Assembly: GCA_963978055.1 (NCBI GenBank)
Contig: CAXBQZ010000006.1
Coordinates: 4,204 to 68,203 of the forward strand
From: an uncultured bacterium
GTDB taxonomy: Bacteria > Actinomycetota > Actinomycetes > S36-B12 > CAIYMF01
Length of the DNA stretch: 64,000 nt
Reading direction: 5' to 3'
In this document: piece after piece, positions 1-64,000 of the stretch
Layout of the letters: every line of letters begins with the position of its first letter
How positions within the stretch are numbered: position 1 is the first letter of the stretch
Position numbers and translations under genes: made by a program
Notes under the pieces: model-generated
What the model was told of the DNA's origin: nothing
Databases searched by the model: none
The model's input: the letters and a program-made list of their open reading frames with translations, nothing else

Positions 1-624
1 CACACTTCCATGACCGGGGATCACCCGATCAACCCGCGAAACCACCGCAGCCAGGGACAGGAGTCCACCGCGGTATGTCGTCAAGGTCTGGTCGGCCGAG
101 TCGGGCATAGGCAGTTCAACATCACTGAGCATGTCACCGGCGATCAAGAGGCCCAGATCGGGAATCTCCACGGCAATGTGATGAAGGGCGTGCGCATGAT
201 GCTCATGGATGACCGCACGTGGTCCACGCCAGTCCAGCACCGGCCCGCTGATAGGAACGAGGTGACCGGCCAGTGCAATGAGATCTTCCGGGATATCTCC
301 CACCAGCGGCTCGAGCAGTTCCTGACGACGGCTGGTGATGGCCTCTACCGTCCCCGCTGAGGCCCAGCGAGGTACATCACCGAGATCCGGATGCCACAGC
401 ACATGGTCGTAGTGCATATGTGTTGACAGTCCGGCCACACACCGCACCCCGAGGGTGCGCAGATCCTCGGGGATCGCGGCAAGCTCATCTGCATCCCAGG
501 ACGGATCAATGACGAGCGCTCCTCCATGGCCATCAAGGATCACGGTGGAGTTCGTGACATAGCGCCTGGACGTGGCGACATAGATCTCGTCCGTGACGCG
601 GACCAGGCGAATAAGGGAAGACAT
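1..624 (-). CDS. MBL-fold metallo-hydrolase (partial, runs off left edge)
   Basis: Not in the ORF track because it has no stop in the window. Manual translation from ATG at 624: MSSLIRLVRVTDEIYVATSRRYVTNSTVILDG...LVIDP...STHMHYDHVLW (HxHxDH)...IAGDML...VIPGHG, open to base 1. Confidence 0.85.
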   Translation of the reverse strand, partial: MSSLIRLVRVTDEIYVATSRRYVTNSTVILDGHGGALVIDPSWDADELAAIPEDLRTLGVRCVAGLSTHMHYDHVLWHPDLGDVPRWASAGTVEAITSRRQELLEPLVGDIPEDLIALAGHLVPISGPVLDWRGPRAVIHEHHAHALHHIAVEIPDLGLLIAGDMLSDVELPMPDSADQTLTTYRGGLLSLAAVVSRVDRVIPGHGSV

Positions 625-669
625 GAAGCCAACTGTCTCACCTTTGCACTGATACGGAATGATGGACCC

Positions 670-1392
670 ATGACGCGACCTGTGATCGGCATCTCCTGCT
701 ACAGCGAACCCTCAACCTGGGGCGCCTGGGCAGACACCGTTGCCGCGGTGATTCCCCGCCAGTACATCGATGCAGTGGAGTCCCAGGGAGGCGCTGCCAT
801 CCTGCTTCCGCCGGTGACGAATGCCGAGAGCGCCAGTGCCACGGTCGATCGCATCGACGGCCTCGTACTCGTCGGTGGTGCTGATATCAACCCGGCTGAT
901 TATGGCCAGGATGCGCATGACACCGTTGACAGGCCGCGCCTAGATCGCGATGCGACAGAGCGCGCCCTTTACCGTCACGCCCGAGCCATCGGCATCCCGG
1001 TCCTGGGCATCTGCCGCGGGTTGCAGATCATGGCGGTTGAATCCGGTGGAACGCTGATCCAGGATCTGCCCTCAGCCGGATACGGCGAGCTGCATCGGAT
1101 TCGTCCCGCCCACTTCCTCGAGCACGGCGCCCGATTCGAGCCAGGTTCACTGGTGGCCCGACTCATGGAGACGACCGAGACGGTCGTCAACTCCAGTCAT
1201 CATCAGGCCGTCGACAATCCGGGCAGCCTGACGATCACTGGCTGGGCGGAGGATGGCACTGTGGAGGTCTGCGAGGATCCCGAGGCAGCCTTCGTCCTTG
1301 GCGTGCAGTGGCATCCGGAGATGAGTGAGGATCGGCGACTGTTCGCTGGACTCATCCAGGCAGCGCGTCACAGAGCCGGGGACAGTTCCTGA
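670..1392 (+). CDS. Gamma-glutamyl-gamma-aminobutyrate hydrolase family (PuuD / peptidase C26, class I glutamine amidotransferase)
   Basis: MTRPVIGIS start, GGADINP, PVLGICRGLQ nucleophile Cys, VNSSHHQAV, GVQWHPE His-Glu. Start moved from 526 to ATG 670 because 526-624 is occupied by the MBL gene. Confidence 0.9.
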   Translation: MTRPVIGISCYSEPSTWGAWADTVAAVIPRQYIDAVESQGGAAILLPPVTNAESASATVDRIDGLVLVGGADINPADYGQDAHDTVDRPRLDRDATERALYRHARAIGIPVLGICRGLQIMAVESGGTLIQDLPSAGYGELHRIRPAHFLEHGARFEPGSLVARLMETTETVVNSSHHQAVDNPGSLTITGWAEDGTVEVCEDPEAAFVLGVQWHPEMSEDRRLFAGLIQAARHRAGDSS

Positions 1393-1395
1393 TCG

Positions 1396-2151
1396 CTAGG
1401 ACGATCGCGGTGGCAGGTAGATGGCTGTCTGCCGCGAGCTGGCCACCACTCGTCCCGATTCATCCCACACAACGGCGGTCTCATCCATGACGCCACTGTG
1501 CAGGTACTGACCGCGGACCCGTGAGGCCAGCCGTCCCACAATCTCACCCGGATAGAGAGCTACCTGAGCTGCAACAGTGGGGATCCCGCCAGGGATACCA
1601 AGACACCAGATTGTCGGTGGAAGCACATCCCAGGAAGCCATCGCCAGAAACTCGTCCACTGGTCGCCCGTCGCGGTAGCAGATCCAGCCGTTGATGACCG
1701 GATGTTCACTCGGTGGGCCTCCCCTGAGCGCGGCACCATCATGTGGCTTGAGACGTACGTTGAGGGTATCGAGCAGTTCCATCCCGGGGCCGGACCAGTT
1801 GGGACCCGCAGATGCACAGTCATCCCACCCCGGACCATCGAATGGTTCGAGATCATCGATATGAACGTCAGCGTCGCGTGGAGAACCGACTGTGACGATG
1901 AACTCCGCCACAGCGCTTCCCTCCCGGGACAGCGACAGGCGAGCGGTGGAAAGCCGTCCGTCTCGAAGACTGACGATCTCCAGGTCAGCGGGCCCACCAC
2001 CACGGGCGGCCGCCAAGTAATGCGCACTTACCGTAAGAGCCGGAGCACCGTTGAAGAACTCACTGGCTGCCTGGCCGGCCACAGCAGCCAAGTACCCGCC
2101 ATTGAGATGGCCGGTGATCGACCACCGTTCATCCAACTCAATGACGGGCAC
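1396..2151 (-). CDS. Thioesterase family protein (double hotdog, TesB-like)
   Basis: W..GHLNGGYLAA, SAHYL, DVLPP, G..DE...WD.SGRVVASSRQ pattern of double-hotdog thioesterases. Confidence 0.75.
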   Translation of the reverse strand: MPVIELDERWSITGHLNGGYLAAVAGQAASEFFNGAPALTVSAHYLAAARGGGPADLEIVSLRDGRLSTARLSLSREGSAVAEFIVTVGSPRDADVHIDDLEPFDGPGWDDCASAGPNWSGPGMELLDTLNVRLKPHDGAALRGGPPSEHPVINGWICYRDGRPVDEFLAMASWDVLPPTIWCLGIPGGIPTVAAQVALYPGEIVGRLASRVRGQYLHSGVMDETAVVWDESGRVVASSRQTAIYLPPRSS

Positions 2152-2198
2152 CTGTTGTTCCTGCTTTCAGTTGAACTGCTGTTCAGTCAAGCTGTTGT

Positions 2199-2966
2199 TC
2201 AGTCCAGCGGAGTGACGTACGCGCCCGAGATACCACCATCGACCAGGAAGTTGCTCGCGGTTATGAACGAGGCGTCATCACTTGCCAGGAACGCAACGGC
2301 TGCCGCGATCTCCGAGGCCTCGGCGAAACGACCGAACGGGATATGAACCAGGCGGCGGGCTGCACGCTCAGGATCCTTGGCAAAGAGTTCGATCAGGAGC
2401 GGGGTGTTGACCGGTCCAGGGGACAGGGCATTGACCCGGATGCCCTCGCGGGCAAACTGCACACCAAGTTCACGGCTCATCGCAAGGACACCACCCTTGG
2501 AGGCGGTGTACGAGATCTGCGAGGTGGCCGCACCCATCGTTGCGACGAACGACGCCGTATTGACGATCGCACCCTTGCCCTGACGCTGCATGTAGGGGAT
2601 GACCTCCTTGCAGCACAGGTACACGGACGTCAGGTTCACCCGCTGCACTCGATCCCAGGCCTCGATGCCCGTGGTCAGAATCGAATCGTCATCTGGGGGT
2701 GAGATTCCGGCGTTGTGGAAGGAGACATCGATCGAGCCGTAGTGATCGAAGGCCGTCTTGAACATGCGCGCCACATCGTCGGCATCAGTGACATCGGCCT
2801 TGACCGCAAGGCCCTTCACCTCAGCGGCAACAACCTCTGCTGCTTCCAGGTTCATGTCGACAACAACGACGTTGGCACCCTCGGAGGCAAGACGGTTCGC
2901 CGTCGCACGTCCAATGCCACTTCCTCCACCGGTGATGACGGCGGTGCGGTTGGTAAAGCGTTCCAC
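2199..2966 (-). CDS. Short-chain dehydrogenase/reductase (3-oxoacyl-ACP reductase-like; Rv2857c/SCO1611-type)
   Basis: TGGGSGIG, NAG, catalytic S...YTASK, PGPVNTP; 7 bp downstream of the aldehyde dehydrogenase. Confidence 0.9.
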   Translation of the reverse strand: MERFTNRTAVITGGGSGIGRATANRLASEGANVVVVDMNLEAAEVVAAEVKGLAVKADVTDADDVARMFKTAFDHYGSIDVSFHNAGISPPDDDSILTTGIEAWDRVQRVNLTSVYLCCKEVIPYMQRQGKGAIVNTASFVATMGAATSQISYTASKGGVLAMSRELGVQFAREGIRVNALSPGPVNTPLLIELFAKDPERAARRLVHIPFGRFAEASEIAAAVAFLASDDASFITASNFLVDGGISGAYVTPLD

Positions 2967-2973
2967 GATTTGA

Positions 2974-4341
2974 TCAGCCTTCCGTAGAGATGAATACGTT
3001 CTTGACTTCCGTGAACGCCTCGAGGGCGTCCGGACCTAGCTCCCGGCCGAGACCGGACTTCTTGAAACCGCCGAATGGCGTCCAGTAGCGGACCGAGGAG
3101 TGCGAATTGACCGACAGGTTGCCGGATTCGACGCCACGAGCCACCCGAATCGCGCGGCCGACATCACGAGTCCAAATCGAGCCGGAGAGCCCGAACTCAC
3201 TGTCGTTGGCCAGTGCAATCGCGTCTGCCTCGTCATCGAAGGGAACGACGGTGACAACCGGCCCGAAGATCTCTTCACGCAGAAGACGATCCTCACGTGA
3301 TTCAGCCAGAACCACAGTTGCCGGGTACCAGTACCCCGGCCCCTCGGGAACACTTCCGCGAATCAGCACATTGGTCTTGTCGTCAACGAAGGACGCCACG
3401 CGATCCCGGTGCCCTGCACTGATCAGCGGACCCATATCGGTGGTCGTGAGATTCGGATCATCGACGCGAACACCGAGTACCGCGGGCTCCAGCAGTTCGA
3501 GGAAGCGATCCATCACCGAGCGCTCGATCAGGATGCGCGAACGAGCGCAGCAGTCCTGACCGGAGTTGTCGAATACTCCGCCGGGGGCAGATGCCGCCGC
3601 TTTCTCGAGATCGGAATCAGCGAAGATGACGTTTGCGCTCTTGCCACCAAGTTCGAGAGTGACCGGCTTGACCTGACGAGCACATCCCTCGGCCACGTGG
3701 ATCCCAACCTCGGTGGAGCCGGTGAACACCACCTTGGCCACATCCGGATGAGTGACGAATCGCTCGCCGACCACCGAGCCACGCCCGGTGAGAATCTGCA
3801 GCACGTTCTCCGGGAAGCCCGCCTCGAGGGCGAGTTCTCCGATCCGCATCGCCGTCATGGGCGTGAGTTCTGCAGGCTTGACCACCACCGTGTTTCCAGC
3901 GGCCAATGCTGGAGCAACTCCCCAGCCCATGATCGGCATCGGGAAGTTCCACGGCACGATGACACCGACGACCCCGAGCGGCTCGCGGAACGTCATGTCG
4001 ATACCACCCGGCACCGGAATCTGGTGACCCAGCAGACGCTCGGGCGCTCCGGCGTAGTAATTGAAGACGTTGGCGATGTTGCCGGCTTCCCAGCGTGCAT
4101 TGCCGATCGTGTGGCCTGCGTTGAGCACCTCGAGCTGGGCCAACTCCTCGTTGTGCTCCTCAAGTAGGGCACCCAGGCGGCGCAGGAGTCGCGCTCGATC
4201 ACCTGGCGCGGTGTTGCGCCAGCTCACGAAGGCGACCTTGGCCCGAGCGATCGCGGCGTCAGTCTCCTCAAGTGAGATCGATGGAATGGTTGCAACGACA
4301 ACCTCGGTGGTGGGATTGATGACCTCGTGCACGGCAGTCAC
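2974..4341 (-). CDS. Aldehyde dehydrogenase (gamma-glutamyl-aminoaldehyde dehydrogenase-like)
   Basis: PWNFP, KPAELTP, FTGSTEVG, LELGGKS, GQDCCA catalytic Cys, EEIFGPV. Confidence 0.92.
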   Translation of the reverse strand: MTAVHEVINPTTEVVVATIPSISLEETDAAIARAKVAFVSWRNTAPGDRARLLRRLGALLEEHNEELAQLEVLNAGHTIGNARWEAGNIANVFNYYAGAPERLLGHQIPVPGGIDMTFREPLGVVGVIVPWNFPMPIMGWGVAPALAAGNTVVVKPAELTPMTAMRIGELALEAGFPENVLQILTGRGSVVGERFVTHPDVAKVVFTGSTEVGIHVAEGCARQVKPVTLELGGKSANVIFADSDLEKAAASAPGGVFDNSGQDCCARSRILIERSVMDRFLELLEPAVLGVRVDDPNLTTTDMGPLISAGHRDRVASFVDDKTNVLIRGSVPEGPGYWYPATVVLAESREDRLLREEIFGPVVTVVPFDDEADAIALANDSEFGLSGSIWTRDVGRAIRVARGVESGNLSVNSHSSVRYWTPFGGFKKSGLGRELGPDALEAFTEVKNVFISTEG

Positions 4342-4385
4342 AGATGCCTCTTTCAGGACGGATAGTTGATCGGTAGTTGGAAGGA

Positions 4386-5765
4386 TCAGAACCGCTCGAA
4401 GCTGCGATAGCGCTCCCAGTCGGTGACAGCTCGACCGAAGGCCTCGATTTCAATTCGGCCCATGTTTGCATAGTGCGCCTGCACGTCCTCACCAAAGGTC
4501 TGCGCTACCCATTCCGAACGCGACCACAGGTCTACTGCCTCCTGAAGCGTGTGCGGAACACGTGATCCGGTTGACTCATATGCGTTGCCCGTTGTCTCCG
4601 GACCAAGTTCGAGATTGCGCTGGATGCCGTCGAGTCCAGAGGCAACCATCGCGGCCACGACCAGGTACGGATTTACGTCACCACCGGGAACGCGGTTTTC
4701 CACTCGCAGACTTGCCCCGCGTCCGACCAGACGCAGTGAGCAGGTGCGGTTGTCACGCCCCCACTCAATCGCGGTCGGCGCGAATGAGCCAAGTGCAAAT
4801 CTCTTGTAGGAGTTGATGTTCGGGGCGAACAGGAGGGAGAGCTCGCGCATGTGTTCCAACTGCCCAGCGATGAACGACCGGCCAACTGCTGACAACCCAT
4901 GCTCCACATCGGACTCATCCGCGAACACCATGGAGCCATCCAGACCACGGAAACTGAGGTGCGTGTGGCAGGAGTTACCCTCTCGCTCATTCCACTTGGC
5001 CATGAAGGTGAGCGCATAACCCTCCTGTGCCGCGATCTCCTTGGCACCGGTCTTGTAGACCACGTGGTTGTCACAGGTGGTCAGGGCATCTGCGTACAGG
5101 AACGCAATCTCATGCTGACCGAAGTTGCACTCCCCCTTGGCACTCTCGACCACCATGCCGGCACCGGCCATATCGAGGCGGATCTTGCGCAGGAGGGGTT
5201 CGACCCGTGATGTGCCGATGATCGAGTAGTCAACGTTGTACTGGTTTGACGGGGTGAGATCGCGGTAGCCGCGTGACCAGGCATCCTCATACGTGTTGTT
5301 GAACAGGATGAACTCGAGTTCAGTTCCCACAAAGGCACCCATTCCGGCGTCGGCAAGTCGCGCCAACTGCTTCTTGAGGATCTGACGTGGGGATGCCACC
5401 ACCTCACGTCCGTCCAGCCAGTGGACGTCTGCCTGAACCATCACGGTGCCGGGATGCCATGGAACTCGACGCAGGGTGGCCAGGTCGTGGGCCATCACCA
5501 AATCGCCGTACCCGCTGTCCCAGCTGGACATGGCGTAGCCATCCACTGTGTTCATATCCACATCAACGGCGAGCAGATAATTGCACCCCTCGGTGCCGTG
5601 CGGAAGCACATGCTCAACGAAATATGGTGCGTGGACCCGCTTGCCCTGAAGTCGTCCCTGCATATCGGTGATCGCCACGATTACCGTGTCAACCGATCCA
5701 TCGGCAACAGCTGTCTTCAGCTGCTCCACCGACAGGAAACCACCGGAGGATGAGTGCTCACTCAT
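4386..5765 (-). CDS. glnA4: Glutamine synthetase-family gamma-glutamylase, GlnA4 type
   Basis: DMQGRLQGKR, GTEGCNYLLAVDVDM, GTELEF, KGECNFGQHEI, EGNSCHTHLS, ENRVPGGDVNPY; linked to ALDH, SDR and PuuD as in actinobacterial glnA4 loci. Confidence 0.8.
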   Translation of the reverse strand: MSEHSSSGGFLSVEQLKTAVADGSVDTVIVAITDMQGRLQGKRVHAPYFVEHVLPHGTEGCNYLLAVDVDMNTVDGYAMSSWDSGYGDLVMAHDLATLRRVPWHPGTVMVQADVHWLDGREVVASPRQILKKQLARLADAGMGAFVGTELEFILFNNTYEDAWSRGYRDLTPSNQYNVDYSIIGTSRVEPLLRKIRLDMAGAGMVVESAKGECNFGQHEIAFLYADALTTCDNHVVYKTGAKEIAAQEGYALTFMAKWNEREGNSCHTHLSFRGLDGSMVFADESDVEHGLSAVGRSFIAGQLEHMRELSLLFAPNINSYKRFALGSFAPTAIEWGRDNRTCSLRLVGRGASLRVENRVPGGDVNPYLVVAAMVASGLDGIQRNLELGPETTGNAYESTGSRVPHTLQEAVDLWSRSEWVAQTFGEDVQAHYANMGRIEIEAFGRAVTDWERYRSFERF

Positions 5766-5920
5766 GGGACCCCTTCACGTAGACATTGCGGTTCGTTGCA
5801 CAACCTACTCCCCTTGAGATCGGGTTGACCGGCGGGTCGCTGAGTCGGCCTGATACGGTCCAAAACACCACGATGAACCTCCACAGCCAGCCGATCAGCC
5901 AACGTACGAGGAGTGAGCAC

Positions 5921-8383
5921 ATGTCGGCCGACAGCGTTCAGAACTCACTGCCCACTCGGGCTCGAGCCGTTGTGATCGGTGGTGGAGTCGTCGGTGCGAG
6001 CGTCGCATATCACCTGACCAAGCTGGGCTTCACCGATCTCGTCCTGCTCGAGCAGGGACAGCTATCCTCCGGAACCACCTGGCACGCCGCCGGCCTGGTT
6101 GGACAGCTCCGAGCCTCGGAATCGGGCACTCGACTGGTGCAGTACTCAGCCAAGCTCTACGCGGAGCTGGAGGCCGAGACGGGTCTATCGACTGGCTATC
6201 GGCAGTGCGGCGGGGTCACCGTCGCTCGCACCCCCGAGCGGATGACCCAGCTCCTGCGAACGGCCGCACAGGCTGAGGCGTTCAACCTTGAGTGCGAGAT
6301 CCTGACTCCAGCGCAGGCCCTGGAGTACTACCCGATTCTGGAAGTCTCAGATCTGCAGGGTGCGATCTGGCTGCCGAAGGACGGGATCGCCAACCCGACG
6401 GACGTCACGCAGTCCCTCGCGCGTGGGGCGCGCATGGGTGGAGCTCAGATCTTCGAACGCACCAGAGTCACGGGCATCACCACAAAGGATGGAGCGGTCA
6501 CCGGAGTCGAGACCGATCATGGCTCCATCGAGGCCGAAATCGTCGTCAACTGTGGTGGCCAGTGGGCCAAGGCGATCGGCCAGCTTGCCGGGGTGAATGT
6601 TCCCCTGCACTCCGCTGAGCATTTCTACGTGGTGACCGAGCAGATCGACGGAGTCCATCGGATGATGCCGATCCTGCGCGATCCGGATGGATACACCTAC
6701 ATGAAGGAAGAGGTGGGTGGCCTAGTAGTCGGCGGATTCGAGCCGGTTGCCAAGCCCTGGGTCGCACCCGATGAGCTCCCCTACCCGTTTGAATTCCAGC
6801 TCCTCGAGGAAGATTGGGACCACTTCGAGATCCTGATGGAAAGTGCCCTTCATCGCGTCCCAGTACTAAACCAGACGGGTATCAAAAAGTTCTACAACGG
6901 CCCGGAGTCATTCACCCCGGACAACCAGTTCATCCTCGGTGAAGCACCTGAACTCCGAAACTTCTTCGTCGGTGCCGGCTTCAACTCCGTGGGCATTGCC
7001 TCCGCCGGTGGGGCGGGACGAGCACTCGCCGAGTGGATCGTGAGCGGTGAGCCGCAGACAGATCTCGTGGGCGTCGACATCCGTCGATTCGCGGCATTCA
7101 ACGGCAACAACCAGTGGCTGCGCGCTCGGGTGGGCGAAGTTCTCGGGCTGCACTACTCAGTTCCCTGGCCGAACCGCGAGTTCGACACCGCCCGCCCGTT
7201 CCGTCGTTCACCACTGCACGACCGGATGGTGCAGGCCAACGCCTGCTTCGGGTCGAAGATGGGCTGGGAGCGACCCAACTTCTTCGCCCCCGCCGGGGTT
7301 GAGCCGGTGATTGAGTACTCGTGGGGTAAGCAGAACTGGATCCCCTGGGTGGATGCAGAGCAGAGGGACGCCCGCTCTGAGGTGGCGATCTTCGATGAGA
7401 CCTCGTTTGGAAAACTGCTGGTCAAGGGGGCAGATGCCGAACGTCTGCTCCAGTGGTTGTGCACCGCAAATCTCGCCGTACCTGTTGGCACCGTTGTGTA
7501 CACAGGAGCACTAAACGCCCGCGGGACCTATGAGGCAGACGTCACGGTCACCCGGATCGCACACGATGAATTCCTGTGGGTTACCGGGTCGGCCTCCGTG
7601 GCCCGCGATGCCTCATGGATCAGCCGTCATCGCGAACCTGATATGCAGGTGGAGGTCGTCGACGTTTCGAGCTCATACGCGGTGATCGGGTTAATGGGAC
7701 CGAAGTCCCGCGACCTGCTCAGTTCACTGTCCCGCGCGGATCTATCCGATGAGGCCTTCCCATTCTCCACCTCACAGTTGATCGACGTCGGACCCTTCAC
7801 TGCCCGCGCTACTCGACTCACATACGTCGGTGAACTGGGATGGGAGCTTTACGTCCCAGCGGAGTTCGCAGTTGGTGTGTACGACCTGCTGAAGGGATCA
7901 GACATCGAGGTCCGAGATGCCGGCTACTACGCCATCAATGCTCTGCGACTCGAGAAGGGTTACCGGGCGTTCGGTCCTGAACTCAACCCCACCTACAACC
8001 CGATCGAGGCTGGGCTCGGCTTCACCTGCAAACTAAACACCGACGTCGACTTCCTCGGACGCGCGGCGGTTGAGCAGTCCAAGATCGACGGTGTGCGACG
8101 CCGCCTGGTCTCACTCGTCCTGGATTCCCCCGACCCGATGATGTGGGGTGGTGAACTGGTTCTGCGAGATGGAGTGGCAGTTGGCCAGGTCACCTCAGCA
8201 GCTTTTGCAACTACGACAAATGCGTGCGTGGCTCTCGCCTACATCTGGAACCCCGAGGGGGCTGTCGTTACAACGGACTTCCTCACCACCGGTTCCTACG
8301 TCATCAACATAGGCGGAGACCTCAATTCCGCCACCCTGCACCTGCGGGCGCCGTACGATCCCGACAACAGCCGGATCAAGTAG
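5921..8383 (+). CDS. GcvT-family FAD-dependent oxidoreductase (dimethylglycine/sarcosine dehydrogenase-like)
   Basis: IGGGVVG FAD motif, GTTWHAAG (His equivalent to the covalent-flavin residue), NGPESFTPD, C-terminal folate-binding GcvT domain (TYVGELGWELY, LRLEKGYR). ATG 5921 follows GAGGAG RBS. Confidence 0.9.
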   Translation: MSADSVQNSLPTRARAVVIGGGVVGASVAYHLTKLGFTDLVLLEQGQLSSGTTWHAAGLVGQLRASESGTRLVQYSAKLYAELEAETGLSTGYRQCGGVTVARTPERMTQLLRTAAQAEAFNLECEILTPAQALEYYPILEVSDLQGAIWLPKDGIANPTDVTQSLARGARMGGAQIFERTRVTGITTKDGAVTGVETDHGSIEAEIVVNCGGQWAKAIGQLAGVNVPLHSAEHFYVVTEQIDGVHRMMPILRDPDGYTYMKEEVGGLVVGGFEPVAKPWVAPDELPYPFEFQLLEEDWDHFEILMESALHRVPVLNQTGIKKFYNGPESFTPDNQFILGEAPELRNFFVGAGFNSVGIASAGGAGRALAEWIVSGEPQTDLVGVDIRRFAAFNGNNQWLRARVGEVLGLHYSVPWPNREFDTARPFRRSPLHDRMVQANACFGSKMGWERPNFFAPAGVEPVIEYSWGKQNWIPWVDAEQRDARSEVAIFDETSFGKLLVKGADAERLLQWLCTANLAVPVGTVVYTGALNARGTYEADVTVTRIAHDEFLWVTGSASVARDASWISRHREPDMQVEVVDVSSSYAVIGLMGPKSRDLLSSLSRADLSDEAFPFSTSQLIDVGPFTARATRLTYVGELGWELYVPAEFAVGVYDLLKGSDIEVRDAGYYAINALRLEKGYRAFGPELNPTYNPIEAGLGFTCKLNTDVDFLGRAAVEQSKIDGVRRRLVSLVLDSPDPMMWGGELVLRDGVAVGQVTSAAFATTTNACVALAYIWNPEGAVVTTDFLTTGSYVINIGGDLNSATLHLRAPYDPDNSRIK

Positions 8384-8395
8384 AGCGGAGTCAGC

Positions 8396-9304
8396 ATGAT
8401 CGACGAGCAACTGCTGGTCCGACTCGACAGTGTGGATGCCCTACGCGAGCGAACCTGCGTCGAGGAACTGTCCGGCGGGCTGACAAATCTCAACCTCAAG
8501 GTCACCACTCCCACGGGTACCTACGTGGCTCGACTCTCATCGGAACAGAGCTCACTACTGGCGATCGACCGGGCTGCCGAGCACAGCAACAGTCGGGCAG
8601 CAGCCGAGTCCGGAGCAGCGCCCGCAGTTCTGGCATACGTCCCCGAGCAGAGCCTGCTGGTTGTCGAGTACGTCAATGGTCGTACGTGGACCGAGCGCGA
8701 TGTACTCGATCCGGTCAATGCCCTTCGCATTGGCGCGGCCTGCCGAAAACTGCATGCTGGACCACGGTTCGTCAACGAGTTCAACATGCTTGCGTTGCAG
8801 CCGCACTACCTATCGATCGTTCAACAGCGTGGATTTCGTCTACCCGACCGATACCTGGACTTCGCTGAGCAGACCCACGCTATCGCCGACGCCCTCGCCG
8901 TCCAGTCGGTGGCAACTGTGCCCTGCAACAACGACCTTCTCGCAGCGAACTTCATCGACACCGGCGAGCACCTCTGGCTGATCGACTACGAGTACTCCGG
9001 GAACAACGACCCGTTCTTCGAGATCGGCAACATCTGGAGTGAGGCCACGGGCAATCCTGACGACCTCGAACGCCTGGTGTCGGCATATGTCGGACGCACG
9101 TCCGCGTCACTGACCGCCCGGGCCCGCCTGTGGGGTCTGATGAGCAAGTACGGCTGGATGCTGTGGGCATCGATCCAGGACGGCAGCAGTGACCTCGACT
9201 TTGATTTCTGGTCATGGGGCTTGGAGAAATACGACCGGGCAGTCACCGAATTCGACAGTCCCGAGTTCGGTACCTGGCTGGAAAGCGCCAAGAGTCCCCA
9301 TTGA
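8396..9304 (+). CDS. Choline/ethanolamine kinase-family phosphotransferase
   Basis: LSGGLTNLN, Brenner-like motif PCNNDLLAAN, LIDYEYSG..DPFFEIGN; 12 bp after the GcvT-family gene. Confidence 0.8.
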   Translation: MIDEQLLVRLDSVDALRERTCVEELSGGLTNLNLKVTTPTGTYVARLSSEQSSLLAIDRAAEHSNSRAAAESGAAPAVLAYVPEQSLLVVEYVNGRTWTERDVLDPVNALRIGAACRKLHAGPRFVNEFNMLALQPHYLSIVQQRGFRLPDRYLDFAEQTHAIADALAVQSVATVPCNNDLLAANFIDTGEHLWLIDYEYSGNNDPFFEIGNIWSEATGNPDDLERLVSAYVGRTSASLTARARLWGLMSKYGWMLWASIQDGSSDLDFDFWSWGLEKYDRAVTEFDSPEFGTWLESAKSPH

Positions 9305-9496
9305 TGTCGATTGAATTCGCAGATCAATGACCTGCTGACGGAAAATCCCCACTGAAAACCCTCCCCAAAGGGCCTCGGGGCTTGTAAGTTGCTTCAGCGT
9401 GTCGTCAACGGGCCACCTGCTCGGGCCGACACACTTTTCAACAAGAAGCAGCGCCGCTGCATCTGCCCTGTATGGGGTTCCCGGAGGAGGGGACAC

Positions 9497-11143
9497 GTGA
9501 CTGATATTTCTAAGCTCGATGACGATGAACGTCGGCTCGCCGAACTTGGCTACAAGCAGGAACTGAGTCGTTCCTGGTCAGGTTTCTCGAACTTTGCCAT
9601 CTCGTTCTCGATCATCTCGATTCTGGCCGGCTGTTTCACCACCTTTGGTGTGGGCTGGAACAACGGTGGCCCCGCCGGCATTGCCTGGGGCTGGCCGATC
9701 ATTGCTGCGCTGATCCTGATCATCGGCTTCTGCATGTCAGAACTGGTATCTGCCTTCCCGACCTCCGGTGGTATCTACTGGTGGGCGAGCAAGCTCGGTG
9801 GAGCCAAGGCTGGCTACTACACGGGTTGGCTGAACCTGATCGGCCTTCTGGCCATCGTGGCATCCGTGGCCTACGGTGCAGCCACCTTCCTCGACATCAC
9901 GCTCTCGGACTTCAGTGCCGACTGGGCAGCCGGATATTCCCTCAACCGAGTCTTCATCATGTTCGTCGGCGTCCTACTGGTCGCCGGTGCCATCAATATC
10001 TTCTCGAGCCAGCTGCTCGCCCTCGTGAATAACGTCTCGGTGTGGTGGCACGTCTTCGGCTCGATCATCGTGATCGCCATCCTGATCTTCGGTCCGAAGA
10101 GCCACCTGAGCATCGATCAAGTGTTCGGCACCTGGATCAATAACACCGGCTTCGGAGATCCGAACAACCCCACGAGCGGTATTCCGTTCTTCTTCTTCGT
10201 CATTCCGCTGGGCTTCATTCTCACCCAGTACACCATCACGGGTTATGACGCATCGGCCCACCTCGCGGAGGAGACCCACGGGGCCTCAGATGCCGCTGCC
10301 AAGGGCATCTGGCGCTCCATCCTCTACTCAGCAATCGGTGGTTGGATCCTGCTCCTGTCGTTCCTGTTTGCAGTTCAGGACATCCCGGCAGTCACCAAGG
10401 GTGGCGGCTTCTCATTCGTCATCTTCAACCAGGCTCTCAGCCCCAACCTCGCGGGAACGGTTCTCCTGATCTCCTCTCTCGGACAGCTGTTCTGCACAGT
10501 GGCATGTATGACCAGTGCAACCCGCATGCTCTACGCATTCAGCCGTGATGGTGCCGTACCGGGTGCGTCCCTGTGGGCACGCCTGTCCCCAACCAAGGTG
10601 CCAGTCAACGGTGTGATCCTGACGGTGATCGTCTCCCTCATCATCACTGCTCCGGCGCTGATCCAGGTTGACGTCAACGGAGTGCCCACCCCCGTTGCCT
10701 TCTACGCTGTCGTGACGATCGGTGTTATCGGTCTGTACCTCGCCTTCGCCATCCCGATCTTCCTGCGCTGGAAAGCTGGAGACAACTTCAAGGCCGGCAG
10801 CTGGACACTTGGAAACAAGTACAAGTGGATGGCTCCGGTGGCCCTGATTGAGATCGCCGTGACGTCGTTCATGGCGCTGATGCCCGGCTCACCTCTGGCG
10901 ATCCCGTGGGGCAGCCAGTTCGGTGGCTGGCAGTTCGTCAACTACACCCCGATCGTCGTCGGCATCGCCCTAATCGGGCTCTGGCTGTTCTGGAACCTTT
11001 CTGCCAAGAACTGGTTCACCGGCCCGAAGCACACAATCGATCTGCCCGACAACATCTCATCTGCCGATGAGCTTTACCTCGAGCATCACGAGCATGGTTT
11101 CCTCGACCACAAGGCCGGGGAGCACGAGGCTCCGTCTGAGTAA
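9497..11143 (+). CDS. APC-superfamily amino acid/amine permease (GABA/choline permease-like)
   Basis: ELGYKQELSR, FAISFSIISILAG, GGPAGIAWGW, GYDASAHLAEET, RMLYAFSRDG; about 12 hydrophobic segments. GTG 9497 follows GGAGGAGG RBS. Confidence 0.9.
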   Translation: MTDISKLDDDERRLAELGYKQELSRSWSGFSNFAISFSIISILAGCFTTFGVGWNNGGPAGIAWGWPIIAALILIIGFCMSELVSAFPTSGGIYWWASKLGGAKAGYYTGWLNLIGLLAIVASVAYGAATFLDITLSDFSADWAAGYSLNRVFIMFVGVLLVAGAINIFSSQLLALVNNVSVWWHVFGSIIVIAILIFGPKSHLSIDQVFGTWINNTGFGDPNNPTSGIPFFFFVIPLGFILTQYTITGYDASAHLAEETHGASDAAAKGIWRSILYSAIGGWILLLSFLFAVQDIPAVTKGGGFSFVIFNQALSPNLAGTVLLISSLGQLFCTVACMTSATRMLYAFSRDGAVPGASLWARLSPTKVPVNGVILTVIVSLIITAPALIQVDVNGVPTPVAFYAVVTIGVIGLYLAFAIPIFLRWKAGDNFKAGSWTLGNKYKWMAPVALIEIAVTSFMALMPGSPLAIPWGSQFGGWQFVNYTPIVVGIALIGLWLFWNLSAKNWFTGPKHTIDLPDNISSADELYLEHHEHGFLDHKAGEHEAPSE

Positions 11144-11154
11144 CCTCACGACAT

Positions 11155-11193
11155 AGTGAAGGGGTGGCCATCTGGCCACCCCTTCACTGCTTT
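11155..11193 (+). terminator. Intrinsic terminator after the permease, probably bidirectional
   Basis: Perfect 15-bp stem AGTGAAGGGGTGGCC / loop ATCT / GGCCACCCCTTCACT followed by GCTTT, between convergent genes. Confidence 0.8.
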
Positions 11194-11226
11194 ATCGGGC
11201 TGCTTTGTCACGCGATTGGGTCGCGG

Positions 11227-12153
11227 CTAGAGGTCAGCGGCAATCAGCGATCTCCAGGCATCCGCCACAAGTACCGGGTGCTCGATCTGCGCCACATGAC
11301 CTGCCTCTGGTATGACGAGCACCCGAACATCGGGGAATGCCTTCGTGTGCGCGTGAATCGAATCGACAAGCTTGTCGCGACGCCCGTAGATAAGCAGCGT
11401 TGGCACGTCAATCCCCTCCGCCAGCTTCCATGGACGCGTGGGCGACCGATCCAGATAGGTCGCCAACAACCCCCGCAGTGATTGCAGAAACGCGTCACCG
11501 GCATACGGCAACTGATCGCGACGTCGCACTTCCTCAACTGCTTGATCCATCCGCTCCGGTGGGACGGAATTCGGATCCGCAAAGCAAACGTCGACCGTAG
11601 CCCGCGCTCGCATTGCGGGATCCAGGGCCAGATAACGCCGATAGAGACTCATCCCGACTCCCGGTGTGGCGATCACCGGAAGATGGGCATTCGATCGACG
11701 CACGCCGATCTTCGGGAGTGCCGGACTGACAAGGGTCAGGGTACGAACAAGATCCACATGGCGTGCGGCCAACTGCAGGGCAACCGCACCACCCATGCTG
11801 TTGCCGAAAACATGTGCCGGTCGACCGTCGAATCTCGTCGCAATAAGTTCTGCGATCGTCTCAGCCGAACGGATCGGCGAGTAGTCACCGTCACGTGGTG
11901 GTGGTGACCAGCCATGACCGGGAAGATCAACAGCTACCCCATCACAATCGTCGCGCAGGAGCGCCATAAGGTCGGTCCAGTTCGTAGAACTACCGCCAAG
12001 TCCGTGGATGAAGACTGTCGGTTCCGCACTCTCAGCCATTGGGGCGGCAACCCGGATCGACAGTGTGCCGTTACTGAGTACCACTTCTTCACGAGGCCAC
12101 GGCTGTGGCAGATCGGCCAACAGTTCTTCAGTGGTGCGAGGATTGGTGGACAT
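11227..12153 (-). CDS. Alpha/beta-fold hydrolase
   Basis: FIHGLGG, DLPGHG, GNSMGG nucleophile elbow, GRRDKLV, AGHVAQIE. Confidence 0.9.
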   Translation of the reverse strand: MSTNPRTTEELLADLPQPWPREEVVLSNGTLSIRVAAPMAESAEPTVFIHGLGGSSTNWTDLMALLRDDCDGVAVDLPGHGWSPPPRDGDYSPIRSAETIAELIATRFDGRPAHVFGNSMGGAVALQLAARHVDLVRTLTLVSPALPKIGVRRSNAHLPVIATPGVGMSLYRRYLALDPAMRARATVDVCFADPNSVPPERMDQAVEEVRRRDQLPYAGDAFLQSLRGLLATYLDRSPTRPWKLAEGIDVPTLLIYGRRDKLVDSIHAHTKAFPDVRVLVIPEAGHVAQIEHPVLVADAWRSLIAADL

Positions 12154-12187
12154 ATAACGAGTCTATGCACTTTCGTGCAGGGCGGTA

Positions 12188-13102
12188 TCAGGTGCCCAGT
12201 TGCTCTGACAGTCGCCGGTTCACCGCATCAAGCGTGGCCCTGATGACCGCCTGACGGACGTCATCACGAACCTCCGATGCCCCCGTCAGCCTCTCGGCTG
12301 CCCCACCCGGAAAACGAACCACCTGAACCACCGCAACCCGCTGGTCACTCACGTTGGTGATCACGACTGCTTCAAGATCCAGACGCTCACGGTTATCAAT
12401 CGCGTTGGCGACCGCAGCCAGAGTGGCCTCCGCGACGGATCTGTTGACCCCTGCCGATGTGGACGAACCCTCAGCAGTGCCCACAAACTCGACATCTCCA
12501 TACGACAGACAGACCGATGCACGCATTCCCAATCCGTCAGCTGCAAGGGTCAGATGCGCAATGGCCAGTCTGGCCTGCTGATCAACCTCGGTCACGGGAT
12601 TGTTGGAGGGGACGAACACCCTCCCACCAGAAGGATGACGAGAGGCTGCGGTGACCACCTCCTCATGAAAGTCGTGTGATCCATGACCGAACTGTCCGAG
12701 GAACGAGGCGATATCACCTTCGAGTGGGATTACGGTGTTTCCGAAATCCCGCTCACTGATGACGCCATCCTCCGAATTCTGAACGACGGCTAGGCGCGGA
12801 GTCGGTGGTCTCATGGACGTTGCTGGCGGCGAGATCGGCGTGGAGGTCGTGGAGACCTCCAATGAACCTTCATCGAGTGCCAAGCCGAACTGCATCCGCA
12901 AGATTCGATTGACCGACGATGCAACGAGCAACTCGTCTGCATCGGAGTCCAGAACCAGCCGAACCAGATCACGTGCTGAGGTCGTCGACAGCGTGCCGTC
13001 ATTGGCGTTGACTGACACCTGCGCAACTCCGGGAACAACCGATAGGGCTGCCTCAACATCTGCACATGCGTACCGGCGCGTCGCCCCATCGGATCCACTC
13101 AT
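12188..13102 (-). CDS. Hypothetical protein (small N-terminal domain, Pro/Thr linker, bipartite C-terminal domain)
   Basis: Long ORF with coding-like GC3. Likely start ATG 13102 (MSGSDG) after TACCGT -10 and GGAGG. Confidence 0.7.
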   Translation of the reverse strand: MSGSDGATRRYACADVEAALSVVPGVAQVSVNANDGTLSTTSARDLVRLVLDSDADELLVASSVNRILRMQFGLALDEGSLEVSTTSTPISPPATSMRPPTPRLAVVQNSEDGVISERDFGNTVIPLEGDIASFLGQFGHGSHDFHEEVVTAASRHPSGGRVFVPSNNPVTEVDQQARLAIAHLTLAADGLGMRASVCLSYGDVEFVGTAEGSSTSAGVNRSVAEATLAAVANAIDNRERLDLEAVVITNVSDQRVAVVQVVRFPGGAAERLTGASEVRDDVRQAVIRATLDAVNRRLSEQLGT

Positions 13103-13248
13103 GGCCTCCACGGTAGGAGAGGCTGCTGGATCGTTGCGCGGTGAAACCCGCCGAAGATGGACAAGAAACATCAAATTTGGCGCACACCACCCAGGTGGGT
13201 GAACCTCGCGATCATCGGACCGAACCTACTGGCGAGTAGTATCGCCAT

Positions 13249-13890
13249 ATGTCCCCATCCAAGAGTCAGGTGCGCGCGACTGCTCGCGCCCCCCGCCTAC
13301 CGCGTGATGAGCGACGAGCCCAATTACTGCAGGTGGCACACGACGTGTTCGTGGCCAGTGGGTATCACGCTGCGGCCATGGACGACATCGCTGACGCCGC
13401 AGGGATCAGCAAGCCAGTTCTGTACCAGCACTTCCCCAGCAAACTCGATCTGTACCTGGCCCTTCTTGATCAGGCCGCTGACTCACTGAATGCCGAACTC
13501 GAGGCAGCTGTCGCGTCCACCTCCGACAACAAGCAGCGGGTAGCCGCTGCCACCGCCGCATACTTCGACTTCGTGAATGATCGTCTGGGCGGATTCCGTC
13601 TGGTCTTCGAATCGGACCTCACCAATGAGCCCGCGGTGCGCCTTCGCATAGATAAGGCAACGGATTACTGTGCCGCATTGATCAGCCGGGTGATCGCCGA
13701 AGACACCGGTCTGACTGCTGGTGAGGCCACCCTGCTGGCCGCAGGTATGACCGGACTACTGCAAACAGCCGCGCGATACTGGAGCCGTGGTGAGACCCAC
13801 GTGGACAGAGAGACCGCCACCCGACTCATCAGTGCACTCGGCTGGCGAGGGATCTCAAGTTTCCCGCTGTCTCATCCGCCGGAGGCGTGA
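13249..13890 (+). CDS. TetR/AcrR-family transcriptional regulator (Rv3208-like)
   Basis: RRAQLLQVA..VF...GYHAAAMDDIADAAGISKPVLYQHFPSKLDLY HTH. Confidence 0.92.
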   Translation: MSPSKSQVRATARAPRLPRDERRAQLLQVAHDVFVASGYHAAAMDDIADAAGISKPVLYQHFPSKLDLYLALLDQAADSLNAELEAAVASTSDNKQRVAAATAAYFDFVNDRLGGFRLVFESDLTNEPAVRLRIDKATDYCAALISRVIAEDTGLTAGEATLLAAGMTGLLQTAARYWSRGETHVDRETATRLISALGWRGISSFPLSHPPEA

Positions 13891-14085
13891 ACATCGCGGT
13901 CTGGGAACAACTCCTGGGTTCGGGGAAGTACGCCCATGGCGAATCATGGGTCAATGAGGAAGCGATCCGAGCTGGGAGGCGTTAAGTTTCAAATGTTGGC
14001 ATCACCGGTGTCGATCACACGTTGATCAGGAACCGGGTGGGGCCCGATGAGCCCATCGAAGAAGAGCACAGCGGAGGTTTTCAGC

Positions 14086-14313
14086 GTGGAGGTCAAGATC
14101 GGTGTTCAGCAGGCCGCCCGAGAGGTCGTTCTGGAAAGCACGTTGACACCAGATGAGGTTGTTGCTCAGGTCTCGGCCGCGGTTGCCAACGCAAGCGCAC
14201 TGATTCTGGGTGACGACAAAGGCCGCACCGTCGTCATCCCCGGTGACAAGATTGCCTACGTCGAGATCGGTGCTGCAGAGCGCGGACGGATCGGATTCGG
14301 AACTCCGAGCTGA
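14086..14313 (+). CDS. DUF3107 domain protein
   Basis: VEVKIGVQQAAREVVLES...LGDDKGRTVVIPGDKIAYVEIG...RIGFG; GGAGG RBS before GTG 14086. Confidence 0.88.
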   Translation: MEVKIGVQQAAREVVLESTLTPDEVVAQVSAAVANASALILGDDKGRTVVIPGDKIAYVEIGAAERGRIGFGTPS

Positions 14314-14319
14314 GCTAGC

Positions 14320-15033
14320 TCAGGCCTGCAGACCCAGAATCTGCATGCGCTGCGTGTGAGCTGCCGTAAGTCGGGTGAACATGGCGCCTATGTCGCCGAG
14401 ATCCATACCCGGACGTTCGGCGTCGCCGACGAGCAGTAGCGAGAGACCATCTCGCTCCGCAGCGACTCGCTGAGCCTGTGAGATCGCCTCACCAACGAAC
14501 CTACGTCCCCAGAGCGCCAGCCGACCGCCAAGTCGTGGATCACGATCAATAGCGGCGACGATGGTCGCGACGGCGAAGTTCGCATGACCCGTGTCACTGC
14601 AAACATCAAGGACGAGATCCCGGGTAGGCCCATCCAACTGATGTGCGATCTCACGATAGAAATCTGATGCGATTCCGTCACCGACGTACGCCTTCACCAG
14701 ACTCTCGTACCAGTCACTCGGAGCCGTCGCCGCGTGGAACTCCTCAATGGGCTCCACGAACGGGGTCATTGCATCGACGGGGTCAACCCCGAGTTCGGCC
14801 AACCGCTCAGCCAGCAAGGTGAAGTGCCGAATCTCCGCACTTGCCATGAGCGCCAGCGCAGACTTATCGGCAAGGGTTGGCGCTGAGGCGGCATCTGCCG
14901 CAAGGCGCTCAAAGGCAACCAGCTCGTTATACGCAAGAACACCAAGCAGGTCGATCACACCCGCCCGATATGCAGGATCTGACATCACGTCAGGTTCTAA
15001 AGCATCCGATGGGTTATTCGGCATCTGCGTCAC
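14320..15033 (-). CDS. Ferritin-like fold protein (MiaE-like)
   Basis: DLLGVLAYNELVAFERLA, E..HF, WYESLVKAYVGDGIASDFYR, LALWGRR..GEA, HTQRM. Start uncertain (GTG 15033, ATG 15024 or 15057). Confidence 0.82.
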   Translation of the reverse strand: MTQMPNNPSDALEPDVMSDPAYRAGVIDLLGVLAYNELVAFERLAADAASAPTLADKSALALMASAEIRHFTLLAERLAELGVDPVDAMTPFVEPIEEFHAATAPSDWYESLVKAYVGDGIASDFYREIAHQLDGPTRDLVLDVCSDTGHANFAVATIVAAIDRDPRLGGRLALWGRRFVGEAISQAQRVAAERDGLSLLLVGDAERPGMDLGDIGAMFTRLTAAHTQRMQILGLQA

Positions 15034-15147
15034 GAAGGGTGAATCTACCCGCCCCATCGCCCGCTCGCGGCATGAGGCGAGGAATTCATCGCAATCCCCA
15101 AAACCTGATTGGCACTTGTCATGGCAAAGCTGGCCGCGCTGAGCGGG

Positions 15148-15177
15148 TAGACTGATCCCACAACCGATGCTACGGAG
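15148..15177 (+). promoter_or_regulatory. Putative -10 box (TAGACT) and RBS (GGAG) of the DEAD helicase gene
   Basis: TAGACT at 15148-15153; GGAG at 15174-15177, 6 nt before CTG 15184. Confidence 0.5.
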
Positions 15178-15183
15178 CAGATT

Positions 15184-16737
15184 CTGAGCACCATCTCACA
15201 GGACGGAGCAGCCGAGGTCGACGTCACGTCCACCGACACTGCCCCGGCAAAGCCCAAGACTTTCGCCGAACTCGGCGTCAACCCTGCCATCGTCAAGGCT
15301 CTTGCCGAAGACGGCATTATCACCGCCTTCCCTATTCAGGAGCAGACCCTTCCACTCGCACTCGGTGGCTCTGATCTCATCGGCCAGGCGAAGACCGGTA
15401 CCGGGAAGACTCTCGGCTTCGGTATCCCCGCCCTATCACGGCTGGTGGCACCCGGAGATGACGAATGGTCACAACTGCCCGAGGCAAAGAAGGGCAAGCC
15501 ACAGGCGCTGATCATCGTGCCAACCCGCGAGTTGGCGCTGCAGGTCGCAACTGATCTGGAGAAGGCCGGACGCTACCGCGGGGTGCGTGTCCTGTGCGTC
15601 TATGGTGGTCGAGCCTATGAGCCCCAGGTCGAATCCCTCCAGCGTGGTGTCGAGGTAGTCGTCGGGACCCCCGGTCGACTGATAGATCTCGCCAAGCAGG
15701 GTCACCTGAATCTCAAGCATGTGGCAACCCTCGTCCTCGACGAGGCTGACGAGATGCTCGATATGGGCTTCCTGCCTGATGTGGAGCGCCTGGTATCGCT
15801 CGTACCGGCAGTGCGTCAGACAATGCTCTTCTCCGCCACGATGCCAGGTCAGATCGTCGCGCTGGCCCGTCGCTACATGAGTCAGCCAACCCATATCCGC
15901 GCGTCCGACCCCAATGACTCAGGATCAACGGTTGATGCGATCGAGCAGCATGTATGGCGAGCCCACAGCCTCGACAAGCAGGAACTCATCGCGCGTGTAC
16001 TCCAGGCCGAGGGACGTGGGCTCACCATCATTTTCTGTCGCACGAAGCGAAATGCACAGAAGGTCGCAGATGATCTCAACGAGCGGGGATTCGCAGCGGC
16101 TGCTGTGCACGGTGACCTCGGTCAAGGTGCGCGTGAGCAGGCACTGCGAGCTTTCCGCAACGGCAAGGTTGATGTTCTGGTCGCAACAGATGTCGCCGCC
16201 CGGGGAATCGATGTCGCCGACGTCACCCATGTCATCAACTGGGAATGTCCGGAGGACGATAAGACCTACCTGCACCGGATCGGACGTACCGGTCGGGCTG
16301 GCAGCAGCGGTGTGGCAGTCACCCTGGTGGACTGGGATGACCTTCATCGCTGGAAGATGATCAACCAGACTCTGGGTCTGCCATTCGCCGAGCCAATCGA
16401 GACGTACTCCTCCAGCCCCCATGTGTACACGGGCCTGGGAATCCCCGAGGGAACAAAGGGAAGGCTCCCAAGTTCAGCCAAGACTCGCGCGGGGCTTGAG
16501 GCCGAGGAGCTCGAAGACCTTGGTGAGACGGGCGCTGCCAAGGGTCGACGATCCAAAGGCTCCGGCAGTAGTGGATCTCGTAGTGGATCTAGTGGTGGGT
16601 CCTCGAGCGGTGGCAAGACGCGGGCCACATCTGCCTCCGCTGGCGAGTCCAAGCAACCAGAGACTGCCGCCAAGGCGCCCCGCTCGGGCAAGCCAAGACA
16701 GCGACGTCGCACCCGGAAGAGCTCCAGCACCGAGTAG
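15184..16737 (+). CDS. DEAD/DEAH-box RNA helicase (RhlE/DeaD-like), probable non-canonical start
   Basis: Q motif (TFAELG...AFPIQEQTLP) and Walker A (AKTGTGKT) lie in frame upstream of the ORF-track start 15445, followed by PTRELA, TPGR, DEAD, SAT, HRIGRTGR. No ATG/GTG/TTG lies in frame between TAG 15148 and the Q motif. Confidence 0.88.
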   Translation: MSTISQDGAAEVDVTSTDTAPAKPKTFAELGVNPAIVKALAEDGIITAFPIQEQTLPLALGGSDLIGQAKTGTGKTLGFGIPALSRLVAPGDDEWSQLPEAKKGKPQALIIVPTRELALQVATDLEKAGRYRGVRVLCVYGGRAYEPQVESLQRGVEVVVGTPGRLIDLAKQGHLNLKHVATLVLDEADEMLDMGFLPDVERLVSLVPAVRQTMLFSATMPGQIVALARRYMSQPTHIRASDPNDSGSTVDAIEQHVWRAHSLDKQELIARVLQAEGRGLTIIFCRTKRNAQKVADDLNERGFAAAAVHGDLGQGAREQALRAFRNGKVDVLVATDVAARGIDVADVTHVINWECPEDDKTYLHRIGRTGRAGSSGVAVTLVDWDDLHRWKMINQTLGLPFAEPIETYSSSPHVYTGLGIPEGTKGRLPSSAKTRAGLEAEELEDLGETGAAKGRRSKGSGSSGSRSGSSGGSSSGGKTRATSASAGESKQPETAAKAPRSGKPRQRRRTRKSSSTE

Positions 16738-16754
16738 TTCACTAGGCTGACGCC

Positions 16755-17567
16755 ATGACCGAGCCGACGCACTCCTACTTGTTCGTACCAGCGTCGACTC
16801 CAGACCGAATTCCCAAGGCGATGGCCACGGATGCACACCGGGTCATCATCGATCTCGAGGATGGGGTTGGGTTCGAGGCCAAGGAGCATGCCCGACAGGG
16901 CTTGGCCGAGGTTGTGCTCAACCAACCTGCTGTACTCAGAATCAATGCGATCGGCACTCCGTACTTCGATGACGACATCGCGGTTGCAGCACAGTTGCCT
17001 TGGGTTGAGGCGGTGATGCTCCCGAAGGTGGAGTCACCCCTTCACGTCGAGCGGATCCGCTCAGCACTGCCCGCACACATCAAGATCTTGGCGCTCGTTG
17101 AATCAGCTCTGGGTATCGTGCGCCTGGACGATATCGCCGCGGCTCGCCCAGATCGGCTCATCTTTGGAAGTGCTGACTACCTTGCCGATATCGGGGCTTC
17201 CTTCAGCAGCGAGGTGCTCAATTACCCGCGGACGAGGCTGGTGATCGCAAGTCGAGCCTTCTCACTGCCCAGTCCAGTTGATGGGCCGGCCATCGTCATG
17301 AAGGATCTCGACGCCATCCGAGCCGACTCACAGGATGCTCGCGGGCTAGGTATGGGTGCCAAGCTGTGCATCCATCCAGCCCAGGTTCCGGTGGTCAATG
17401 AAGTATTCGGCATCAGTGACGAACAGCGCCGCTGGGCTGAGGCTGTGCTGGCTGAAGCGAAGAACCACAGCGGTGCGTTCTCCTTTGAAGGTGACATGAT
17501 CGACGAACCCATCCTCAAACGTGCACGCCTGATGCTGGCGAACGCCGGCGTGCGCAGGCCGAACTGA
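16755..17567 (+). CDS. CitE/HpcH-HpaI family CoA ester lyase (citramalyl-CoA lyase-like)
   Basis: SYLFVP, IDLEDGV, LRIN, MLPKVES, VESALG, FGSADY, PVDGP, KLCIHPAQV. Confidence 0.85.
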   Translation: MTEPTHSYLFVPASTPDRIPKAMATDAHRVIIDLEDGVGFEAKEHARQGLAEVVLNQPAVLRINAIGTPYFDDDIAVAAQLPWVEAVMLPKVESPLHVERIRSALPAHIKILALVESALGIVRLDDIAAARPDRLIFGSADYLADIGASFSSEVLNYPRTRLVIASRAFSLPSPVDGPAIVMKDLDAIRADSQDARGLGMGAKLCIHPAQVPVVNEVFGISDEQRRWAEAVLAEAKNHSGAFSFEGDMIDEPILKRARLMLANAGVRRPN

Positions 17568-17589
17568 CCACTCTGCAATACAGTTCAGC

Positions 17590-18813
17590 GTGGCCACAGT
17601 TCCCGCCCCCCTTGAGGGGCTTCGCATCATCGATGTTTCGACCTATGTCGCTGGCCCCAGTGGCGCAATGACTATGGCCCAACTGGGTGCGGACGTCATA
17701 CGCGTCGACCCGATTGGTGGCGCCCCAGATGTCCGCCGACTCCCCCTGGCGCCCGGCGGCCAGAGCCTGTTCTGGGCGGGCCTGAACAAGGGCAAGAAAT
17801 CGATCGAGATCAACCTTGGATCCGATGAAGGCCGCGAACTCGTTCAGGCGCTCATTACCTCCCCTGGCCCAGACGGTGGTTTCGTCCTGACGAACTCGGT
17901 CGGGGCGAAATGGCTGGAGTACGAAGAACTTAGCAGGCTACGTGAGGACGTCATCAAGGTCTTCATCAGGGGACGCAGTGATGGCAAGGCCGCTGTCGAC
18001 TACACCATCAATGCCGAGGTCGGCATCCCCTGGCTCACGGGGCCGATCGAGAGCGGCCACCCGGTCAACCACGTGTTGCCCGCATGGGATCTGATGACGG
18101 GTGTCTACGCGGCGACCGCGGTGCTGGCAGCCGAACGGGTACGGAACCGCACGGGTCGAGGGCAGAACATCGATATCAGCCTGGCGAACGTGGCCGTGGC
18201 TACGATGGCCAATCTCGGATACACCGCCGATGTTCAGATCAATCAGAATAAGCGCGTCCGAGATGGAAACTTCCTCTATGGCGGATTCGGAATCGACTAC
18301 CAGACCGCCGACGATGTGCGCATCATGGTCGTGGCGCTCACGCCGCGACACTGGCGCAGTCTGATCGAACTGACGGGTGTTGCTGACGCAGTGGACCGAC
18401 TGCAGGAATCACTGGGCGTGAACTTCAGCATCGATGCCGACAGGTATACCCACCGACATGAACTGAACGATCTCATCCGCCCATGGTTCCAGGCACGCAG
18501 TGGTTCAGAGGCAATCACGGCCTTGGAGAAGGCCGGAGTGCTGTGGGGTCGCTACCGGACAGTGAGCGAGCTGGTCACCCAGCCTGACTCCCTGTTGCAC
18601 ACCAGCAGCCTGCTACATGAGATCGATCAGCCCGGCGTGGGCACCTACGCAGTACCCGGTCCTGTACTCGAGTTCTCCGGGTGGACAGCTGGTGAACCGA
18701 AGCCGGCCCCAATCCTCGGTGAGCACACCGATCAAATCCTCGGAACCATCCTGGGCCTGGCTGATCACGAACTTGTCGACCTGCGTCAACGAGGGGTTAT
18801 CGGCGGAGCCTGA
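17590..18813 (+). CDS. mct: Family III CoA transferase, mesaconyl-CoA C1-C4 transferase (2-methylfumaryl-CoA isomerase)-like
   Basis: Beyond the CaiB/BaiF fold it carries Mct-type segments: MAQLGADVIRVDPIGG, SLFWAGLNKGKKS, GRSDGKAAVDYTIN, PVNHVLPAWD, GNFLYGGFG, WGRYRTV, QPGVGTY, APILGEHTDQIL. Recognised from recall of Chloroflexus Mct. Confidence 0.75.
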   Translation: MATVPAPLEGLRIIDVSTYVAGPSGAMTMAQLGADVIRVDPIGGAPDVRRLPLAPGGQSLFWAGLNKGKKSIEINLGSDEGRELVQALITSPGPDGGFVLTNSVGAKWLEYEELSRLREDVIKVFIRGRSDGKAAVDYTINAEVGIPWLTGPIESGHPVNHVLPAWDLMTGVYAATAVLAAERVRNRTGRGQNIDISLANVAVATMANLGYTADVQINQNKRVRDGNFLYGGFGIDYQTADDVRIMVVALTPRHWRSLIELTGVADAVDRLQESLGVNFSIDADRYTHRHELNDLIRPWFQARSGSEAITALEKAGVLWGRYRTVSELVTQPDSLLHTSSLLHEIDQPGVGTYAVPGPVLEFSGWTAGEPKPAPILGEHTDQILGTILGLADHELVDLRQRGVIGGA

Positions 18814-19598
18814 CCACCTTGACTGGCATCGGAGGCAGCCGAGCCAAGACCGAGCAACTGACGCGCATGTTCGCGGTAGATCTCCGAGCCACGCAGATGT
18901 GGAGCCGTTGACAGCACCGTGCGACCGATGGCCGGGGCCTCTGCAAACCGCACCGAGCGCGGAATCGGTGGCTCGAGTACCGGCATCTGGTAGCGGACAC
19001 CAATATCGCTCAGCACTGCCTGCGCGTGCGTTGTGCGTCCGTCAAACATGGTGGGCAGAAAGCCGAGGACCACTAGATCAGGATTGGAGACCTGCTGGAC
19101 TTCCGTGACGGTCTCAATCACCTGACCGACACCTCGGTGCGCCAATGTCTCGCACTGCAGGGGTACCAATACCTCATGTGCGGCCGTGAGAGCGTTGACC
19201 GTGAGAATCCCAAGGGTGGGCGGGCAGTCGAGCAGCACGAGGTCGTAGTCGTCATCGATCAGCGCGAGGGCTCGCTGCAGGGTGAACACAGCATTGGATC
19301 GACCGACCAGCATCGCCTCGGACTGGGCCAGATCGATGGTGCTGGGGAGCAGATGTACACCCTCATCGGTGGAGATGATCACGGACCGAGCGGAAGCCTG
19401 CCCGGTGATGACCTCATGCACTGAACTGTCCAGATGCTCTGGGTCGATTCCGAGAGAGAAGGTCAGACAGGCCTGTGGGTCCAGATCCACCAGCAACACA
19501 CGTTGACCCAACTCTGCAAGCGCCACGCCGAGCGATGCAACAGTCGTGGTCTTGCCCACGCCACCCTTTTGGCTGGCAACGGCAATGCGACGTGCCAC
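18786..19598 (-). CDS. ParA/Soj-family ATPase (orphan, Rv3213c-like)
   Basis: QKGGVGKTT, VDLDPQ, LDCPP, PLQCE, PTMFDGRT, IPRSVRFAEAP; GGAGG RBS. Confidence 0.9.
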   Translation of the reverse strand: MARRIAVASQKGGVGKTTTVASLGVALAELGQRVLLVDLDPQACLTFSLGIDPEHLDSSVHEVITGQASARSVIISTDEGVHLLPSTIDLAQSEAMLVGRSNAVFTLQRALALIDDDYDLVLLDCPPTLGILTVNALTAAHEVLVPLQCETLAHRGVGQVIETVTEVQQVSNPDLVVLGFLPTMFDGRTTHAQAVLSDIGVRYQMPVLEPPIPRSVRFAEAPAIGRTVLSTAPHLRGSEIYREHARQLLGLGSAASDASQGGQAPPITPR

Positions 19599-19693
19599 TG
19601 GACCTCCTTCGCTGCCGGTGCAACCTCTGGTCCCACTCTAGGCAATCGCGCTGCCATGTGCAGCAACGCATCAGATGACCGTACGATGCCCCT

Positions 19694-20557
19694 GTGAGCA
19701 CACCGCCATCAGTCACATTCCCCGATTCAGTTCAACGAGTCACCTTCACCACTCGACGTGCCTCGCTGGCTGGTGTTCGGATCGATGCCGATGAGCCGCA
19801 CGGAACCGTTGTTCTGGTACCTGGATTCACTGGTTCCAAAGAGGACTTCATCGAGCTCTTCGTCCTGTTGTCGAACCTCGGTTGGACGGTTGTGTCCTAT
19901 GACCAGCTGGGCCAGCATGAGTCCGCGGGTCCTGATGATGAGAGTGCCTACACGCTGGATCTCTTCGCTCAGGACCTGCTCGATATCGTCAGCCAGTTGC
20001 CCTCAGGGCCAGTTCATCTTGTCGGCCACTCCTTCGGGGGACTGGTCAGCCGACATGCTGCCCTCATTGACCAAGGCGAACTCCTCACCTCCCTGACCCT
20101 GTTCTGCACCGGGCCGGGGCCGATCAATGTCGATCGACATGAGAATCTCAATGCGCTCGTGGGCGCTCTTCCGCACACCCCGCTGCCCATCATCTACGAG
20201 ATCATGGAAGCTGCAGACCGGGCGAGCGGCTGGGAGCCGCCAAGCCAGGAGGTTGCTGATCTTCTGCGCTCAAGATTCCTGAGCAACTCCCCACATGGTC
20301 TGCGCAGCAAGGCCTCCATCCTGCTGACGAATACCGACCGAACGGACGAACTCGCGGAGTTGGCCACATCCGGCTTTCCTGTGTTCGTTGTCTACGGTGA
20401 GGACGATGACGCCTGGCCCACCGATGAGCAGGATGCAGTGGCCGCCGCGGTTGGCCAAGCGGCCGTGGTGGTATCAGATGCCGCGCACTCCCCGAACGTT
20501 GAGAACCCTGAAACAACGGCTCAGGTGTGGAACGCACTATTTCGCTCAGTGCCGTGA
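19694..20557 (+). CDS. Alpha/beta-fold hydrolase
   Basis: LVPGFTGSKEDF, DQLGQHES, GHSFGG, GEDDDAW, AAHSPNVE. Confidence 0.9.
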   Translation: MSTPPSVTFPDSVQRVTFTTRRASLAGVRIDADEPHGTVVLVPGFTGSKEDFIELFVLLSNLGWTVVSYDQLGQHESAGPDDESAYTLDLFAQDLLDIVSQLPSGPVHLVGHSFGGLVSRHAALIDQGELLTSLTLFCTGPGPINVDRHENLNALVGALPHTPLPIIYEIMEAADRASGWEPPSQEVADLLRSRFLSNSPHGLRSKASILLTNTDRTDELAELATSGFPVFVVYGEDDDAWPTDEQDAVAAAVGQAAVVVSDAAHSPNVENPETTAQVWNALFRSVP

Positions 20558-20584
20558 GCGCAGGAGATTTCTCCCACCTCCGGT

Positions 20585-20609
20585 GTGTGAAATCCGGACA
20601 AAGTGGGTA
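20585..20609 (+). promoter_or_regulatory. Possible SigB/SigF-type promoter
   Basis: GTGT-N16-GGGTA ending 7 nt before ATG 20617; one mismatch to the GTTT-N15/17-GGGTA consensus. Confidence 0.35.
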
Positions 20610-20616
20610 GAGAGCC

Positions 20617-21042
20617 ATGGTGACGACATTTACGCTCGACCTGCGCCCCGAGCCGATGTCCGCACCCCAGGCCAGGGCCGCTATCCGTGAGTTCCTGACT
20701 GCCGCATGGCTCGGTGCCGACATCCAGTACCTCGCCACGCGAATCGATGACGCCCTGCTGGTCACAACGGAACTCGTCAGCAACGCCATCCGCCACGGAT
20801 CAGGACATGTTCACCTGCATGCAGCCGCTGATGTCGTCGATGGTGAGCCAACCGTGTGCCTTGAATGTCGTGACGACGGGCAGTGGAACGAAACCGACGT
20901 GCACTCCACCGATGAACTCGAAGACACGTTCGAAACGATCGGTGACGGGGGCCGTGGTCTGCTCATCGTTCAGGCGCTATGCAGTGAGGTGGTCATCAGC
21001 CATCAGCACCCCGGTTCACTCGTCCGAGCGTGCATCCCCTAA
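20617..21042 (+). CDS. ATP-binding protein, RsbW-like anti-sigma/Ser kinase (HATPase_c_2)
   Basis: AR.AIREFL, TELVSNAIRHG (N box), RDDG (G1), GGRGLLIVQAL (G2). Confidence 0.85.
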   Translation: MVTTFTLDLRPEPMSAPQARAAIREFLTAAWLGADIQYLATRIDDALLVTTELVSNAIRHGSGHVHLHAAADVVDGEPTVCLECRDDGQWNETDVHSTDELEDTFETIGDGGRGLLIVQALCSEVVISHQHPGSLVRACIP

Positions 21043-21050
21043 CCCCGGAA

Positions 21051-21962
21051 TCAGTCGCTGCTCACATCGGGACGATCCTCTGCCAATCCATCCCAGGGTT
21101 TGATCTCTGCTGAAGCATCCTGACCGACCGGACACCAGCGCCGATAGTCACACCATGAGCACATCGTGCTCGGTCGGGCTGGGAAGACAGCATCAATAGC
21201 CTCATGGGCCTGAACATCCCCATCCGAGGCGGGCGTCACCAGCTCGTTGAGACCGGATTTCCATCGCTCAGTTGCCTGGGCCGCCTCAGCTGCGATCTCC
21301 CCGGCCCGCTGCAAGTGGCGCTCAAGAGTTTGTGGTGAATGCTCGAATGCGGCCACAGAGATCGTCGGCAGATGATGTAGCTCAACTCTCCGGCAACGGC
21401 GGCGCAGGGTATTACTTGCCGCCACAACGTAGACAGCAAGGGCAAGGGAAGTCCGCGCATCGTCCACCGTGAGGGGACGGCGCCCGGTCTTGTAATCAAC
21501 GATCACGAGCTCGTCACCGCCATCGTCACTGGGGCGCAGATCAATCCGATCAACCCGCCCGGACAAAGCCATGGAGTGAGTTGCCTTCGAGACGGTGCGC
21601 TCCAACCCAATCGGATCAGCGTCGACATCCTGACCGCGTACGTATTCGACCGTCATATCCACTGCACTGTCACGCCATTCGCGCGACTGGGCGTCATCGC
21701 GGAACCCCTCATCGATCCATCCCGACACCACCCGCTCGGCGGCATAGTCCAAGGTGCGACGACTCGGGTCGGCGGTGAACCAGTCACGGAGTGCGTTGTG
21801 AATGCTCAGACCCACGGAGTTGTGAGCCCAAGGACCAGCCTTGGGCTTGCGGTCCAGATAGGTGAAGCGAAATTTGCGCGGACAATCAGACCAGGTGACC
21901 AATTTGGTTGGTGTACATGAGAAAAGCCGAGTCGGCATCCCATCGAGTGTGTCCTGCTCCAC
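21051..21962 (-). CDS. RecB-family PD-(D/E)XK nuclease with predicted Fe-S staple
   Basis: SDCPRKF near the N-terminus, GRVDRID, IVDYKTG, C-terminal CSWCDYRRWCP. Confidence 0.85.
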   Translation of the reverse strand: MEQDTLDGMPTRLFSCTPTKLVTWSDCPRKFRFTYLDRKPKAGPWAHNSVGLSIHNALRDWFTADPSRRTLDYAAERVVSGWIDEGFRDDAQSREWRDSAVDMTVEYVRGQDVDADPIGLERTVSKATHSMALSGRVDRIDLRPSDDGGDELVIVDYKTGRRPLTVDDARTSLALAVYVVAASNTLRRRCRRVELHHLPTISVAAFEHSPQTLERHLQRAGEIAAEAAQATERWKSGLNELVTPASDGDVQAHEAIDAVFPARPSTMCSWCDYRRWCPVGQDASAEIKPWDGLAEDRPDVSSD

Positions 21963-21990
21963 TCACCGATCCTGTCACGGATAGCGGCGC

Positions 21991-24441
21991 CTAGCCACGA
22001 ACTCGAGTGCGGTCCGGATCATAGAAGGGGCGAATGGAGAGGGTGGCCGGATACGTTCGTCCGGCGATACTCACGGTGAAGCCACCCTCAGCCAACCAAT
22101 CTGCCGTGACCCCGGGCGCCCACTCGATAGTTGCCAGACCAACTGAGCCCCCGAGAGTGTGGCCATATGCTCCGGCCAGAACATAGCCGATCCAGACTCC
22201 GTCTCGATGGACAGGTTCGGCACCCCACAGGAGTGGGTCGGGATCATCAACCAGAATGGAAACGATTCGACTGGTCTTGTCCGCGCGCTGCGCTATCAGT
22301 GCGGACTTGCCACGGAACTCGGTCGGCTTATCCCAGGCAACGGCAAAGGCGAGTCCAGCCGTCACCGGGGTATCGGTGTTCTCGATATCCACTGCAAAGT
22401 CGCGGTAACCCTTTTCGAGTCTCAGTGAGTTCATCGCTGATAATCCCACCGGCCGGAGTCCGAGATCGACCCCGGCCCCCTCCATCGTCTCCCAGACCGA
22501 CACTGCCTGATCGGAAGGGACGTACAGCTCATATCCACACTCACCCACATACGTCACATGAAGTGCCAGGAGTCGCGAGTAGCCGATCTCGACGTAGCGG
22601 GCAGTCAGATAGGGAAATGCATTTTCCGACAGATCATCCGGGCTGACTCGACTCAGCAGTTCACGTGATGCTGGTCCCTGTACGGTGAGCAGTGCATAGC
22701 CTGCAGTGACATCGGTGATAACCGCGAACTCATCCTCATGGACCTCATCGCGAAACATCTTCTCCACCCTTCGGTGTGAGATGTCCGAAACCACGAGCAG
22801 GAACTCCGCCTCGTCCAGCCTTGTCACCGTGAGATCCGCTTCTATCCCGCCCACGTCGTTGAGCCACTGTGTGTAGACAACTCGACCGATATCTCCGGAC
22901 ACATCATTGGCACTCAGACGATCGAGCACGTGTGCTGCATGTGGGCCTTGGACAATGAACTTTGACATCAGCGTCATATCGATGACGCCGACTCGTTCGC
23001 GCACCGCTCGATGCTCGTCCTCCACCCATGCACGATGCTCCCCGAACCCCCAGCCGTGCGGCTCCTGCGGAACAACGCCAGTTGGTGAGAACCACTCCGG
23101 GAACTCCCAGCCGTGTGAACAACCAAACTTGGCACCGTTGGCGGCCCAAACATCATGTAGCGGTGAGCGACGGATATTCCTCGCGGTCTTGTTCTGGAAG
23201 TTGGGAAAGCCACCATCTCCCATCAGGACACCCAACTGCTCGACGGTTCGTTCCGTCCGGAATCTCTGGGTGTTCTCGAAAGGGAATGCGCGCGCCACGT
23301 GATAGGCGGCCATATCGACAGGTGCGACCCCGTCGACGATCCAGGACGCCAGGGCGCTGCCAAGTCCGCCACCGGTGAGAATGCCGACGGAATTTAGTCC
23401 GGCCGCTGCCCACATCCCGTCGAGCTCGGGGACAGGTCCCACCATCGGCATGACGTCATGGGTAAAACTCTCCGGACCGCAGAAGAACGTACGGATCCCC
23501 GCGGTTGCAAGGGTCGGCACTCGCTCCATCGCATCGTTGAGGAATGGCGTGACTCTCTCGTAGTCGGGCGGGATCGTGCCGAAGGCGAAGTCCATTGGGG
23601 CACCCTCTGGATGCCAGGCCTTTCCCACAGGCTCGAATAATCCGACCAGCAGGCCACCACCTTCCTCGCGCAAGTATCCATAGGAGCCAGGATCTTCAAC
23701 GATCGGAAGGTCGCGATGAACTCCGTCCATCGGCTCGGTGAGCAGGTAGTAGTGCTCGGCGGCCTGCAGAGGGATATCAACTCCGGCAGCTCGTGCCAGC
23801 TGTCGGCTCCACAGCCCTGCTGCGATCACAACGTGTTCACACTCGATCTCACCCTGATCGGTGACCACCCCGGTGACTCGTCGGCCCGAGGTGACAAAGC
23901 CGGTCACGGTGACACCTTCGACGATCGATGCACCGCCCTGCTTTGCCCCCTTGGCCAGAGAGGTGGCAACCCCCACGGGATCAGCGCGACCCTCATCTGG
24001 GACGTACGAGGCGCCGAGTACGTCAGCTGTCTTCATCAGCGGCCAGAGAGTGGCAACCTCGGCTGCAGAGATCAGCTCATTGGGAACTCCATAGCCGATC
24101 TGGAAATCCCGCTCGCGGATGATGCTCTCCAGATGCGGCTGATCACATGCGATGTGCAGATGCCCGACGGGCCGAAACCCGGTTGAATGGCCGGTCTCCT
24201 CTTCGAGCCGGGCATAGAGATCGCGGGAATAGCGAGACATCCACAGTGAGGTCTCAGTGTGATAGCCCATGCTGGTGATCAGGCCTGCCGCATGCCATGT
24301 GGTGCCTGCGGTCAGTTGATGCTTCTCGAGGACCACGACATCGGTAACACCCAGTTTGGTCAGGTGATAGGCAGTTGAGCAGCCGATCACTCCACCACCG
24401 ACGATGACCACACGTGCCCTGCTGGGGATCTGGTCAACCAT
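21991..24441 (-). CDS. Second GcvT-family FAD-dependent oxidoreductase (DMG/sarcosine dehydrogenase-like)
   Basis: VGGGVIG, GTTWHAAG, CGPESFT, TYVGECGYELY, LRLEKGYR. Start ATG 24441 (alternative TTG 24456). Confidence 0.9.
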   Translation of the reverse strand: MVDQIPSRARVVIVGGGVIGCSTAYHLTKLGVTDVVVLEKHQLTAGTTWHAAGLITSMGYHTETSLWMSRYSRDLYARLEEETGHSTGFRPVGHLHIACDQPHLESIIRERDFQIGYGVPNELISAAEVATLWPLMKTADVLGASYVPDEGRADPVGVATSLAKGAKQGGASIVEGVTVTGFVTSGRRVTGVVTDQGEIECEHVVIAAGLWSRQLARAAGVDIPLQAAEHYYLLTEPMDGVHRDLPIVEDPGSYGYLREEGGGLLVGLFEPVGKAWHPEGAPMDFAFGTIPPDYERVTPFLNDAMERVPTLATAGIRTFFCGPESFTHDVMPMVGPVPELDGMWAAAGLNSVGILTGGGLGSALASWIVDGVAPVDMAAYHVARAFPFENTQRFRTERTVEQLGVLMGDGGFPNFQNKTARNIRRSPLHDVWAANGAKFGCSHGWEFPEWFSPTGVVPQEPHGWGFGEHRAWVEDEHRAVRERVGVIDMTLMSKFIVQGPHAAHVLDRLSANDVSGDIGRVVYTQWLNDVGGIEADLTVTRLDEAEFLLVVSDISHRRVEKMFRDEVHEDEFAVITDVTAGYALLTVQGPASRELLSRVSPDDLSENAFPYLTARYVEIGYSRLLALHVTYVGECGYELYVPSDQAVSVWETMEGAGVDLGLRPVGLSAMNSLRLEKGYRDFAVDIENTDTPVTAGLAFAVAWDKPTEFRGKSALIAQRADKTSRIVSILVDDPDPLLWGAEPVHRDGVWIGYVLAGAYGHTLGGSVGLATIEWAPGVTADWLAEGGFTVSIAGRTYPATLSIRPFYDPDRTRVRG

Positions 24442-24534
24442 GGTCCACCCATTCAACGAGAGTTGACTATCATTCGATAGGCAACCCTAGCAATCCGCCG
24501 AGCTGCTCGGAAGCATTTCCGGCGATCACCGTTG

Positions 24535-25647
24535 CTACAGCAGGTAGGGCTCACACCAAGTCATCGGCAACCCCTGGGCCTGACTATCGCCGAGCACGAC
24601 GGACTCCCCCGGCCCAGCATCGATCCACGACAGCATGGGCCATGCCCGGATCACGACCGGGAATGAGGTGCCGATCCGGTCCTGATAGAACTCGCGTGAC
24701 ACCTCGATCAGAGGTGCTTCGGGGGATGCCTGTCGTGCCAGCGCGGTCAGGCAGCGGTCGAACTCACGGCGCTCAGCATCGGTCAGGTACATCCACACCG
24801 ATGAATGCCAGACGACCAGTGCCGTACCCTCCTCAAGGTGGAGGGAGGCAAGATGCTCCACGAGGTCACCGCGCACGATATCTACCGGGATCTCATCCAC
24901 GAGTTTCCACGCCCCGCGGAGCCTGTCGTAGCGGTCGAGTTGATCGGGCCACAGGAATGACGTGAGATGCAGACGACCATCGGTGGTCGTCACGTCGATC
25001 GGATCCCTGTCGACTCCGACCCGCTCAATGACGTGCGGATCAGCCAGGGGTGCCGAGAGACCAACCCAGGCATCCGTCAGCGAAACGGGTGAGTCGATCG
25101 GCCCAACCTCGACCCCATCACCCGAGATCCGCAGGTGATCTGCACGCAGATGAAGACCGGCACTGGCACCACACTCATGCAGACGGATCGGCAGGTGCCA
25201 CTCTGCCGACACCATATGAAGTACCCCAGCCAGGGCGCAGGCACGTGCGATCTCGTTGGTCTGCGGTGGACCAGCCAACAATTCCGGCAGTTCGTCCTTG
25301 TGATCAACAAGAGTGGTGACGAACGCGTCGAAGCACATCTGCCGTGACCGAGCATCTGCGGGAATCGATCCGCCCACGGTCGGATAGAACAGTGACAGTG
25401 CCGGCGCTCGACGCTCGAGCACGAGTCGATGGGCCGCTGCCAACACCCGCAGCGGGACCATGTCCCCAATGCGGGACCGAGACCATGGTTCGAGAGCCTG
25501 CGTCAATGCACTAGGACGACTGAGCTCCAAGGCTGCAAACCGGCAGATGCTCTCGTAGAGGGGAGAGCCGTTGATGGCCATTGCCTCGGCCTGACGAGCG
25601 AATAGGGCACTCAGGTCAGCGACATCATCAAACTCAGCAAGAGTCAT
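24535..25647 (-). CDS. DUF2332 domain protein
   Basis: SPLY, PQTNE..R, ECGASAGLHL, GVDRDPID, L.SFLWPDQ..R..RL, HSSVWMYL. Confidence 0.8.
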   Translation of the reverse strand: MTLAEFDDVADLSALFARQAEAMAINGSPLYESICRFAALELSRPSALTQALEPWSRSRIGDMVPLRVLAAAHRLVLERRAPALSLFYPTVGGSIPADARSRQMCFDAFVTTLVDHKDELPELLAGPPQTNEIARACALAGVLHMVSAEWHLPIRLHECGASAGLHLRADHLRISGDGVEVGPIDSPVSLTDAWVGLSAPLADPHVIERVGVDRDPIDVTTTDGRLHLTSFLWPDQLDRYDRLRGAWKLVDEIPVDIVRGDLVEHLASLHLEEGTALVVWHSSVWMYLTDAERREFDRCLTALARQASPEAPLIEVSREFYQDRIGTSFPVVIRAWPMLSWIDAGPGESVVLGDSQAQGLPMTWCEPYLL

Positions 25648-25653
25648 GGCGGA

Positions 25654-26853
25654 TCAGGAGCGCTTGTAGTCCTCGAGCAGTCGGCGACCGATAATCATGC
25701 GCTGGATGTCTGCGGTTCCCTCGCCGATCATGAGCATCGGGGCCTCCCTGTAGAGACGCTCGATCTCGTACTCCTTGGCGTAGCCATAGCCTCCGTGGAT
25801 GCGGAAGGAATCCTCCACTACCTGAGTGCAGTACTCACTGGCCAGGTACTTGGCCATTCCCGCCTCGAGGTCGTTGCGCTCACCGGCGTCCTTCTTCCGG
25901 GCAGCACGGACCATCATCTGGTGCGCAGCCTCCACCTTGACCGCCATATCCGCCAGGCGGAACTGGACTGCCTGGTGATCAGCGATCTTCTTGCCGAAGG
26001 TCTCACGCTGCTGGGCGTAATCGATTCCCAGTTCGAACGCACGTAGAGCAACACCACAGGCGCGAGCGGCCACATTGACCCGGCCCACTTCGACCCCGTC
26101 CATCATCTGGTAGAAACCCCGACCAGGTGTTCCGCCCAGAATTCTGTTCTCGGGGATTCGCAGGCCATCCATGACCAGTTCGGTGGTGTCGACGCCCTTG
26201 TAGCCCATCTTCTCGATCTTGCCGGGCACTGTGAGCCCAGGCCGGACCTCACCAAAACCGGAGGGCTTTTCAACCAGGAAGGTGGTCATCTTCTTGTAGA
26301 CGCTCGACTCCGGATCAGACTCATCATCGGTGCGCACCAGCACCGCCACAAGATTCGATGAACCCCCGTTCGTAAGCCACATCTTCTGGCCTGTCAGAAC
26401 GAACTCATCGCCATCCCTGACCGCTTTTGACCGGATGGCCGCAACATCGGAACCACAGTGCGGTTCAGACATTGAGAAGGCACCGCGCACCTCACCAGCA
26501 GCCATCTGCGGAAGGAAGTACTCCTTCTGCTCATCCGTACCGTGGTGCATGAGCATGTAGGCGACGATGAAGTGAGTGTTGACGATTCCACTGACGCTCA
26601 TCCAGCCGCGAGCAATCTCTTCAATCGCGAGCGCGTAGGTGAGCAGGGACTCGCCAAGGCCGCCGTACTCTTCGGGAATCATGAGTCCGAACACACCCAT
26701 CGCCTTGAGTTGCTCGACGATCTCAGTCGGATAGATATCACCGTGCTCGAGCTCTTGAGCGTTGGGGATGATCTCCTTCTCAACAAACTCATGGACGGCA
26801 GCAAGGATCTCCCGCTGGAGTTCGGTCAAGCCCTCAGTCTGAGCCAGGCCCAT
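25654..26853 (-). CDS. Acyl-CoA dehydrogenase (resembles the methylsuccinyl-CoA dehydrogenase of the Streptomyces ccr-meaA cluster)
   Basis: PEEYGGLG, FSMSEP..GSD, GQKMWLTNG, QETFGKKI, IHGGYGY, EGTADIQR; N-terminus LAQTEGLT and adjacency to an Mcl-like lyase match that cluster from recall. Confidence 0.85.
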   Translation of the reverse strand: MGLAQTEGLTELQREILAAVHEFVEKEIIPNAQELEHGDIYPTEIVEQLKAMGVFGLMIPEEYGGLGESLLTYALAIEEIARGWMSVSGIVNTHFIVAYMLMHHGTDEQKEYFLPQMAAGEVRGAFSMSEPHCGSDVAAIRSKAVRDGDEFVLTGQKMWLTNGGSSNLVAVLVRTDDESDPESSVYKKMTTFLVEKPSGFGEVRPGLTVPGKIEKMGYKGVDTTELVMDGLRIPENRILGGTPGRGFYQMMDGVEVGRVNVAARACGVALRAFELGIDYAQQRETFGKKIADHQAVQFRLADMAVKVEAAHQMMVRAARKKDAGERNDLEAGMAKYLASEYCTQVVEDSFRIHGGYGYAKEYEIERLYREAPMLMIGEGTADIQRMIIGRRLLEDYKRS

Positions 26854-26918
26854 CGTGCGTTCCTCTCATCTGTACGTCCCGCAAGTGTCTACCAAAGAGC
26901 ATCGAGCCGCAGGTCGAA

Positions 26919-27887
26919 CTAGGCCTCGGGCGGTTCGAAGGACTGGGTGCGCTGCATGCCCGCGGCACGACCCTTCGAGCTGATCACCAGAGCCATCTTG
27001 CGACTGGCCTCATCGATCATCTCGTCCCCCAACATCACTGCACCTCGGGCTCCTCCGTCAGCTGACGTGTAGTACTCGTATGCATCGAGGATCAGTTCCG
27101 CGTGATCGTAGTCCTCCTGCCGCGGTGAGAAGATCTCGTTGGCAATGGGAACCTGATCCGGATGTAGCACCCACTTACCGTCAAAGCCAAGGGCAGCCGA
27201 CCGCGCGGCCACTCGTCGATAGCCGTCAGGATCCCGCACCTGCAGATACGGGCCGTCAATCGCGGCCTTGTTGTTTGCACGCGCAGCCATGAGGATCCTC
27301 ATCAGTATGTAGTGGTAGGCGTCACCCTCGGTGTAGCCGGGAGGCTGCTCGCCGACGATGAGTGACTTCATGTTGATACTCGCCATGAAATCCGCAGGGC
27401 CGAAGATGATGGTTTCGATTCGTGGTGATGCAGCCGCAATGTCGTTGACGTTGTTGAGCCCGGCAGCATTCTCGATCTGCGCCTCGATCCCGATTCGTCC
27501 CACGGGCAGACCCATCGTCCGCTCGATCTGTGTCAGAACAAGATCCAGTGCCTCAACGTGACCAGCGTTCTGAACCTTGGGAAGCATGATGCAGTCGAGG
27601 TTGTGGCCCGCGTTCTCAACAACCTCCACCACATCTCGGTACGTCCACGATGTTGTCCAGTCGTTCACTCGAACGGTGCGGATCTTGTTTCCGTAACCGC
27701 CCTCATTCAGCGCCGCCACGATGTTCTTGCGAGCATCGGCCTTCGCCAACGGGGCAACTGAGTCTTCAAGGTCGAGGAAGACCTGATCGGCGGCCAGCCC
27801 CTTGGCCTTCTCAAGCATCTTCGGGTTACTTCCCGGAACTGCGAGATTAGATCGTCGGGAACGCCATTCACGTACCGCATCAGCCAT
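26919..27887 (-). CDS. CitE-family CoA ester lyase, malyl-CoA/beta-methylmalyl-CoA lyase (Mcl)-like
   Basis: RSNLAVPGSN, FLDLEDSVAP, RVNDWTT.WTYRDV, CIMLPKV, GIEAQIE, FGPADFMAS, IDGPY, GFDGKWVLHP, EMIDEASRKMA. Confidence 0.85.
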   Translation of the reverse strand: MADAVREWRSRRSNLAVPGSNPKMLEKAKGLAADQVFLDLEDSVAPLAKADARKNIVAALNEGGYGNKIRTVRVNDWTTSWTYRDVVEVVENAGHNLDCIMLPKVQNAGHVEALDLVLTQIERTMGLPVGRIGIEAQIENAAGLNNVNDIAAASPRIETIIFGPADFMASINMKSLIVGEQPPGYTEGDAYHYILMRILMAARANNKAAIDGPYLQVRDPDGYRRVAARSAALGFDGKWVLHPDQVPIANEIFSPRQEDYDHAELILDAYEYYTSADGGARGAVMLGDEMIDEASRKMALVISSKGRAAGMQRTQSFEPPEA

Positions 27888-27950
27888 AACCCAAGGTTAA
27901 CGATGTCCGATCGGCAATATGCCCCCCGGGTCTCCCTCATGGGAGGAGCG

Positions 27951-28868
27951 TTACACAGGTGGGAGCTCCGTCAGGGTCGGAGCATCACTTCCTCGGATCA
28001 CAAGAACGAGGCCGACGAGAAGCAGCAGCAACGCCGGAATGATGGACGCAGGCGGCACCTGACCGAGCCATACGGCCGCGATGATCACCGCTCCCGGCAT
28101 TTCGAGCAGAATCGCCAGACTTCCGACGGTGGCTGATGTCCGCTTCAGTGCCCGATTGACCAGGGAGTGCCCGAGAAGTTGTCCACCAAGAGTCACCGCC
28201 AGAATCGCGAGCCAGCCATTCACCCCGAACCCCGACATCGGGGTCCGGAAGATCCCGCACATGATCAGCAGAACCGCGGCCGCTGAGCCGTAGGCAATGG
28301 TCGTGTAGACAGGGTTTGCCACGGACTGACGAACCCTCTCACCAGATGTCATATAGGCAGCCGAGAGCACTCCCCCTATGAGCGCAAGCAGATCGCCGAG
28401 CAGGGAGGTCGGGTCGGTCGAGACATCGACCCCCGTCAGCAGAAGAACCCCGACCAGTGACAGTCCGATCCCCACCCAGACCTGCCTGCCGATCTGCACT
28501 CCCGACCATCGAGCGAAGAACGCGGCCCAGATGGGTTGAAGTGCCAGAAGCGCCGCCGATGACGCCACGGAGGTAAGCCGCAGACTGGTGATCCACGTCG
28601 CAAAGTGCAGAGCTAGCAGTGCGCCCGCGATCGAAGCCCCCCGGACGTTCGAACGGGTGAGACCCTTCCACTCGGCGCGATGACGAAACCACGCCCACGG
28701 GGCTGTGAACGAGCTGCCGAGCAGACATCGGTAGAACGAGATAGCTAACGCAGGCACCGTGCTGGCCGCAATGATCGGTGCCGCCGTTGAAAAGGCCGTC
28801 ACAGCCACTGCGAGCGCGAACAGGTCACCTGTTGTTGGACGCCCAAGGCTCACTGGACGATCACTCAT
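27951..28868 (-). CDS. DMT/EamA-family transporter
   Basis: About 10 hydrophobic helices in two repeats (LALHFATWITSL, GGQLLGHSLVN). Start moved to ATG 28868 because the longer ORF overlaps mgtE. Confidence 0.85.
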   Translation of the reverse strand: MSDRPVSLGRPTTGDLFALAVAVTAFSTAAPIIAASTVPALAISFYRCLLGSSFTAPWAWFRHRAEWKGLTRSNVRGASIAGALLALHFATWITSLRLTSVASSAALLALQPIWAAFFARWSGVQIGRQVWVGIGLSLVGVLLLTGVDVSTDPTSLLGDLLALIGGVLSAAYMTSGERVRQSVANPVYTTIAYGSAAAVLLIMCGIFRTPMSGFGVNGWLAILAVTLGGQLLGHSLVNRALKRTSATVGSLAILLEMPGAVIIAAVWLGQVPPASIIPALLLLLVGLVLVIRGSDAPTLTELPPV

Positions 28869-28997
28869 ATGAACATCCAACCGCGACCGCCGCCATTCCC
28901 CAAGCGTGGCATGACCTCGATTCAGGTGAAGGATCCAACCAGACGCCGCGACCGAAACTAGATCGGCCACGACCCGAGGGCCCGATAGGCTACGTCC

Positions 28998-30263
28998 ATG
29001 AGCGGAGCGCCAACCCGGGTATTTGTTGCGCGCCTTGCCGGTATTGCTGCCTTCGACCCGCGCGGAGACCAAGTCGGCCGGGTGCGTGATGTTGTTGTCA
29101 CCCTTCGACACGGGTCAAATCCTCCGCGGGTTCTGGGTCTGGTGATCGAGGTGCAGCCTCGTCGACGTATCTTCTGTCCGATGACTCGCGTAACGAGCAT
29201 CGATTCAGGGGCCGTCGTGACGACAGGGCTGCTCAACATCCGTCGATTTGAGCAGCGCAGTGGTGAGACGCTCGTCATGAGTGAGCTCCTCGACCGTCGG
29301 GTCACCCTCTTGGAGACAGACGAGGTCGTCACGGTTCAGGATGTCGCCATCATGCAGGAGCGCTCCCGTGACTGGGTGGTCTCGCGAATCTTCGTCAAGA
29401 AGCCCGGTAAGGGCCTTCGACGTCGCGGTGAGACGCTGACCGTGGAATGGAATGCGGTGTCCGGGCTCTCCCTTCATGATCCACAGCAGGGGGTCGACAG
29501 CCTGTTGGCTACCGTCGAGAAGCTGCGCCCTGCCGACCTGGCCAACGTGATCCACGAACTCACGCCCAAGCGTCGACAGGAGCTTGCGGCAGCACTCGAT
29601 GACGAGAAGCTCGCAGATGTTCTCGAAGAGTTGCCCGAGGACGATCGGATCGAGATTCTTGCCTCCCTCGATGGTGAGCGAGCCGCAGACGTTCTCGAGG
29701 AGATGGACCCGGACGACGCCGCAGACCTGCTGTCCGAGCTTCCCCCCGAGGAGGCGGAGGCGCTGCTATCTCTGGTGGAACCTGAGGAAGCAGAGGATCT
29801 GCGTCGACTTCTGCGCTATGACGACTACACCGCCGGCGGAATGATGACGCCGGAGCCGGTGATTCTGCCACCAGACTCCACGGTGGCCGATGCGCTGGCA
29901 CGAGTGCGCGATGCAGACCTTCCACCGGCACTCGCGGCACAGGTTTACGTCGTGCGTCCACCGTTCGAGACGCCCACCGGACGGTACCTCGGCGTCGCCC
30001 ACTTCCAGCGACTTCTTCGCGAGCCACCATCCACGCTCGTGTCTGCAGTGCTCGACGATTCACTCGAACCGATTGGGCCAGACGCTCCACTCGGCCAGGT
30101 CACCCGCTACTTCGCCACCTACAACCTGGTGGCCCTTCCGGTGGTGGATGAGGACGATCACCTGCTCGGCGCTGTCACCGTTGACGATGTGATCGACCAC
30201 ATGCTTCCGGAGAACTGGCGCGATGCCGACACCGCCGACCTCGTAGACGACGAGGAGGTGTGA
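28998..30263 (+). CDS. MgtE N-terminal/CBS domain protein with N-terminal PRC barrels (no membrane domain)
   Basis: FDPRGDQVGRVRD, LRPADLA, EEMDPDDAADLL repeats, TAGGMMTPE, YNLVALPVVD. Confidence 0.88.
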   Translation: MSGAPTRVFVARLAGIAAFDPRGDQVGRVRDVVVTLRHGSNPPRVLGLVIEVQPRRRIFCPMTRVTSIDSGAVVTTGLLNIRRFEQRSGETLVMSELLDRRVTLLETDEVVTVQDVAIMQERSRDWVVSRIFVKKPGKGLRRRGETLTVEWNAVSGLSLHDPQQGVDSLLATVEKLRPADLANVIHELTPKRRQELAAALDDEKLADVLEELPEDDRIEILASLDGERAADVLEEMDPDDAADLLSELPPEEAEALLSLVEPEEAEDLRRLLRYDDYTAGGMMTPEPVILPPDSTVADALARVRDADLPPALAAQVYVVRPPFETPTGRYLGVAHFQRLLREPPSTLVSAVLDDSLEPIGPDAPLGQVTRYFATYNLVALPVVDEDDHLLGAVTVDDVIDHMLPENWRDADTADLVDDEEV

Positions 30264-30264
30264 C

Positions 30265-30816
30265 ATGGCACGTGATAACACCCGTGGGCCACGACTGGAC
30301 CAACCGATGGAGCGCGGCCTGTCGCTGCGTCCCTCCGTCGATCAGGAGGCAGTAGGCCGACTGTCGGAGAGAATCGCACGGTTCCTCGGTTCATGGCGAT
30401 TCATCGGGTACATGACAGCGTTCGTATTGTTCTGGGTGCTCTGGAACACCATCGGTCCCAAGGGGCTTCGCTTTGATGAGTGGCCGTTCATCGGCCTGAC
30501 TCTTCTCCTGTCGCTTCAGGCGTCCTATGCCGCACCCCTGATCCTGTTGGCACAGAATCGTCAGTCCGACCGTGATCGCATTCAGTATCAGGACGATCGC
30601 TCCAATACTGAACGCCTCATTGCTGATACCGAGTACCTGATGCGCGAGATTGCCTCCTTGCGCATGGCATTGGGTGAGGTTGCCACGCGCGACTACCTCC
30701 GCGGTGAACTTCGCGACATCCTCGATGAGATCGATGAGCGTGAGCAGAAGCGCAAGAAGAAGAAGGACCGGCAGTCCGAGGGAAGTCCCGATCCCGCCGA
30801 TGAGCCATCGGTCTGA
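30265..30816 (+). CDS. DUF1003 domain protein
   Basis: RIARFLGSWRF, FDEWPFIGLTLLLSLQASYAAPLILLAQNRQ. Confidence 0.9.
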   Translation: MARDNTRGPRLDQPMERGLSLRPSVDQEAVGRLSERIARFLGSWRFIGYMTAFVLFWVLWNTIGPKGLRFDEWPFIGLTLLLSLQASYAAPLILLAQNRQSDRDRIQYQDDRSNTERLIADTEYLMREIASLRMALGEVATRDYLRGELRDILDEIDEREQKRKKKKDRQSEGSPDPADEPSV

Positions 30817-30835
30817 TTTCGCGTAGCATCGGGTT

Positions 30836-31972
30836 ATGTCCGAATCGATACTCGACCTCGTCGATGCTGCCCTCGCCACTGTCGAGGACCCCGAAATCCA
30901 CCGGCCGATCACCGAATTGGGCATGGTCAAGTCGCGTGAGGTCGTTGACGGCATTGCCCGCATCGCGGTCTATCTGACCATCTCCGGCTGCCCCATGCGC
31001 GAGACCATCACGAATCGTGTGACGGCCGCTGTTGCCGCGGTTCCGGGGATCAGCGCCGTTGAGGTCGAACTCGATGTGATGAATGAGGAGCAGCGCAAGG
31101 CGATGCGCGCCTCCCTCGTCGGACATGATGAGCGGGAAATCGTGTTCACGAAGCCTGGCAATCTCACCCGGGTGTACGCGATCGCATCCGGGAAAGGTGG
31201 AGTGGGTAAGTCATCGGTAACCGCGAACCTGGCCGCAGCCATGGCAGCCCAGGGTCTGAGCGTTGGAATCGTTGATGCCGACATCTACGGCCACTCGATT
31301 CCACGCATCATCGGTGCCACCGATGCTCCGACGATGGTCGAAGGAATGATCATGCCGCCGCAGGCGCACGGGGTGCGCGTGATCTCGATGCTGCCATTCA
31401 AGCCAGGTGGAGTGTCACAGCCGGTCGCATTCCGCGGCCCAATGCTTCATCGAGCCCTTCAGCAGTTCCTCGCCGACGTCTGGTGGGGTGATCTCGATGT
31501 ACTTCTCCTGGACCTCCCACCCGGCACCGGCGATGTCGCAATCTCCGTCGCACAGCTGCTGCCAAACGCGGAACTGGTGATTGTCACGACTCCCCAGACT
31601 GCCGCAGCCGAGGTCGCGATTCGCGCGGGCATGCTGGCCCAGCAGACCAATCAGCGCATTGCCGGGGTTATCGAGAATATGAGCGCCTTCCCCTGCCCAC
31701 ATTGTGGTGAGCCGATGGATCTCTTCGGCTCTGGTGGTGGTGCGATGGTTGCGCAGACCCTTACCAGCGAGTTGGGCAATGACGTGGCAGTCCTGGCCAA
31801 CATTCCCTTCGATGTTCGCCTTCGCGAGGGGGGAGACAATGGTGAACCGCTCGTCTTGAGCGATCCGAACTCTCCGGCCGCAACGGTGATCCGCGAACTG
31901 GCAACCAAACTGGGGCAGCGAGCCCGCGGGCTTGCCGGAATGTCCCTGGGCCTGACTCCCGCCGGACGGTAA
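30836..31972 (+). CDS. mrp: Mrp/NBP35 Fe-S cluster carrier ATPase
   Basis: N-terminal DUF59 (DPEIHRPITELGMV, GCP), SGKGGVGKS, DADIYG, DLPPGTGD, CPHC. Confidence 0.92.
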   Translation: MSESILDLVDAALATVEDPEIHRPITELGMVKSREVVDGIARIAVYLTISGCPMRETITNRVTAAVAAVPGISAVEVELDVMNEEQRKAMRASLVGHDEREIVFTKPGNLTRVYAIASGKGGVGKSSVTANLAAAMAAQGLSVGIVDADIYGHSIPRIIGATDAPTMVEGMIMPPQAHGVRVISMLPFKPGGVSQPVAFRGPMLHRALQQFLADVWWGDLDVLLLDLPPGTGDVAISVAQLLPNAELVIVTTPQTAAAEVAIRAGMLAQQTNQRIAGVIENMSAFPCPHCGEPMDLFGSGGGAMVAQTLTSELGNDVAVLANIPFDVRLREGGDNGEPLVLSDPNSPAATVIRELATKLGQRARGLAGMSLGLTPAGR

Positions 31973-31984
31973 TACGTCCCGCGA

Positions 31985-32320
31985 CTACGTGGCGTCGGTA
32001 TCGAAGACAGCCGAGCCGTTTGCGGAGCCGTTGACTCGCGGCTTGGGGGTGGACTCCGGCTCCGGATCACTCAAGATCGATGAGGCTAGCCGACGTGGGT
32101 GCAGTTCAGCCAGATCCTTCATCGACTGCTTGATCTCACTGGTGAAATTGGGGTCAAGATCAGCGGCGGCCGCAATATCGCGACGGGCACTTGCTGCCTG
32201 ATCCCGCAGCACTCTGACCCATCGGGTGAGATCTGCGATCGCCTTCGGCAGTCGATCCGGCCCCAGGATGATGACAGCCACAACCGCGATGACGAGAAAC
32301 TCGCCCATCCCTACGTCCAC
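31985..32320 (-). CDS. tatB: Sec-independent translocase subunit TatB-like
   Basis: MDVGMGEFLVIAVVAVIILGPDRLPKA; usual position downstream of htrA. Confidence 0.8.
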   Translation of the reverse strand: MDVGMGEFLVIAVVAVIILGPDRLPKAIADLTRWVRVLRDQAASARRDIAAAADLDPNFTSEIKQSMKDLAELHPRRLASSILSDPEPESTPKPRVNGSANGSAVFDTDAT

Positions 32321-32431
32321 GACTGCACCTCCCTTGGTTGAGAACCGAACGGACTAAGACTACGCGCCCACCATCATTTTCTCCCACCCGCGTGATCCAG
32401 TTGGGTCACGCGGACGTCCAATCGGAACAGA

Positions 32432-33886
32432 TCAGCCGGTGCTCGAGTCCGACCCAAGAGTAAGCGGCACATCCTTGGTGCCGGAACCACTCGTGACCGT
32501 CAAGGTAACGGTGTCACCGGGTGTGTGTGCGCGAACGGCGACAATCATTTCGGTCGCATTCGCCACAACCTTGCCATCCACCTTGGTGATGACATCGCCC
32601 GGCTTGAGACCAGCTGCCGCCGCCGGTCCGTTGGCGGTCAGCTGGCTGATCTGAGCTCCGGCACCGGTGAAGTTCATGTCGACGGAAACTCCGATGATCG
32701 GGTGAGTCGCATGACCTGTCGCGATGATCTCCTCGGCAACGCGCTTGGCCTGGTTCACCGGAATGGCAAAGCCAAGGCCGATCGAGCCGGTCTGACCACC
32801 AGACTGATTCTGGCCCAGGGAGGCGATCGCCGAGTTCACTCCAATGACCTTGCCCTGCGCATCGACAAGTGGACCACCCGAGTTACCAGGATTGATGGCG
32901 GCATCCGTCTGGATGGCGCTGATGTATGACGACTCACCACTGCCACCGGCAGTCACCGGTCGATTCAGAGCGGAGATGATGCCGGAGGTGACCGTTCCCT
33001 CCAGACCCAGAGGTGATCCAATCGCGATGGTGGTATCACCCACCACGATGCCGGACGAGTTCCCCAGCGTGGCCGTCTTCAGCCCGGTGGCATCGACTTT
33101 GATAACCGCAAGGTCATAGGAGAGATCTCGACCCACGACCGTTGCAGGCTTGGTGGTGCCATCCTGGAACGTGACGGTCAGGGTGCCCTGCCCGTCAGCG
33201 GCGCCTGCAATCACGTGGTTGTTGGTGAGAATGTACCCGTCCTGACGGATGACAAATCCGGAGCCGGTGCCACCACCTTGCGAGTCCCGCTCCTCGATCT
33301 GGACCACAGTCGGTAGGACGGCCGCGGCAACCGATGCAATCGATCCACTTGGCCGCGCCGACAGGTCAGCGTTGGTCTGTGGCAGCACACTGCTGCCCGC
33401 CACCGTGCTCGAGGCGCCTCGATGATCGGCAATCGCGTAGGCACCCACTCCACCAATAGCGCCTGCCAGAAGACCAGATGCCATAGCCAGAGCTACAAGC
33501 TTCCCAGCACCGGTGCGCTGTGGAGCAGAATCCTGCGCGAGATGGCTTGGAGTTGATTCACCGACACCGATCCGTCCCGGGTAGGCACCCTCGGCCGGCA
33601 TCGACTCGTAGCCCGGATACCAGGCTGACGGGGGCGAGGTCGGCGGCACCGTCGGAGCCTGCTGAGTGGACTCGTCAAATGGCGGCTCGTAGCTGACGGG
33701 CGAGCTGACAGGTGAACTTACCGGAGCTGGTGGTCCAACCACCCGTGCAGACGGATCGGGGGCAGCGAGGTGACCCGCGGGTCGGTAGCTCTCATCAGAC
33801 ATGGCTTCTCCCTGTGGCTGATCTGGCTGCGAGCCGTGGCCCGCAGCCGGGGTTCCATCTGGATATGAAGTCATGATGTGCTCCAT
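32432..33886 (-). CDS. htrA: HtrA-family (S1C) membrane serine protease with PDZ domain
   Basis: Pro-rich N-terminus, one TM, LTNNHV, DLAVIK, QTDAAINPGNSGGPL, PDZ (GPAAAAGLKPGDVI). Confidence 0.92.
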   Translation of the reverse strand: MEHIMTSYPDGTPAAGHGSQPDQPQGEAMSDESYRPAGHLAAPDPSARVVGPPAPVSSPVSSPVSYEPPFDESTQQAPTVPPTSPPSAWYPGYESMPAEGAYPGRIGVGESTPSHLAQDSAPQRTGAGKLVALAMASGLLAGAIGGVGAYAIADHRGASSTVAGSSVLPQTNADLSARPSGSIASVAAAVLPTVVQIEERDSQGGGTGSGFVIRQDGYILTNNHVIAGAADGQGTLTVTFQDGTTKPATVVGRDLSYDLAVIKVDATGLKTATLGNSSGIVVGDTTIAIGSPLGLEGTVTSGIISALNRPVTAGGSGESSYISAIQTDAAINPGNSGGPLVDAQGKVIGVNSAIASLGQNQSGGQTGSIGLGFAIPVNQAKRVAEEIIATGHATHPIIGVSVDMNFTGAGAQISQLTANGPAAAAGLKPGDVITKVDGKVVANATEMIVAVRAHTPGDTVTLTVTSGSGTKDVPLTLGSDSSTG

Positions 33887-33910
33887 TGGTTTGCGTACGC
33901 TTCATGGCTT

Positions 33911-33927
33911 ATGTGAACAAGATGAGA
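33911..33927 (-). promoter_or_regulatory. MprA-like direct repeat upstream of htrA
   Basis: Minus strand reads TCTCAT-N5-TCACAT, similar to TCTCAG-N5-TCTCAG. Confidence 0.35.
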
Positions 33928-33955
33928 ATCCACATTCCCTCATGCGTCAAGTGCG

Positions 33956-34627
33956 CTAGCCCTGCTCAAGATTGACGTTGGTGCCGGCCGCGGTGATGCT
34001 CACACCGCTGGGCACAACGGTGACACCAGACAGGTGAAGTCCGAGCGGGAGTTTTCCGAAGCCGGCGGTCAGGCCATTGAGCCGATCCTTGATCACGGCC
34101 GGAATATTGGCTGGATCGACGTGGATCCCCAGCACCGTCACATCGGTGAGGTTGAGCGTGAGCTGGCCGCTCTGCACGACCGGCTGGACAGTTCCAGTGA
34201 TCGGAAGTGCGCCAGACGTCGAGATCTGCAGAGCATCACCCTGGGGTGTCACCTTCCAGGCATCGCCAAGGAGCTTCTGGATCTGCGTGGTGCTCAACAA
34301 GGCCTGCGCAGTTATGGTCTTGGCCGTTCGCGGTGACGACGTGGTCACATCGACAAGGTCGATCTTGACATCGTCGAGGGCGAGCCCACCGTCAAGGGGG
34401 ACCCCGGTCATCGTGACATGCACCTGGGAGAGCGATCCGCGAGCCAGCTGTGGGGCGACCAGTCCCCCGTCAACGGTGGTAGAAACCGACCCAACTCCAG
34501 GTACTGCGCGAGTGACGGCATCTGTGACGCGGTTGGCCACCGTGGCAGCTGCCAGTTTCTCACCAGCGAAGGCGAGGCCGATCAGCACAACAGCCGCAAC
34601 GAGAAGACCAATCAGCAGCTTCTTCAC
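33956..34627 (-). CDS. LmeA/DUF2993-family protein
   Basis: N-terminal TM/signal (MKKLLIGLLVAAVVLIGL), QLARGSL..V, C-terminal LP.GL.LSGVTV...GV.ITAAG pattern. Confidence 0.7.
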   Translation of the reverse strand: MKKLLIGLLVAAVVLIGLAFAGEKLAAATVANRVTDAVTRAVPGVGSVSTTVDGGLVAPQLARGSLSQVHVTMTGVPLDGGLALDDVKIDLVDVTTSSPRTAKTITAQALLSTTQIQKLLGDAWKVTPQGDALQISTSGALPITGTVQPVVQSGQLTLNLTDVTVLGIHVDPANIPAVIKDRLNGLTAGFGKLPLGLHLSGVTVVPSGVSITAAGTNVNLEQG

Positions 34628-34663
34628 GCGAGCACTCCCATACCGTCAGACTACGGTAAATAC

Positions 34664-35227
34664 TCAGGGGACCAAGTGGTGGGAGCGGTGTGGGGCAGGC
34701 GGCTGATATCCAATGTTGACGAACGTGACCGACGCAGGTGACGGCGGGTGGAAGGCTGGGCGCTGCACATCCGACAAGGTCCTGAACATCGGCGCAATCG
34801 ACTGCTGAGTGGACGGAACACTGACAGCCACCTGACTTTCGGAGACTCCAACGAGAGCCGCAACGCCCACCAGTCCGGCGATCGAGATCACCGTAACGCC
34901 CGCCGTCTTTACAGCCGTGGACCGATGTGATCCCGAGCGACCGTGATCAGCAAGGCTGACCACCGAAGATGAGTTCTGAACAGGCAGTGCCGGATGAACC
35001 ATCGCCGCTGCCTCGGCTGGGATTGCTGAAAGCCTGCGCAGGAAGTCCGGCTGAGGTGTGGCATCCTGCATCGATCGAAGTCGGGCTGATGCCTCACGCT
35101 GAGCGATGACTGCAGCGCGACACTTGGCACACCACGCCACATGGGCATGGGCCTGCTCCGTGGCCATCGGCCCCAGACGGCCATCGGCGAGATCGGGGAT
35201 CTCGTACCTGAGACATCGACGACTCAT
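34664..35227 (-). CDS. Zinc-finger anti-sigma factor (RseA-like)
   Basis: HVAWCAKC (HxxxCxxC) then a TM segment; ATG 35227 overlaps the sigE stop (ATGA). Confidence 0.8.
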
Positions 35228-35817
35228 GCGGTGGCCTCCCGGGCCGGGACTCGAGTAGCGCTCGCGGGAACACGGTGGGCCAGCGACTCGCGCAACTGGG
35301 CACGTCCCCGGTGGATCCGTGACCGCACGGTTCCGAGCTTGACGTCCAGCATCTCGGCAATCTCCTCGTAGGTCAGACCCTCGACATCGCACAGGACCAC
35401 GGCTACGCGGAAGTCGGCGGGAAGGGCATCGAGGGCAGCCTGAATATCGGCCTCGTAGGTCTGATCCATGACGACATCAACCGGGTTGGCCTCCCGGCCA
35501 GCCAGTCGATCACCGGCATCTTCGGGGAGTTCCTGGAATCGGATCTTGGCCTTGCGACGTACCGAGTCCAAGAACAGGTTCGTGGTGATCCTGTGCAACC
35601 AGCCCTCGAACGTGCCGGGGGTGTACTGGGACAGTGAACGGAAGACTCGGACGAACACCTCTTGGGTCAGGTCCTCAGCATCGTGCTGGTTGCCCGTGAG
35701 TCGGTAGGCAAGGCGATACACGCGCGCACCATGCTCGCGCACGACCTCATCCCAGGATGGGGCGGCCCATGGCGCCGGTGGCGTCTTGGTATCCAATTCG
35801 CAGTTCTCGCTCATCAT
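35224..35817 (-). CDS. sigE: ECF RNA polymerase sigma factor SigE
   Basis: [73 protein letters not shown]. Confidence 0.93.
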
Positions 35818-35919
35818 GCCTTCACCTCGTGCGGCTCAGTGACTCACCACAAATCCGGACGGGACTGCCCGGATAGTGAATGAATCCCCTTCACCGTCAC
35901 CCACCAAACGCGCTCATAC

Positions 35920-35947
35920 CTGAAGAAATGCTGAGAACCGGATATGA
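35920..35947 (-). promoter_or_regulatory. MprA-like 11-bp-period repeats upstream of sigE
   Basis: Minus strand reads TCATAT-N5-TCTCAG-N5-CTTCAG, flanked by the inverted repeat CGCTCATA (35911-35918) / TATGAGCG (35943-35950). Confidence 0.4.
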
Positions 35948-36021
35948 GCGCCAACTCAAGAACGACTGGGATTTGTCCCAGGTTCCCGATCCATGCTCGA
36001 ATCACGGGATAACCTGCACCT

Positions 36022-36672
36022 GTGGATGCCAACGAACGCGCAGCGGCCGCCAGGGCTGCATCATGGGAATTCTCCGAGACCTACATCGCCGAGGACACAA
36101 CGCTCGCGGATGCACGAGCCAGAGCCGAGGAACTCGGATGTGTCCCCATCGAGCCAGGGGGCGGGGCCGCACTGCGACTCCTGGCCGCCGCGATCGGGGC
36201 CAAGAGTGTGGTTGAGGTTGGTACCGGGTCTGGTGTCTCCGGGGTATGGCTGCTGCGCGGAATGCGACCGGATGGAGTGCTCACCTCAGTCGATATCGAG
36301 GCTGAGAACCAGCGCCATGCGCGCGAGGTGTTCAGCGCTGCTGGCATCGCCCCGGGTCGCACTCGCCTGATCACCGGGCGCGCCCGCGATGTGCTCCCCC
36401 GCCTTGCTGATGGCGCCTATGACCTCATGCATATCGACGGTGCCAAGGATGAGTACCCGGACTACGTTGAAGAGGCAGCGCGCCTGCTGCGTCCCGGCGG
36501 GATCATGGCCATCGACAACTCACTCTGGCACGACAAGGTCGCCGACCCGGCCCAGCGCGATCCAGACACCATCGCCATCCGCGGGGTAGTCAACGGCATT
36601 CGTGAGGACGAGCGCTGGATTTCATCACTGCTGCCCGTCGGCGATGGGCTGCTAGTCGCTGTCCGGCGGTAG
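36022..36672 (+). CDS. O-methyltransferase (Rv1220c-like)
   Basis: VVEVGTGSGVSG, SVDIE, YDLMHID, LLRPGG; divergent from sigE. Confidence 0.9.
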   Translation: MDANERAAAARAASWEFSETYIAEDTTLADARARAEELGCVPIEPGGGAALRLLAAAIGAKSVVEVGTGSGVSGVWLLRGMRPDGVLTSVDIEAENQRHAREVFSAAGIAPGRTRLITGRARDVLPRLADGAYDLMHIDGAKDEYPDYVEEAARLLRPGGIMAIDNSLWHDKVADPAQRDPDTIAIRGVVNGIREDERWISSLLPVGDGLLVAVRR

Positions 36673-36689
36673 CGCGAGTCTGTCTGATA

Positions 36690-37106
36690 TCAGGATTCGA
36701 GTGAACGAATCCGCTCGCACAGTGCCTGAAGCATTGACACCGCGATAGTGGGATTGTCCTGAAGCATCGGCTTGAATACCCACGACGTCAGCGAGAAGGT
36801 GCGCATACCATCGGCACCCACGCGTACCGTGGCAGACCGAGGCTTGCCGTCGATCATTGAGATCTCACCAAAGTAGTCACCGGGGCCAAGGGTGCGACGG
36901 AACTCCCCGTTGACAAGTACATCGGCTGTACCGGCTGTGATCAGGTGGAACCCAACGCCGCTCTCCCCGTCAGTGGTCACATCAGTGCCCGCTGTGTGCG
37001 ATACCTCGCGCCCTGCTTCGGCGATGTTCCTACGTACCTTGGGGCTCAACTCGCGGAAGATCGAAACCGAGCCCAACTTGTCCGCGATTTCCTCAGACGA
37101 TGACAT
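36690..37106 (-). CDS. Stand-alone cyclic nucleotide-binding domain protein
   Basis: Phosphate-binding cassette GDYFGEISMIDGKPRSATV; AAAGGAG RBS before ATG 37106; no HTH. Confidence 0.85.
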   Translation of the reverse strand: MSSSEEIADKLGSVSIFRELSPKVRRNIAEAGREVSHTAGTDVTTDGESGVGFHLITAGTADVLVNGEFRRTLGPGDYFGEISMIDGKPRSATVRVGADGMRTFSLTSWVFKPMLQDNPTIAVSMLQALCERIRSLES

Positions 37107-37219
37107 GGCCACTCCTTTCAGCGCCTAGGCTAGACCCCCACTGACGTGTGGGCCAGCACAATCAGAGATTCCGCATCACCAGGACTCCCAGAGGATTCAG
37201 AGTCGACGCCAGAACGCAG

Positions 37220-37252
37220 TTGTGGGCCGCATCCCACGGATGCGACCCACAA
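37220..37252 (-). terminator. Hairpin downstream of DUF3117, probable terminator
   Basis: 15-bp stem with 3-nt loop; the only mismatch is a G-U pair on the minus-strand RNA. Confidence 0.6.
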
Positions 37253-37321
37253 GCTGACAGGTGATGTGATCTGGTCAGGACCTGACGTTGTCGTACAGAC
37301 GAACTGAAAACAGGCAGTCGT

Positions 37322-37489
37322 TCAGGCGAAGACGTTCGTGATCTGAACACCCAGTTCACGGGCCTCATCAGGGGTCAGCTCGACGACGAGTCGGCCACCT
37401 CCCTCGAGTGGAACGCGCATGACGATGCCGCGTCCCTCCTTGGTGACCTCGAGCGGGCCATCACCCGTCCGTGGCTTCATGGCGGCCAT
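37322..37489 (-). CDS. DUF3117 domain protein
   Basis: MAAMKPRTGDGPLEVTKEGRGIVMRVPLEGGGRLVVEL, the family signature. Confidence 0.92.
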   Translation of the reverse strand: MAAMKPRTGDGPLEVTKEGRGIVMRVPLEGGGRLVVELTPDEARELGVQITNVFA

Positions 37490-37611
37490 GGAATACCCCT
37501 TTTCATTCGAACGCCTAGCGTGCGGCGAAACCTTCTCCCCCATTATCCCCCCTGGAGCCCCATGCTCCGAATCGGAGGGTCAGATAGGGCCTGACAGTAG
37601 GCATTTCGGAT

Positions 37612-38217
37612 TCAGTCCAAGGTGGCACAACAGCCACGGAGGTGATCGTTCACCAGGCCCATGGCCTGCATCGCGGCATACATCGTGGTGGGCCCGACGA
37701 AGACAAATCCGTGCCGTTTGAGAGCCTTGGCCAGAGCCTGTGAGGCGGCGGTCTGGGCTGGGACCTGCGACAGCAGATGCGGGCGCGGATGGTCGTTCGG
37801 TGCAAAGGACCAGATCAGAGCATCCAGCGCTCCCGAACCGGAGTCATCGAGCAACCGCACCACTGCCTGCGCATTCGTGATCGTTGCGTCGATCTTGGCA
37901 CGATTACGGACAATTCCGACATCACCCATGAGTCGTTCCCGGTCCTGGGCGTTGAAGCCGGCCACAGCCACCGGATCAAAGTCAGCGAATGCAGCCCGAA
38001 AGGCCTGCCTCTTGCGCAGAATCGTCAGCCACGACAAGCCGGACTGAAACCCCTCAAGGGTGAGCCGTTCGAAGATCTCCCGGTCGCCGTGGACCGGCCG
38101 TCCCCACTCGTCATCGTGGTAGCGGACGTAGTCGTCCGTTGACAAGGCCCACGGGCAACGACCCCGTCCATCGGAGCCGGCTAGCAGATCGGGTGAGAAC
38201 TCACTCGTGCGTGACAT
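37612..38217 (-). CDS. tag: DNA-3-methyladenine glycosylase I
   Basis: RCPWA, YHDDEWG, LEGFQSGLSWLTILRKR, IVRNRAKI, FVGPTT, DHLRGC. Start moved to ATG 38217. Confidence 0.92.
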   Translation of the reverse strand: MSRTSEFSPDLLAGSDGRGRCPWALSTDDYVRYHDDEWGRPVHGDREIFERLTLEGFQSGLSWLTILRKRQAFRAAFADFDPVAVAGFNAQDRERLMGDVGIVRNRAKIDATITNAQAVVRLLDDSGSGALDALIWSFAPNDHPRPHLLSQVPAQTAASQALAKALKRHGFVFVGPTTMYAAMQAMGLVNDHLRGCCATLD

Positions 38218-38530
38218 TCGGCTCCGCTTGGTGAGCCCCGCGCTCAACAACCCCAAGCTGGGCCTCGAGCTCGGAGATGCGTGCATCCCGCTCGGATACC
38301 TCTGCTGAAAGTCGATCGAGCACTTCATCGACCTCGTCCATGCGGTAGCCGCGAGCACCCACGCTGAACCGTACGGAGTCCACATCGGCATTGGTGAGAC
38401 TGCGATCGTCCGGCAGGGCCAAGGGAGCGCGATCGGGCTCGACATCGGGCAGCTCGCCCAACTTGCCGACAGCAAGCAGAGCAATCACCGTGATCACCAC
38501 GATGGCCGCCAACATGAAGATGAACGTCAT
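38201..38530 (-). CDS. DivIVA domain-containing membrane protein
   Basis: N-terminal TM, VRFSVGARGYRMDEVDEVLDRL, coiled coil; GGAGG RBS before ATG 38530. Confidence 0.88.
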   Translation of the reverse strand: MTFIFMLAAIVVITVIALLAVGKLGELPDVEPDRAPLALPDDRSLTNADVDSVRFSVGARGYRMDEVDEVLDRLSAEVSERDARISELEAQLGVVERGAHQAEPNVTHE

Positions 38531-38615
38531 CGCACTCTGACCTCCGAACGTTCCTATGCACCAACAGTCTGAGCATGCCACGCTGGACCCTCACAATGTC
38601 AGGAGGGTGGTGTTC

Positions 38616-39494
38616 ATGTCTCGGCCACAGGAAGTGCTCGTCCTGGGTCAGCAGCGCTTCGAACCAGCAGATCTGGTCATCATGGCCATCGTCAATCGCA
38701 CCCCCGATTCCTTCTACGACAAGGGTGCGACGTTCAGCGACCCGGCTGCGTTGGATGCCGTTGCCCGAGCTGTGGACAACGGCGCCGGCATCATCGATAT
38801 CGGTGGAGTGAAGGCCGGCCCCGGTGCCGCAGTGGACGCGGCTGAGGAGATCAGGCGAACTGCATCACTGGTGGCCGAGATTCGATCCCGCTACGACGTC
38901 GTGATTAGCGTTGACACCTGGCGGGCCGAGGTGGGCCGAGTCGTATGCGCTGAGGGTGCCGACCTCATGAATGACGCCTGGGGTGGCTATGACCCTGAAC
39001 TTGCCGAGGTGGCAGCCGAGTTCAAGGTTGGCCTCGTGTGCACGCACACCGGTGGCGCCACTCCACGTACACGCCCACACCGAGTGCAGTACCCGGACGT
39101 GATGCAGGACATCCTGACGCGAACACTCAACGAGGCTGCACGTGCCGTTGAACTCGGTGTGCCACGGGAATCGATCATCATTGATCCAGGACATGATTTC
39201 GGTAAGAACACCCGTCACTCACTCGAGGCCACCCGCCGTCTCGGCGAGATGGTGGACACCGGGTGGCCGGTGTTGGTGTCTTTGTCACGCAAGGACTTTG
39301 TCGGCGAGGCACTCGACATTCCCGGACCGGACGACAGACTGACAGGCACTCTGGCCACCACGGCCGTCTCAGCCTGGCTGGGCGCACGCATCTACCGGGT
39401 TCATGATGTGGCAAGCACCCGGCAGACACTGGACATGGTGGCTGCGATCCGAGGCACCCATGAACCGAAGGTCGCCCGCCGAGGGCTGGCCTGA
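38616..39494 (+). CDS. folP2: Dihydropteroate synthase paralogue, FolP2 type
   Basis: MAIVNRTPDSFYDKGATF, GGVKAGPG (not GGESTRPG), SVDTWR, DFGKNT, VRRGLA-type end; AGGAGG RBS. Confidence 0.8.
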   Translation: MSRPQEVLVLGQQRFEPADLVIMAIVNRTPDSFYDKGATFSDPAALDAVARAVDNGAGIIDIGGVKAGPGAAVDAAEEIRRTASLVAEIRSRYDVVISVDTWRAEVGRVVCAEGADLMNDAWGGYDPELAEVAAEFKVGLVCTHTGGATPRTRPHRVQYPDVMQDILTRTLNEAARAVELGVPRESIIIDPGHDFGKNTRHSLEATRRLGEMVDTGWPVLVSLSRKDFVGEALDIPGPDDRLTGTLATTAVSAWLGARIYRVHDVASTRQTLDMVAAIRGTHEPKVARRGLA

Positions 39495-39500
39495 CTGTCC

Positions 39501-40106
39501 CTACAGCTCGGCCTCGAGAAACTCCGCTGCCGTCGGCTGCTGGGCAGTGCTCTGCTCCTCATGTGCCCACGCCTGCTCTATTGCGAGCATGGCCTCGTCC
39601 GCCGATCTGGTCCAGATCGCGATGGCCTGAACATCCGGGCGGAGGAACCCTCCGCCTGAGAGCGTCGAGAAGAGTTCGCGCAATCCCTGGTAGTCACCCC
39701 AGGGATCGAGGATGACGATGGGCTTGCTGTGCATCTGCAGGGAACGTGCTGCCCAGACCTCCAGGAGTTCCTCCAGGGTGCCGATACCTCCCGGCAGGGC
39801 CAGAAAGGCGTCCGCCCGTCGATCCATCTCACCCTTTCGCTCACGCATGTCAGCAGTCACGATCAACTCATCCGAGCCGTGATCAGCGACCTCCATATCG
39901 ACGAGCGCCTGCGGAATGACTCCGATCGTGTGTGCCCCACCGGCACGAGCAGCCCGCGCAACGGCACCCATGGAACTGATCGCACCACCCCCACTGACGA
40001 GTGACCAGCCGCGATGTGCCAGAGCAAACCCGACCTCGGCGGCCAGCACGCTGTAGCGCTCGTCGATCGCCTCACTGGAGGCACAGAACACAGCAACAGC
40101 CGGCAT
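39501..40106 (-). CDS. LOG-family (TIGR00730) phosphoribohydrolase, short type
   Basis: VFCASS, GGGAISSMG, GVIP, MRERKGEM, PGGIGTLEE. Confidence 0.88.
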   Translation of the reverse strand: MPAVAVFCASSEAIDERYSVLAAEVGFALAHRGWSLVSGGGAISSMGAVARAARAGGAHTIGVIPQALVDMEVADHGSDELIVTADMRERKGEMDRRADAFLALPGGIGTLEELLEVWAARSLQMHSKPIVILDPWGDYQGLRELFSTLSGGGFLRPDVQAIAIWTRSADEAMLAIEQAWAHEEQSTAQQPTAAEFLEAEL

Positions 40107-40906
40107 CAGGATTTCCTTGGTGGATACCAGTCATGCCAATCCTGACCCTCATCACGGGCACGATGGGCTTCACCGATGATCGAGATGATCTCGTCAACCT
40201 CATCGGTCAGGTGAATCAGATCCAGATCATCCGGGGAGATCTTGCCTGACTCCGCAACGCGTGCCTTGAGCCAATCCATCAGTCCCGACCAGTAGTCGAC
40301 ACCCACAAGAATCACGGGGAACCAGGTGATCTTGCCGGTCTGAACCAGCGTCAGCGACTCAAATAACTCATCGAGGGTGCCGAACCCACCGGGGAAGACA
40401 ACGAAGGCCTGCGCGTACTTCACGAACATGGTTTTGCGAGCGAAGAAATAGCGGAAGTCGATCGCGATATCGAGATACTCGTTCAGCCCCTGCTCATGTG
40501 GCAGCTCGATTCCCAGGCCTACCGAGACCCCTCCCGACTCGAAGGCACCGCGATTGGCCGCCTCCATGATGCCCGGGCCGCCACCGGTGATCGTCGCATA
40601 GCCACCTTTGGCCAGCGCGGCCCCGAGTTCACGGGCACGTGCGTACTCGGGATCACTCTGCGGCGTTCGCGCAGAACCGAAGACACACACGGCCCGTCCG
40701 AGATCGGCCAGTGCGCCGAAGCCCTCAACGAACTCGGCCTGGATTCGAAGAACCCGCCACGGGTCCGTATGCACCCAGTCACTTGGTCCGCGCTCGTCCA
40801 AAAGGCGCTGATCAGTTGTGGTGTGTTCGATCTGCTCGCGGCGCAGGGTCACCGGACCCTTGACGCGCTTTGTCACCGGACCGCCGGTCTCAGGGGATGT
40901 TGTCAC
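40106..40906 (-). CDS. LOG-family (TIGR00730) protein, long type
   Basis: DPWRVLRIQAEFVEGF, VFGSAR, GGGPGIMEAANRG, RYFFARKTMF, PGGFGTLDE. Confidence 0.9.
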   Translation of the reverse strand: MTTSPETGGPVTKRVKGPVTLRREQIEHTTTDQRLLDERGPSDWVHTDPWRVLRIQAEFVEGFGALADLGRAVCVFGSARTPQSDPEYARARELGAALAKGGYATITGGGPGIMEAANRGAFESGGVSVGLGIELPHEQGLNEYLDIAIDFRYFFARKTMFVKYAQAFVVFPGGFGTLDELFESLTLVQTGKITWFPVILVGVDYWSGLMDWLKARVAESGKISPDDLDLIHLTDEVDEIISIIGEAHRARDEGQDWHDWYPPRKS

Positions 40907-40987
40907 AGTCCGACGCTAGCCGGTCAACCCAAGGCAGTGCGTGGCAGTCCAGAAAAACCCCAAAAGTTCATGTGTGGACGCATACCC

Positions 40988-41161
40988 TCAGTCAACCGCT
41001 GAGGTGGACGGCACATCAGCGTCGTAGGCAGAGCGCATTCGTGCGTCCAATCGAGGATCACTCGGAGCACAGCAGCCCACGGCCCCACCGTTGGCGGAGC
41101 GGGTAGCCCGGATCCCGATCGCAACGGCGATCAGCATCACGGCAACGGTGACAGCCAACAT
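40988..41161 (-). CDS. 57-aa single-TM microprotein with Cys-Cys motif (absent from ORF track)
   Basis: MLAVTVAVMLIAVAIGIRATRSANGGAVGCCAPSDPRLDARMRSAYDADVPSTSAVD; ATG 2 nt after the dapE stop. Confidence 0.65.
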   Translation of the reverse strand: MLAVTVAVMLIAVAIGIRATRSANGGAVGCCAPSDPRLDARMRSAYDADVPSTSAVD

Positions 41162-41163
41162 CT

Positions 41164-42258
41164 TTATACGGTACCCACGTGCTCGGTGGTTAGCCAGTGG
41201 TGCAGGGCATCGCGAACGGTGTACAGATCGCGCACCGGTGCGTACTCGTCTCGATGATGAGCCAGTGACGGGTTTCCCGGGCCGAAGTTGACGGCCGGTA
41301 CTCCCAGTGACGTGAACCGGGCAACATCGGTCCAGCCAAACTTCGGATGTGGCTCACCCCCCACCGCTGCCACAAATGCAGCCGCAGCAGGGTGGCCAAG
41401 GCCCGGCATGGCTCCGTCGATCGCATCCACAACGACGAGGTCAAACCCCTCGAACACTTCGCGCAGGTGCTGCTCACCCTCAACGGCAGAGCGGTTCGGA
41501 GCAAAGCGATAGTTGACCGAAACCACACACTCGTCAGGAATCACATTGCCTGCAACACCACCCCGAATACCTACCGCGTTCAGGCCCTCGCGATACATGA
41601 GCCCATCGATCTCAACCTGTCGCGGTTCGTACGCAGCAAGGCGACGGAGGATTTCATCTGCCTTGTGAATGGCATTGTCACCCATCCAGGAGCGGGCCGA
41701 GTGGGACCGCACGCCCGTGGTGCTCACCTCAACCCTCATCGTTCCCTGACACCCTGCCTCGACAACCGCATTGGACGGTTCCATGAGAACTGCAAAGTCC
41801 CCGGCGATCAGCTCTGGTCGCTCATCAGCCAGCCGTCGAAGCCCGTTGAACTCCGAGTCAATCTCCTCGGCCTCGTAGTAGATCCACGTGACATCACGAA
41901 CCGGTTCAGCGATGAGGTGGGCCAGATGCAGCGAGACCGCCACCCCACCCTTCATATCGCAGGCACCGAGCCCGTAGATCCGATCCTCACCGTCAACAGT
42001 GGTGCGACGCGATGGCATGTTTTGATTGGCGGGCACGGTGTCCAGGTGACCACCGATGACGACCCGATGGGCCCGGCCAAGATTCGTACGCGCAACGATC
42101 GTGTGGCCATCTCGGACAACGTCCAGGTGGGACACGCTGCCGAGGGCTGCTTCGACTGCATCAGCGATCGCGCCCTCAGACCGCGACTCCGAGGGAATAT
42201 CGATCAGCGTGCATAGCAGGTCAGAGACATCGACGGAGAGATCCAGTTTTTCAGGCAC
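41164..42258 (-). CDS. dapE: Succinyl-diaminopimelate desuccinylase
   Basis: GHLDTVP, GACDMKGG, YEAEE, HSARSW, GWTDVARF, GPG...AH. Confidence 0.92.
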   Translation of the reverse strand: MPEKLDLSVDVSDLLCTLIDIPSESRSEGAIADAVEAALGSVSHLDVVRDGHTIVARTNLGRAHRVVIGGHLDTVPANQNMPSRRTTVDGEDRIYGLGACDMKGGVAVSLHLAHLIAEPVRDVTWIYYEAEEIDSEFNGLRRLADERPELIAGDFAVLMEPSNAVVEAGCQGTMRVEVSTTGVRSHSARSWMGDNAIHKADEILRRLAAYEPRQVEIDGLMYREGLNAVGIRGGVAGNVIPDECVVSVNYRFAPNRSAVEGEQHLREVFEGFDLVVVDAIDGAMPGLGHPAAAAFVAAVGGEPHPKFGWTDVARFTSLGVPAVNFGPGNPSLAHHRDEYAPVRDLYTVRDALHHWLTTEHVGTV

Positions 42259-42344
42259 GGGTCCACGTTATCCGTTCCGCGCATGCGACGGTCCGCAACC
42301 GACCACATGGGGCCGATCTGACCGCGGCTCGATAGGTTATCCCC

Positions 42345-43283
42345 ATGAGTATGACTGCTGGCGCGGCAAGCGGAATCGGCCTTGCGACATACGCCGACAC
42401 GGGAAATCTGCTTGACGTGTGGTTCCCTTCGCCGGCTCTCGGCCACGAACCCCCAGAGGTGACCGGCCTCAGCGAGACGACGGCCGCACGCACCGATGAG
42501 CTACGTGCGGTGAGCACGCGTGTCATCAAGACCACCATCGCGGACCTGTCCGCGGCACCGGTGGATGCCGCAGATGCCTGGCTTCGACTTCACCTGCTCT
42601 CCCATCGTCTGGTCACGCCGCGCAGCATCTCCATGGACGGGGTCTTCGGTCTGCTGACGAACGTCGCGTGGACATCCCTGGGCCCCATTCCGATCGACAG
42701 GCTCACTGATGTGCAGGTGGTTGCTCGCGTCCGCGGTCACCACGTGAGCGTCCATGGCATCGACAAGTTCCCACGCATGCTCGACTACGTTGCACCGACG
42801 GGCATTCGAGTCGCAGATGCCGACCGCGTACGACTTGGAGCACATCTGGCCAGTGGCACCACGGTCATGCACGAGGGGTTCGTCAACTTCAATGCCGGAA
42901 CACTTGGTGCATCCATGGTTGAGGGACGTATCTCCGCAGGCGTCATCGTCGGCAATGGCTCGGATATCGGCGGTGGCGCGTCAATCATGGGAACTCTGTC
43001 CGGTGGTGGGACGCAGGTGGTCACCATCGGTGAGCGATGCCTGATCGGTGCGAACGCCGGGGTCGGCATCTCCCTCGGTGATGACTGCGTCATCGAGGCC
43101 GGCTGCTACATCACCGCTGGATCCAAGGTGGCCCTGCCCGATGGAACGGTCGCCAAGGGACGCGAGCTGTCGGGGGCCACGGGACTTCAGTTCTGGCGCA
43201 ACTCGATGACCGGCGCCCTGGAGGCCCGCCAGCGCACAGGAACCTGGGGCGGCCTCAACACCCACCTACACCACAACGACTGA
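42345..43283 (+). CDS. dapD: Tetrahydrodipicolinate N-succinyltransferase (actinobacterial type)
   Basis: [52 protein letters not shown] hexapeptide repeats. Confidence 0.93.
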
Positions 43284-43319
43284 GCCCACGCCAGCCAAAC
43301 TGGCTAGTCCATTCGGCGG

Positions 43320-44603
43320 TCAGCGATCGCCGAGGGAAACGTAGTCTCGCTTGGTCGCGCCGGTGTACACCTGCCGCGGCCGGCCAATCTTGGTGTCGGG
43401 ATCGGAGATCATCTCGTGCCACTGTGCAATCCAGCCCGGCAGACGTCCCAGCGCAAACAGGACCGTGAACATCCTGGTGGGGAAGCCCATGGCCTTGTAG
43501 ATGAGTCCGGTGTAGAAGTCGACATTCGGGTACAGGCGCCGCTCGATGAAGTACTCATCGGATAGGGCGGCCTGCTCAAGTCGAAGTGCAATGTCCAGGA
43601 GCGGATCACTCACCCCCAGTGACTCGAAGACCTCATGGGCAGCCTTCTTCACGATGGCAGCCCTGGGGTCGTAGTTCTTGTACACCCGATGACCGAAGCC
43701 CATGAGCTTGACGCCATCCTCGCGATTCTTCACCTGTCGGATGAAGGTGTTGACTCCCCCGCCGGACCGATGGATTCCCTCAAGCATCTCCAGTACCGCC
43801 TGATTTGCGCCGCCATGTAGCGGACCGAACAGAGCGTTGATACCGGCCGAGACCGAGGCAAAGAGGTTGGCATGTGAAGATCCAACTAGGCGCACTGTTG
43901 ACGTCGAGCAATTCTGCTCGTGATCGGCATGCAGGATGAGCAGCAGATCCAGGGCCCGCACAAGAACCGGGTTGCTGACGTACTCCTCGGCCGGAACGCC
44001 GAAGGTCATGCGCAGGAAGTTCTCGTTGTTGGTCAGCGAGTTGTCCGGGTAGAGGAATGGCTGACCAATGGACTTCTTGTAGGCGTACGCAGCGATCGTC
44101 GGCATCTTGGCGAGAAGGCGGATTGTGGAGATGTGGACCTGCTCGGTATCGAATGGGTCGAGTGAGTCCTGGTAGAAGGTGGACAGGGCGCTGACCGCAG
44201 ACGAGAGCACGGGCATCGGGTGAGCATCACGAGGGAATCCGTCGAAGAACCGGCGAAGGTCCTCGTGCAGCATTGTGTGCATCTTGATCTGGTGCTCGAA
44301 GACTGCCAACTGCTCCGTCGTCGGCAGCTCACCGTAGATGAGCAGGTAGGAGGTCTCCAGGAACGTGGATTTCTCGGCCAACTGCTCGATTGGATAGCCC
44401 CGGTAGCGCAGAATTCCCGCATCGCCGTCGATGAAGGTGATGGCAGAGGTGCAGGACGCCGTGTTGGTGAATCCGCTGTCGAGGGTGACGGCACCAGTCT
44501 CTTTGAGCAGTGGTGCAATGTTGATTCCGTCATTCCCGTCGGTGGCGGTAACCAGAGAGAACGGCACCTGCTGACCGTTGAATGACAGGGCGATGTCTGA
44601 CAT
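43320..44603 (-). CDS. gltA: Citrate synthase
   Basis: GILRYRGYPIEQLA, HADHEQNCST, GPLHGGANQ, LMGFGHRVYKNYDPR, YPNVDFY. Confidence 0.96.
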   Translation of the reverse strand: MSDIALSFNGQQVPFSLVTATDGNDGINIAPLLKETGAVTLDSGFTNTASCTSAITFIDGDAGILRYRGYPIEQLAEKSTFLETSYLLIYGELPTTEQLAVFEHQIKMHTMLHEDLRRFFDGFPRDAHPMPVLSSAVSALSTFYQDSLDPFDTEQVHISTIRLLAKMPTIAAYAYKKSIGQPFLYPDNSLTNNENFLRMTFGVPAEEYVSNPVLVRALDLLLILHADHEQNCSTSTVRLVGSSHANLFASVSAGINALFGPLHGGANQAVLEMLEGIHRSGGGVNTFIRQVKNREDGVKLMGFGHRVYKNYDPRAAIVKKAAHEVFESLGVSDPLLDIALRLEQAALSDEYFIERRLYPNVDFYTGLIYKAMGFPTRMFTVLFALGRLPGWIAQWHEMISDPDTKIGRPRQVYTGATKRDYVSLGDR

Positions 44604-44739
44604 CGCTTACCTCCGTGGACGCGCTGATGAACCATAAGCACGGTACCTGCCGGATGGGGCAGGAGTCTGCCGGACGAGAGCCGAATGGACGTGATGTGGG
44701 CCTCATCAACGTCCGGCTACCGGGTCACGTCCGGTCGAG

Positions 44740-45834
44740 TCACTGGTTCAATCGCGTCACAGCAGCGTCGATTCGCTCATCTGTTGCCGTGAGCGCTACG
44801 CGAACATGCTGACCACCAGCCGCTCCGTAGAACTCTCCTGGCGCCACCAGAATGCCTCGTTCGGCAAGCCATCGCACCGAATCCCAGCAGGACTCATCTC
44901 TGGTTGACCACAGGTACAGACCCGCATCCGACAGCTCAATACGGAACCCTGCATGGGTGAGCGCGGGCATCAACGCCTCACGGCGACGTCGATATCGCTC
45001 CTTCTGCTCGACGACGTGTTCGTCATCGCCCAATGCGGTGATGGCAGCCGATTGCACTGGTGCCGGCATGATCAGGCCGAGATGTTTTCGCGCCTCGAGG
45101 ACCGGGGCTACGAGTGCCGGGTCCCCCATCAGCATGCCCACTCGATACCCGGCCAGGTTGCTTCGCTTGCTCAGTGAATGCACTGCCAGCACTCGCTCGT
45201 GCGAGGTGCCGCAGACCTGTGGGTCGAGGATGCTCGTCGGAGTCTTCGTCCAGCCAAGGGACAGGTAGCACTCATCGCTCACAACAATCGAGTTGTTGGC
45301 GCGTGCCCATTCGACAATGGCCCGCATGTGTTCCACATCCAGCACACGCCCCGTTGGGTTGGACGGAGAGTTCAACCAGATCAGGGCAGGGCGATCGTCC
45401 TTCCATGCAGTGATGTGATCGGCGCGAACGATTCTGCTTCGACTGACCCGTGCGCCCACGTCGTAGGTGGGGTAGGCAACCTCAGGGATTGCGATCACAT
45501 CGGCCTCACCCAGCCCGAGCAGAGTTGGCAGCAGAGCTACGAGCTCCTTGGATCCGATGGTGGGCATGACTCCGGTGAGCGGGAGTTCAGTGCCCAGAAC
45601 CCTGGCGGCCCACATCACCATGGCTTCACGCAATGCGGTCGTACCGGACGTGAGCGGGTAGCCGGGGGTGTTTGTCGCCTGCGCAAGCGCATGCTGAACG
45701 ACATCGGGCACGGGATCAACGGGCGTGCCAACCGAGAGATCGACTATCCCCTCGGGATGCTGGCGCGCCAGATCCCCAAACGGGGCGAGCCGATCCCATG
45801 GAAAATCCGGAAGCCGGTCAGCCAGAAAGCTCAC
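44740..45834 (-). CDS. dapC: Succinyldiaminopimelate transaminase
   Basis: LPDFPWD, DLSVGTPVDP, NSPSNPTG, SDECY, SLSKRSNLAGYR; start GTG 45834 after GAAGGGAG. Confidence 0.92.
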   Translation of the reverse strand: MSFLADRLPDFPWDRLAPFGDLARQHPEGIVDLSVGTPVDPVPDVVQHALAQATNTPGYPLTSGTTALREAMVMWAARVLGTELPLTGVMPTIGSKELVALLPTLLGLGEADVIAIPEVAYPTYDVGARVSRSRIVRADHITAWKDDRPALIWLNSPSNPTGRVLDVEHMRAIVEWARANNSIVVSDECYLSLGWTKTPTSILDPQVCGTSHERVLAVHSLSKRSNLAGYRVGMLMGDPALVAPVLEARKHLGLIMPAPVQSAAITALGDDEHVVEQKERYRRRREALMPALTHAGFRIELSDAGLYLWSTRDESCWDSVRWLAERGILVAPGEFYGAAGGQHVRVALTATDERIDAAVTRLNQ

Positions 45835-45935
45835 TGCGACTCCCTTCAGCGGTGATAGGGGACGGATGACCACCCGACCCACCAATGAAATGACGCGCCG
45901 CCGCCCTGCGGCGACGACGCGTCATCAACGATCTT

Positions 45936-46265
45936 TCAGTGACCTTCGTGCGACTGCTTGGCCAGCGCACTGACAATGGCAGCATCGCGCGCAATCAGAC
46001 CCAGCTTCGACGCACCACCGGGCGATCCGAGCTCATCGAAGAACTCGGCATTGGCCGCTGTGTAGTCCTTGAACTGCTCGGGAACATCGTCTTCATAAAA
46101 AATCGCCTCGACAGGGCACACGGGCTCACATGCTCCGCAGTCAACACACTCATCGGGGTGGATGTAGAGCATCCGCTCGCCCTCGTAGATGCAGTCGACG
46201 GGGCATTCCTCGACACAGGCCTTGTCCTTGAGATCAACGCACGGTTGAGAGATGACGTAAGTCAC
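45936..46265 (-). CDS. fdxA: 7Fe ferredoxin
   Basis: VTYVISQPCVDLKDKACVEECPVDCIYEG...CVDCGACEPVCPV. Confidence 0.95.
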   Translation of the reverse strand: MTYVISQPCVDLKDKACVEECPVDCIYEGERMLYIHPDECVDCGACEPVCPVEAIFYEDDVPEQFKDYTAANAEFFDELGSPGGASKLGLIARDAAIVSALAKQSHEGH

Positions 46266-46418
46266 GTACGGATCCTTCCCGATCCTATTCTGATATCCGC
46301 TGGCCGGGCGCCAGTGGACCCGAACTCCTTGGTACAAACGTTAATGCCTTGGCGGTTCAACCTCAGCAACCTTAGTATCGCGTCCACACCGATTTTGTGC
46401 GAATGAGGGGTCCGCTCC

Positions 46419-46718
46419 ATGGGACAGGACGGCGAGCCGCAGGCAGGAGGGGGTGCTCGCCCCGCTGCGCTGCTGGTCACCCGAATCACACCTGCGGACG
46501 TGGGAAAGCGGGTGACCGTCCGCTACCGGATCGATGACGGTCAGCTGACGGATGTGCTGGGATACCTGCGGATCTGGCGCGACGCACAGCTGGTTGTGGA
46601 GAAGGAGTCCGGAGAACTCGTGCGAGTGAGCGAACGAGACGTCGTGGCGGCCAAGGTGATCCCGCCCAGACAACCTCGCGTCGCTGCAACCCGTCAAGAC
46701 GGGGATGCCACAAGGTGA
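46419..46718 (+). CDS. Small SH3-like protein (resembles the N-terminal domain of Rv0428c-type GNAT proteins)
   Basis: RITPADVGKRVTVRY...TDVLGYL..W...L.V....G..V.V....VVAAKVIPP; stop overlaps the next GTG (GTGA). Confidence 0.65.
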   Translation: MGQDGEPQAGGGARPAALLVTRITPADVGKRVTVRYRIDDGQLTDVLGYLRIWRDAQLVVEKESGELVRVSERDVVAAKVIPPRQPRVAATRQDGDATR

Positions 46719-47527
46719 CGTCGGAGAGCCGGGAACGGTTCGTCGCTGAGATTCAGAAGACCGATCTCGAGACCATCCACCTTGATGTGGCGCTTCTGTG
46801 CGTGGCCATCGAGGCTCAGCAGGACCCTCCAGGGCTGGCCGAGTTCCTTGACCGGGAGACCTCACGCCTCGACGCACTTGCTGATCAGGTTCCCGCTGAT
46901 GGTCGTCCAGATGTGCGACTGCGACAGGTTCTCAGTGGATTTCACGGATTAACCGCCGACTACGACCGACTCGACTCGAGCCTGCTCCCGGATGTCCTGT
47001 CACGCGGACGTGGCCTTCCAATCCTGCTGTCAGCCGTCTGGACGGAGGTTGCCCGTCGCGTTGGAATACCAGCACATGGAGTCGGCCTTCCCGGCCACTT
47101 CGTCGTGGGCATCGGCGATCCGACTGGCAGCCGCGTGCTCGTAGACCCCTGGGCTCATGGAGCCCTACTGCCCTATGACAAGGCTCGCGAACTGGTATCG
47201 GCCACAGGACGCACCCTTCGTCCAGAACACCTCGAACCACACAGCCCCGTCGATACCCTTGCCCGAGTTCTGGGCAACATCACGACTTGGGCCAGGACGC
47301 CCGAACGGGCGCGCCAGCGGTTGTGGTCCATCGAGCTGGCGCTCCTGCTGCCCAGACGGAATCTCGGTCTCACGCGCGAGTATGGCGAGGCCCTGATCGG
47401 AGTTGGGCGCTATAGCGAGGCCAGCCAAGTTCTGGAGGAGTATGCCGAACTGGTTTCAGCCGCGATGCCCCTCGAGGCCGAGAATGCTCGCCGAACCGCA
47501 CAGCACGTGCGGTCACGCCTGAACTAG
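46715..47527 (+). CDS. SirB1-family / transglutaminase-like protein with TPR tail
   Basis: DSSLLPDVLSRGRGLPILLS, GVGLPGHFVV, VDPW, LARVLGNI, TPR-like C-terminus. Confidence 0.82.
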   Translation: MTSESRERFVAEIQKTDLETIHLDVALLCVAIEAQQDPPGLAEFLDRETSRLDALADQVPADGRPDVRLRQVLSGFHGLTADYDRLDSSLLPDVLSRGRGLPILLSAVWTEVARRVGIPAHGVGLPGHFVVGIGDPTGSRVLVDPWAHGALLPYDKARELVSATGRTLRPEHLEPHSPVDTLARVLGNITTWARTPERARQRLWSIELALLLPRRNLGLTREYGEALIGVGRYSEASQVLEEYAELVSAAMPLEAENARRTAQHVRSRLN

Positions 47528-47541
47528 GACCGTCCGTTCAC

Positions 47542-49380
47542 CTAGGACTTGGTCGCCGACGGCTTGGGCGTGGGCTGCGGTGATGGCTTGGATGACGGTG
47601 AGCTCGAAGGTGAAGGCTTCGGACCACCCGACGGTGTTCCACCACCGGACGGCGTCGGCTTGGGCTTGCTCGGATCTGCGAAGCAGTTCACCACCGGGCT
47701 CGGGTTGTAGTGCGTGGTGATCTTCTCGCGGTGATCCTCCTTGCCAGCCTTGTAGAAGACGCGGTAGACGTCGATGGAGAAGCCTTCCTGCCCACCCTGT
47801 GGATGACAGGTGGACGACGTGTCATAAAGCGTCGTGTACGGCGACACGTCATAGCGAGGGCCGGAGACCGCTTCGATTTTGCTGTAGACCTTCGTACCCC
47901 ACATTGACACAGTGATCGACTGATCCGTGATTCCCGCAGTAATGAAGACTGCATGTGGAGTGTCGTTCTTGAACGACATGTCGAACTCGCCCCAGGCTAC
48001 GGTTGCCTCGAGGCCCGCTCGGTAGCGAGGAATCCAGATCGAGTGGGCCTGAACGTGAACGCGTGCCAACCCGGCGTAGAAAGCAGCGGTCCAGGTTGCC
48101 GTGGCAGAGGTGGAAACACCGCCACCGAGGTCTTCTTTGAACACACCACCAGGACCGATGACATACCCCAAGGTGTATCCGTTGGCCACCGTACGCTCAT
48201 GAATGGTGTTGTTGAGGGAGAACACCTCACCGGGCTTCAGCAGAGTGCCGTTGATGTACTTGGCAGCCTGTCCGATGTTCTGGACTCGATAAGCGGCGTA
48301 CGGGAAGTGCTGGGTGAAGGTCGACATCTGCTCGGTCACACCCAGAGACTTGGCTTCTTCAGTAGTCACCATCGGCTCGATAGTCCCGATCCGCGCGTCA
48401 ATGTGACGGGACGCCACGTCCGTCAGTCCGAGCACCTTGGCTACATCAGCAGCCAGATCCTGGGCGTTCACCCCTCGCCCCACCTTCGCGGGTACCACAA
48501 CCGGAGTTCCTGATGAGACATCAAAGGTGGCATCCCGGCCCGGCTTCTCGATCGAGGAGAACGCTGGGGCAATCGCTGCCCGCAGAACATCGCCATCGAG
48601 GGTTGGGACGAGTTTCGTGTCCTTCGCCGCGTACGTGAGGGCAGCTGCGATGGCCGACTCAGGAATCGACGCGGTGATACCCGAGGCCGTCACGGAAACA
48701 GGCCCTGACACAGCAGTGGTTGCATCGGCCAAGGTGGCGTGGGCAGAGTCATCGGAAACGGTCGGCCGTTGGGTGACGAAGGGGAGCGTCACGGGATCCT
48801 GCGTGTGCAGATATGCACTCTGCAACGATTGGCTGGCTGCCTTCTGGTCGAGAACAGTTCCATCCTTGCCGGCCACCACCGATGGCGTCATCCCCTTGAA
48901 GATGATTCTTGGCTCACGGGCTGGGGTGTCCGAATCCCCGGCGATGCCCTTGATGGTCGAGGTCATCTTGGTCTGATCGACGTTTATTACCGGTGGGATG
49001 GATACCCCGCCGGTGAACTGGCCAATCAAAGTGAGTGGATTCCACGTCCGCCCAGCATATGGAGCGACGGTGGCAGCGGCATCAAACGAGAGTCCGGCCT
49101 GAGCGGGCGAGATGCTGAGGTGCTTACCGGCTGCGGTTGCCTCGATCGGCTCACGGGATGCGGGTCCGAGCGCCTTCTCGAGAGTGGCAACAGCCTGCTC
49201 TTGAGACTGTCCACCCACATCGACACCGAGCACCGAGGCATTGCGAGGCACGCCACTACCACTCGCGAGGATCAGGACTCCGTAGACAAACGCCAGAACA
49301 ACGACGATTCCGGCGAAGATGACGCCCGCACGTCCTCCCCCGGCGTCGTTGGAGTTGCCCTTCTCCGGTGTTGACATCAC
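47542..49380 (-). CDS. VanW-family protein (membrane-anchored, putative PG-binding repeats)
   Basis: N-terminal TM, GVDVGG, R..NI..AA..ING..L.PGEVFSLN, GGGVSTSAT, HS..I.RY..GLEATV, F.NDT; Pro/Ser/Lys tail. Confidence 0.88.
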   Translation of the reverse strand: MMSTPEKGNSNDAGGGRAGVIFAGIVVVLAFVYGVLILASGSGVPRNASVLGVDVGGQSQEQAVATLEKALGPASREPIEATAAGKHLSISPAQAGLSFDAAATVAPYAGRTWNPLTLIGQFTGGVSIPPVINVDQTKMTSTIKGIAGDSDTPAREPRIIFKGMTPSVVAGKDGTVLDQKAASQSLQSAYLHTQDPVTLPFVTQRPTVSDDSAHATLADATTAVSGPVSVTASGITASIPESAIAAALTYAAKDTKLVPTLDGDVLRAAIAPAFSSIEKPGRDATFDVSSGTPVVVPAKVGRGVNAQDLAADVAKVLGLTDVASRHIDARIGTIEPMVTTEEAKSLGVTEQMSTFTQHFPYAAYRVQNIGQAAKYINGTLLKPGEVFSLNNTIHERTVANGYTLGYVIGPGGVFKEDLGGGVSTSATATWTAAFYAGLARVHVQAHSIWIPRYRAGLEATVAWGEFDMSFKNDTPHAVFITAGITDQSITVSMWGTKVYSKIEAVSGPRYDVSPYTTLYDTSSTCHPQGGQEGFSIDVYRVFYKAGKEDHREKITTHYNPSPVVNCFADPSKPKPTPSGGGTPSGGPKPSPSSSPSSKPSPQPTPKPSATKS

Positions 49381-49441
49381 AGCAATGAATCCTGATATCT
49401 AGTGGGACAACGACTATCGGCACACACGCCGATCCTGCGGA

Positions 49442-49870
49442 TCAGCCTACGTGCCCCTCACCTGTGACAACGTCATCGACACTCACCAGAGTTCCCCGCG
49501 TTGGGGTATCCGTCACGAATGGCAGCCAGGTGGCGAGCAGACACACCACGAATCCGCCCACGAGGTAGCCGTAGGTGCGGGTGATGTCCGGCAGGATTAC
49601 GTCCCCACCGGGAGACAGGGCTGTGTACGCAAGCGTCACCAGAATCCAGCCGATGGTCACGAGCGCACCCGCCACCTTCGAACGCATCCAGTAGCTCGCT
49701 CCGCGTACGCACACGCCGAGGGTGATCACGACCAGAATGACGCCCCAGGGAATCGTCACCCCGTGGATGGTCGTGCGCAGCGAAGCGGCGGGAGCGCCGA
49801 ACAGCCCGATGAGCGCACCACCCACGAGCACCGCGATCCCGCTGGAGACCTGCCCATCCTGCTTGGCCAT
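49442..49870 (-). CDS. DUF6113-like membrane protein
   Basis: Four hydrophobic segments with GW and PGGDVIL; near mshB as in related actinobacteria. Confidence 0.7.
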   Translation of the reverse strand: MAKQDGQVSSGIAVLVGGALIGLFGAPAASLRTTIHGVTIPWGVILVVITLGVCVRGASYWMRSKVAGALVTIGWILVTLAYTALSPGGDVILPDITRTYGYLVGGFVVCLLATWLPFVTDTPTRGTLVSVDDVVTGEGHVG

Positions 49871-49879
49871 GTGCCAAGA

Positions 49880-51895
49880 CTACGGCGTGCTCAGCCCATC
49901 TCGGACCGATGGTTCGTCACGGAGATCAACCTCGGTCACCCGCGCACCGGCCTCTTGCAGCACATCGGTGATCTCGCGGCCGATCAACTCATGCCGCTCC
50001 ATCAGTGCATCCCGCAGAGCCATGACGAGGTGACGGTTCTGATCAAGCAGGGCCCTGGTATGGAGCTTCTGCTCCTGAAGAATCTTCTCGACCCGCTCAC
50101 GTCCATCCGCATCGGCGAGAACCCGCCCGACGATGTTGGTGTCGGAGAGCGCACTGCCCTGAATTGCCGAGAAGGAGATCAGGGTGTCGGTCATCCCCGC
50201 AGCACCCACCATCTGCGCGGCCACATTAGTCGCGTAAAGAAGATCGCCAGCAGGTCCGGTGGAGATATCACCGAAGAAGAGCTCCTCGGCGGCCTGTCCA
50301 CCCATGGCGATCTGGATCAACGCGAGCATCTCAGACTTCGACCTCGTGAACACATCTGCTGCGTCGCCATGGGCCAGCATTCCCAGTGCATCTCGACGCT
50401 TCACGATCGTCAGCACCTCGAGTCGACGCTCGGGCGCGACGAGCCAGGCGGTTACTGCATGGCCCGCCTCATGCGTGGCGATGAGCCTCTGCTCATGGGC
50501 GGTATACGCAACGGGCTGGCCCATACCGACTTCCTCCACCAGGCGAGCGCGCTCGACATCCTGACGGGTCATAGCGGTATCACCACGACGCACGGCATTG
50601 ACCAGACCCTCGTCGAACAGATGCTCGATCATGACCGGGGTGTAGCCCTGGGTGATGGCGGCGAGACCATCACGTGCATCCTCATCATCGAGATCGAGAT
50701 GATGGGCCTTGCGCTCGAGAAAGAAGTCGATGAGCTCGCGACGACCCGCACGAGTCGGCGGTTCGAAAGTGAGCCTGCGATCGAAGCGTCCCGGACGCAG
50801 CAGCGCGGGATCCAGATTGTCGGCGCGGTTCGTCGCTGCGATCACGAGGACGTTCGTTGTCGGTGGTACCGGCCGCGGGATCTGGTGATCCGCCGGCAGG
50901 AACAGGTTCACCTTGTCGATCGCACTCATCCGCAGCTTCTGAAGCCCGGTCGGCTCATCAAATGACTGCAGCTGGATCAGCAGTTCATTGACAACACCGC
51001 CAACACCTTCGCTCGTCATCGAGGATTGGTTGCGCTGCAGGCCCCCGACAGCACCGGCGGCTGGCTGGGCGTAGTTCGCGGGAAGTCCCGTCAGGCCACC
51101 ACAGCACATCAGTTGTGAAGTCATGGCATTGGACGGCAGAGCCGACATGCTCAATCCACCACGAGCCATCGCGATCGCATCGATCTCCTCGATGAACCCG
51201 ATGGCACCACCTTCCTGACGGGCGGCCTTGCGAAGTGCCTTGAAGTACGACCGGATCTTGCGGGCGGTCGCTCCGTAGTACATGGACTGAAAGGAGGTGG
51301 CGGATACGAACAGGAACGGAACCCCTGCCTCACGGGCCATGGCCTTGGCCAGATGGGTCTTACCCGTTCCGGGAGCCCCTTCGAAGAGCAGGCCTCGGCG
51401 GGGGGTGCCACCCATCTCGTTGGCAAATGCCTTGTGCGCGAGGAAAAGGTTGAGGGAGCGCACGACATCGTCCTTGACTCCGTCGATCCCCTTAACGGAG
51501 TCGAGCGTGACGTCGATCTGCTCGGGACGGTAGGTGACATGCGGTGATCGCCCTGCCCCCATCGTGGTACCCAGCAGGACGGCGATGAGCGAGACGAAGA
51601 ACAGCACTGGCATCAAGATCATGACGTCGATCTGCGGCCAGGTGATGTTGAAGATGTCAAAGGGGTTGCCAGAGAGCAGCCGTGCCCACAGGTAACTGGC
51701 AGGTATCAGGAGAAGCCCGCTCAGGGCGGCAAGGCGGCGACGACGTGAGCGCTCACGGGACTGTCCGACGTCAGCCTGATTGGCGTCGAGTTGGGAGTCA
51801 CCTGCGCGGGTGAGCAGAGACCCCGCCACCGGAGCAGCAGTATCTGCGGGTGCACTCAGTGATACCTGAGTCGCCCGGTCCGATGATCGCCACAT
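49880..51895 (-). CDS. Atypical FtsH-like AAA+ ATPase / M41 metalloprotease
   Basis: Two close TM segments, Walker A GAPGTGKT, Walker B FIEEID, SRH AATNRADNLDPALLRPGRFDR, HEAGH zinc motif. Start ATG 51895 (alternative GTG 51976). Confidence 0.85.
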   Translation of the reverse strand: MWRSSDRATQVSLSAPADTAAPVAGSLLTRAGDSQLDANQADVGQSRERSRRRRLAALSGLLLIPASYLWARLLSGNPFDIFNITWPQIDVMILMPVLFFVSLIAVLLGTTMGAGRSPHVTYRPEQIDVTLDSVKGIDGVKDDVVRSLNLFLAHKAFANEMGGTPRRGLLFEGAPGTGKTHLAKAMAREAGVPFLFVSATSFQSMYYGATARKIRSYFKALRKAARQEGGAIGFIEEIDAIAMARGGLSMSALPSNAMTSQLMCCGGLTGLPANYAQPAAGAVGGLQRNQSSMTSEGVGGVVNELLIQLQSFDEPTGLQKLRMSAIDKVNLFLPADHQIPRPVPPTTNVLVIAATNRADNLDPALLRPGRFDRRLTFEPPTRAGRRELIDFFLERKAHHLDLDDEDARDGLAAITQGYTPVMIEHLFDEGLVNAVRRGDTAMTRQDVERARLVEEVGMGQPVAYTAHEQRLIATHEAGHAVTAWLVAPERRLEVLTIVKRRDALGMLAHGDAADVFTRSKSEMLALIQIAMGGQAAEELFFGDISTGPAGDLLYATNVAAQMVGAAGMTDTLISFSAIQGSALSDTNIVGRVLADADGRERVEKILQEQKLHTRALLDQNRHLVMALRDALMERHELIGREITDVLQEAGARVTEVDLRDEPSVRDGLSTP

Positions 51896-51982
51896 GAAGC
51901 CCCCTGAGATGTGCACCGAGGAGCCAACCCCCGACTCGCACCATCCTGCGGGAAAAGTCAATGGAAATGTGCTCACGTAGGC

Positions 51983-52075
51983 CTAGATCACCCCGCCGGC
52001 GTACTGAATTGAGGCTGCGCAGAACCTCAGGAGCGCTGCAGTGGACGCGGCTGTCAGGCGCTCATTGAGCCCCAT
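51983..52075 (-). CDS. Candidate 30-aa ORF between mshB and the FtsH-like gene
   Basis: MGLNERLTAASTAALLRFCAASIQYAGGVI; 22 of 29 non-start codons end in G/C; fills the intergenic space; no clear RBS. Confidence 0.35.
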   Translation of the reverse strand: MGLNERLTAASTAALLRFCAASIQYAGGVI

Positions 52076-52101
52076 AATCTGCTGCTGCAGCTGACCGAGG
52101 G

Positions 52102-52992
52102 TCAGATTACGCCCGCAAACAGATCGGTCTCACGACCCTGTTCATCCCGGTCGCCGGTGGCGGCACCTCGAACAAGGCGGTAGTACTCGACCCCGAGGGC
52201 ACGGGACCCCAGATTGTTGGACAGGGCAAAGAAGCCGTCCTCCACGCTGATCTGGGTGGCGTGCTCACGCATTGCCGCCAGTTTGTTGTCGACGAAGTCC
52301 TCGGCGTAGATCGCGGTCGTCACCAGTTCATCGGCACAGGCGAACGGCAGATCGTCCGGATCCATTGCGGCGAAGCCCTCACTCTCACCAGCAGCCTTCA
52401 TTGCCTCGATTCCAGCCCTCATCACCGACTTGGGGAAGGCGATCCAGTAGATCTTCGGCACATCCCAGCCTTCACCCAGATCGGGTCGGAAGGTGCTCGA
52501 GGCGGCCAGGGTGACAGCGTAATGGGCGACTCGATGGGCCTGGATGTGATCGGGGTGACCGTAACCGCCGAAATCGTCATAGGTGACAAGTACCTGAGGG
52601 CGCGTCTCGCGGATCACCGATACCAGATCGATAGCAGCGGTCAGCAGGTCTGCACGCCAGAAGCAGGTGGGGTCGTCATTGTCCGGGGTGCCGATCATTC
52701 CCGAATCGCGATACCGGCCTGCACCACCGAGAAGTCGGTGGTCGGTCACTCCCAGACGCGCCATCGCATTGGCAAGCTCGATCTCCCGATGCTCACCGAG
52801 CGAGTCCTCAAGATGTGCGGCCCGATGGGCATGTTCGTCACCGATGATCTCGCCCTCCTCGCCGAGTGTGCAGGTGACGAGAGTGACGGCCGCACCCTCC
52901 GCAACGTACTTGGCCATGGTGGCACCGGATCCGATGGTCTCATCATCAGGATGGGCGTGGACGAGGAGCAGGCGGCGATCGGGAGTAGTCAC
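52102..52992 (-). CDS. mshB: GlcNAc-Ins deacetylase (mycothiol biosynthesis)
   Basis: [47 protein letters not shown]. Confidence 0.93.
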
Positions 52993-53026
52993 GTACAGAG
53001 CCTAATGTGTCTGACAGACTCACACC

Positions 53027-55141
53027 ATGAACCCTGAATCCACGACCCCGGCAAGTAGCGAATCCTTCCCGCGTCATTCGGCGCGCACCAGGAGATTCAC
53101 TGCAGGAGCACCTCGACTGTTCAGCATCTCCGGTGATGGTTCCCGGGTGCTCTACGTACGGTCGAACTCCGGAACAGATGCTGTAGGTCGCCTGTGGTGT
53201 ACGGACGTCAACTCCGGGCAGGAGACGCTTATCGCAGATCCCACCGCACTGCACGAGGGTGAGGAGGAGTTGTCCGTTGAAGAACGGGCCCGCCGCGAGC
53301 GGATGCGTGAGGGCAATGCCGGCATCGTCGGCTACTCCGTTGATGATGAGTTCTCAATCGGTACGTTCACCCTCTCGGGAGGGCTGTACGTCATAGATCT
53401 GAACAATGGCGGCCCTGTCCGTGAGATCAATGCCTTAGGCCCAGTGATTGATCCGCGTATGTCACCTGACGGCGCACATATCGGCTACGCCGCACAGGGG
53501 GCTCTGCGAGTGGTGGGTTCAGACGGGTCCGATGATCGCGCGCTGGTTACCGGCCGCAACGACAACGAGTTCGCGGGACTCGTGGACTTTGCCGCGGCCG
53601 AGGAGCTCGAGCGGAGCCGGGGATTCTGGTGGTCACCAGACTCAACCCAGCTGCTCGTGGAGAGGGTGGACGAGAGTGCAGTTCAGCAGTGGTGGATTGC
53701 CAACCCCGTCTCGCCTGAGCAGCAGCCCAACGTCGTGCGCTACCCGAGCGCCGGCACGACGAATGCGACCGTATCCCTGGTGCTCGCCTCACTGGATGGC
53801 TCACTCACACAGGTGCAGTGGGACAACATCGGATTCGAATACCTCGTGGATGTGGCCTGGACGGAGGGTCACGATCCACTGATCCTGGTGTCGACGAGAG
53901 ATCAGACCCACATGCAGGTGCTGAGCATCAACCGAGCAACCGGTGAAACTCGACTTGAAACCCAGTGGCATGATCCGCAGTGGATCGATGCCGCCCCGGG
54001 AGCAACCACCTGGCTCCCCGATGGCCGCCTGCTCACCCTGCGGGCGGATCGAGAGTCAGATACCTACCGGCTCCATGCCGGGGATGGGTGGCTCAGCCCA
54101 GCAGGTTTGCAGATCCGCGATGTGGTGAGCGTGGATGAATCCGGAATCGTGGTGAGCAGTGCACCCGATCCCATGTCGACCACGCTGGTACGCATTGGAC
54201 TTGACGGCAGCACCACCCCCATCGGCCCGTCAACGGGCTGGATCATCGGGCGATCTGCCTCAGGCACAACCGTCATCAGTGAGCGGCAGTTCGCGACCAC
54301 CAAGGTGAGTTATCGCATAGAACGCGGTGAGGTCTCACTGCCCGTTACGTCACATGCTGAGCGGCCCGGATTCACACCCAAGGTAGAGATCATTGAATCT
54401 GGTCCGAACAAGGTGCTCACCGCAGTTCTCTTCCCCACCGGTCACGTACCCGGTTCTGCCAAACTCCCCATCCTCATGAGTCCTTACGGTGGCCCACACT
54501 TTGGTGTGGTCGTTGCCGCTGGTGCTAGCTACGGAGAAGAGCAGTGGCTTGCCGATCAGGGCTTCGTTGTCGTGATCGCGGACGGTCGCGGAACCCCCGG
54601 CCGCGGACCTGCCTGGGATCGCGAGATCTACCGGGATCTGTCCACCAAGGTTCTTGAGGATCAGGTAAGTGCGGTCGAAGCTGTCGCCGCACGTTGGCCC
54701 GATGACGTCGACACCACCCGCGTCGGCATTCGCGGCTGGTCCTTCGGCGGCTACCTCAGTGCGCTGGCGGTGCTACGGCGGCCGGACGTCTTCCACGCCG
54801 CAGTTGCTGGGGCTCCTGTGACGGAATGGCGTCTGTACGACACCGCGTACACGGAGCGATACCTCGGAAATCCAACTGAGGATCCCGCACCCTACGACTA
54901 CTGCTCTCTGAGCCATCTCGCAGGTGAACTGACTCGGCCTCTGATGTTCATCCATGGCCTGACCGACGACAACGTCGTGGTTGCTCACACCTTGGCACTT
55001 TCAGGTGCCCTCACGGTGGCGGGCAAGCCGCACTCGGTGCTTCCGCTCAGTGGCGTCACTCATATGACGCCACAGGAGGAAGTGGCCGAAAACAAACTCC
55101 TGCTCGAGTTGGACTTTCTGCGCAATGCGCTGAACCCGTGA
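53027..55141 (+). CDS. S9 family dipeptidyl peptidase IV-like
   Basis: Propeller region, YGGPH, GRGTPGRG, GWSFGG (Ser), DDNV (Asp), GVTHM (His). Confidence 0.92.
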   Translation: MNPESTTPASSESFPRHSARTRRFTAGAPRLFSISGDGSRVLYVRSNSGTDAVGRLWCTDVNSGQETLIADPTALHEGEEELSVEERARRERMREGNAGIVGYSVDDEFSIGTFTLSGGLYVIDLNNGGPVREINALGPVIDPRMSPDGAHIGYAAQGALRVVGSDGSDDRALVTGRNDNEFAGLVDFAAAEELERSRGFWWSPDSTQLLVERVDESAVQQWWIANPVSPEQQPNVVRYPSAGTTNATVSLVLASLDGSLTQVQWDNIGFEYLVDVAWTEGHDPLILVSTRDQTHMQVLSINRATGETRLETQWHDPQWIDAAPGATTWLPDGRLLTLRADRESDTYRLHAGDGWLSPAGLQIRDVVSVDESGIVVSSAPDPMSTTLVRIGLDGSTTPIGPSTGWIIGRSASGTTVISERQFATTKVSYRIERGEVSLPVTSHAERPGFTPKVEIIESGPNKVLTAVLFPTGHVPGSAKLPILMSPYGGPHFGVVVAAGASYGEEQWLADQGFVVVIADGRGTPGRGPAWDREIYRDLSTKVLEDQVSAVEAVAARWPDDVDTTRVGIRGWSFGGYLSALAVLRRPDVFHAAVAGAPVTEWRLYDTAYTERYLGNPTEDPAPYDYCSLSHLAGELTRPLMFIHGLTDDNVVVAHTLALSGALTVAGKPHSVLPLSGVTHMTPQEEVAENKLLLELDFLRNALNP

Positions 55142-55145
55142 TCGG

Positions 55146-56327
55146 TTAGTCCTGACGCTTCTGCCAACCGAGTTCGGCCTCATGGCCGATCGCAGCTCCT
55201 GTCGAGTCACCCGGATCGAGTAGGGCGCGATCACGCTCCTGCTCGGTCAACTCGGCCTCCGTAGGTGCCGCCCCGTGGATGGTGGGACCACCCTGTCCAA
55301 ATACCGGCCGATCTTCTGGGAAATGGCACGCGATCTGATGACCCGGTGAAAGTTCGCGGATGAGCGGCACCTCGACCTTGCACTGCTCCTGCGCCTTCCA
55401 GCAACGCGTGTGGAACACACACCCGGACGGCGGGTTAATGGGGCTCGGCAGATCACCGGTGAGCAGAATTCGCTCACGTCGAGCTCCACTGTCTGGATCG
55501 GGCAGCGGAACCGCTGACAGCAGCGAGTGCGTGTATGGGTGACGCGGCTGGGAGTAGAGGGTGTCGCGATCAGCGAGCTCCATGATCTGACCGAGGTACA
55601 TCACCGCAACGCGATCGGAAATGTGACGGACCACCGACAAATCATGGGCGACGAAGATGTAGGCGATCCCAAACTCTGACTGCAGGTCCTCAAGAAGGTT
55701 GACGACCTGCGCCTGGATCGATACGTCCAGCGCGGATACCGGCTCATCGCAGATGATGAGCTTTGGCTGAAGTGCGATCGCTCGCGCGACTCCAATGCGC
55801 TGACGCTGACCACCACTGAACTCATGTGGATACCGGTTGTAGTGCTCGGGGTTGAGGCCCACACGTTCGAGGAGACCCTGTACTCGGGTCTTGATGTCCT
55901 TGTCGGACATACCCCCCTGCACGCGGTAGGGGGCACCAACAATGGTGCCCACCGTGTGACGCGGGTTCAGTGACGAGAACGGATCCTGGAAGATGATCTG
56001 GAGTTCTGACCGCAGGTCCCTCATCTCAGAGATTGAAAAGTCAGTGATGTCTGCACCATCGAAGGTGATTGTTCCCGACGTCGGCTCCAAGAGCTTCGCG
56101 ATCGTGCGTCCAGCCGTCGACTTGCCACACCCGGACTCACCCACGAGCCCGAGGGTCTCACCTGGTGCAACGTCGAAGGTTATACCGTCTACAGCCTTCA
56201 CCGCACCTACCTGGCGCTGAAAGACGATGCCCTGAGTGATCGGGAAGTGCTTGCGCAGATTGTTCACCTGCAAGAGTGCGTCGGGCCGCAGCGCAACACC
56301 GGATTCAGCCATTGCTGTCACTGTCAC
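55146..56327 (-). CDS. oppF: Oligopeptide ABC ATP-binding subunit (OppF/BldKE-like)
   Basis: GESGCGKS, FSGGQRQR, CDEPVSALD, HPYT..LLSAVP, GCVFHTRC. Confidence 0.92.
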   Translation of the reverse strand: MTVTAMAESGVALRPDALLQVNNLRKHFPITQGIVFQRQVGAVKAVDGITFDVAPGETLGLVGESGCGKSTAGRTIAKLLEPTSGTITFDGADITDFSISEMRDLRSELQIIFQDPFSSLNPRHTVGTIVGAPYRVQGGMSDKDIKTRVQGLLERVGLNPEHYNRYPHEFSGGQRQRIGVARAIALQPKLIICDEPVSALDVSIQAQVVNLLEDLQSEFGIAYIFVAHDLSVVRHISDRVAVMYLGQIMELADRDTLYSQPRHPYTHSLLSAVPLPDPDSGARRERILLTGDLPSPINPPSGCVFHTRCWKAQEQCKVEVPLIRELSPGHQIACHFPEDRPVFGQGGPTIHGAAPTEAELTEQERDRALLDPGDSTGAAIGHEAELGWQKRQD

Positions 56328-56394
56328 AACTCCTCCTGAGGGTGCGCGGTTGCTCGTGGTGCGCGGTCTGCTCGGACCCGGGTCAGTATCACAA

Positions 56395-57459
56395 TCACAA
56401 CCGTGGCTGGACTTCGCCGATCCAGATCGACTGGCTCTGCTCGGACGGAATATGGCAGCGGACGCGGTGGGTATTCGACACGGGTACGAGATCGGGCCGC
56501 TCGGTTACACATGCAGCGCCAACCCGATCACGGTAGACGCAGCGCGGACTGAACACACAGCCGTTCGGCAGGTTGATCAACGACGGTGGATTGCCTGGGA
56601 TCGGATCGAGGCGGCCCTTGCGCTCACGATCCAGACGTGGCATCGATGCCAGGAGGCCCCACGTGTAGGGCATCTGCGGGGAGTAGAAGACATCCCGCAC
56701 GCTCCCCTGTTCAACCGCGCGACCGCCGTACATCACCGTCACGTCATCGGCGATTTCAGCCACGACACCCAGATCGTGGGTGATCAGAATGATCGCTGAG
56801 TTGAACTCCTTCTGCAGGTCGCGCATCAGATCGAGAATCTGCGCCTGCACGGTCACATCAAGTGCGGTGGTTGGCTCATCAGCGATCAGAAGCTGTGGGT
56901 TGCACACCAGGGCCATGGCGATCATCACACGCTGACGCATACCACCGGAGAACTGATGGGGATAGTCGTCAACCCGCTTGGTCGGATTGGGGATACCCAC
57001 CCGATCGAGCATTTCAATCGCTCGCTTCTTGGCGACATCCTTGGTGACCTTGTTGTGCACCCGGTACGCCTCGATGATCTGGTCACCCACGGTGTAGAAG
57101 GGGTGGAGCGAGGACAGCGGATCCTGGAAGATCATGGCCATCTTGTCGCCACGAAGGGGCCTGATCTCTTCGGTGCTCTTACCCACCAACTCTTCACCAT
57201 CAAGCCAGATCTGCCCAGAGACATTGGCGCGAGTGCCAGTGTGCAGGCCGAGAATCGCCTGGCTTGTCACCGATTTACCTGAACCGGATTCACCCACGAT
57301 CCCCATGGTCTTGCCGCGCTCAACCTTGAACGACAGGCCCTCAACTGCTTTGACCATTCCATCATCGGTCGGAAAGGTGACGTGCAGATCCCGTACCTCG
57401 AGAAATGCAGAGGGTGGTGCGCTCGGGACCGACGCTGCTGAATCAATGGTCTGGGTCAT
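56395..57459 (-). CDS. oppD: Oligopeptide ABC ATP-binding subunit (OppD/BldKD-like)
   Basis: [40 protein letters not shown]. Confidence 0.92.
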
Positions 57460-57467
57460 CTCGACAC

Positions 57468-58478
57468 CTAACTCAACCGCACGCGCGGATCGACCGCACT
57501 GTAGAGGACGTCAACAATGATGTTGGCCACGACGATAAACAGTGAACTCACGATGGTGAGCCCCATGATGACGGGGAGGTCCTGCTTGCCGATCGCTTCC
57601 ACGAAGAGCAGACCCAGACCGGGAAGGCTGAACACCTTTTCAACGAAGAGGGCACCACCGAGCAGGAAGGCGATGTCCAAGCCAGCGATGGTGAGAATCG
57701 GCGTCAACGCCGCGCGCATCGCATGCTTGCGGACGACCGTCTTGCGGGGCAGACCCTTGGCCACAGCGGTTCGGATGTAGTCCTCGTTCATCGTCTCCAG
57801 CATGTTGGCGCGCGTCAGACGGGCGTACAGCGCGGCGTTGCCGAAGCCGATGGTGACCCATGCCAGAACCAGCGCCTGGAACCACCTCACCGGGTTCTGC
57901 GTGAACGGGACGTAATCGGTGGGCGGCAGCCACTTCAAGCCGTACACGAATACGTAGAGCAGCAGGATCGCGAACAGATACGAGGGTAGGGACAGGAACA
58001 GAAGAATGAAGATCATCGACGCACGGTCGGTGAACCCACCTCTTCGCAGCGCTGAAATAACGCCGACGCCGATACCAACGGCAAGCCAGATGATGGCCGC
58101 ACCAACTGTGACGGAAAGCGTGACGGGGAATCGGTCCTTGATGATGTCCCATACGGGCGACTGATATCGGAATGAATAGCCAAAACATGGTGCAGGACAG
58201 GGACGGGAGCCGCCCTCCGTGCCATCGGTCAGATCAGTTCGGCCGGCGACGATACCCTTCATATAGATGTAGAACTGTTCTGGGATAGGGCGATCCAACC
58301 CCAAGCCATGCTCAATATTGTGGATGAGCTCAGGTGAAGGGTTCTTACCGGCGTAGAGGAATGCAGGGCTCGATCCGGTCAGCACCGGAATGACCATGAA
58401 CAGGCCGAACGTCACCAGCGAAACAATGAACAAAACCGCAACGGCCCCCAGAAGCCGGCGGATGATGTACCGAACCAT
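57468..58478 (-). CDS. oppB: Oligopeptide ABC permease (OppB/BldKC-like)
   Basis: YIIRRLL, GLDRP, FGYSF, RLTRANMLETMNEDYIRTAVAKGL (EAA loop), DPRVR. Confidence 0.92.
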   Translation of the reverse strand: MVRYIIRRLLGAVAVLFIVSLVTFGLFMVIPVLTGSSPAFLYAGKNPSPELIHNIEHGLGLDRPIPEQFYIYMKGIVAGRTDLTDGTEGGSRPCPAPCFGYSFRYQSPVWDIIKDRFPVTLSVTVGAAIIWLAVGIGVGVISALRRGGFTDRASMIFILLFLSLPSYLFAILLLYVFVYGLKWLPPTDYVPFTQNPVRWFQALVLAWVTIGFGNAALYARLTRANMLETMNEDYIRTAVAKGLPRKTVVRKHAMRAALTPILTIAGLDIAFLLGGALFVEKVFSLPGLGLLFVEAIGKQDLPVIMGLTIVSSLFIVVANIIVDVLYSAVDPRVRLS

Positions 58479-58488
58479 GTTTCCTCCG

Positions 58489-58527
58489 CAGGTTGTGGCC
58501 GGCGGTTATTCCGCCGGCCACAACCTG
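58489..58527 (-). terminator. Intercistronic hairpin between the binding-protein and permease genes
   Basis: Perfect 17-bp stem CAGGTTGTGGCCGGCGG / 5-nt loop / CCGCCGGCCACAACCTG, abutting the oppB RBS; no U-tract. Confidence 0.6.
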
Positions 58528-58555
58528 ACTAGTTAGAGAGATGTACGCCGGACGA

Positions 58556-60334
58556 CTACATGCCGTCGCTGGTACCGATGTTGACATAGTCGTAGTAGTT
58601 GCCTACGCCACCGTTGAGGTAGATGTTCGTCAGACGCGGGTTGCGGTAGAAGAACGTCTTGTCCAGAACGAATGGCAGGTAGACAGCTGCATCCATGACG
58701 GCATGGTCAACGGTCTTGCCGAGCTCGGCGACCTTGGCCGGGTCAGTCTCCTTGGTAAGAGCCGCCAGCGCCTGATCGACCGTAGGGTCCTTGAGGCTCG
58801 GGTAGTTCGAGTTGCCCTCAGGAAGGATGGCGTTGCTGTTGGCGATCGACTGCCAGAAACCATAAGGCGTCGGGAAGTCAGCACCCCAGCCAGCACCGGC
58901 CAGACCAAGCTTCATCTTCACAATGTTCGACGGTGAACCGATGAACGTTGAGTAGTACGAAGCGGGGTCAGATGCAACCGTGCCATGGACCTTGATGCCA
59001 ACGCGACCCAGGTTCTCGGTGACCGAGGCAAGTGCCTTGGGACCAAGACCCACGTTGCGGTAGGCGTAGTTCAGGTCAAAGCCATTGGGCTGGCCACATT
59101 CAGTCAGCTTCTGCTTGGCCATGGCGAGGTCACCGGTGTGATCTGCGCCGTTCGGATACGGATCGTAGTCGGCCTCGTAGCCCGGGATCAGGGTCGGAAC
59201 CATGGATCCGGTGATGTCACCAGCCGTGGCCCCACCGTTGATGCGCAGCAGCGCTGCCTTGTTGAAGGCGTAGAAGATCGCCTCACGGCAGGCCTTGTTG
59301 TCCAGCGGGGCAACCGTCTGGAACACCACGTCGTAGCGGATGAAGCCCGTCGGCGGGTTGTCGGCATTTGCCTTCTTGGTCGGGTCGGCCAGGATCTGAG
59401 CAGTGGTCTCAGGCATGACACCACCATCGGCGAGCAGATCGACGTCACCGGACATGAGGCGCTTGTCCTCATCATTCGGGTCGGTGATGACAACGAGGGT
59501 CACCTTGTCGACCTTCGGGTGACGAACATTGTCCGTCTTCTGATCCCAGTTGGGATTGCGAACCCAGTCAGTCTCCTTGCCGGGCTGGTAGCTGCTGATC
59601 ATGAACGGACCAGATGAGATCGGGAGCTTGCCGTAATCGGCCTTGGTGTCCTTGGCCTTCGGAACCGGACCAGCTGTTGGAAGCGCCATCAGGTAGTCAA
59701 AATCAGCAAAGGGCTTGTTGAGATTGAAGATGATGGTGTTGTCATCCGGAGTCTGGACCGAGGTCAGGTCACCTGTCGGGTCCGCGTACGGACCCTTGTA
59801 GGTGTCAGACAGCAGGCTGGTGTAGTAGGACGACGGGCCACCGTTGATCACATCAGAGGCAAAGAGACGCTCCACCGCGTACTTGATGTCCTTGGTGGTG
59901 ATGGTGGATCCATCCGAGTACTTGAGGCCCGGCTGCAGATGGTAGGTCCACTGCGTCTTGTCAGCATTCGATTCACCAGGACCAGTTGCCATATCGGGAA
60001 CAACCGAGGTGCCCTTGGTACCCGGAGCAGAGGCGAAAGCCATCAGCGTGCGGGTGAAGAGGCGCTGAATGTCCCAGCAGTACGCGTAATACGTGCGGGC
60101 AGGGTCGTAGGAATCGCAGTCCGATGCAGCAGCAAGCTTAAGCGTGCCACCGGTCTTGTCGGACGCATTGACAACCGAGCTGGCGGCGGCATTGAAGCCG
60201 CTGGCGCCCGATGCCGAGGTGGAGGGGGATGCGGACCCGCCGCCTCCACCACCACCGCCGCCGCAGGCGGCAAGAGCCAAAGCAGCTGCTGCACCCAGTG
60301 CAGCGAACTGAGTGGCGCGTCGTGTGATCGCCAT
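58556..60334 (-). CDS. oppA: Oligopeptide ABC substrate-binding lipoprotein (OppA/BldKB-like)
   Basis: Lipobox ALALAAC followed by a Gly/Ser linker, GGTLK, DSYDPARTY, SSGPF, WGADFP; start ATG 60334. Confidence 0.92.
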   Translation of the reverse strand: MAITRRATQFAALGAAAALALAACGGGGGGGGGSASPSTSASGASGFNAAASSVVNASDKTGGTLKLAAASDCDSYDPARTYYAYCWDIQRLFTRTLMAFASAPGTKGTSVVPDMATGPGESNADKTQWTYHLQPGLKYSDGSTITTKDIKYAVERLFASDVINGGPSSYYTSLLSDTYKGPYADPTGDLTSVQTPDDNTIIFNLNKPFADFDYLMALPTAGPVPKAKDTKADYGKLPISSGPFMISSYQPGKETDWVRNPNWDQKTDNVRHPKVDKVTLVVITDPNDEDKRLMSGDVDLLADGGVMPETTAQILADPTKKANADNPPTGFIRYDVVFQTVAPLDNKACREAIFYAFNKAALLRINGGATAGDITGSMVPTLIPGYEADYDPYPNGADHTGDLAMAKQKLTECGQPNGFDLNYAYRNVGLGPKALASVTENLGRVGIKVHGTVASDPASYYSTFIGSPSNIVKMKLGLAGAGWGADFPTPYGFWQSIANSNAILPEGNSNYPSLKDPTVDQALAALTKETDPAKVAELGKTVDHAVMDAAVYLPFVLDKTFFYRNPRLTNIYLNGGVGNYYDYVNIGTSDGM

Positions 60335-60468
60335 GTGTAGATCCACCTTCTCCTCAGGGGTGGTGCCCGAAACCATCGGCGACGGCTTCGGTTCCCCGAC
60401 AACGCGTCAGGGAAACTTGTGGGTTATCCGCTTGTGCGGGGGAATCGGCTTCGTGTGCGTCGAGTCAT

Positions 60469-61464
60469 CTACAGGTCACTTGCCCTTGTATCAGTCGCAT
60501 CGCGCAGACCGTCTCCAAACAGGTTGAATGCCAACACGACGATGAAGATCGCCATACCCGGAACGAACATGTAGGCCGGGTCGAGGTTCAAGCAGCTGAG
60601 TGCATCATTGATCATGCCACCCCAGGTGGGCGTGGGCGGCAGCACACCGACTCCGAGGAAGGACAGACTAGCCTCAGCAAGGATGTTCGAAGGAATCGAG
60701 AGAGTAGCCAGAACCAGCACGGTTGGGAGCAGGTTCGGCAGCAATTCCTTGAAGATGATGCGTGAATTGGGGGCACCAATACTGCGCGCCGCATCGACAA
60801 ACTCCTTCTCCCGAAGGGAGAGCACCTGTCCTCGAATGAGACGACCGTAGTACGGCCAGCCGAAGAAGCCGATGATGAACGTGACGACGACGATCTGCCA
60901 GAACAGCGATTGGTTGTACCAGGTGGTCTGACCCAGGATCACCAGAAGTGCGATGGCGAACAGCAAAACAGGGAAGGCGAGCAGGACGTCCATGGTGCGA
61001 CTGAGCAGGGAGTCGACCCAGCCACCACGCAGTCCAGCGATGATGCCGAGAATCACACCAATCGAAAGACCAATCACCGTGGCTAGCACGCCTACAATCA
61101 GCGAGTTGCGGCCACCGTAAAGGGTGCGGGCCATGAGGTCTCGACCGGTCTGGGGCTCAACCCCAAACGGGTGCTGCCAGGAGGCATTCGAGAACGGGCC
61201 AGCCGGGAACCCGATCCCGTCCAGCAGATCAGGCTGGGTATCAGCGTAGTTGCTGTCAGGATTGACGCCGACGAGATTGCAGATGATCGGGGCAAAGATC
61301 ACGAGCAACAGGATGATGATGATGACGACAGCACCGGTCATGGCCCATTTGTCGCGGCGCAGTCGAGACCATGCGATCTCACCCAGAGAACGTCCGGCAA
61401 TGGCCGCAGGTGCATCAACAGCATCGACAGCGAACCGCTTGTCGACATCTACCGGTGCGGTCAC
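60469..61464 (-). CDS. oppC: Oligopeptide ABC permease (OppC/BldKA-like)
   Basis: HPFGVEPQTGRDL, GGRNSL, RGQVLSLREKEFVDAARSIGA, FLGVG, FNLFGDGLRD; GTG 61464 after GGAAGGG. Confidence 0.92.
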   Translation of the reverse strand: MTAPVDVDKRFAVDAVDAPAAIAGRSLGEIAWSRLRRDKWAMTGAVVIIIILLLVIFAPIICNLVGVNPDSNYADTQPDLLDGIGFPAGPFSNASWQHPFGVEPQTGRDLMARTLYGGRNSLIVGVLATVIGLSIGVILGIIAGLRGGWVDSLLSRTMDVLLAFPVLLFAIALLVILGQTTWYNQSLFWQIVVVTFIIGFFGWPYYGRLIRGQVLSLREKEFVDAARSIGAPNSRIIFKELLPNLLPTVLVLATLSIPSNILAEASLSFLGVGVLPPTPTWGGMINDALSCLNLDPAYMFVPGMAIFIVVLAFNLFGDGLRDATDTRASDL

Positions 61465-61649
61465 GATCCCACTGCCCTTCCGTCCCCCCGCGGGACATTG
61501 TTCTTTGCCCCATCGGGACAAAGTAAGCGCCACCGAGGTGGACGCCGGATATTCAACCGTAAAAACGACGCTCGGCCCATACTTATGTATGAGAAACCCG
61601 CGCACATGAAACCTACGCCATAGAACGAAAAGCGCGACCCATCGTTGCC

Positions 61650-61669
61650 CGCTGTGACCGGATCGTGAC
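61650..61669 (-). promoter_or_regulatory. MtrA/GlnR-type direct repeat upstream of the opp operon
   Basis: Minus strand reads GTCAC-N6-GTCACAGCG. Confidence 0.4.
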
Positions 61670-61728
61670 CAACACTACATCAAATAGGATAAAACGGTCA
61701 TATCGCCGTGATACATCGAGTCGGTCTG

Positions 61729-63618
<1,890 letters not shown>

Positions 63619-63908
63619 GGTGAACCTCTGAATAGGAAATCTGGGATATCCACAGTCTAGAGGGGATTCATCACTCTGCTGACCACAGCACAATCGCAGG
63701 CTCCTCGCCGCCTCCATCAAACCATCCCCCCAGATGGGGGAGGTGCTCGTCCGGATGAGTGAAAGTCGCTCAGGTGAGGCTCAAGTGCACCTCTCAACCT
63801 GCTTCCCCGGCTTTGGTGGTGACTGGGGTCGGACGGAATCTGAATGTGGGAAACACCAGCCGTAGGCGGAGCGAGGGGCTCTGCGCTGGTTTGGGGAGGG
63901 GAATACCC

Positions 63909-64000
63909 ATGGCTCGTTCACATCACCGCGCATTCCGCGCTGCCGCCGCCGGCTTCACTGCCATCGCCCTGGGAGCCGTCAGCCTGGCTGCGGCCGGTCC
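63909..64000 (+). CDS. Partial ORF with signal-peptide-like N-terminus
   Basis: GGGGAGGG RBS then MARSHHRAFRAAAAGFTAIALGAVSLAAAG, running off the right edge. Confidence 0.55.
   Translation, partial: MARSHHRAFRAAAAGFTAIALGAVSLAAAG

Follow-up and report, generated by a model that had tools for sequence, protein, structure and literature searches.

Ethanolamine catabolism through gamma-glutamyl derivatives has been described in Streptomyces coelicolor (SCO1610-1615, with GlnA4), in Chromohalobacter salexigens and in Phaeobacter (MED193_10026-10056). Genetic and biochemical work in Streptomyces and Phaeobacter has shown that clusters of this type act on ethanolamine, and the Streptomyces clusters have a permease at a place corresponding to that of the permease considered here. 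A different strategy is used by Eubacterium limosum. In this bacterium the choline kinase MthK works with MthB/MthC/MthA, a cobalamin-dependent phosphocholine:THF methyltransferase. Phosphorylation precedes N-demethylation, and the kinase can recycle phosphate from the product to the substrate (Jiang et al. 2025, PMC12155760). We analyzed a stretch of 64,000 nucleotides (the window) from an uncultured freshwater actinobacterium. A preliminary description of positions 670-11143 had proposed an undescribed amino-alcohol catabolic island and knew of no characterized pathway that joins a kinase, a demethylase and GlnA4. We found no published description of the phospho-methylethanolamine/GlnA4 pathway proposed below, but a mechanistic precedent does exist in the cobalamin MthK/MthB phosphocholine system (PMC12155760). 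In our view, the island is best explained as a known gamma-glutamyl ethanolamine cluster with a proposed two-gene front end, a kinase and a flavoprotein. The novelty is limited to this widely conserved, uncharacterized pair, because the GlnA4 arm and the permease belong to an already published ethanolamine cluster.

The minus strand encodes a GlnA4-like GS-like ligase (4386..5765; PF00120, 324 bits), an ALDH (2974..4341; PF00171, 519 bits) and an SDR (2199..2966; NF004713, 466 bits, above the cut-off of 404). Together with a C26 gamma-glutamyl hydrolase/class-I amidotransferase-like protein (670..1392, plus strand, start ATG 670; PF07722, 199 bits) and an APC-superfamily permease (9498..11143, plus strand; PF13520, 154 bits; TIGR00907, 281 bits, below cut-off), their predicted products match the published actinobacterial cluster of the SCO1610-1615 type, and this left arm and the permease are best classed with that group. 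The best solved structures for the ligase are 11zs (394 bits) and 5dm3 (390 bits), the latter deposited under the name 'L-glutamine synthetase'. We take 5dm3 to be the enzyme of C. salexigens, an organism with a glutamylation route to which the Streptomyces paper refers. The ligase is 60-95% identical across the kinase loci of other species and is predicted to be a gamma-glutamylethanolamide synthetase. The SDR, 72-97% identical across related loci, has its equivalent in the short-chain dehydrogenase encoded within SCO1610-1615 and is a predicted gamma-glutamyl-ethanolamide dehydrogenase. The ALDH corresponds to SCO1612. Its best NCBIfam models, aminobutyraldehyde and betaine-aldehyde dehydrogenase, are both under cut-off, and its predicted role is that of a gamma-glutamyl-aminoacetaldehyde dehydrogenase. 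The C26 protein, the counterpart of SCO1615, would hydrolyze gamma-glutamyl-glycine in the final step of the ethanolamine route; of the 48 kinase loci, 29 have it together with the GlnA4 arm. Between the C26 and SDR genes lies a 4HBT_3 acyl-CoA thioesterase II-like gene (1396..2151, minus strand; PF20789 and PF13622). Its synteny is limited to close relatives (9/48 loci), and its membership of the island is doubtful. The permease tracks the GlnA4 arm (25 of 30 loci with the arm, 5 of the other 18) and is a predicted importer of ethanolamine or N-methylethanolamine. Its reading frame is open from 9389, and the probable start is GTG 9498, which is preceded by GGAGGAGG.

All the genes described earlier were found in place, including the run divergent from glnA4 across a 155-bp gap. 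This run begins with a flavoprotein of 820 aa (5921..8383, plus strand; DAO+FAO_M+GCV_T+GCV_T_C), which we call type A. Its true start is ATG 5921, with GAGGAG just ahead. A choline/ethanolamine-kinase-family protein of 302 aa follows (8396..9304, plus strand; PF01633, 72 bits against a cut-off of 29). The kinase starts 12 nt past the flavoprotein stop, so that the pair is translationally close. The gap itself (5766..5920) serves as the divergent control region. It contains neither a sigma-70 consensus match nor an inverted repeat; when aligned with the two closest relatives, L003 and L004, it shows GCACAACCTAC at 5798-5808 to be conserved.

Linkage was assessed in other species at 48 kinase loci whose flanks were complete; the values are raw counts that ignore kinship between species. 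In 44 of the 48 loci the kinase has a DAO+GcvT flavoprotein no more than 10 kb away, and in 30 it has the GlnA4 arm at no greater distance. The two arms are thus co-conserved, as the preliminary description required, and its interpretation as a whole is supported. Both associations extend across Nanopelagicales-like MAGs, Nakamurella, Pseudonocardia, Acidimicrobiales and further groups, and the gene order varies: kinase-permease-GlnA4-ALDH-SDR-C26 on a single strand in Nakamurella, and kinase-GlnA4-C26-SDR in Pseudonocardia. Because the arrangement recurs in many species with differing orders, it is no chance adjacency. At this locus the type-A flavoprotein and another type, B, about 42% identical to it, substitute for each other. 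They were never found together in 21 whole genomes or in the 48 loci, and the association of the kinase with the GlnA4 arm holds with both. On Roseobacter plasmids the pair is found with a flavoprotein of a third type, and the linkage of kinase and flavoprotein is seen in two phyla. Both arms are transcribed in situ: freshwater metatranscriptome contigs represent them at low depth and from related strains, which indicates the presence of RNA rather than induction, and one RNA contig crosses the flavoprotein-kinase junction.

A second architecture, found in 11 of the 48 loci, combines the kinase and the flavoprotein with a HAD phosphatase and a GntR/UTRA regulator, and has neither ALDH nor GlnA4. 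Here the flavoprotein is the sole enzyme able to act between the kinase and the phosphatase, and the recurrence of a phosphatase beside the pair points to a transient phosphorylated intermediate. We give roughly even chances to a pathway that O-phosphorylates N-methylethanolamines, demethylates them onto THF and delivers the product to the GlnA4 route. N-methyl- and/or N,N-dimethyl-ethanolamine would be imported by the APC permease and phosphorylated at the hydroxyl by the choline-kinase-family enzyme. The DMGDH-family flavoprotein would then oxidize the N-methyl group(s) of the phospho-ester, transfer the one-carbon unit to tetrahydrofolate and yield phosphoethanolamine. The phosphate would be removed in other lineages probably by the dedicated HAD phosphatase. 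This genome and the other genomes with the GlnA4-type architecture have no orthologue of that phosphatase, and HAD and GlnA4 are nearly mutually exclusive (both in 1/48 loci); hence the full chain of kinase, demethylase, phosphatase and GlnA4 is almost never co-encoded. In the window lineage, an unlinked phosphatase may act, or the kinase may serve as a product-to-substrate phosphotransferase, as in MthK. Ethanolamine would finally pass through gamma-Glu-ethanolamide, gamma-Glu-aminoacetaldehyde and gamma-Glu-glycine to glycine and glutamate. We infer the identity of the substrate, the order of kinase before demethylase and the mode of phosphate removal. Probably, the pair lets this freshwater actinobacterium also use N-methylated ethanolamines via phosphorylated intermediates.

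Among the alternatives, the one that survives best supposes that oxidation comes first. ADH/ALDH would convert N-methylated ethanolamines to sarcosine or dimethylglycine, or the same conversion would take place on gamma-glutamyl derivatives, with GlnA4, SDR, ALDH and C26 as the enzymes. The flavoprotein would be an ordinary sarcosine/DMG dehydrogenase acting on carboxylates, and the kinase an accessory. This scheme has a use for all the island's enzymes but the kinase, and a GbsB-like Fe-ADH or another ALDH does stand beside the pair in loci L016, L033 and L054. The flavoprotein (496 bits to hDMGDH, 359 bits to AgDMGO) has all the DMGDH/DMGO catalytic features, retaining the covalent-FAD His, the His/Tyr dyad and the folate Asp552. 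It has Ala where the oxidase DMGO carries Pro. The hDMGDH paper describes a gatekeeper position without residue numbers; if the two positions are the same, this would make the protein a dehydrogenase and not an oxidase. The clade signature consists of GLVGQLR and nine further clade-specific residues. Ten residues are common to all 56 kinase-linked enzymes and missing from six non-linked comparators, a difference in the alignment at the level of sequence. The GQLR part may be a simple sarcosine-dehydrogenase-like trait, since mammalian SARDH presumably has WQLR at the corresponding place. However, two of the six comparators are paralogues nested in the same clade, and these lack both the kinase and the ten residues. 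Oxidation first also gives no account of the linkage of kinase and flavoprotein, the strongest at these loci, or of the HAD architecture, and better-placed DMG/sarcosine enzymes exist elsewhere in the genome. We therefore consider it unlikely, and predict that the flavoprotein is an FAD/THF N-demethylase of a kinase-linked clade in the DMGDH family. The genome is rich in GS-like and GcvT-flavoprotein paralogues. Conventional betaine/DMG enzymes are encoded at other loci: MttB and a DMGDH-like gene on C19, a flavoprotein together with ETF and Fhs on C37, and GMC and MttB on C95. The flavoprotein of the island was ruled out as the nearest DMGDH/DMGO relative in the genome: the paralogues on C19 and C37, which sit in conventional betaine/ETF contexts, hold those places. 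By sequence, this agrees with the earlier suggestion that it is other than a plain DMG enzyme.

The kinase scores 126 bits against 3dxq and 52 bits against LicA. The LicA catalytic residues Asp176, Asn181, Asp194 and Glu196 are present, as is the choline box formed by Tyr197/Trp251/Trp254/Tyr268(Trp)/Glu213. Of 76 orthologues, 70-76 keep these catalytic and aromatic-box positions. The box fits an N-methylated amino alcohol, as had been suggested, and we predict an N-methyl-ethanolamine kinase. The box would fit choline equally well, but choline itself is an unlikely substrate of the flavoprotein on chemical grounds, because it is a quaternary amine. Less probable than oxidation first is the reading that the substrate is another N-methylated hydroxy-amine (N-methyl-aminopropanol, homocholine-type amines, N-methylated serinol or serine derivatives), with the GlnA4 arm handling whichever primary amino alcohol is freed. 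The low LicA score and the nearest curated model, GntI (under cut-off), would allow this. GS-like ligases of the GlnA4 type accept several primary amines, and the many GS-like and GcvT-flavoprotein paralogues imply broad amine use. Against it, the choline box of LicA is fully kept, the partner cluster is the one shown to act on ethanolamine, and in Agrobacterium a related kinase module adjoins the ethanolamine ammonia-lyase EutBC.

The kinase could also stand outside the pathway, making phosphoethanolamine or phosphocholine as a regulator inducer or for envelope or lipid decoration, while the flavoprotein and the GlnA4 arm share only an amine-nitrogen-scavenging regulon. The pair is linked to GntR/UTRA regulators in Actinomycetota and to DeoR regulators in Alphaproteobacteria, families whose members often sense phosphorylated ligands, and the LicA-type kinases of other bacteria function in decorating the envelope. 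However, the window lineage lost the regulator and kept the kinase directly coupled to the flavoprotein, and neither the island nor the neighborhood clustering of 80 loci (a clustering, not an exhaustive annotation) contained a cytidylyltransferase or LicD-type gene. The phosphatase recurring beside the pair also speaks for a pathway intermediate, and we regard such a separate role as improbable, somewhat more so than a different substrate. That the arms are unrelated operons and neighbors by chance in this lineage is hardly credible: transcription is divergent and synteny in close relatives alone is uninformative, but the association recurs in distant lineages with rearranged orders (Nakamurella, Pseudonocardia) and persists with two different flavoprotein types.

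Phosphorylation before demethylation, the reading we prefer, places the island between several known systems. With the gamma-glutamyl ethanolamine clusters of S. coelicolor, C. salexigens and Phaeobacter it shares the set of GS-like ligase, SDR, ALDH, C26-type hydrolase and permease, and its arm has the same predicted chemistry. It differs in the kinase and the GcvT-fused flavoprotein inserted between glnA4 and the permease; both are absent from the gene lists published for the Streptomyces and Phaeobacter clusters. The kinase shares its Brenner and choline-kinase motifs, a catalytic Asp and an aromatic box that includes Glu213 with LicA of Streptococcus pneumoniae (4R77/4R78) and the unassigned structural-genomics entry 3DXQ. 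In contrast to LicA, its similarity to which is low, it has the Brenner motif CNND instead of CHND, no licB/licC/licD partners and a catabolic context. The flavoprotein shares the four-domain architecture and cofactor-binding and catalytic residues with the DMGDH/DMGO/SARDH family (human 5L46, rat 4PAA, Arthrobacter globiformis 1PJ5). Its clade is nevertheless separate from DMGDH and DMGO, whereas hDMGDH and AgDMGO have other paralogues from this genome in their groups. The flavoprotein lacks the His that DMGO has at position 364 and, in contrast to the characterized enzymes, is invariably encoded next to a kinase. The closest mechanistic likeness is to the Mth system of E. limosum. There, a LicA-like kinase encoded beside the demethylase phosphorylates an amino alcohol, demethylation acts on the phospho-ester instead of the free alcohol, and THF is the final acceptor of the methyl group, as we propose for the window (PMC12155760). 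The island has no MttB or corrinoid protein, and the MttB genes of this genome lie on C95 and C19. The Mth demethylase belongs to the MttB superfamily and carries out an anaerobic, redox-neutral, corrinoid-dependent methyl transfer from a quaternary amine (PMC12155760), whereas demethylation in the window would be FAD-dependent and oxidative, and would act on secondary or tertiary amines.

The open reading frames and profile searches of the window confirmed every gene named in the preliminary description. On the plus strand lie a C26 hydrolase (670-1392, ATG at 670), a flavoprotein (5921-8383, best start ATG at 5921 with GAGGAG in front), a choline/ethanolamine-kinase-family protein (8396-9304), which starts 12 nt past the flavoprotein stop, and an APC permease (9498-11143, with GTG at 9498 as the probable start). 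The minus strand carries a 4HBT_3 thioesterase (1396-2151) and an aldehyde dehydrogenase (ALDH, 2974-4341), both recognized by profile search, a short-chain dehydrogenase (SDR, 2199-2966; NF004713, 466 bits, above the cut-off) and a GS-like ligase (4386-5765), for which the best solved structures are 11zs and 5dm3 (390-394 bits). With the flavoprotein starting at 5921, the 155-bp divergent gap reported earlier was reproduced exactly. In the control region between glnA4 and the flavoprotein gene, the two closest relatives (loci L003 and L004) share GCACAACCTAC at 5798-5808 without change amid diverged flanks, and a role as operator or promoter element is possible. Scans of the island control regions for promoters, terminators and palindromes gave nothing informative. 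Further downstream, a 328-aa ORF on the minus strand (12188-13174) has no Pfam or NCBIfam match and is syntenic with an alpha/beta hydrolase (11227-12153) in relatives; it probably lies outside the island.

The island had been put forward as a candidate undescribed one, and this holds for only one part of it. Work on Streptomyces GlnA4 described a conserved cluster, SCO1610-1615, in which glnA4 is accompanied by a short-chain dehydrogenase, an aldehyde dehydrogenase, a glutamine-amidotransferase-like hydrolase, a putative ethanolamine permease, a regulator and a membrane protein. The route proposed for it leads from ethanolamine through gamma-glutamylethanolamide, the aldehyde and gamma-glutamylglycine to glycine, and in Phaeobacter the same enzyme set is induced on phosphatidylethanolamine. 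All five hallmarks (GS-like ligase, SDR, ALDH, C26/amidotransferase-like hydrolase and permease) are found in the island, so that its minus-strand arm together with the C26 gene and the permease has the composition of the SCO1610-1615 and Phaeobacter clusters. Ethanolamine is the predicted substrate of the ligase, judging by its similarity to 5dm3 and 11zs. Among relatives of the island, a permease of at least 40% identity was present at 25 of 30 loci with GlnA4 versus 5 of 18 without it; the permease travels with the GlnA4 arm and is therefore part of the known module. Thus, what is new in the island is only the flavoprotein-kinase pair. No description of this pair was found in the literature on N-methylethanolamine catabolism, choline kinase with dimethylglycine dehydrogenase (DMGDH), phospho-base demethylation or the DMGDH active site.

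The conservation of the pair was assessed by mapping the window proteins onto 80 loci encoding kinase relatives, obtained from a scan of one genome per species, in which genes were called by codon-position GC scoring and tblastn mapping. All counts are out of the 48 loci where the kinase has 8 kb or more of sequence on each side, and a neighbor is a gene within 10 kb of the kinase. A full-length DAO+GcvT flavoprotein lies near the kinase at 44 of these 48 loci, a GlnA4-like ligase and an APC permease at 30 each, a GntR/UTRA regulator at 26 and a HAD-IA hydrolase at 11. Co-conservation of the two arms had been set beforehand as the test of the amino-alcohol catabolic island, and the flavoprotein and GlnA4 counts bear it out; the substrate proposed for the island is still hypothetical. 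Gene order differs between lineages, being kinase-permease-GlnA4-ALDH-SDR-C26 on a single strand in Nakamurella and kinase-GlnA4-C26-SDR in Pseudonocardia; therefore, inherited synteny alone does not explain the association. The neighboring flavoprotein is of two main types. Type A, to which the window enzyme belongs, is 67-88% identical to it, and type B is about 42% identical. At stricter identity thresholds, type A was found at 12 of the 48 loci, type B at 30 and both at none, and at least four of the remaining six loci have a fragmented or partial flavoprotein gene. The two types are mutually exclusive genome-wide in the 21 genomes searched, and type B is absent from the rest of the window's genome. 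In the nearest Nanopelagicales-type relatives, type B occupies the same locus between the permease/regulator and the alpha/beta hydrolase; in the window lineage, type A stands in its place directly upstream of the kinase. This swap of one paralogue for another at one site argues that both types perform the same job here.

Beyond the Actinomycetota, a third flavoprotein type, about 41% identical to types A and B, lies directly upstream of a homologous kinase and behind a DeoR regulator on Roseobacter plasmids (Salipiger, Ruegeria), where the kinase is 29-33% identical to that of the window. On Salipiger pPABY1 (L082:2313-4679), a Tdm-like DUF1989+GcvT protein and an ABC transporter lie just upstream of the pair. 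The distribution in Actinomycetota is patchy: a homologue of the gene was found in 22 of 401 evenly sampled genomes (E<=1e-40), with identity of at least 48% in only three, the window's own included. The nearest kinase relatives come from Nanopelagicales-like and other Actinomycetes MAGs and from Longivirga. In five genomes of one actinobacterial family (G164, G190, G294, G307 and G396), two kinase homologues are separated by 3-6 kb, suggesting that kinase-demethylase pairs have been duplicated there. Three apparent kinase+DAO fusion proteins from a 50% representative library (P0135, P0206 and P0260) contain out-of-frame stretches and were rejected as gene-calling artefacts, in which a frameshift lets the kinase gene read through into the adjacent type-A flavoprotein gene or the reverse.

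The kinase scores 72.3 bits against PF01633 (cut-off 29 bits). Its key residues were located by alignment to LicA and from the published structure of LicA with choline. In the alignment, LicA 172-213, which holds the Brenner and choline-kinase motifs, is matched by CNNDLLAAN and LIDYEYSGNNDPFFE...E. The catalytic residues Asp176, Asn181, Asp194 and Glu196 (LicA numbering) and the choline-box residues Tyr197, Trp251 and Trp254 are kept in all 76 orthologues, Glu213 is kept in 75, and 73 have Trp or Tyr at position 268. The window kinase has Y/W/W/W/E at Tyr197/Trp251/Trp254/Tyr268/Glu213, and these are conserved in 70-76 of the 76 orthologues. These predicted binding residues fit a small amino-alcohol substrate whose ammonium group is methylated.

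In the flavoprotein, all four Pfam domains (DAO, FAO_M, GCV_T and GCV_T_C) exceed their gathering scores. SGTTWHAAGL, EHFY and YTYMKE align to the 8-alpha-N-histidyl-FAD His and the His225/Tyr259 dyad of Arthrobacter globiformis dimethylglycine oxidase (DMGO); the folate-site Asp552 (DMGO numbering) is also kept and is conserved in 61 of 62 sequences. The flavoprotein has Ala at the oxidase's Pro position. This site may be the gatekeeper position of the paper on the human enzyme (hDMGDH), which gives it without residue numbers and names no substrate-binding residues; if so, the Ala suggests an ETF-linked dehydrogenase. In a FastTree tree of the 62 sequences, hDMGDH groups with one paralogue from the window's genome (contig C19) and DMGO with another (contig C37). 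A single clade unites types A and B with the Roseobacter type and also holds the kinase-less paralogues of contig C48 and of window positions 21997-24444. Thus, the window flavoprotein is not an orthologue of a characterized dimethylglycine enzyme in this tree and is placed in the kinase-linked clade. In ten columns of the alignment (DMGO positions 54, 56, 57, 114, 124, 271, 343, 363, 507 and 687), the 56 kinase-linked enzymes are at least 93% invariant, and all six comparators differ from them, the two nested paralogues included. Among them are the Gly, Leu and Arg of H-A/S-A-G-L-V-G-Q-L-R just past the covalent His, a Phe at DMGO 343 (Pro in 6/6 comparators) and the residue adjoining DMGO His364, a His missing from every kinase-linked type. 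Mammalian sarcosine dehydrogenase presumably also has ...WQLR. As far as can be read from the alignment, the ten-residue signature is the mark of a functional subgroup.

It could be supposed that the flavoprotein is simply the dimethylglycine dehydrogenase of this bacterium. Five full-length DAO+GcvT flavoproteins, together with ten or more GS-like genes, are found in the window's genome (3.0 Mb, 95% complete). A DMGDH-like paralogue adjoins an MttB-superfamily gene (C19:30157-34143), a GMC oxidoreductase adjoins a second MttB gene (C95:665-3999), and a DMGO-like paralogue is followed by genes that, by eye from translations, are apparent ETF beta, ETF alpha and formate-THF ligase (C37:1365-8012). 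These genes look like the ordinary choline, betaine, dimethylglycine and sarcosine steps. Since such steps appear to be encoded elsewhere, the window flavoprotein is unlikely to be "the" dimethylglycine dehydrogenase. The C48 paralogue (C48:5859-14423) lies beside hutH- and hutI-like genes, as judged by eye from translations. The second full-length DAO+GcvT flavoprotein of the window (21997-24444, minus strand) is about 42% identical to that of the island, has no adjacent kinase and does not carry the ten signature residues.

The main argument for a flavoprotein acting on a phospho-ester comes from a second architecture. The flavoprotein occurs with GlnA4 and no HAD hydrolase at 27 of the 48 loci and with HAD and no GlnA4 at 10; HAD and GlnA4 occur together at one. 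The two are nearly exclusive (Fisher p = 6e-5, the loci being treated without correction for phylogeny). The HAD architecture consists of kinase, HAD, flavoprotein and regulator with other transporters, so that the flavoprotein is the only enzyme between a kinase and a phosphatase and would therefore act on the phospho-ester. The HAD orthologue is absent from the window's genome and from 17 other genomes of the GlnA4-type architecture, and the window island has no gene for removing the phosphate. Phosphate removal in this architecture is the weakest point of the model. In the four copies of the pair-linked HAD that were read (L016:11761-12480, L029:10891-11556, L047:13770-14414 and L055:8166-8900), motif I is FDFNGTL, with Asn at the usual second Asp of HAD phosphatases, the general acid/base. 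Best or weak NCBIfam hits to PhnF/PhnR, phn_DUF6 and PhnX-like models, all below the cut-off, were obtained for the regulator, for a DMT membrane protein and for the HAD. A link to phosphonates was set aside, as the kinase would have no role in such a route.

Our reading, held tentatively, is that the steps would be phosphorylation, demethylation, dephosphorylation and the GlnA4 route, in this order. In a bolder version, which is less likely than not, this clade of the DMGDH family would be specific for O-phospho-N-methyl- and O-phospho-N,N-dimethyl-ethanolamine instead of carboxylates, with the kinase adding the anionic handle and recycling the phosphate. The phosphate would block the hydroxyl, since a free beta-hydroxyl would, on chemical grounds, cyclize onto the iminium and trap it as an oxazolidine. 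In architectures without a phosphatase, by analogy with the Mth system of Eubacterium limosum, the kinase might move phosphate from phosphoethanolamine to the incoming N-methylethanolamine, which would explain how the GlnA4 architecture can do without a phosphatase. Such recycling would make aerobic N-demethylation ATP-neutral and free ethanolamine directly into the gamma-glutamyl route. The island would then use protecting groups in two ways, with O-phosphorylation serving N-demethylation and N-glutamylation serving the oxidation of the alcohol. Choline should not be a substrate of the flavoprotein, because hydride transfer in flavin amine oxidation draws on a nitrogen lone pair, which the quaternary nitrogen of choline lacks.

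The window DNA was detected in freshwater and aquatic metagenomes. In two freshwater metatranscriptomes, the genes for C26, SDR, ALDH, GlnA4, flavoprotein, kinase and permease are matched by short RNA contigs at 95-100% identity, so that both arms are seen to be transcribed in nature, with DNA carry-over possible. One RNA contig (8182-8517) spans the flavoprotein-kinase junction and is compatible with co-transcription of the pair. N-methyl- and N,N-dimethyl-ethanolamine are the head groups of intermediates of phosphatidylcholine synthesis and also bulk industrial amines; from background knowledge and our literature search, we know of no aerobic bacterial route for them. If confirmed, the pair would give a textbook enzyme family a new class of substrates, the phospho-esters, and would explain many genes now labelled 'thiamine kinase-like' or 'FAD-dependent oxidoreductase'. 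In marine Roseobacters and in the abundant Actinomycetota of freshwater, the turnover of membrane-lipid head groups would also be connected to the one-carbon pool of folate. The proposal is readily testable, as it involves two soluble enzymes, substrates that are commercial or easily made and several cultured carriers, among them Longivirga aurantiaca CGMCC 4.7317, Nakamurella silvestris DSM 102309, Pseudonocardia alaniniphila and Tamaricihabitans halophyticus DSM 45765.

The island can be compared with several known or analogous systems. In the EtnppL-type route and the RMM microcompartment, a kinase works with a PLP-dependent phospho-lyase of the class-III aminotransferase fold. The island differs from them: profile search found no such lyase in it, and none was seen in the neighborhood clustering of the 80 loci, which is short of exhaustive annotation. 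Elsewhere in the genome, C36:15365-19035 encodes a GntR/UTRA regulator, an SDR, an APH-family kinase and two BMC shell-like proteins, as judged by eye from translations. It resembles an RMM-type microcompartment and would be a second, separate amino-alcohol kinase system of the aminopropanol type. A distant kinase homologue of about 29% identity is found on the alphaproteobacterial plasmids pAtCG920 (L084), pRi2659 (L085) and Shinella pShin-03 (L086) of Rhizobiaceae and a plasmid of Acidisoma, Acetobacteraceae (L087), in a conserved module with an ABC importer, a DeoR regulator, a carbamoylase-like Zn hydrolase and an APH phosphotransferase. Three of the four modules have a HisN-like phosphatase, and on pAtCG920 ethanolamine ammonia-lyase EutBC follows. 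This is a different module and a loose analogy, in which kinase and phosphatase are again paired near ethanolamine catabolism. The nearest precedent is the Mth system, in which the LicA-like kinase MthK, encoded beside the demethylase genes, phosphorylates choline, and MthB of the MttB family demethylates phosphocholine and not choline (PMC12155760). The authors argue that the phosphate is the acidic group that other family members find in a carboxylate. MthK also passes the phosphate of the product, dimethylaminoethanol phosphate, on to another choline, and the anaerobic demethylation ends at N,N-dimethylethanolamine (PMC12155760). The Mth system is cobalamin-dependent and has MttB and a corrinoid protein with the kinase. 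Neither an MttB-superfamily methyltransferase nor a corrinoid protein accompanies the kinase in window positions 1-13 kb; the genome has two MttB genes elsewhere, one on C95 and one on C19. Thus, the island works like the Mth system but is not a member of it; the logic is the same and the mechanism different, and if the phospho-ester reading is true, the pair would be an aerobic, flavin-based counterpart of the cobalamin-dependent MthK/MthB system.

Follow-up and report, generated by a model that had tools for sequence, protein, structure and literature searches.

To our knowledge, no intramolecular CoA-transferase other than Mct (2-methylfumaryl-CoA isomerase, EC 5.4.1.3) has been studied well, and the Mct enzymes characterised so far all come from Chloroflexi. 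Its cork residues R75, F101 and R104, together with L43, have been proposed to seal the tunnel with the CoA adenosine and thereby to enforce intramolecular transfer. In the same enzyme, D165 is the catalytic aspartate, and R47 and Y136 bind the free carboxylate (PMC9813914). The hydration of mesaconyl-C4-CoA, for its part, is documented for Mch and Ich enzymes (PMC5592240; PMC12290011). In the 64,000-nt stretch of actinobacterial DNA analyzed here (the window), a Mct-like transferase gene lies directly downstream of a gene for a CitE-type lyase. Mct, Ccl-type lyases and the ethylmalonyl-CoA pathway are all known, and our analysis suggests a variant combination of related parts here, without Meh. 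An earlier note on this DNA had proposed that the pair channels mesaconyl-CoA to pyruvate and acetyl-CoA. Judging from sequence comparisons, in which the transferase is by far nearer to Mct than to intermolecular family III enzymes, we give this proposal slightly less than an even chance; the type of the lyase, the related cassettes and the host pathway speak for it, whereas the clade of the transferase, its score below the Mct cut-off, its missing cork residues, the absence of Meh and the atypical Mcd candidate speak against it.

An ORF check of the window recovered both genes exactly where the earlier note had placed them, between a DEAD helicase gene and parA. The first (16755-17567, + strand) encodes a 270-aa CitE-family acyl-CoA lyase of the Ccl/RipC/Rv2498c-like type, assigned by PF03328 and structure matches, and the second (17590-18813, + strand) encodes a 407-aa Mct-like family III CoA-transferase, assigned by PF02515, TIGR04253 and its position in a sister clade of true Mct in the tree. 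According to the ORF coordinates, the transferase gene and parA converge and share 28 nt at their 3' ends (18786-18813); this overlap forms the downstream edge of the insert, and a third (hydratase) gene would not fit there. In three related genomes (G012, G002 and G018), the transferase match stops 53-62 nt short of the parA match. The earlier description of the pair as inserted in a core block was borne out: the gene order TetR-DUF3107-MiaE_2-DEAD-ParA-hydrolase is syntenic in 13 other fetched genomes, which belong to the genus or to other families of the order, and among these 13 loci the pair sits between DEAD and ParA in the same three genomes and in none of the other ten. Within the genus, four of 25 genomes carry the pair, always at the DEAD helicase/ParA junction, and these two genes adjoin in all other genomes examined, with an empty spacer of 66-124 bp in three of the six pair-less loci measured. 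ORFs in the related high-GC loci were called by the excess of GC3 over GC2, with a caller validated on the window; longest-ORF calling was dropped because it chose antisense frames. The Mct-like gene is single-copy in 13 of the 15 genomes checked. A compositional trace of recent transfer was looked for in GC3 and not found (0.69-0.71 in the pair vs 0.62-0.70 in the flanks). Both genes have intact frames in four species with saturated dS, and their dN/dS values (0.03-0.06 for the transferase and 0.04-0.08 for the lyase) equal those of the flanking core genes. As far as sequence can tell, the insertion and the purifying selection mark the pair as an operon that was acquired horizontally and is maintained by selection. 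Of the ancestral cassette described below, the third gene is missing, as would be expected if the pair were a relic without function, left over after loss of the hydratase, but the intact frames in four species, the dN/dS of 0.03-0.08 at the level of neighbouring core genes and the retained catalytic residues leave this explanation a nearly negligible probability.

The leaderless-type -10 element noted earlier for the pair was recovered, with mixed results for a promoter. The -10-like hexamer TAGGCT can be read directly at 16743-16748 (+ strand), 6 nt before the citE ATG (16755), and TAGGCT or TACGCT occurs 6-8 nt upstream of this ATG in all four pair-carrying genomes; the hexamer is thus kept in spite of saturation at the synonymous sites of the coding regions. 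However, a scan of 16400-19800 for a consensus sigma-70 promoter and a terminator found neither, so that a promoter of its own is plausible for the pair. The gap of 17 nt that follows the helicase stop also allows read-through.

The nearest relatives of the transferase (71-73% identical) are encoded in CitE-Mct-Meh cassettes of other Actinomycetota, with the layout CitE-Mct-Meh at locus L112 and CitE-PPDK-Mct-Meh at loci L110 and L111. The third gene of these cassettes belongs to the family named 3-methylfumaryl-CoA hydratase by JGI, and its top PDB match is PaIch (8khg); an exact-sequence look-up returned no cluster names for the cassette proteins. The CitE of the window is nearest to the CitE of the same cassettes as the transferase (55-56% identity to those of L110 and L112; no other Mct-linked CitE exceeds 37%), indicating that the two genes were inherited as a unit. 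This shared ancestry identifies the pair, on the evidence of these alignments, as a shortened copy of the three-gene cassette. At two other loci (L026 and L027), Mct-like genes have a 255-261-aa neighbour unrelated to Meh or to anything in this genome.

The lyase matches the TIM-barrel domain HpcH_HpaI (PF03328; E 3.8e-28, 98.7 bits), and its best NCBIfam model is RipC_Ccl (NF038242), for which profile positions 1-268 are fully covered at 160.8 bits, below the equivalog cut-off of 375. Its top solved structures are PaCcl (8khl, 146 bits), Mycobacterium tuberculosis CitE (6aq4, Rv2498c, 136 bits) and RipC (3qll, 133 bits), compared with at most 87 bits for malyl-CoA lyases (Mcl), and the two other CitE paralogues of the genome show the opposite preference, toward the malyl-CoA lyase side. 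With proven (S)-citramalyl-CoA lyases as its nearest structures, the earlier assignment to the (S)-citramalyl-CoA type is supported. Both motif residues, the Glu of ESA and the Asp of FGxxD, are kept: E116 and D141 align with the same residues of PaCcl and would be metal ligands, as in M. tuberculosis CitE.

The identity of the transferase is less straightforward. It matches CoA_transf_3 (PF02515; E 2.5e-61, 208.3 bits vs a cut-off of 23.3) over residues 8-380, corresponding to profile positions 1-366, and its best model is that of Mct (TIGR04253), at 408.7 bits vs the equivalog cut-off of 725; the next NCBIfam family scores 119 bits. Among solved structures, the Mct entries 8apq and 7xkg come first (E 1e-115, 389 bits), followed by SUGCT at 140 bits. 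The protein is about 50% identical to Chloroflexus and Roseiflexus Mct, and its residues 8-406 are colinear with residues 26-425 of 8apq apart from a single 1-residue indel. Because of this end-to-end colinearity, it would share the Mct architecture, in which the flexible Gly-rich loop known from Frc-type enzymes is absent. D167, R50 and Y138 correspond to D165, R47 and Y136 of Mct, which are invariant across all 83 Mct-like sequences; R47 and Y136 are missing from the other family III transferase of the genome.

The Mct identity proposed earlier thus held for the best model and the best solved structures, but not for the cut-off, the cork residues or the phylogeny. At least 5,885 relatives were found at E 1e-20 or better, a count that takes in every clade as well as remoter family III proteins. 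In the tree, the transferase falls outside the clade of the characterised enzymes: it belongs to clade A (100% SH-aLRT), the sister of clade C (100%) with true, characterised Mct, and forcing the transferase and true Mct together costs 206 lnL units (AU test, p 1e-9, for a group named after the tree had been seen). G77, S103, A106 and P46 take the place of R75, F101, R104 and L43; these four residues are replaced throughout clade A, and F101 is limited to the clade containing true Mct. Clade A is a large uncharacterised sister clade of Mct, mostly actinobacterial, routinely auto-annotated as Mct and in tight linkage with hydratases of the Meh/Ich kind and lyases of the Ccl type. The activity of a clade A enzyme would therefore bear on the cork-up model or expose the mis-annotation of many proteins.

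The main rival explanation, for which the lack of the sealing cork residues in all of clade A speaks, is an ordinary intermolecular CoA-transferase. In this reading, the Mct-like protein would activate free itaconate, mesaconate or, as it may also be, citramalate, with CoA from succinyl-CoA or acetyl-CoA, and the core MaoC hydratase and CitE lyase would complete an Ict-Ich-Ccl-type route for the degradation or detoxification of C5-dicarboxylates. In composition, the ancestral triad equals the Pseudomonas itaconate cluster, which fits an intermolecular transferase equally well, and only with such a transferase would the triad be self-contained; the lyase is nearest to PaCcl (8khl) and the cassette hydratase to PaIch (8khg), and family III enzymes such as Rv3272 and PA0882 can act as Ict (PMC11789021). 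Nevertheless, the roughly 50% identity and colinearity to Mct, including the absent Gly-rich loop region (PMC9813914), and the far lower scores to known intermolecular transferases, such as 116 bits for succinyl-CoA:mesaconate CoA-transferase, argue against it. So do the acyl-CoA ligase encoded directly after Mct-Meh at the clade A locus L028, which would be redundant with an activating transferase, and the presence in the genome of a source of mesaconyl-C1-CoA; we consider this explanation unlikely. A further family III transferase (contig C42), tried as the mesaconate activator, was rejected: its best model is a succinate-glutarate CoA-transferase, and its gene lies beside a GntR regulator and a second acyl-CoA dehydrogenase.

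The source of mesaconyl-C1-CoA would be the ethylmalonyl-CoA pathway, a plausible assignment. Crotonyl-CoA carboxylase/reductase (Ccr) scores 603 bits vs an equivalog cut-off of 378.55 and is above this cut-off in 36 of 41 related genomes, making it core in the order, and a MeaA-like mutase of 660 aa is encoded near hbd, thiolase and meaB. In the window, an acyl-CoA dehydrogenase gene (25654-26853, - strand) is the candidate for methylsuccinyl-CoA dehydrogenase (Mcd), the possible producer of mesaconyl-C1-CoA: no other protein of the genome comes as close to the catalytic domain of PdMCD (41% identity, 267 bits; next match 143), and it scores 301 bits with PDB 6es9. Of the PdMCD signature (PMC5798300), it keeps R421; the N-terminal extension, R252, A285, F287 and R376 are absent. 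The gene at 26919-27887 (- strand) encodes an Mcl-type L-malyl-CoA/beta-methylmalyl-CoA lyase by its structure matches (5ugr, 229 bits, and 4l9y, 204 bits, both malyl-CoA/beta-methylmalyl-CoA lyases), and counts as core in the order, since 39 of 41 related genomes carry it, with identities of 74-93%. With the hydratase considered next, these homologies place a core ethylmalonyl-CoA pathway (Ccr, MeaA-like mutase, Mcl-like lyase and Mch-like MaoC hydratase) in this genome.

The earlier note had stated that Meh is not in the window, which is correct, and the genome-wide search for a Meh-like hydratase that it called for came back empty: no Meh-type (COG3777/PaIch-like) match was obtained at E 1e-3 or better in the four pair-carrying genomes (G000, G002, G012 and G018; 90-98% complete). 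A double-domain Mch (about 350 aa) is likewise lacking in the genome, whose sole homologue is a single-domain MaoC hydratase of 175 aa on contig C52, with RipB_Ich as its best model and matches to the Mch structures 4e3e and 8hgn. Because this core Mch/RipB-like protein may replace Meh, the pathway idea stays alive; with Meh absent from all four cassette genomes, the hydration step would depend on a predicted promiscuous activity. The C52 hydratase is found in 37 of 41 related genomes, and since it is core in the order, co-occurrence could not tie it to the cassette. A HadA/HadB-like MaoC pair on contig C38 was rejected as the missing hydratase, being of the fatty-acid-synthesis type.

Taken together, we propose the following route, with confidence that stops just short of the halfway mark. 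Mesaconyl-C1-CoA would be supplied by the core ethylmalonyl-CoA pathway through Ccr, the MeaA-like mutase and the candidate Mcd. The Mct-like enzyme would then shift CoA from one carboxyl of mesaconate to the other (C1 and C4), with Asp167 as the catalytic residue and Arg50 and Tyr138 holding the free carboxylate; the core single-domain MaoC on C52, standing in for Meh, would hydrate mesaconyl-C4-CoA to (S)-citramalyl-CoA, and the CitE-type lyase would cleave the latter to pyruvate and acetyl-CoA. Because mesaconyl-C1-CoA would derive from this ethylmalonyl-CoA pathway, the pair would give that pathway a second exit, next to the Mch/Mcl route that leads to glyoxylate and propionyl-CoA, and it probably serves as such a side exit to pyruvate and acetyl-CoA in this freshwater actinobacterial lineage. 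The sequence data establish what the genes are, their insertion, their descent from the cassette, the purifying selection, the host pathway genes and the lack of Meh; the substrates, the intramolecular transfer, the substitution of the hydratase and the direction of flux are what we infer here.

The loss of Meh would also be accounted for if no hydratase were needed, that is, if the transferase converted free citramalate or malate directly to (S)-citramalyl-CoA (or malyl-CoA) for cleavage by the lyase. For hydroxy-dicarboxylates, the two enzymes would suffice chemically, R50 and Y138 would hold the free carboxylate of these acids too, and both genes are under purifying selection without Meh in four species. 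However, the nearest relatives with the same residue pattern retain Meh, which makes an enoyl-CoA the more likely substrate of the family. In addition, the same four genomes already have an mcl-mtkAB module for malate, and a hydroxy acid is not known as a substrate of any characterised Mct-like enzyme; such a hydratase-free pair is quite improbable. Alternatively, the proposed route would run backward in the manner of a citramalate cycle, from pyruvate and acetyl-CoA via citramalyl-CoA, mesaconyl-C4-CoA, mesaconyl-C1-CoA and then beta-methylmalyl-CoA to glyoxylate and propionyl-CoA. In principle, each of these steps can go either way, genes for the core Mch-like and Mcl-like enzymes of the last part are present, and the mcl-mtkAB module gained by this sublineage could turn glyoxylate and acetyl-CoA into malate. 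Yet PPDK is encoded inside or next to the related cassettes L110, L111, L072 and L078, suggesting that pyruvate is a product passed on to PEP, and the genome already makes glyoxylate via the ethylmalonyl-CoA pathway, so that we regard the reverse direction as very improbable.

If the forward route to pyruvate and acetyl-CoA holds, freshwater actinobacteria naturally run the ethylmalonyl-CoA-to-pyruvate shunt that synthetic biologists built as 'new-to-nature'. A bolder and somewhat unlikely version of it would join the ethylmalonyl-CoA pathway to the lower half of the 3-hydroxypropionate bi-cycle in a natural hybrid: Ccr, Ecm and an atypical Mcd would feed mesaconyl-C1-CoA to the cork-less Mct clade, a bifunctional single-domain Mch-type hydratase would take the place of Meh, and the Ccl-type lyase would release pyruvate and acetyl-CoA. 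If true, its net result would be the conversion of acetyl-CoA and CO2 to pyruvate, making it a natural counterpart of the engineered THETA-cycle module, and the cork residues would be dispensable for intramolecular CoA transfer.

The locus resembles several known systems and differs from each of them. It shares with Chloroflexus Mct and the 3-hydroxypropionate bi-cycle the family III fold, the roughly 50% colinear identity, the catalytic Asp with its Arg/Tyr clamp and, in the nearest relatives, the linkage of the Mct gene to a Meh-family hydratase and a CitE-superfamily lyase. It differs in the separate, well-supported clade of the transferase, its score below the TIGR04253 cut-off and the replaced R75, F101, R104 and L43; moreover, the lyase is of the Ccl type and not a trifunctional Mcl, and the host is a non-Chloroflexi actinobacterium that has an ethylmalonyl-CoA pathway but neither Meh nor a double-domain Mch. 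The itaconate-methylsuccinate Ict-Ich-Ccl cluster of Pseudomonas aeruginosa and Cupriavidus provides the best structural relative of the lyase (PaCcl, 8KHL) and a homologue of the PaIch/Meh-type hydratase of the ancestral cassette (8KHG), and yields pyruvate and acetyl-CoA (PMC12290011). In contrast to that cluster, the transferase here is Mct-like and not an orthologue of proven itaconate activators, the genome has no PaIch-type hydratase, and neither a methylsuccinate isomerase nor a C4-specific dehydrogenase is encoded next to the pair. M. tuberculosis also combines an actinobacterial CitE-type citramalyl-CoA lyase (Rv2498c, 136 bits) with a small MaoC protein of Ich activity (Rv2499c; PMC11789021), but the two are adjacent there and unlinked here, and the transferase of M. 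tuberculosis is ScoAB or Rv3272, not a Mct-like enzyme. The haloarchaeal methylaspartate cycle, with its succinyl-CoA:mesaconate CoA-transferase and Mch, has mesaconyl-CoA chemistry in common with the proposed route, and haloarchaeal Mch also hydrates mesaconyl-C4-CoA (PMC5592240), whereas the haloarchaeal transferase is intermolecular, C1-specific and distantly related (116 bits). Finally, the genome encodes candidates for the combination assembled in the methylsuccinate module of the synthetic THETA cycle (Ccr-Ecm/Epi, Ict-Pa CoA-transferase, Mct-Meh-Ccl); that module was engineered and called new-to-nature, whereas the predicted combination here, which lacks Meh, would have arisen by gene transfer into a natural host.

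Two co-directional genes on the forward strand form the pair, a CitE-superfamily (HpcH/HpaI) protein of 270 aa (16755-17567; E 3.8e-28) and a full-length family III CoA-transferase of 407 aa (17590-18813; E 2.5e-61), and their coordinates are those an earlier note had read from the sequence. The upstream helicase gene stops at 16737, and at its 3' end the transferase gene shares 28 nt with the convergent parA. The earlier note also gave the pair its own -10 element; the hexamer TAGGCT is indeed read at 16743-16748, six bases 5' of the citE ATG, and TAGGCT or TACGCT is kept 6-8 nt 5' of that ATG in all four carrier genomes, but a generic scan of the pair's region returned neither a sigma-70 promoter nor a terminator. 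The conserved hexamer fits a candidate leaderless-type -10 element.

The best model for the transferase was TIGR04253 (mesaconyl-CoA C1-C4 transferase, Mct) at 409 bits, below the equivalog cut-off of 725 bits, with every other family at 119 bits or less. Its alignment to the Mct of Chloroflexus (8apq) and Roseiflexus (7xkg) runs end-to-end at ~50% identity, broken by just one indel of one residue, and the next-best structure, SUGCT, scored 140 bits. We took the catalytic, carboxylate-binding and cork residues from the Mct structure paper (PMC9813914) and checked their numbering against the 8apq sequence. The catalytic Asp165 is D167 in the window transferase, the carboxylate-binding Arg47 and Tyr136 are R50 and Y138, and the equivalents of all three are invariant across the 83 family members examined; Arg47 and Tyr136 are not kept in the genome's other family III enzyme. 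The latter (contig C42:8075-11017; best model succinate-glutarate CoA-transferase) has a GntR regulator on one side and a second acyl-CoA dehydrogenase on the other, each read by eye, and its locus probably serves glutarate catabolism independently of the pair. In Mct, R75, F101 and R104 hold the adenosine of CoA and act as a 'cork' in the tunnel, with L43 at the tunnel mouth (PMC9813914); the window transferase has G77, S103, A106 and P46 at these positions.

Since the maximum-likelihood tree of 94 sequences has a very long outgroup branch, we relied upon its unrooted splits alone. In clade C (50 rows, 100% support) the Chloroflexi enzymes group with many from Solirubrobacterales and Proteobacteria; the window transferase falls in a separate clade A (17 rows, 100% support), and clade B contains filamentous actinomycetes. 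The placement as Mct proposed in the earlier note is thus not supported by the phylogeny: constraining the window group with the Chloroflexi Mct was 206 log-likelihood units worse (p-AU 1e-9, for a grouping picked after seeing the tree). F101 occurs only in clade C, and all three cork residues are missing from clade A, which would fit the main rival explanation, in which the enzymes of clade A act as intermolecular CoA-transferases on free itaconate, mesaconate or citramalate. The composition of the ancestral triad, that of the Pseudomonas Ict-Ich-Ccl cluster, would fit it too. Of the 15 genomes checked, 13 carry a single Mct-like gene regardless of clade, a count that agrees weakly with isofunctional clades.

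Clade C loci commonly have the order [PPDK]-CitE (Mcl-like)-Mch (about 347 aa)-Mct, which is the Chloroflexus mcl-mch-mct arrangement, and they include a Chloroflexaceae locus. The proteins most similar to the window transferase (71-73% identity) are encoded in CitE-Mct-hydratase (locus L112) or CitE-PPDK-Mct-hydratase (L110 and L111) order, and remoter clade A members (L028, L031, L113) in Mct-hydratase pairs. The clade A cassette hydratase belongs to the family named by JGI 3-methylfumaryl-CoA hydratase (Meh), and its best structure is the P. aeruginosa itaconyl-CoA hydratase 8khg (E 1e-45). The window CitE is closest to the CitE of L110 and L112 (55-56% identity, against at most 37% to other Mct-linked CitE), and lyase and transferase were therefore inherited as one unit; the pair is a three-gene cassette in shortened form. 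PPDK genes recur inside or beside CitE/Mct cassettes of clades A and C (L110/L111 5105-7840; L072, L078), which fits pyruvate as a product and hints that lyase-derived pyruvate is carried on to PEP. A clade A sub-branch (L026, L027, L032, L034, L035) has a fixed Glyoxalase_4, Mct-like and unannotated 255-261-aa protein order in clusters with P450, SDR, SnoaL, enoyl-CoA hydratase and ADP-forming acyl-CoA synthetase genes, suggesting that its Mct-like enzymes may use a different dicarboxylyl-CoA substrate.

The lyase scored best with the curated model RipC_Ccl (161 bits, under the 375-bit cut-off). Its best solved relative is the P. aeruginosa citramalyl-CoA lyase (Ccl) 8khl at 146 bits, followed by M. 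tuberculosis CitE Rv2498c (136 bits) and Yersinia RipC (133 bits), against at most 87 bits for malyl-CoA lyase structures. The genome's two other CitE paralogues, one at 26919-27887 (229 bits against Mcl 5ugr) and one on contig C21 ahead of malate-CoA ligase genes, have the reverse preference, malyl- over citramalyl-CoA lyases; the cassette lyase is therefore the genome's only Ccl-like lyase. The C21 locus, outside the window (29390-32463), encodes the Mcl-like lyase of 313 aa, a malate-CoA ligase beta subunit (697 bits against a cut-off of 604) and, last, a 304-aa protein that by eye is the alpha subunit. This lyase paralogue is confined to the pair's four carriers, so the sublineage has gained two CoA-ester C4/C5-dicarboxylate modules.

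The transferase occurs in four of the 25 genus genomes (the window's own, G000, and G002, G012 and G018; 84-85% identity) and was not found in 16 genomes from other families of the order. All four carriers have the order TetR-DUF3107-MiaE_2-DEAD-CitE-Mct-ParA-hydrolase, and in ten non-carriers, drawn from the genus and from four more families, DEAD and ParA are adjacent in the same block, which confirms the insertion into a core block proposed from the sequence. Since each core gene compared makes the carriers one another's nearest relatives, the simplest history is a single gain in their common ancestor. GC3 of the pair is no different from its flanks. Purifying selection on both genes is strong (dN/dS 0.03-0.08, with saturated dS; neighbouring core genes are alike), and these values exclude a decaying remnant. 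When empty, the convergent DEAD-ParA spacer measures 66-124 bp (three of the non-carriers). The site is a variable spot, as three other genomes carry small, unrelated inserts of 316-1060 bp there (G008, G027, G033; loci L016, L021, L022), and accessory genes seem to land there repeatedly. In the helicase region at 15148-15447, a start farther upstream would agree with the longer DEAD helicase ORFs (404-695 aa) called in related genomes.

Judging from gene content, an ethylmalonyl-CoA pathway with mesaconyl-C1-CoA as an intermediate very likely operates in the host. Crotonyl-CoA carboxylase/reductase (Ccr) scored 603 bits against an equivalog cut-off of 378.55, a value passed in 36 of 41 genomes, and is core in the order. 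Its neighbourhood (contig C3:16934-31103) contains hbd, a 660-aa B12 mutase, a double 3-hydroxyacyl-CoA dehydrogenase, ccr, a thiolase and meaB, where ccr and the mutase were assigned by family models and the others read from translations; the single-chain mutase is under the methylmalonyl-CoA mutase cut-off and MeaA-like. The Mcl-like lyase at 26919-27887 (minus strand) is also core (39/41) and adjoins the acyl-CoA dehydrogenase (25654-26853, minus strand) that is by far the genome's best match to Paracoccus methylsuccinyl-CoA dehydrogenase (41% identity over the catalytic domain; 267 bits, the next 143). This dehydrogenase has no N-terminal extension and keeps one of the five specificity residues, lacking R252, A285, F287 and R376; it is therefore a candidate Mcd and may be an actinobacterial variant.

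The Meh-like hydratase for which the earlier note proposed a genome search was not found: no Meh-type gene was detectable in the four carriers (90-98% complete). The window's genome has three MaoC-domain genes, a HadA/HadB-like pair and a 175-aa protein on contig C52, which was the only match when the genome was searched with the Mch proteins of related loci. The C52 protein, core in the order (37/41 genomes), has RipB_Ich as best model (157 bits against a cut-off of 340) and Chloroflexus Mch 4e3e and beta-methylmalyl-CoA dehydratase 8hgn as best structures. Published hydratases of this kind are not strict: Haloarcula Mch converts mesaconyl-C4-CoA to (S)-citramalyl-CoA with an efficiency only 3.5-fold below that for the C1 ester (PMC5592240), Ich enzymes display mesaconyl-C4-CoA hydratase activity (PMC12290011), and Ich activity resides in the small MaoC protein Rv2499c (PMC11789021). 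It is therefore plausible that the core C52 enzyme substitutes for Meh.

Our best-supported model, which we rate just short of evenly balanced, is that the pair gives the ethylmalonyl-CoA pathway a side exit: the Mct-like enzyme would convert mesaconyl-C1-CoA into mesaconyl-C4-CoA, the core Mch-like hydratase would form (S)-citramalyl-CoA, and CitE would cleave it to pyruvate and acetyl-CoA. A full-text literature search found no published description of a natural ethylmalonyl-CoA/Mct hybrid. In this proposed working the pair resembles the 3-hydroxypropionate bi-cycle in its Mct-Meh-Mcl segment, whereas the transferase differs from Mct proper in equivalog score, clade, cork residues and Meh partner, and the lyase resembles the Ccl of the itaconate pathway. 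[quoted passage not shown]

Follow-up and report, generated by a model that had tools for sequence, protein, structure and literature searches.

A split ethylmalonyl-CoA-type mcl-mcd unit and a neighbouring Mct-like cassette in a freshwater actinomycete, with a possible branch from methylsuccinyl-CoA to pyruvate

The ethylmalonyl-CoA pathway and the 3-hydroxypropionate bi-cycle have been treated as separate inventions whose only common parts are Mch and Mcl. In S. tsukubaensis the former is encoded by an emc operon with the order ccr-ecm-mml(mcl)-mch-mcd (PMC4606968), while the reference structure for Mcd, that of P. denitrificans (PdMCD, 6ES9), displays a 170-residue extension and a pocket formed by Arg252, Ala285 and Phe287 (PMC5798300). 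In Mct of Chloroflexus aurantiacus (2-methylfumaryl-CoA isomerase, 8APQ), the free carboxylate of mesaconyl-CoA is bound by Arg47 and Tyr136, and Leu/Ile43 together with Phe101 make up a "cork" that seals the active site for intramolecular transfer (PMC9813914). Closely related chemistry is found in the itaconate/methylsuccinate cluster of pseudomonads, Ict-Ich-Ccl-Mcd(C4)-Msi, whose acyl-CoA dehydrogenase (ACAD) takes the C4 ester as substrate and whose transferase is intermolecular; Ich-type hydratases act on mesaconyl-C4-CoA too (PMC12290011). A link between Mcd and Mct has been raised only as a design idea in synthetic-pathway papers (PMC12290011), and in the literature that we searched, mostly outside subscription journals, we found no description of a natural Mcd-Mct route or of Mct in Actinobacteria.

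The window analysed here, a stretch of 64,000 nucleotides, comes from the metagenome-assembled genome of a freshwater actinomycete. The original prediction had called in it an Mct, two lyases and an Mcd-like dehydrogenase, and all four genes lie where it had placed them, their identities being upheld by profiles and orthology (Table 1). They are arranged in two separate units that share no common operon: a cassette on the plus strand and mcl-mcd on the minus strand, 7 kb apart. The genes in between encode ParA, an alpha/beta hydrolase, HATPase_c_2, a PD-(D/E)XK nuclease, a DMGDH-like flavoprotein and DUF2332 (Pfam); most of them are members of a housekeeping block that is conserved among actinobacteria and within which both units sit, and the segments hydrolase-ParA-helicase and Mrp-DUF1003-MgtE_N of this block flank the ACAD in loci of Longivirga, Nanopelagicales and Micrococcales.

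Table 1. Position of the two putative pathway units and of neighbouring genes in the window.
Feature	Position	Strand	Remarks
Lyase A (CitE/Ccl-type acyl-CoA lyase)	16755..17567	+	270 aa; opens the accessory cassette of two genes
Mct-like family III CoA transferase	17590..18813	+	407 aa; start 22 nt past lyase A
Intervening non-pathway genes	18786..25647	.	six; Pfam assignments
mcd (ACAD)	25654..26853	-	399 aa; predicted short actinobacterial type
mcl/mml (lyase B)	26919..27887	-	322 aa; predicted L-malyl-CoA/beta-methylmalyl-CoA lyase of the ethylmalonyl-CoA pathway
EamA-family transporter	27951..29111	-	upstream of mcl; EamA 83.8 bits

The minus-strand pair corresponds to the distal half of an actinobacterial emc operon, split here from the remaining genes. 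The best solved relatives of lyase B are Mcl of Methylorubrum (5ugr, 229 bits) and Mcl1 of Rhodobacter (4l9y, 204 bits), and its sequence is 78-79% identical to the lyase of ccr-ecm-...-mcd clusters at two other loci, the value for the Streptomyces-like cluster being 78%. Likewise, the ACAD is 79% identical to that of a Streptomyces-like ccr-ecm-mcl-mch-ACAD cluster and 78% identical to that of G222, a genome of the same order; in the Streptomyces-like genus and in G222, orthologues of 78-81% identity are located about 3.6 kb from ccr. PdMCD is its second-best solved relative (6es9, 301 bits over the ACAD core). Equivalents of the catalytic Glu535 and of Arg421 are kept and, judging by gene context, the enzyme would occupy the same place in the pathway; in contrast to PdMCD, the 170-residue N-terminal extension is missing and Thr, Phe, Met and Lys stand for Arg252, Ala285, Phe287 and Arg376, respectively. 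The ACAD of the Streptomyces-like operon shows the same departures, and the argument that our ACAD is not Mcd for want of the PdMCD signature was dropped since the operon enzyme fails that signature too. An unrelated housekeeping acyl-CoA dehydrogenase was also considered and rejected, because orthologues of the ACAD end ccr-ecm-mcl-mch-ACAD clusters and track ccr (counts 141/18/25/117, odds ratio 37 among 301 genomes, kinship ignored). The protein is 83-97% identical across orders, and in the Nanopelagicales and Micrococcales loci the conserved block has no lyase. Taken together, orthology, synteny and co-occurrence with ccr point to a (2S)-methylsuccinyl-CoA dehydrogenase of the short type.

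The other genes of the pathway are gathered on contig C3, where ccr (603 bits against a cut-off of 379; 80% identical to ccr of the Streptomyces-like cluster) adjoins epi (145 bits against 115) and is accompanied by an ecm-like mutase of 660 aa (74% identical to ecm of that cluster), meaB, a thiolase and hbd. Neither isocitrate lyase nor malate synthase was found in our search of the genome, and the organism therefore most likely assimilates acetyl-CoA through the ethylmalonyl-CoA pathway; the whole-genome inventory, with ccr, epi, ecm-like mutase, mcd and mcl present, supports this pathway. In comparison with the Streptomyces emc operon, lyase B, ACAD, ccr and ecm have counterparts of the identities given above, the pathway logic is equal and the glyoxylate cycle is absent; the differences are that the genes are split, ccr/epi/ecm being on C3 and mcl-mcd in the window, and that the genome has no orthologue of the small Mch, just a paralogue (34% identity) on contig C52.

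As regards the cassette, lyase A matches HpcH_HpaI (98.7 bits) and, among NCBIfam models, RipC/Ccl best (160.8 bits, against a cut-off of 375). Its nearest solved structures, an acyl-CoA lyase (8khl/9nzb), CitE of M. tuberculosis and human CLYBL, are all CitE-type; it is a candidate (S)-citramalyl-CoA lyase. The nearest outside relatives have the gene order lyase-PPDK-Mct-Meh, which fits pyruvate as product; with the lyase of one such locus (L029), lyase A shares 55% identity. The second gene encodes a protein of the family III CoA-transferase fold (CoA_transf_3, PF02515, 208 bits) that scores 408.7 bits on TIGR04253, under the equivalog cut-off of 725. It aligns with Chloroflexus Mct over the full length with one single-residue gap (389 bits, the runner-up family, SUGCT, reaching 140), and both genes have a lyase as neighbour. 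The catalytic Asp165 is kept in the motif LPAWDLMTG, as are Arg47, Tyr136, Asn100 and Asp135; across 137 homologues, Asp165 is invariant, Arg47 is found in all 137 and Tyr136 in 133. Unlike in the Chloroflexus enzyme, the cork residues are gone (Leu43 to Pro, Phe101 to Ser), and Arg75 and Arg104 are replaced by Gly and Ala. In most actinobacterial homologues, position 43 is occupied by Thr or Pro and position 101 by Ala; some homologues (L050, L051, L054 and L057) retain Leu and Phe. In a FastTree phylogeny of 138 family members and 3 outgroups, the Mct family has a support of 0.95 and Chloroflexus Mct nests inside it, along with the actinobacterial L052 and L053. The protein may be regarded as a candidate mesaconyl-CoA C1-C4 transferase.

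The hydratase step has a single candidate in the genome. No homologue of the Meh-type hydratase (about 286 aa, double hot-dog fold) was detected in the genome by tblastn, nor does any occur in the genus. The single MaoC-type candidate is a RipB/Ich-like protein on C52 with a partial match to PF19315 (73 bits). On the RipB_Ich model this protein and the Streptomyces-like Mch score 158 and 131 bits, values that do not separate Mch from Ich, and it would be the only candidate for the step to (S)-citramalyl-CoA. It may also be needed as Mch, because G222 carries the same hydratase type and has a ccr-ecm-mcl-mcd cluster without mch. A hydratase was also sought around the PPDK gene (C33) and around the C52 gene; both neighbourhoods hold housekeeping genes only.

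It is tempting to hypothesize that the two units meet at mesaconyl-CoA. Mcd would oxidize (2S)-methylsuccinyl-CoA to mesaconyl-C1-CoA, the Mct-like enzyme would shift the CoA moiety from C1 to C4, a hydratase, possibly the C52 protein, would form (S)-citramalyl-CoA, and lyase A would cleave the latter into acetyl-CoA and pyruvate. The pathway would then have a pyruvate-yielding branch in addition to the classical one, in which Mch and Mcl lead to glyoxylate and propionyl-CoA. That an emc-type mcl-mcd unit is here supplemented in this manner by an accessory cassette is, in our judgement, evenly balanced between true and false. Against the branch it must be said that Meh is absent from a genome that is 95% complete as well as from the genus, that the cork residues for intramolecular transfer are not kept, that the Mct-like gene has no association with ccr, and that the units, encoded on different strands, are six unrelated genes apart.

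The distribution of these genes was compared in a sample of 301 genomes of the class, for which the statistics ignore phylogeny. The original prediction held such a pathway topology to be unusual for Actinomycetota, which is half true, as ccr occurs in 53% of the sample and an Mct-like gene in 15%. It also asked whether mct co-occurs with mcd/mcl: with kinship ignored, the Mct-like gene is associated with the Mcd orthologue (odds ratio 4.4) but not with ccr (24/44 vs 135/257, odds ratio 1.08). Where both are present (36 genomes), the Mcd orthologue and the Mct-like gene lie within 10 kb of each other in 13, belonging to 6 families; the expectation by chance is roughly estimated at less than 1%. 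The predicted grouping within 11 kb holds as a span and as a recurrent linkage, but not as an operon. Such linked pairs are mostly accompanied by a Meh-like hydratase, and frequently a CitE lyase or PPDK is present as well; Mcd orthologues of 63-81% identity stand beside Mct-like genes in eight of the genomes and loci inspected, and 15 of the 17 genomes with a Meh-like hydratase also have an Mct-like gene, mostly adjacent. As the Mct-like gene tracks and adjoins Mcd, usually with a Meh-like partner, a general module leading from Mcd through Mct and citramalyl-CoA to pyruvate and acetyl-CoA is plausible. We are more tentative, and on the whole doubtful, about the wider proposal that many Actinomycetes carry a module of Mcd, Mct, Meh and CitE-type lyase (sometimes with PPDK) that converts methylsuccinyl-CoA to pyruvate and acetyl-CoA, of which our genome would hold a reduced form with the RipB/Ich-like protein replacing Meh. 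A pattern scan of public species genomes returned 8 loci only, 4 of them from one lineage. In the loci L022-L025, a 235-aa open reading frame upstream of the Mct-like gene turned out to encode an FHA-like protein, neither lyase nor hydratase.

The two units may also have nothing to do with each other, mcl-mcd serving the ordinary ethylmalonyl-CoA pathway and the cassette the salvage or catabolism of external branched C5-dicarboxylates (mesaconate, methylsuccinate, itaconate, citramalate). The Mct-like enzyme would then be intermolecular, the RipB/Ich-like protein would yield citramalyl-CoA and lyase A would cleave it, after the manner of Ict/Ich/Ccl. The end chemistry, from mesaconyl-C4-CoA through (S)-citramalyl-CoA to acetyl-CoA and pyruvate, is that of the pseudomonad cluster, which likewise combines a family III transferase, a Ccl-type lyase and an ACAD, and the genome possesses both a RipB/Ich-like hydratase and a lyase of the Ccl/CitE type. 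The accessory nature of the cassette (two of the four genomes of the genus, none elsewhere in the order), the replaced cork residues and the missing association with ccr all speak for independence, as do the AMP-dependent ligases that adjoin Mct-like genes at three other loci and the genomes of family f53, which have thiolase-Mct-Mcd with neither ccr nor ecm and indicate that the Mct-Mcd pair also works outside the ethylmalonyl-CoA pathway. However, the Mct-like protein scores 389 bits to Mct and at most 140 to any solved intermolecular transferase, it has no insertion at the site of the Frc glycine loop, and neither transporter nor ligase adjoins the cassette in the window. The comparison with pseudomonads also has its limits, for their cluster acts on the C4 ester whereas our ACAD is the ethylmalonyl-CoA-pathway orthologue, whose characterised alphaproteobacterial form takes the C1 ester, and the transferase here is Mct-like, with no MmgE/PrpD isomerase gene nearby. 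The recurrent partner elsewhere is the Mcd orthologue, whose expected C1-ester product needs a C1-to-C4 shift before Meh or Ich could act. We consider independent units unlikely, though deserving of attention. The part of the original prediction in which Mcd feeds Mct stands in so far as Mcd, Mct and Meh-like genes are neighbours in several families, but it is weakened by the absence of Meh, by the lack of a ccr association and by Mcd-plus-Mct genomes devoid of ccr and ecm.

Two further readings appear less probable still. Glyoxylate could be assimilated jointly with propionyl-CoA along the lines of the second cycle of the 3-hydroxypropionate bi-cycle: Mcl would form beta-methylmalyl-CoA, Mch, Mct and Meh would lead on to citramalyl-CoA, and lyase A would release pyruvate and acetyl-CoA. 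Mcl is reversible and present, malate synthase was not found in the genome, a GlcD-like oxidase is encoded near ccr, and some Actinomycetes (locus L052), whose Mct groups with that of Chloroflexus, have the Chloroflexus-like order PPDK-Meh-Mcl-type lyase-Mct. This scheme, however, requires both Mch and Meh where the genome has one MaoC-type candidate only; at other loci, linkage of Mct-like genes to Mcd is much commoner than linkage to an Mcl-type lyase; and an mtkAB-mcl module elsewhere in the genome could take glyoxylate via malyl-CoA. In contrast to the bi-cycle, there is no Meh, the lyase adjoining the transferase is CitE/Ccl-type and not a trifunctional Mcl, and nothing else of the bi-cycle is apparent in this heterotrophic organism. 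The original prediction had drawn the glyoxylate from nearby enzymes, but the adjacent DMGDH-like enzyme gives glycine or sarcosine, no glyoxylate; the required Mch is not clearly present either, and co-assimilation is improbable. Finally, the proximity could be incidental and the Mct-like enzyme could act on a dicarboxylyl-CoA unrelated to mesaconyl-CoA. In favour of this, the two units sit within a conserved housekeeping block, the equivalog cut-off of TIGR04253 is not reached and Mct-like genes occur in varied contexts, including an FHA-like protein with an aldehyde dehydrogenase (L022/L023) and thiolases elsewhere; the family-wide conservation of the mesaconate-binding residues and the repeated linkage with Mcd, Meh-like hydratases, CitE-type lyases and PPDK make this very improbable. 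On the whole, the first reading of the locus is partly supported.

Should the pyruvate branch be real, central carbon metabolism would gain a new branch point in the form of a natural Mcd-Mct-citramalyl-CoA link, through which C2 units and CO2 would give pyruvate directly, with no need for glyoxylate, for the carboxylation of propionyl-CoA or for the B12-dependent methylmalonyl-CoA mutase. With ccr and ecm present, it would amount to a shortened ethylmalonyl-CoA pathway with an oxygen-tolerant net conversion of acetyl-CoA and CO2 to pyruvate; in their absence, the module would burn methyl-branched dicarboxylates. The numerous "Mct" annotations in heterotrophs would likewise acquire a function, and the question bears on the use of acetate, glycolate and small dicarboxylates by abundant lake Actinomycetes that lack the glyoxylate cycle. 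As the enzymes are all soluble and assays are established, the idea is directly testable.

A scan for promoters and terminators between positions 15000 and 29500 gave fewer sites than in shuffled controls and nothing usable. The EamA-family transporter gene also adjoins mcl-mcd at three other loci, one of them in Longivirga, and may lie outside the pathway. RNA contigs match both units: those on the Mct-like gene are short, and one of 1232 nt spans the mcl/mcd junction.

The interest of this region lies not in its ethylmalonyl-CoA genes, which are ordinary for Actinomycetes, but in a recurrent linkage of Mcd with Mct, extended in some genomes by Meh, a lyase and PPDK, of which the window holds a loose, reduced example. 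The observation itself is borne out: the genes span the ~11 kb originally noted, but the two pairs do not form one operon, because they lie on opposite strands and are separated by six unrelated genes (ParA, an alpha/beta hydrolase, a HATPase_c_2 protein, a PD-(D/E)XK nuclease, a DMGDH-like flavoprotein with a GcvT domain, and DUF2332).

Features of the window and of other contigs (C1, C3, C21, C52) of the same genome
Feature	Location	Strand	Remark
DEAD-box helicase ORF	window 15445-16737		from GTG 15445
Lyase A, HpcH/CitE-type, 270 aa	window 16755-17567	+	first gene of cassette
Family III CoA transferase (Mct-like), 407 aa	window 17590-18813	+	22 nt after lyase A
Acyl-CoA dehydrogenase (ACAD), 399 aa	window 25654-26853	-	65 nt after lyase B
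Lyase B, HpcH-type, 322 aa	window 26919-27887	-	
EamA-family transporter	window 27951-29111		adjoins mcl-mcd
ccr	C3:27087-28277		603 bits vs cut-off 379
Epimerase	C3:28438-28818		above cut-off, adjoins ccr
Thiolase + MeaB	C3		divergent from ccr
3-Hydroxybutyryl-CoA dehydrogenase, tandem	C3, ccr region		upstream
B12 mutase, 660 aa (ecm-like)	C3:17877-19859		7 kb from ccr; 74% identical to Streptomyces-like cluster ecm
Second mutase	C1		
mtkAB-mcl module	C21:29390-32463 (L013:9390-12463)		serine-cycle-like
MaoC-type hydratase, 171 aa	C52:15035-15784		partial Mch match, 73 bits

Orthology bears out the names Mcl and Mcd first given to the genes, and family membership that of Mct. Among solved structures, the closest relatives of lyase B are malyl-CoA/beta-methylmalyl-CoA lyases (Methylorubrum 5ugr, 229 bits; Rhodobacter 4l9y, 204 bits), CitE being distant, while those of the ACAD are M. 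smegmatis FadE3 and, in second place, the core of P. denitrificans Mcd (6es9, 301 bits). Compared with the Mcd signature published for the alphaproteobacterial enzyme (PMC5798300), the ACAD is without the 170-residue N-terminal extension and carries Thr, Phe, Met and Lys at the positions of Arg252, Ala285, Phe287 and Arg376; the equivalent of Arg421 and the catalytic Glu are retained in the alignment to P. denitrificans Mcd. The view that the enzyme is no Mcd, given this failing signature, was overturned by gene context. Every ACAD orthologue of the Streptomyces-like genus g38 (78-81% identity) shares its strand with ccr, at a distance of ~3.6 kb, and the active-site pattern of the Streptomyces-like cluster enzyme is that of the window ACAD. 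Locus L067 runs ccr (80%), ecm (74%), lyase B orthologue (78%), a 170-aa MaoC hydratase and ACAD orthologue (79%), and so matches the layout of the 6-kb Streptomyces emc operon, ccr-ecm-mml-mch-mcd, which S. tsukubaensis requires for growth on acetate (PMC4606968). G222 (L068), a 1.7-Mb genome from the taxonomic order to which the window belongs, has a ccr-ecm-lyase-ACAD cluster in which no hydratase separates lyase and ACAD. Across 301 genomes of the class, 141 hold both the ACAD orthologue and ccr, 18 ccr only, 25 the orthologue only and 117 neither (odds ratio 37, not corrected for phylogeny). Because the orthologues lie in emc-type clusters and the ACAD tracks ccr, we conclude that the window pair is a putative mcl-mcd of the actinobacterial type. 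This short Mcd is unusually conserved, with 83-97% identity among the 120 best matches, some of them proteins labelled Nanopelagicales, Micrococcales and Longivirga; it does not have the residues that bind the carboxylate and methyl groups in the alphaproteobacterial enzyme, and its Arg at the equivalent of PdMCD-282 is common to M. smegmatis FadE3.

Against Chloroflexus Mct (8apq), to which it aligns with a single one-residue gap, the transferase reaches 389 bits, and against Roseiflexus Mct 383; the solved family that follows reaches 140. In the Mct structure paper Asp165 is catalytic and Arg47 and Tyr136 hold the free carboxylate of mesaconyl-CoA (PMC9813914); these three, together with Asn100 and Asp135, are conserved in the window protein and (nearly) invariant in 137 homologues. 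With three distant family III transferases as root, the tree gives the Mct family a support of 0.95 and places Chloroflexus Mct within it, next to actinobacterial genes of PPDK-Meh-lyase-Mct clusters; the sister group of the window protein is a metagenomic clade with the order lyase-PPDK-Mct-Meh. Unlike the carboxylate-binding and catalytic residues, those proposed to seal the active site for intramolecular transfer in the Chloroflexus enzyme are lost (Leu43 to Pro, Phe101 to Ser, Arg75 to Gly, Arg104 to Ala), and the curated equivalog cut-off is missed (409 vs 725 bits). On the strength of scores, conserved residues and tree, and with these departures in mind, we assign the protein to the Mct family, broadly defined; it may transfer CoA within or between molecules.

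Against a simple link between the two pairs, the ACAD sits in a housekeeping block (Mrp, DUF1003, MgtE_N/CBS, ACAD, hydrolase, ParA, DEAD helicase) conserved in loci of Longivirga, Nanopelagicales and Micrococcales, into which lyase A and the Mct-like gene are inserted between ParA and the helicase. Of the four genomes of the genus, two carry this cassette; no further family of the order does. The Mct-like gene occurs in 44 of the 301 class genomes and, also against such a link, is independent of ccr (24/44 vs 135/257, odds ratio 1.08). In favour of a link, it favours genomes that carry the Mcd orthologue (36/44 vs 130/257, odds ratio 4.4) and is present in 14 of the 25 that hold this orthologue but no ccr. 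Where Mct-like gene and Mcd orthologue both occur (36 genomes), they are at most 10 kb apart in 13, from six families, the gap in G186 and G166 being 21 bp. A Meh-like double hot-dog hydratase of ~286 aa was detected in 17 of the 301 genomes, 15 of which also have the Mct-like gene, mostly adjacent. Typical orders are Mcd-Meh-Mct (G297), Mct-Meh-Mcd (G123), lyase-Meh-Mct facing Mcd (G067) and PPDK-Meh-lyase-Mct (G131), and the recurrent linkage is thus a conserved module. Family f53 (genomes of 5-6.5 Mb) has thiolase, Mct-like and Mcd orthologue (70% identity) and neither ccr nor ecm (G186:C1:1067015-1069395; G166:C6:31318-33701, L059). In a long-read MAG (L025:9377-11204) the Mct-like gene is split over two frames by a frameshift or assembly indel, and an Mcd orthologue (66% identity) follows directly.

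The assembly of the window's genome has 172 contigs and is 95% complete. It contains ccr, epi and an ecm-like gene; neither isocitrate lyase nor malate synthase was found, control genomes matching for both families. A tblastn search of the assembly gave no Meh-type gene, and the genus likewise yielded none. The hydratases are the least secure part of the inventory. The sole match to the Mch family model, the partial one on C52, reaches 158 bits with the RipB/Ich profile and shares just 34% identity with the Mch of the Streptomyces-like operon, against 74-80% for the other pathway enzymes. Since the RipB/Ich profile gives that operon Mch 131 bits too, the profile library does not separate Mch from Ich; a protein of the C52 type is also all that G222, with the pathway and without Mct, offers as an Mch candidate. 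Contig C21 carries a third lyase of the Mcl type (46% identity to lyase B) and, behind it, the subunits of malate-CoA ligase (beta 697 bits vs cut-off 604; alpha also above its cut-off).

The natural chemistry for the module corresponds to the short-circuit put forward as a first option: Mcd would oxidise methylsuccinyl-CoA to mesaconyl-C1-CoA, Mct would shift the CoA to C4, and hydration would give (S)-citramalyl-CoA, cleavage of which would yield acetyl-CoA and pyruvate. In the module PPDK would then convert pyruvate to PEP. Here the C52 hydratase would have to act on mesaconyl-C4-CoA, which Ich-type enzymes hydrate (PMC12290011). The Mcd-Mct(-Meh) linkage makes this the best-supported reading, although in this genome and genus it is incomplete at the Meh step. 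The literature searched holds no description of such a route as a natural pathway; a 2025 paper gives as known Mcds only those of the ethylmalonyl-CoA pathway and the C4-specific enzyme of pseudomonads, and raises a link to citramalyl-CoA solely as an option for synthetic biology (PMC12290011). We see the general module as a new variation on known pathways; that the mechanism operates in the window's organism we consider an evenly balanced matter.

A serious rival sees in the cassette a catabolic pair for branched C5-dicarboxylates, because Meh is absent and because the f53 arrangement, having neither ccr nor ecm, means that the route is not tied to ccr in general; that C52 offers a single hydratase also favours it. 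The catabolic role and the pyruvate branch are not mutually exclusive. The second option, co-assimilation of glyoxylate with propionyl-CoA, would require both hydratase activities, and only a Chloroflexus-like subclade (L052) backs it by gene linkage.

A metatranscriptome contig of 1232 nt (run X8) matches window 25880-27111 with one mismatch and crosses the mcd/mcl junction, which suggests in situ co-transcription of the pair. Short RNA contigs match the cassette with zero mismatches and deeper ones match mcl-mcd, so that transcription of both units in lakes is probable, although contig depth is a poor measure and DNA carry-over possible. One RNA contig has a 12-nt insertion behind position 16569 that looks like a strain variant. 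The helicase probably starts upstream of its GTG, because the ORF enters the Pfam DEAD profile at position 39. An EamA-family transporter also adjoins the pair in Longivirga (L032) and G206 (L069), and lies beside the Mcd orthologue in G234 (L048). DMGDH/sarcosine-dehydrogenase-type flavoproteins fused to a GcvT domain have at least five paralogues in the genome (window 5786-8383 and 21991-24456; contigs C48, C19 and C37), a number that suggests heavy use of methylated amines.
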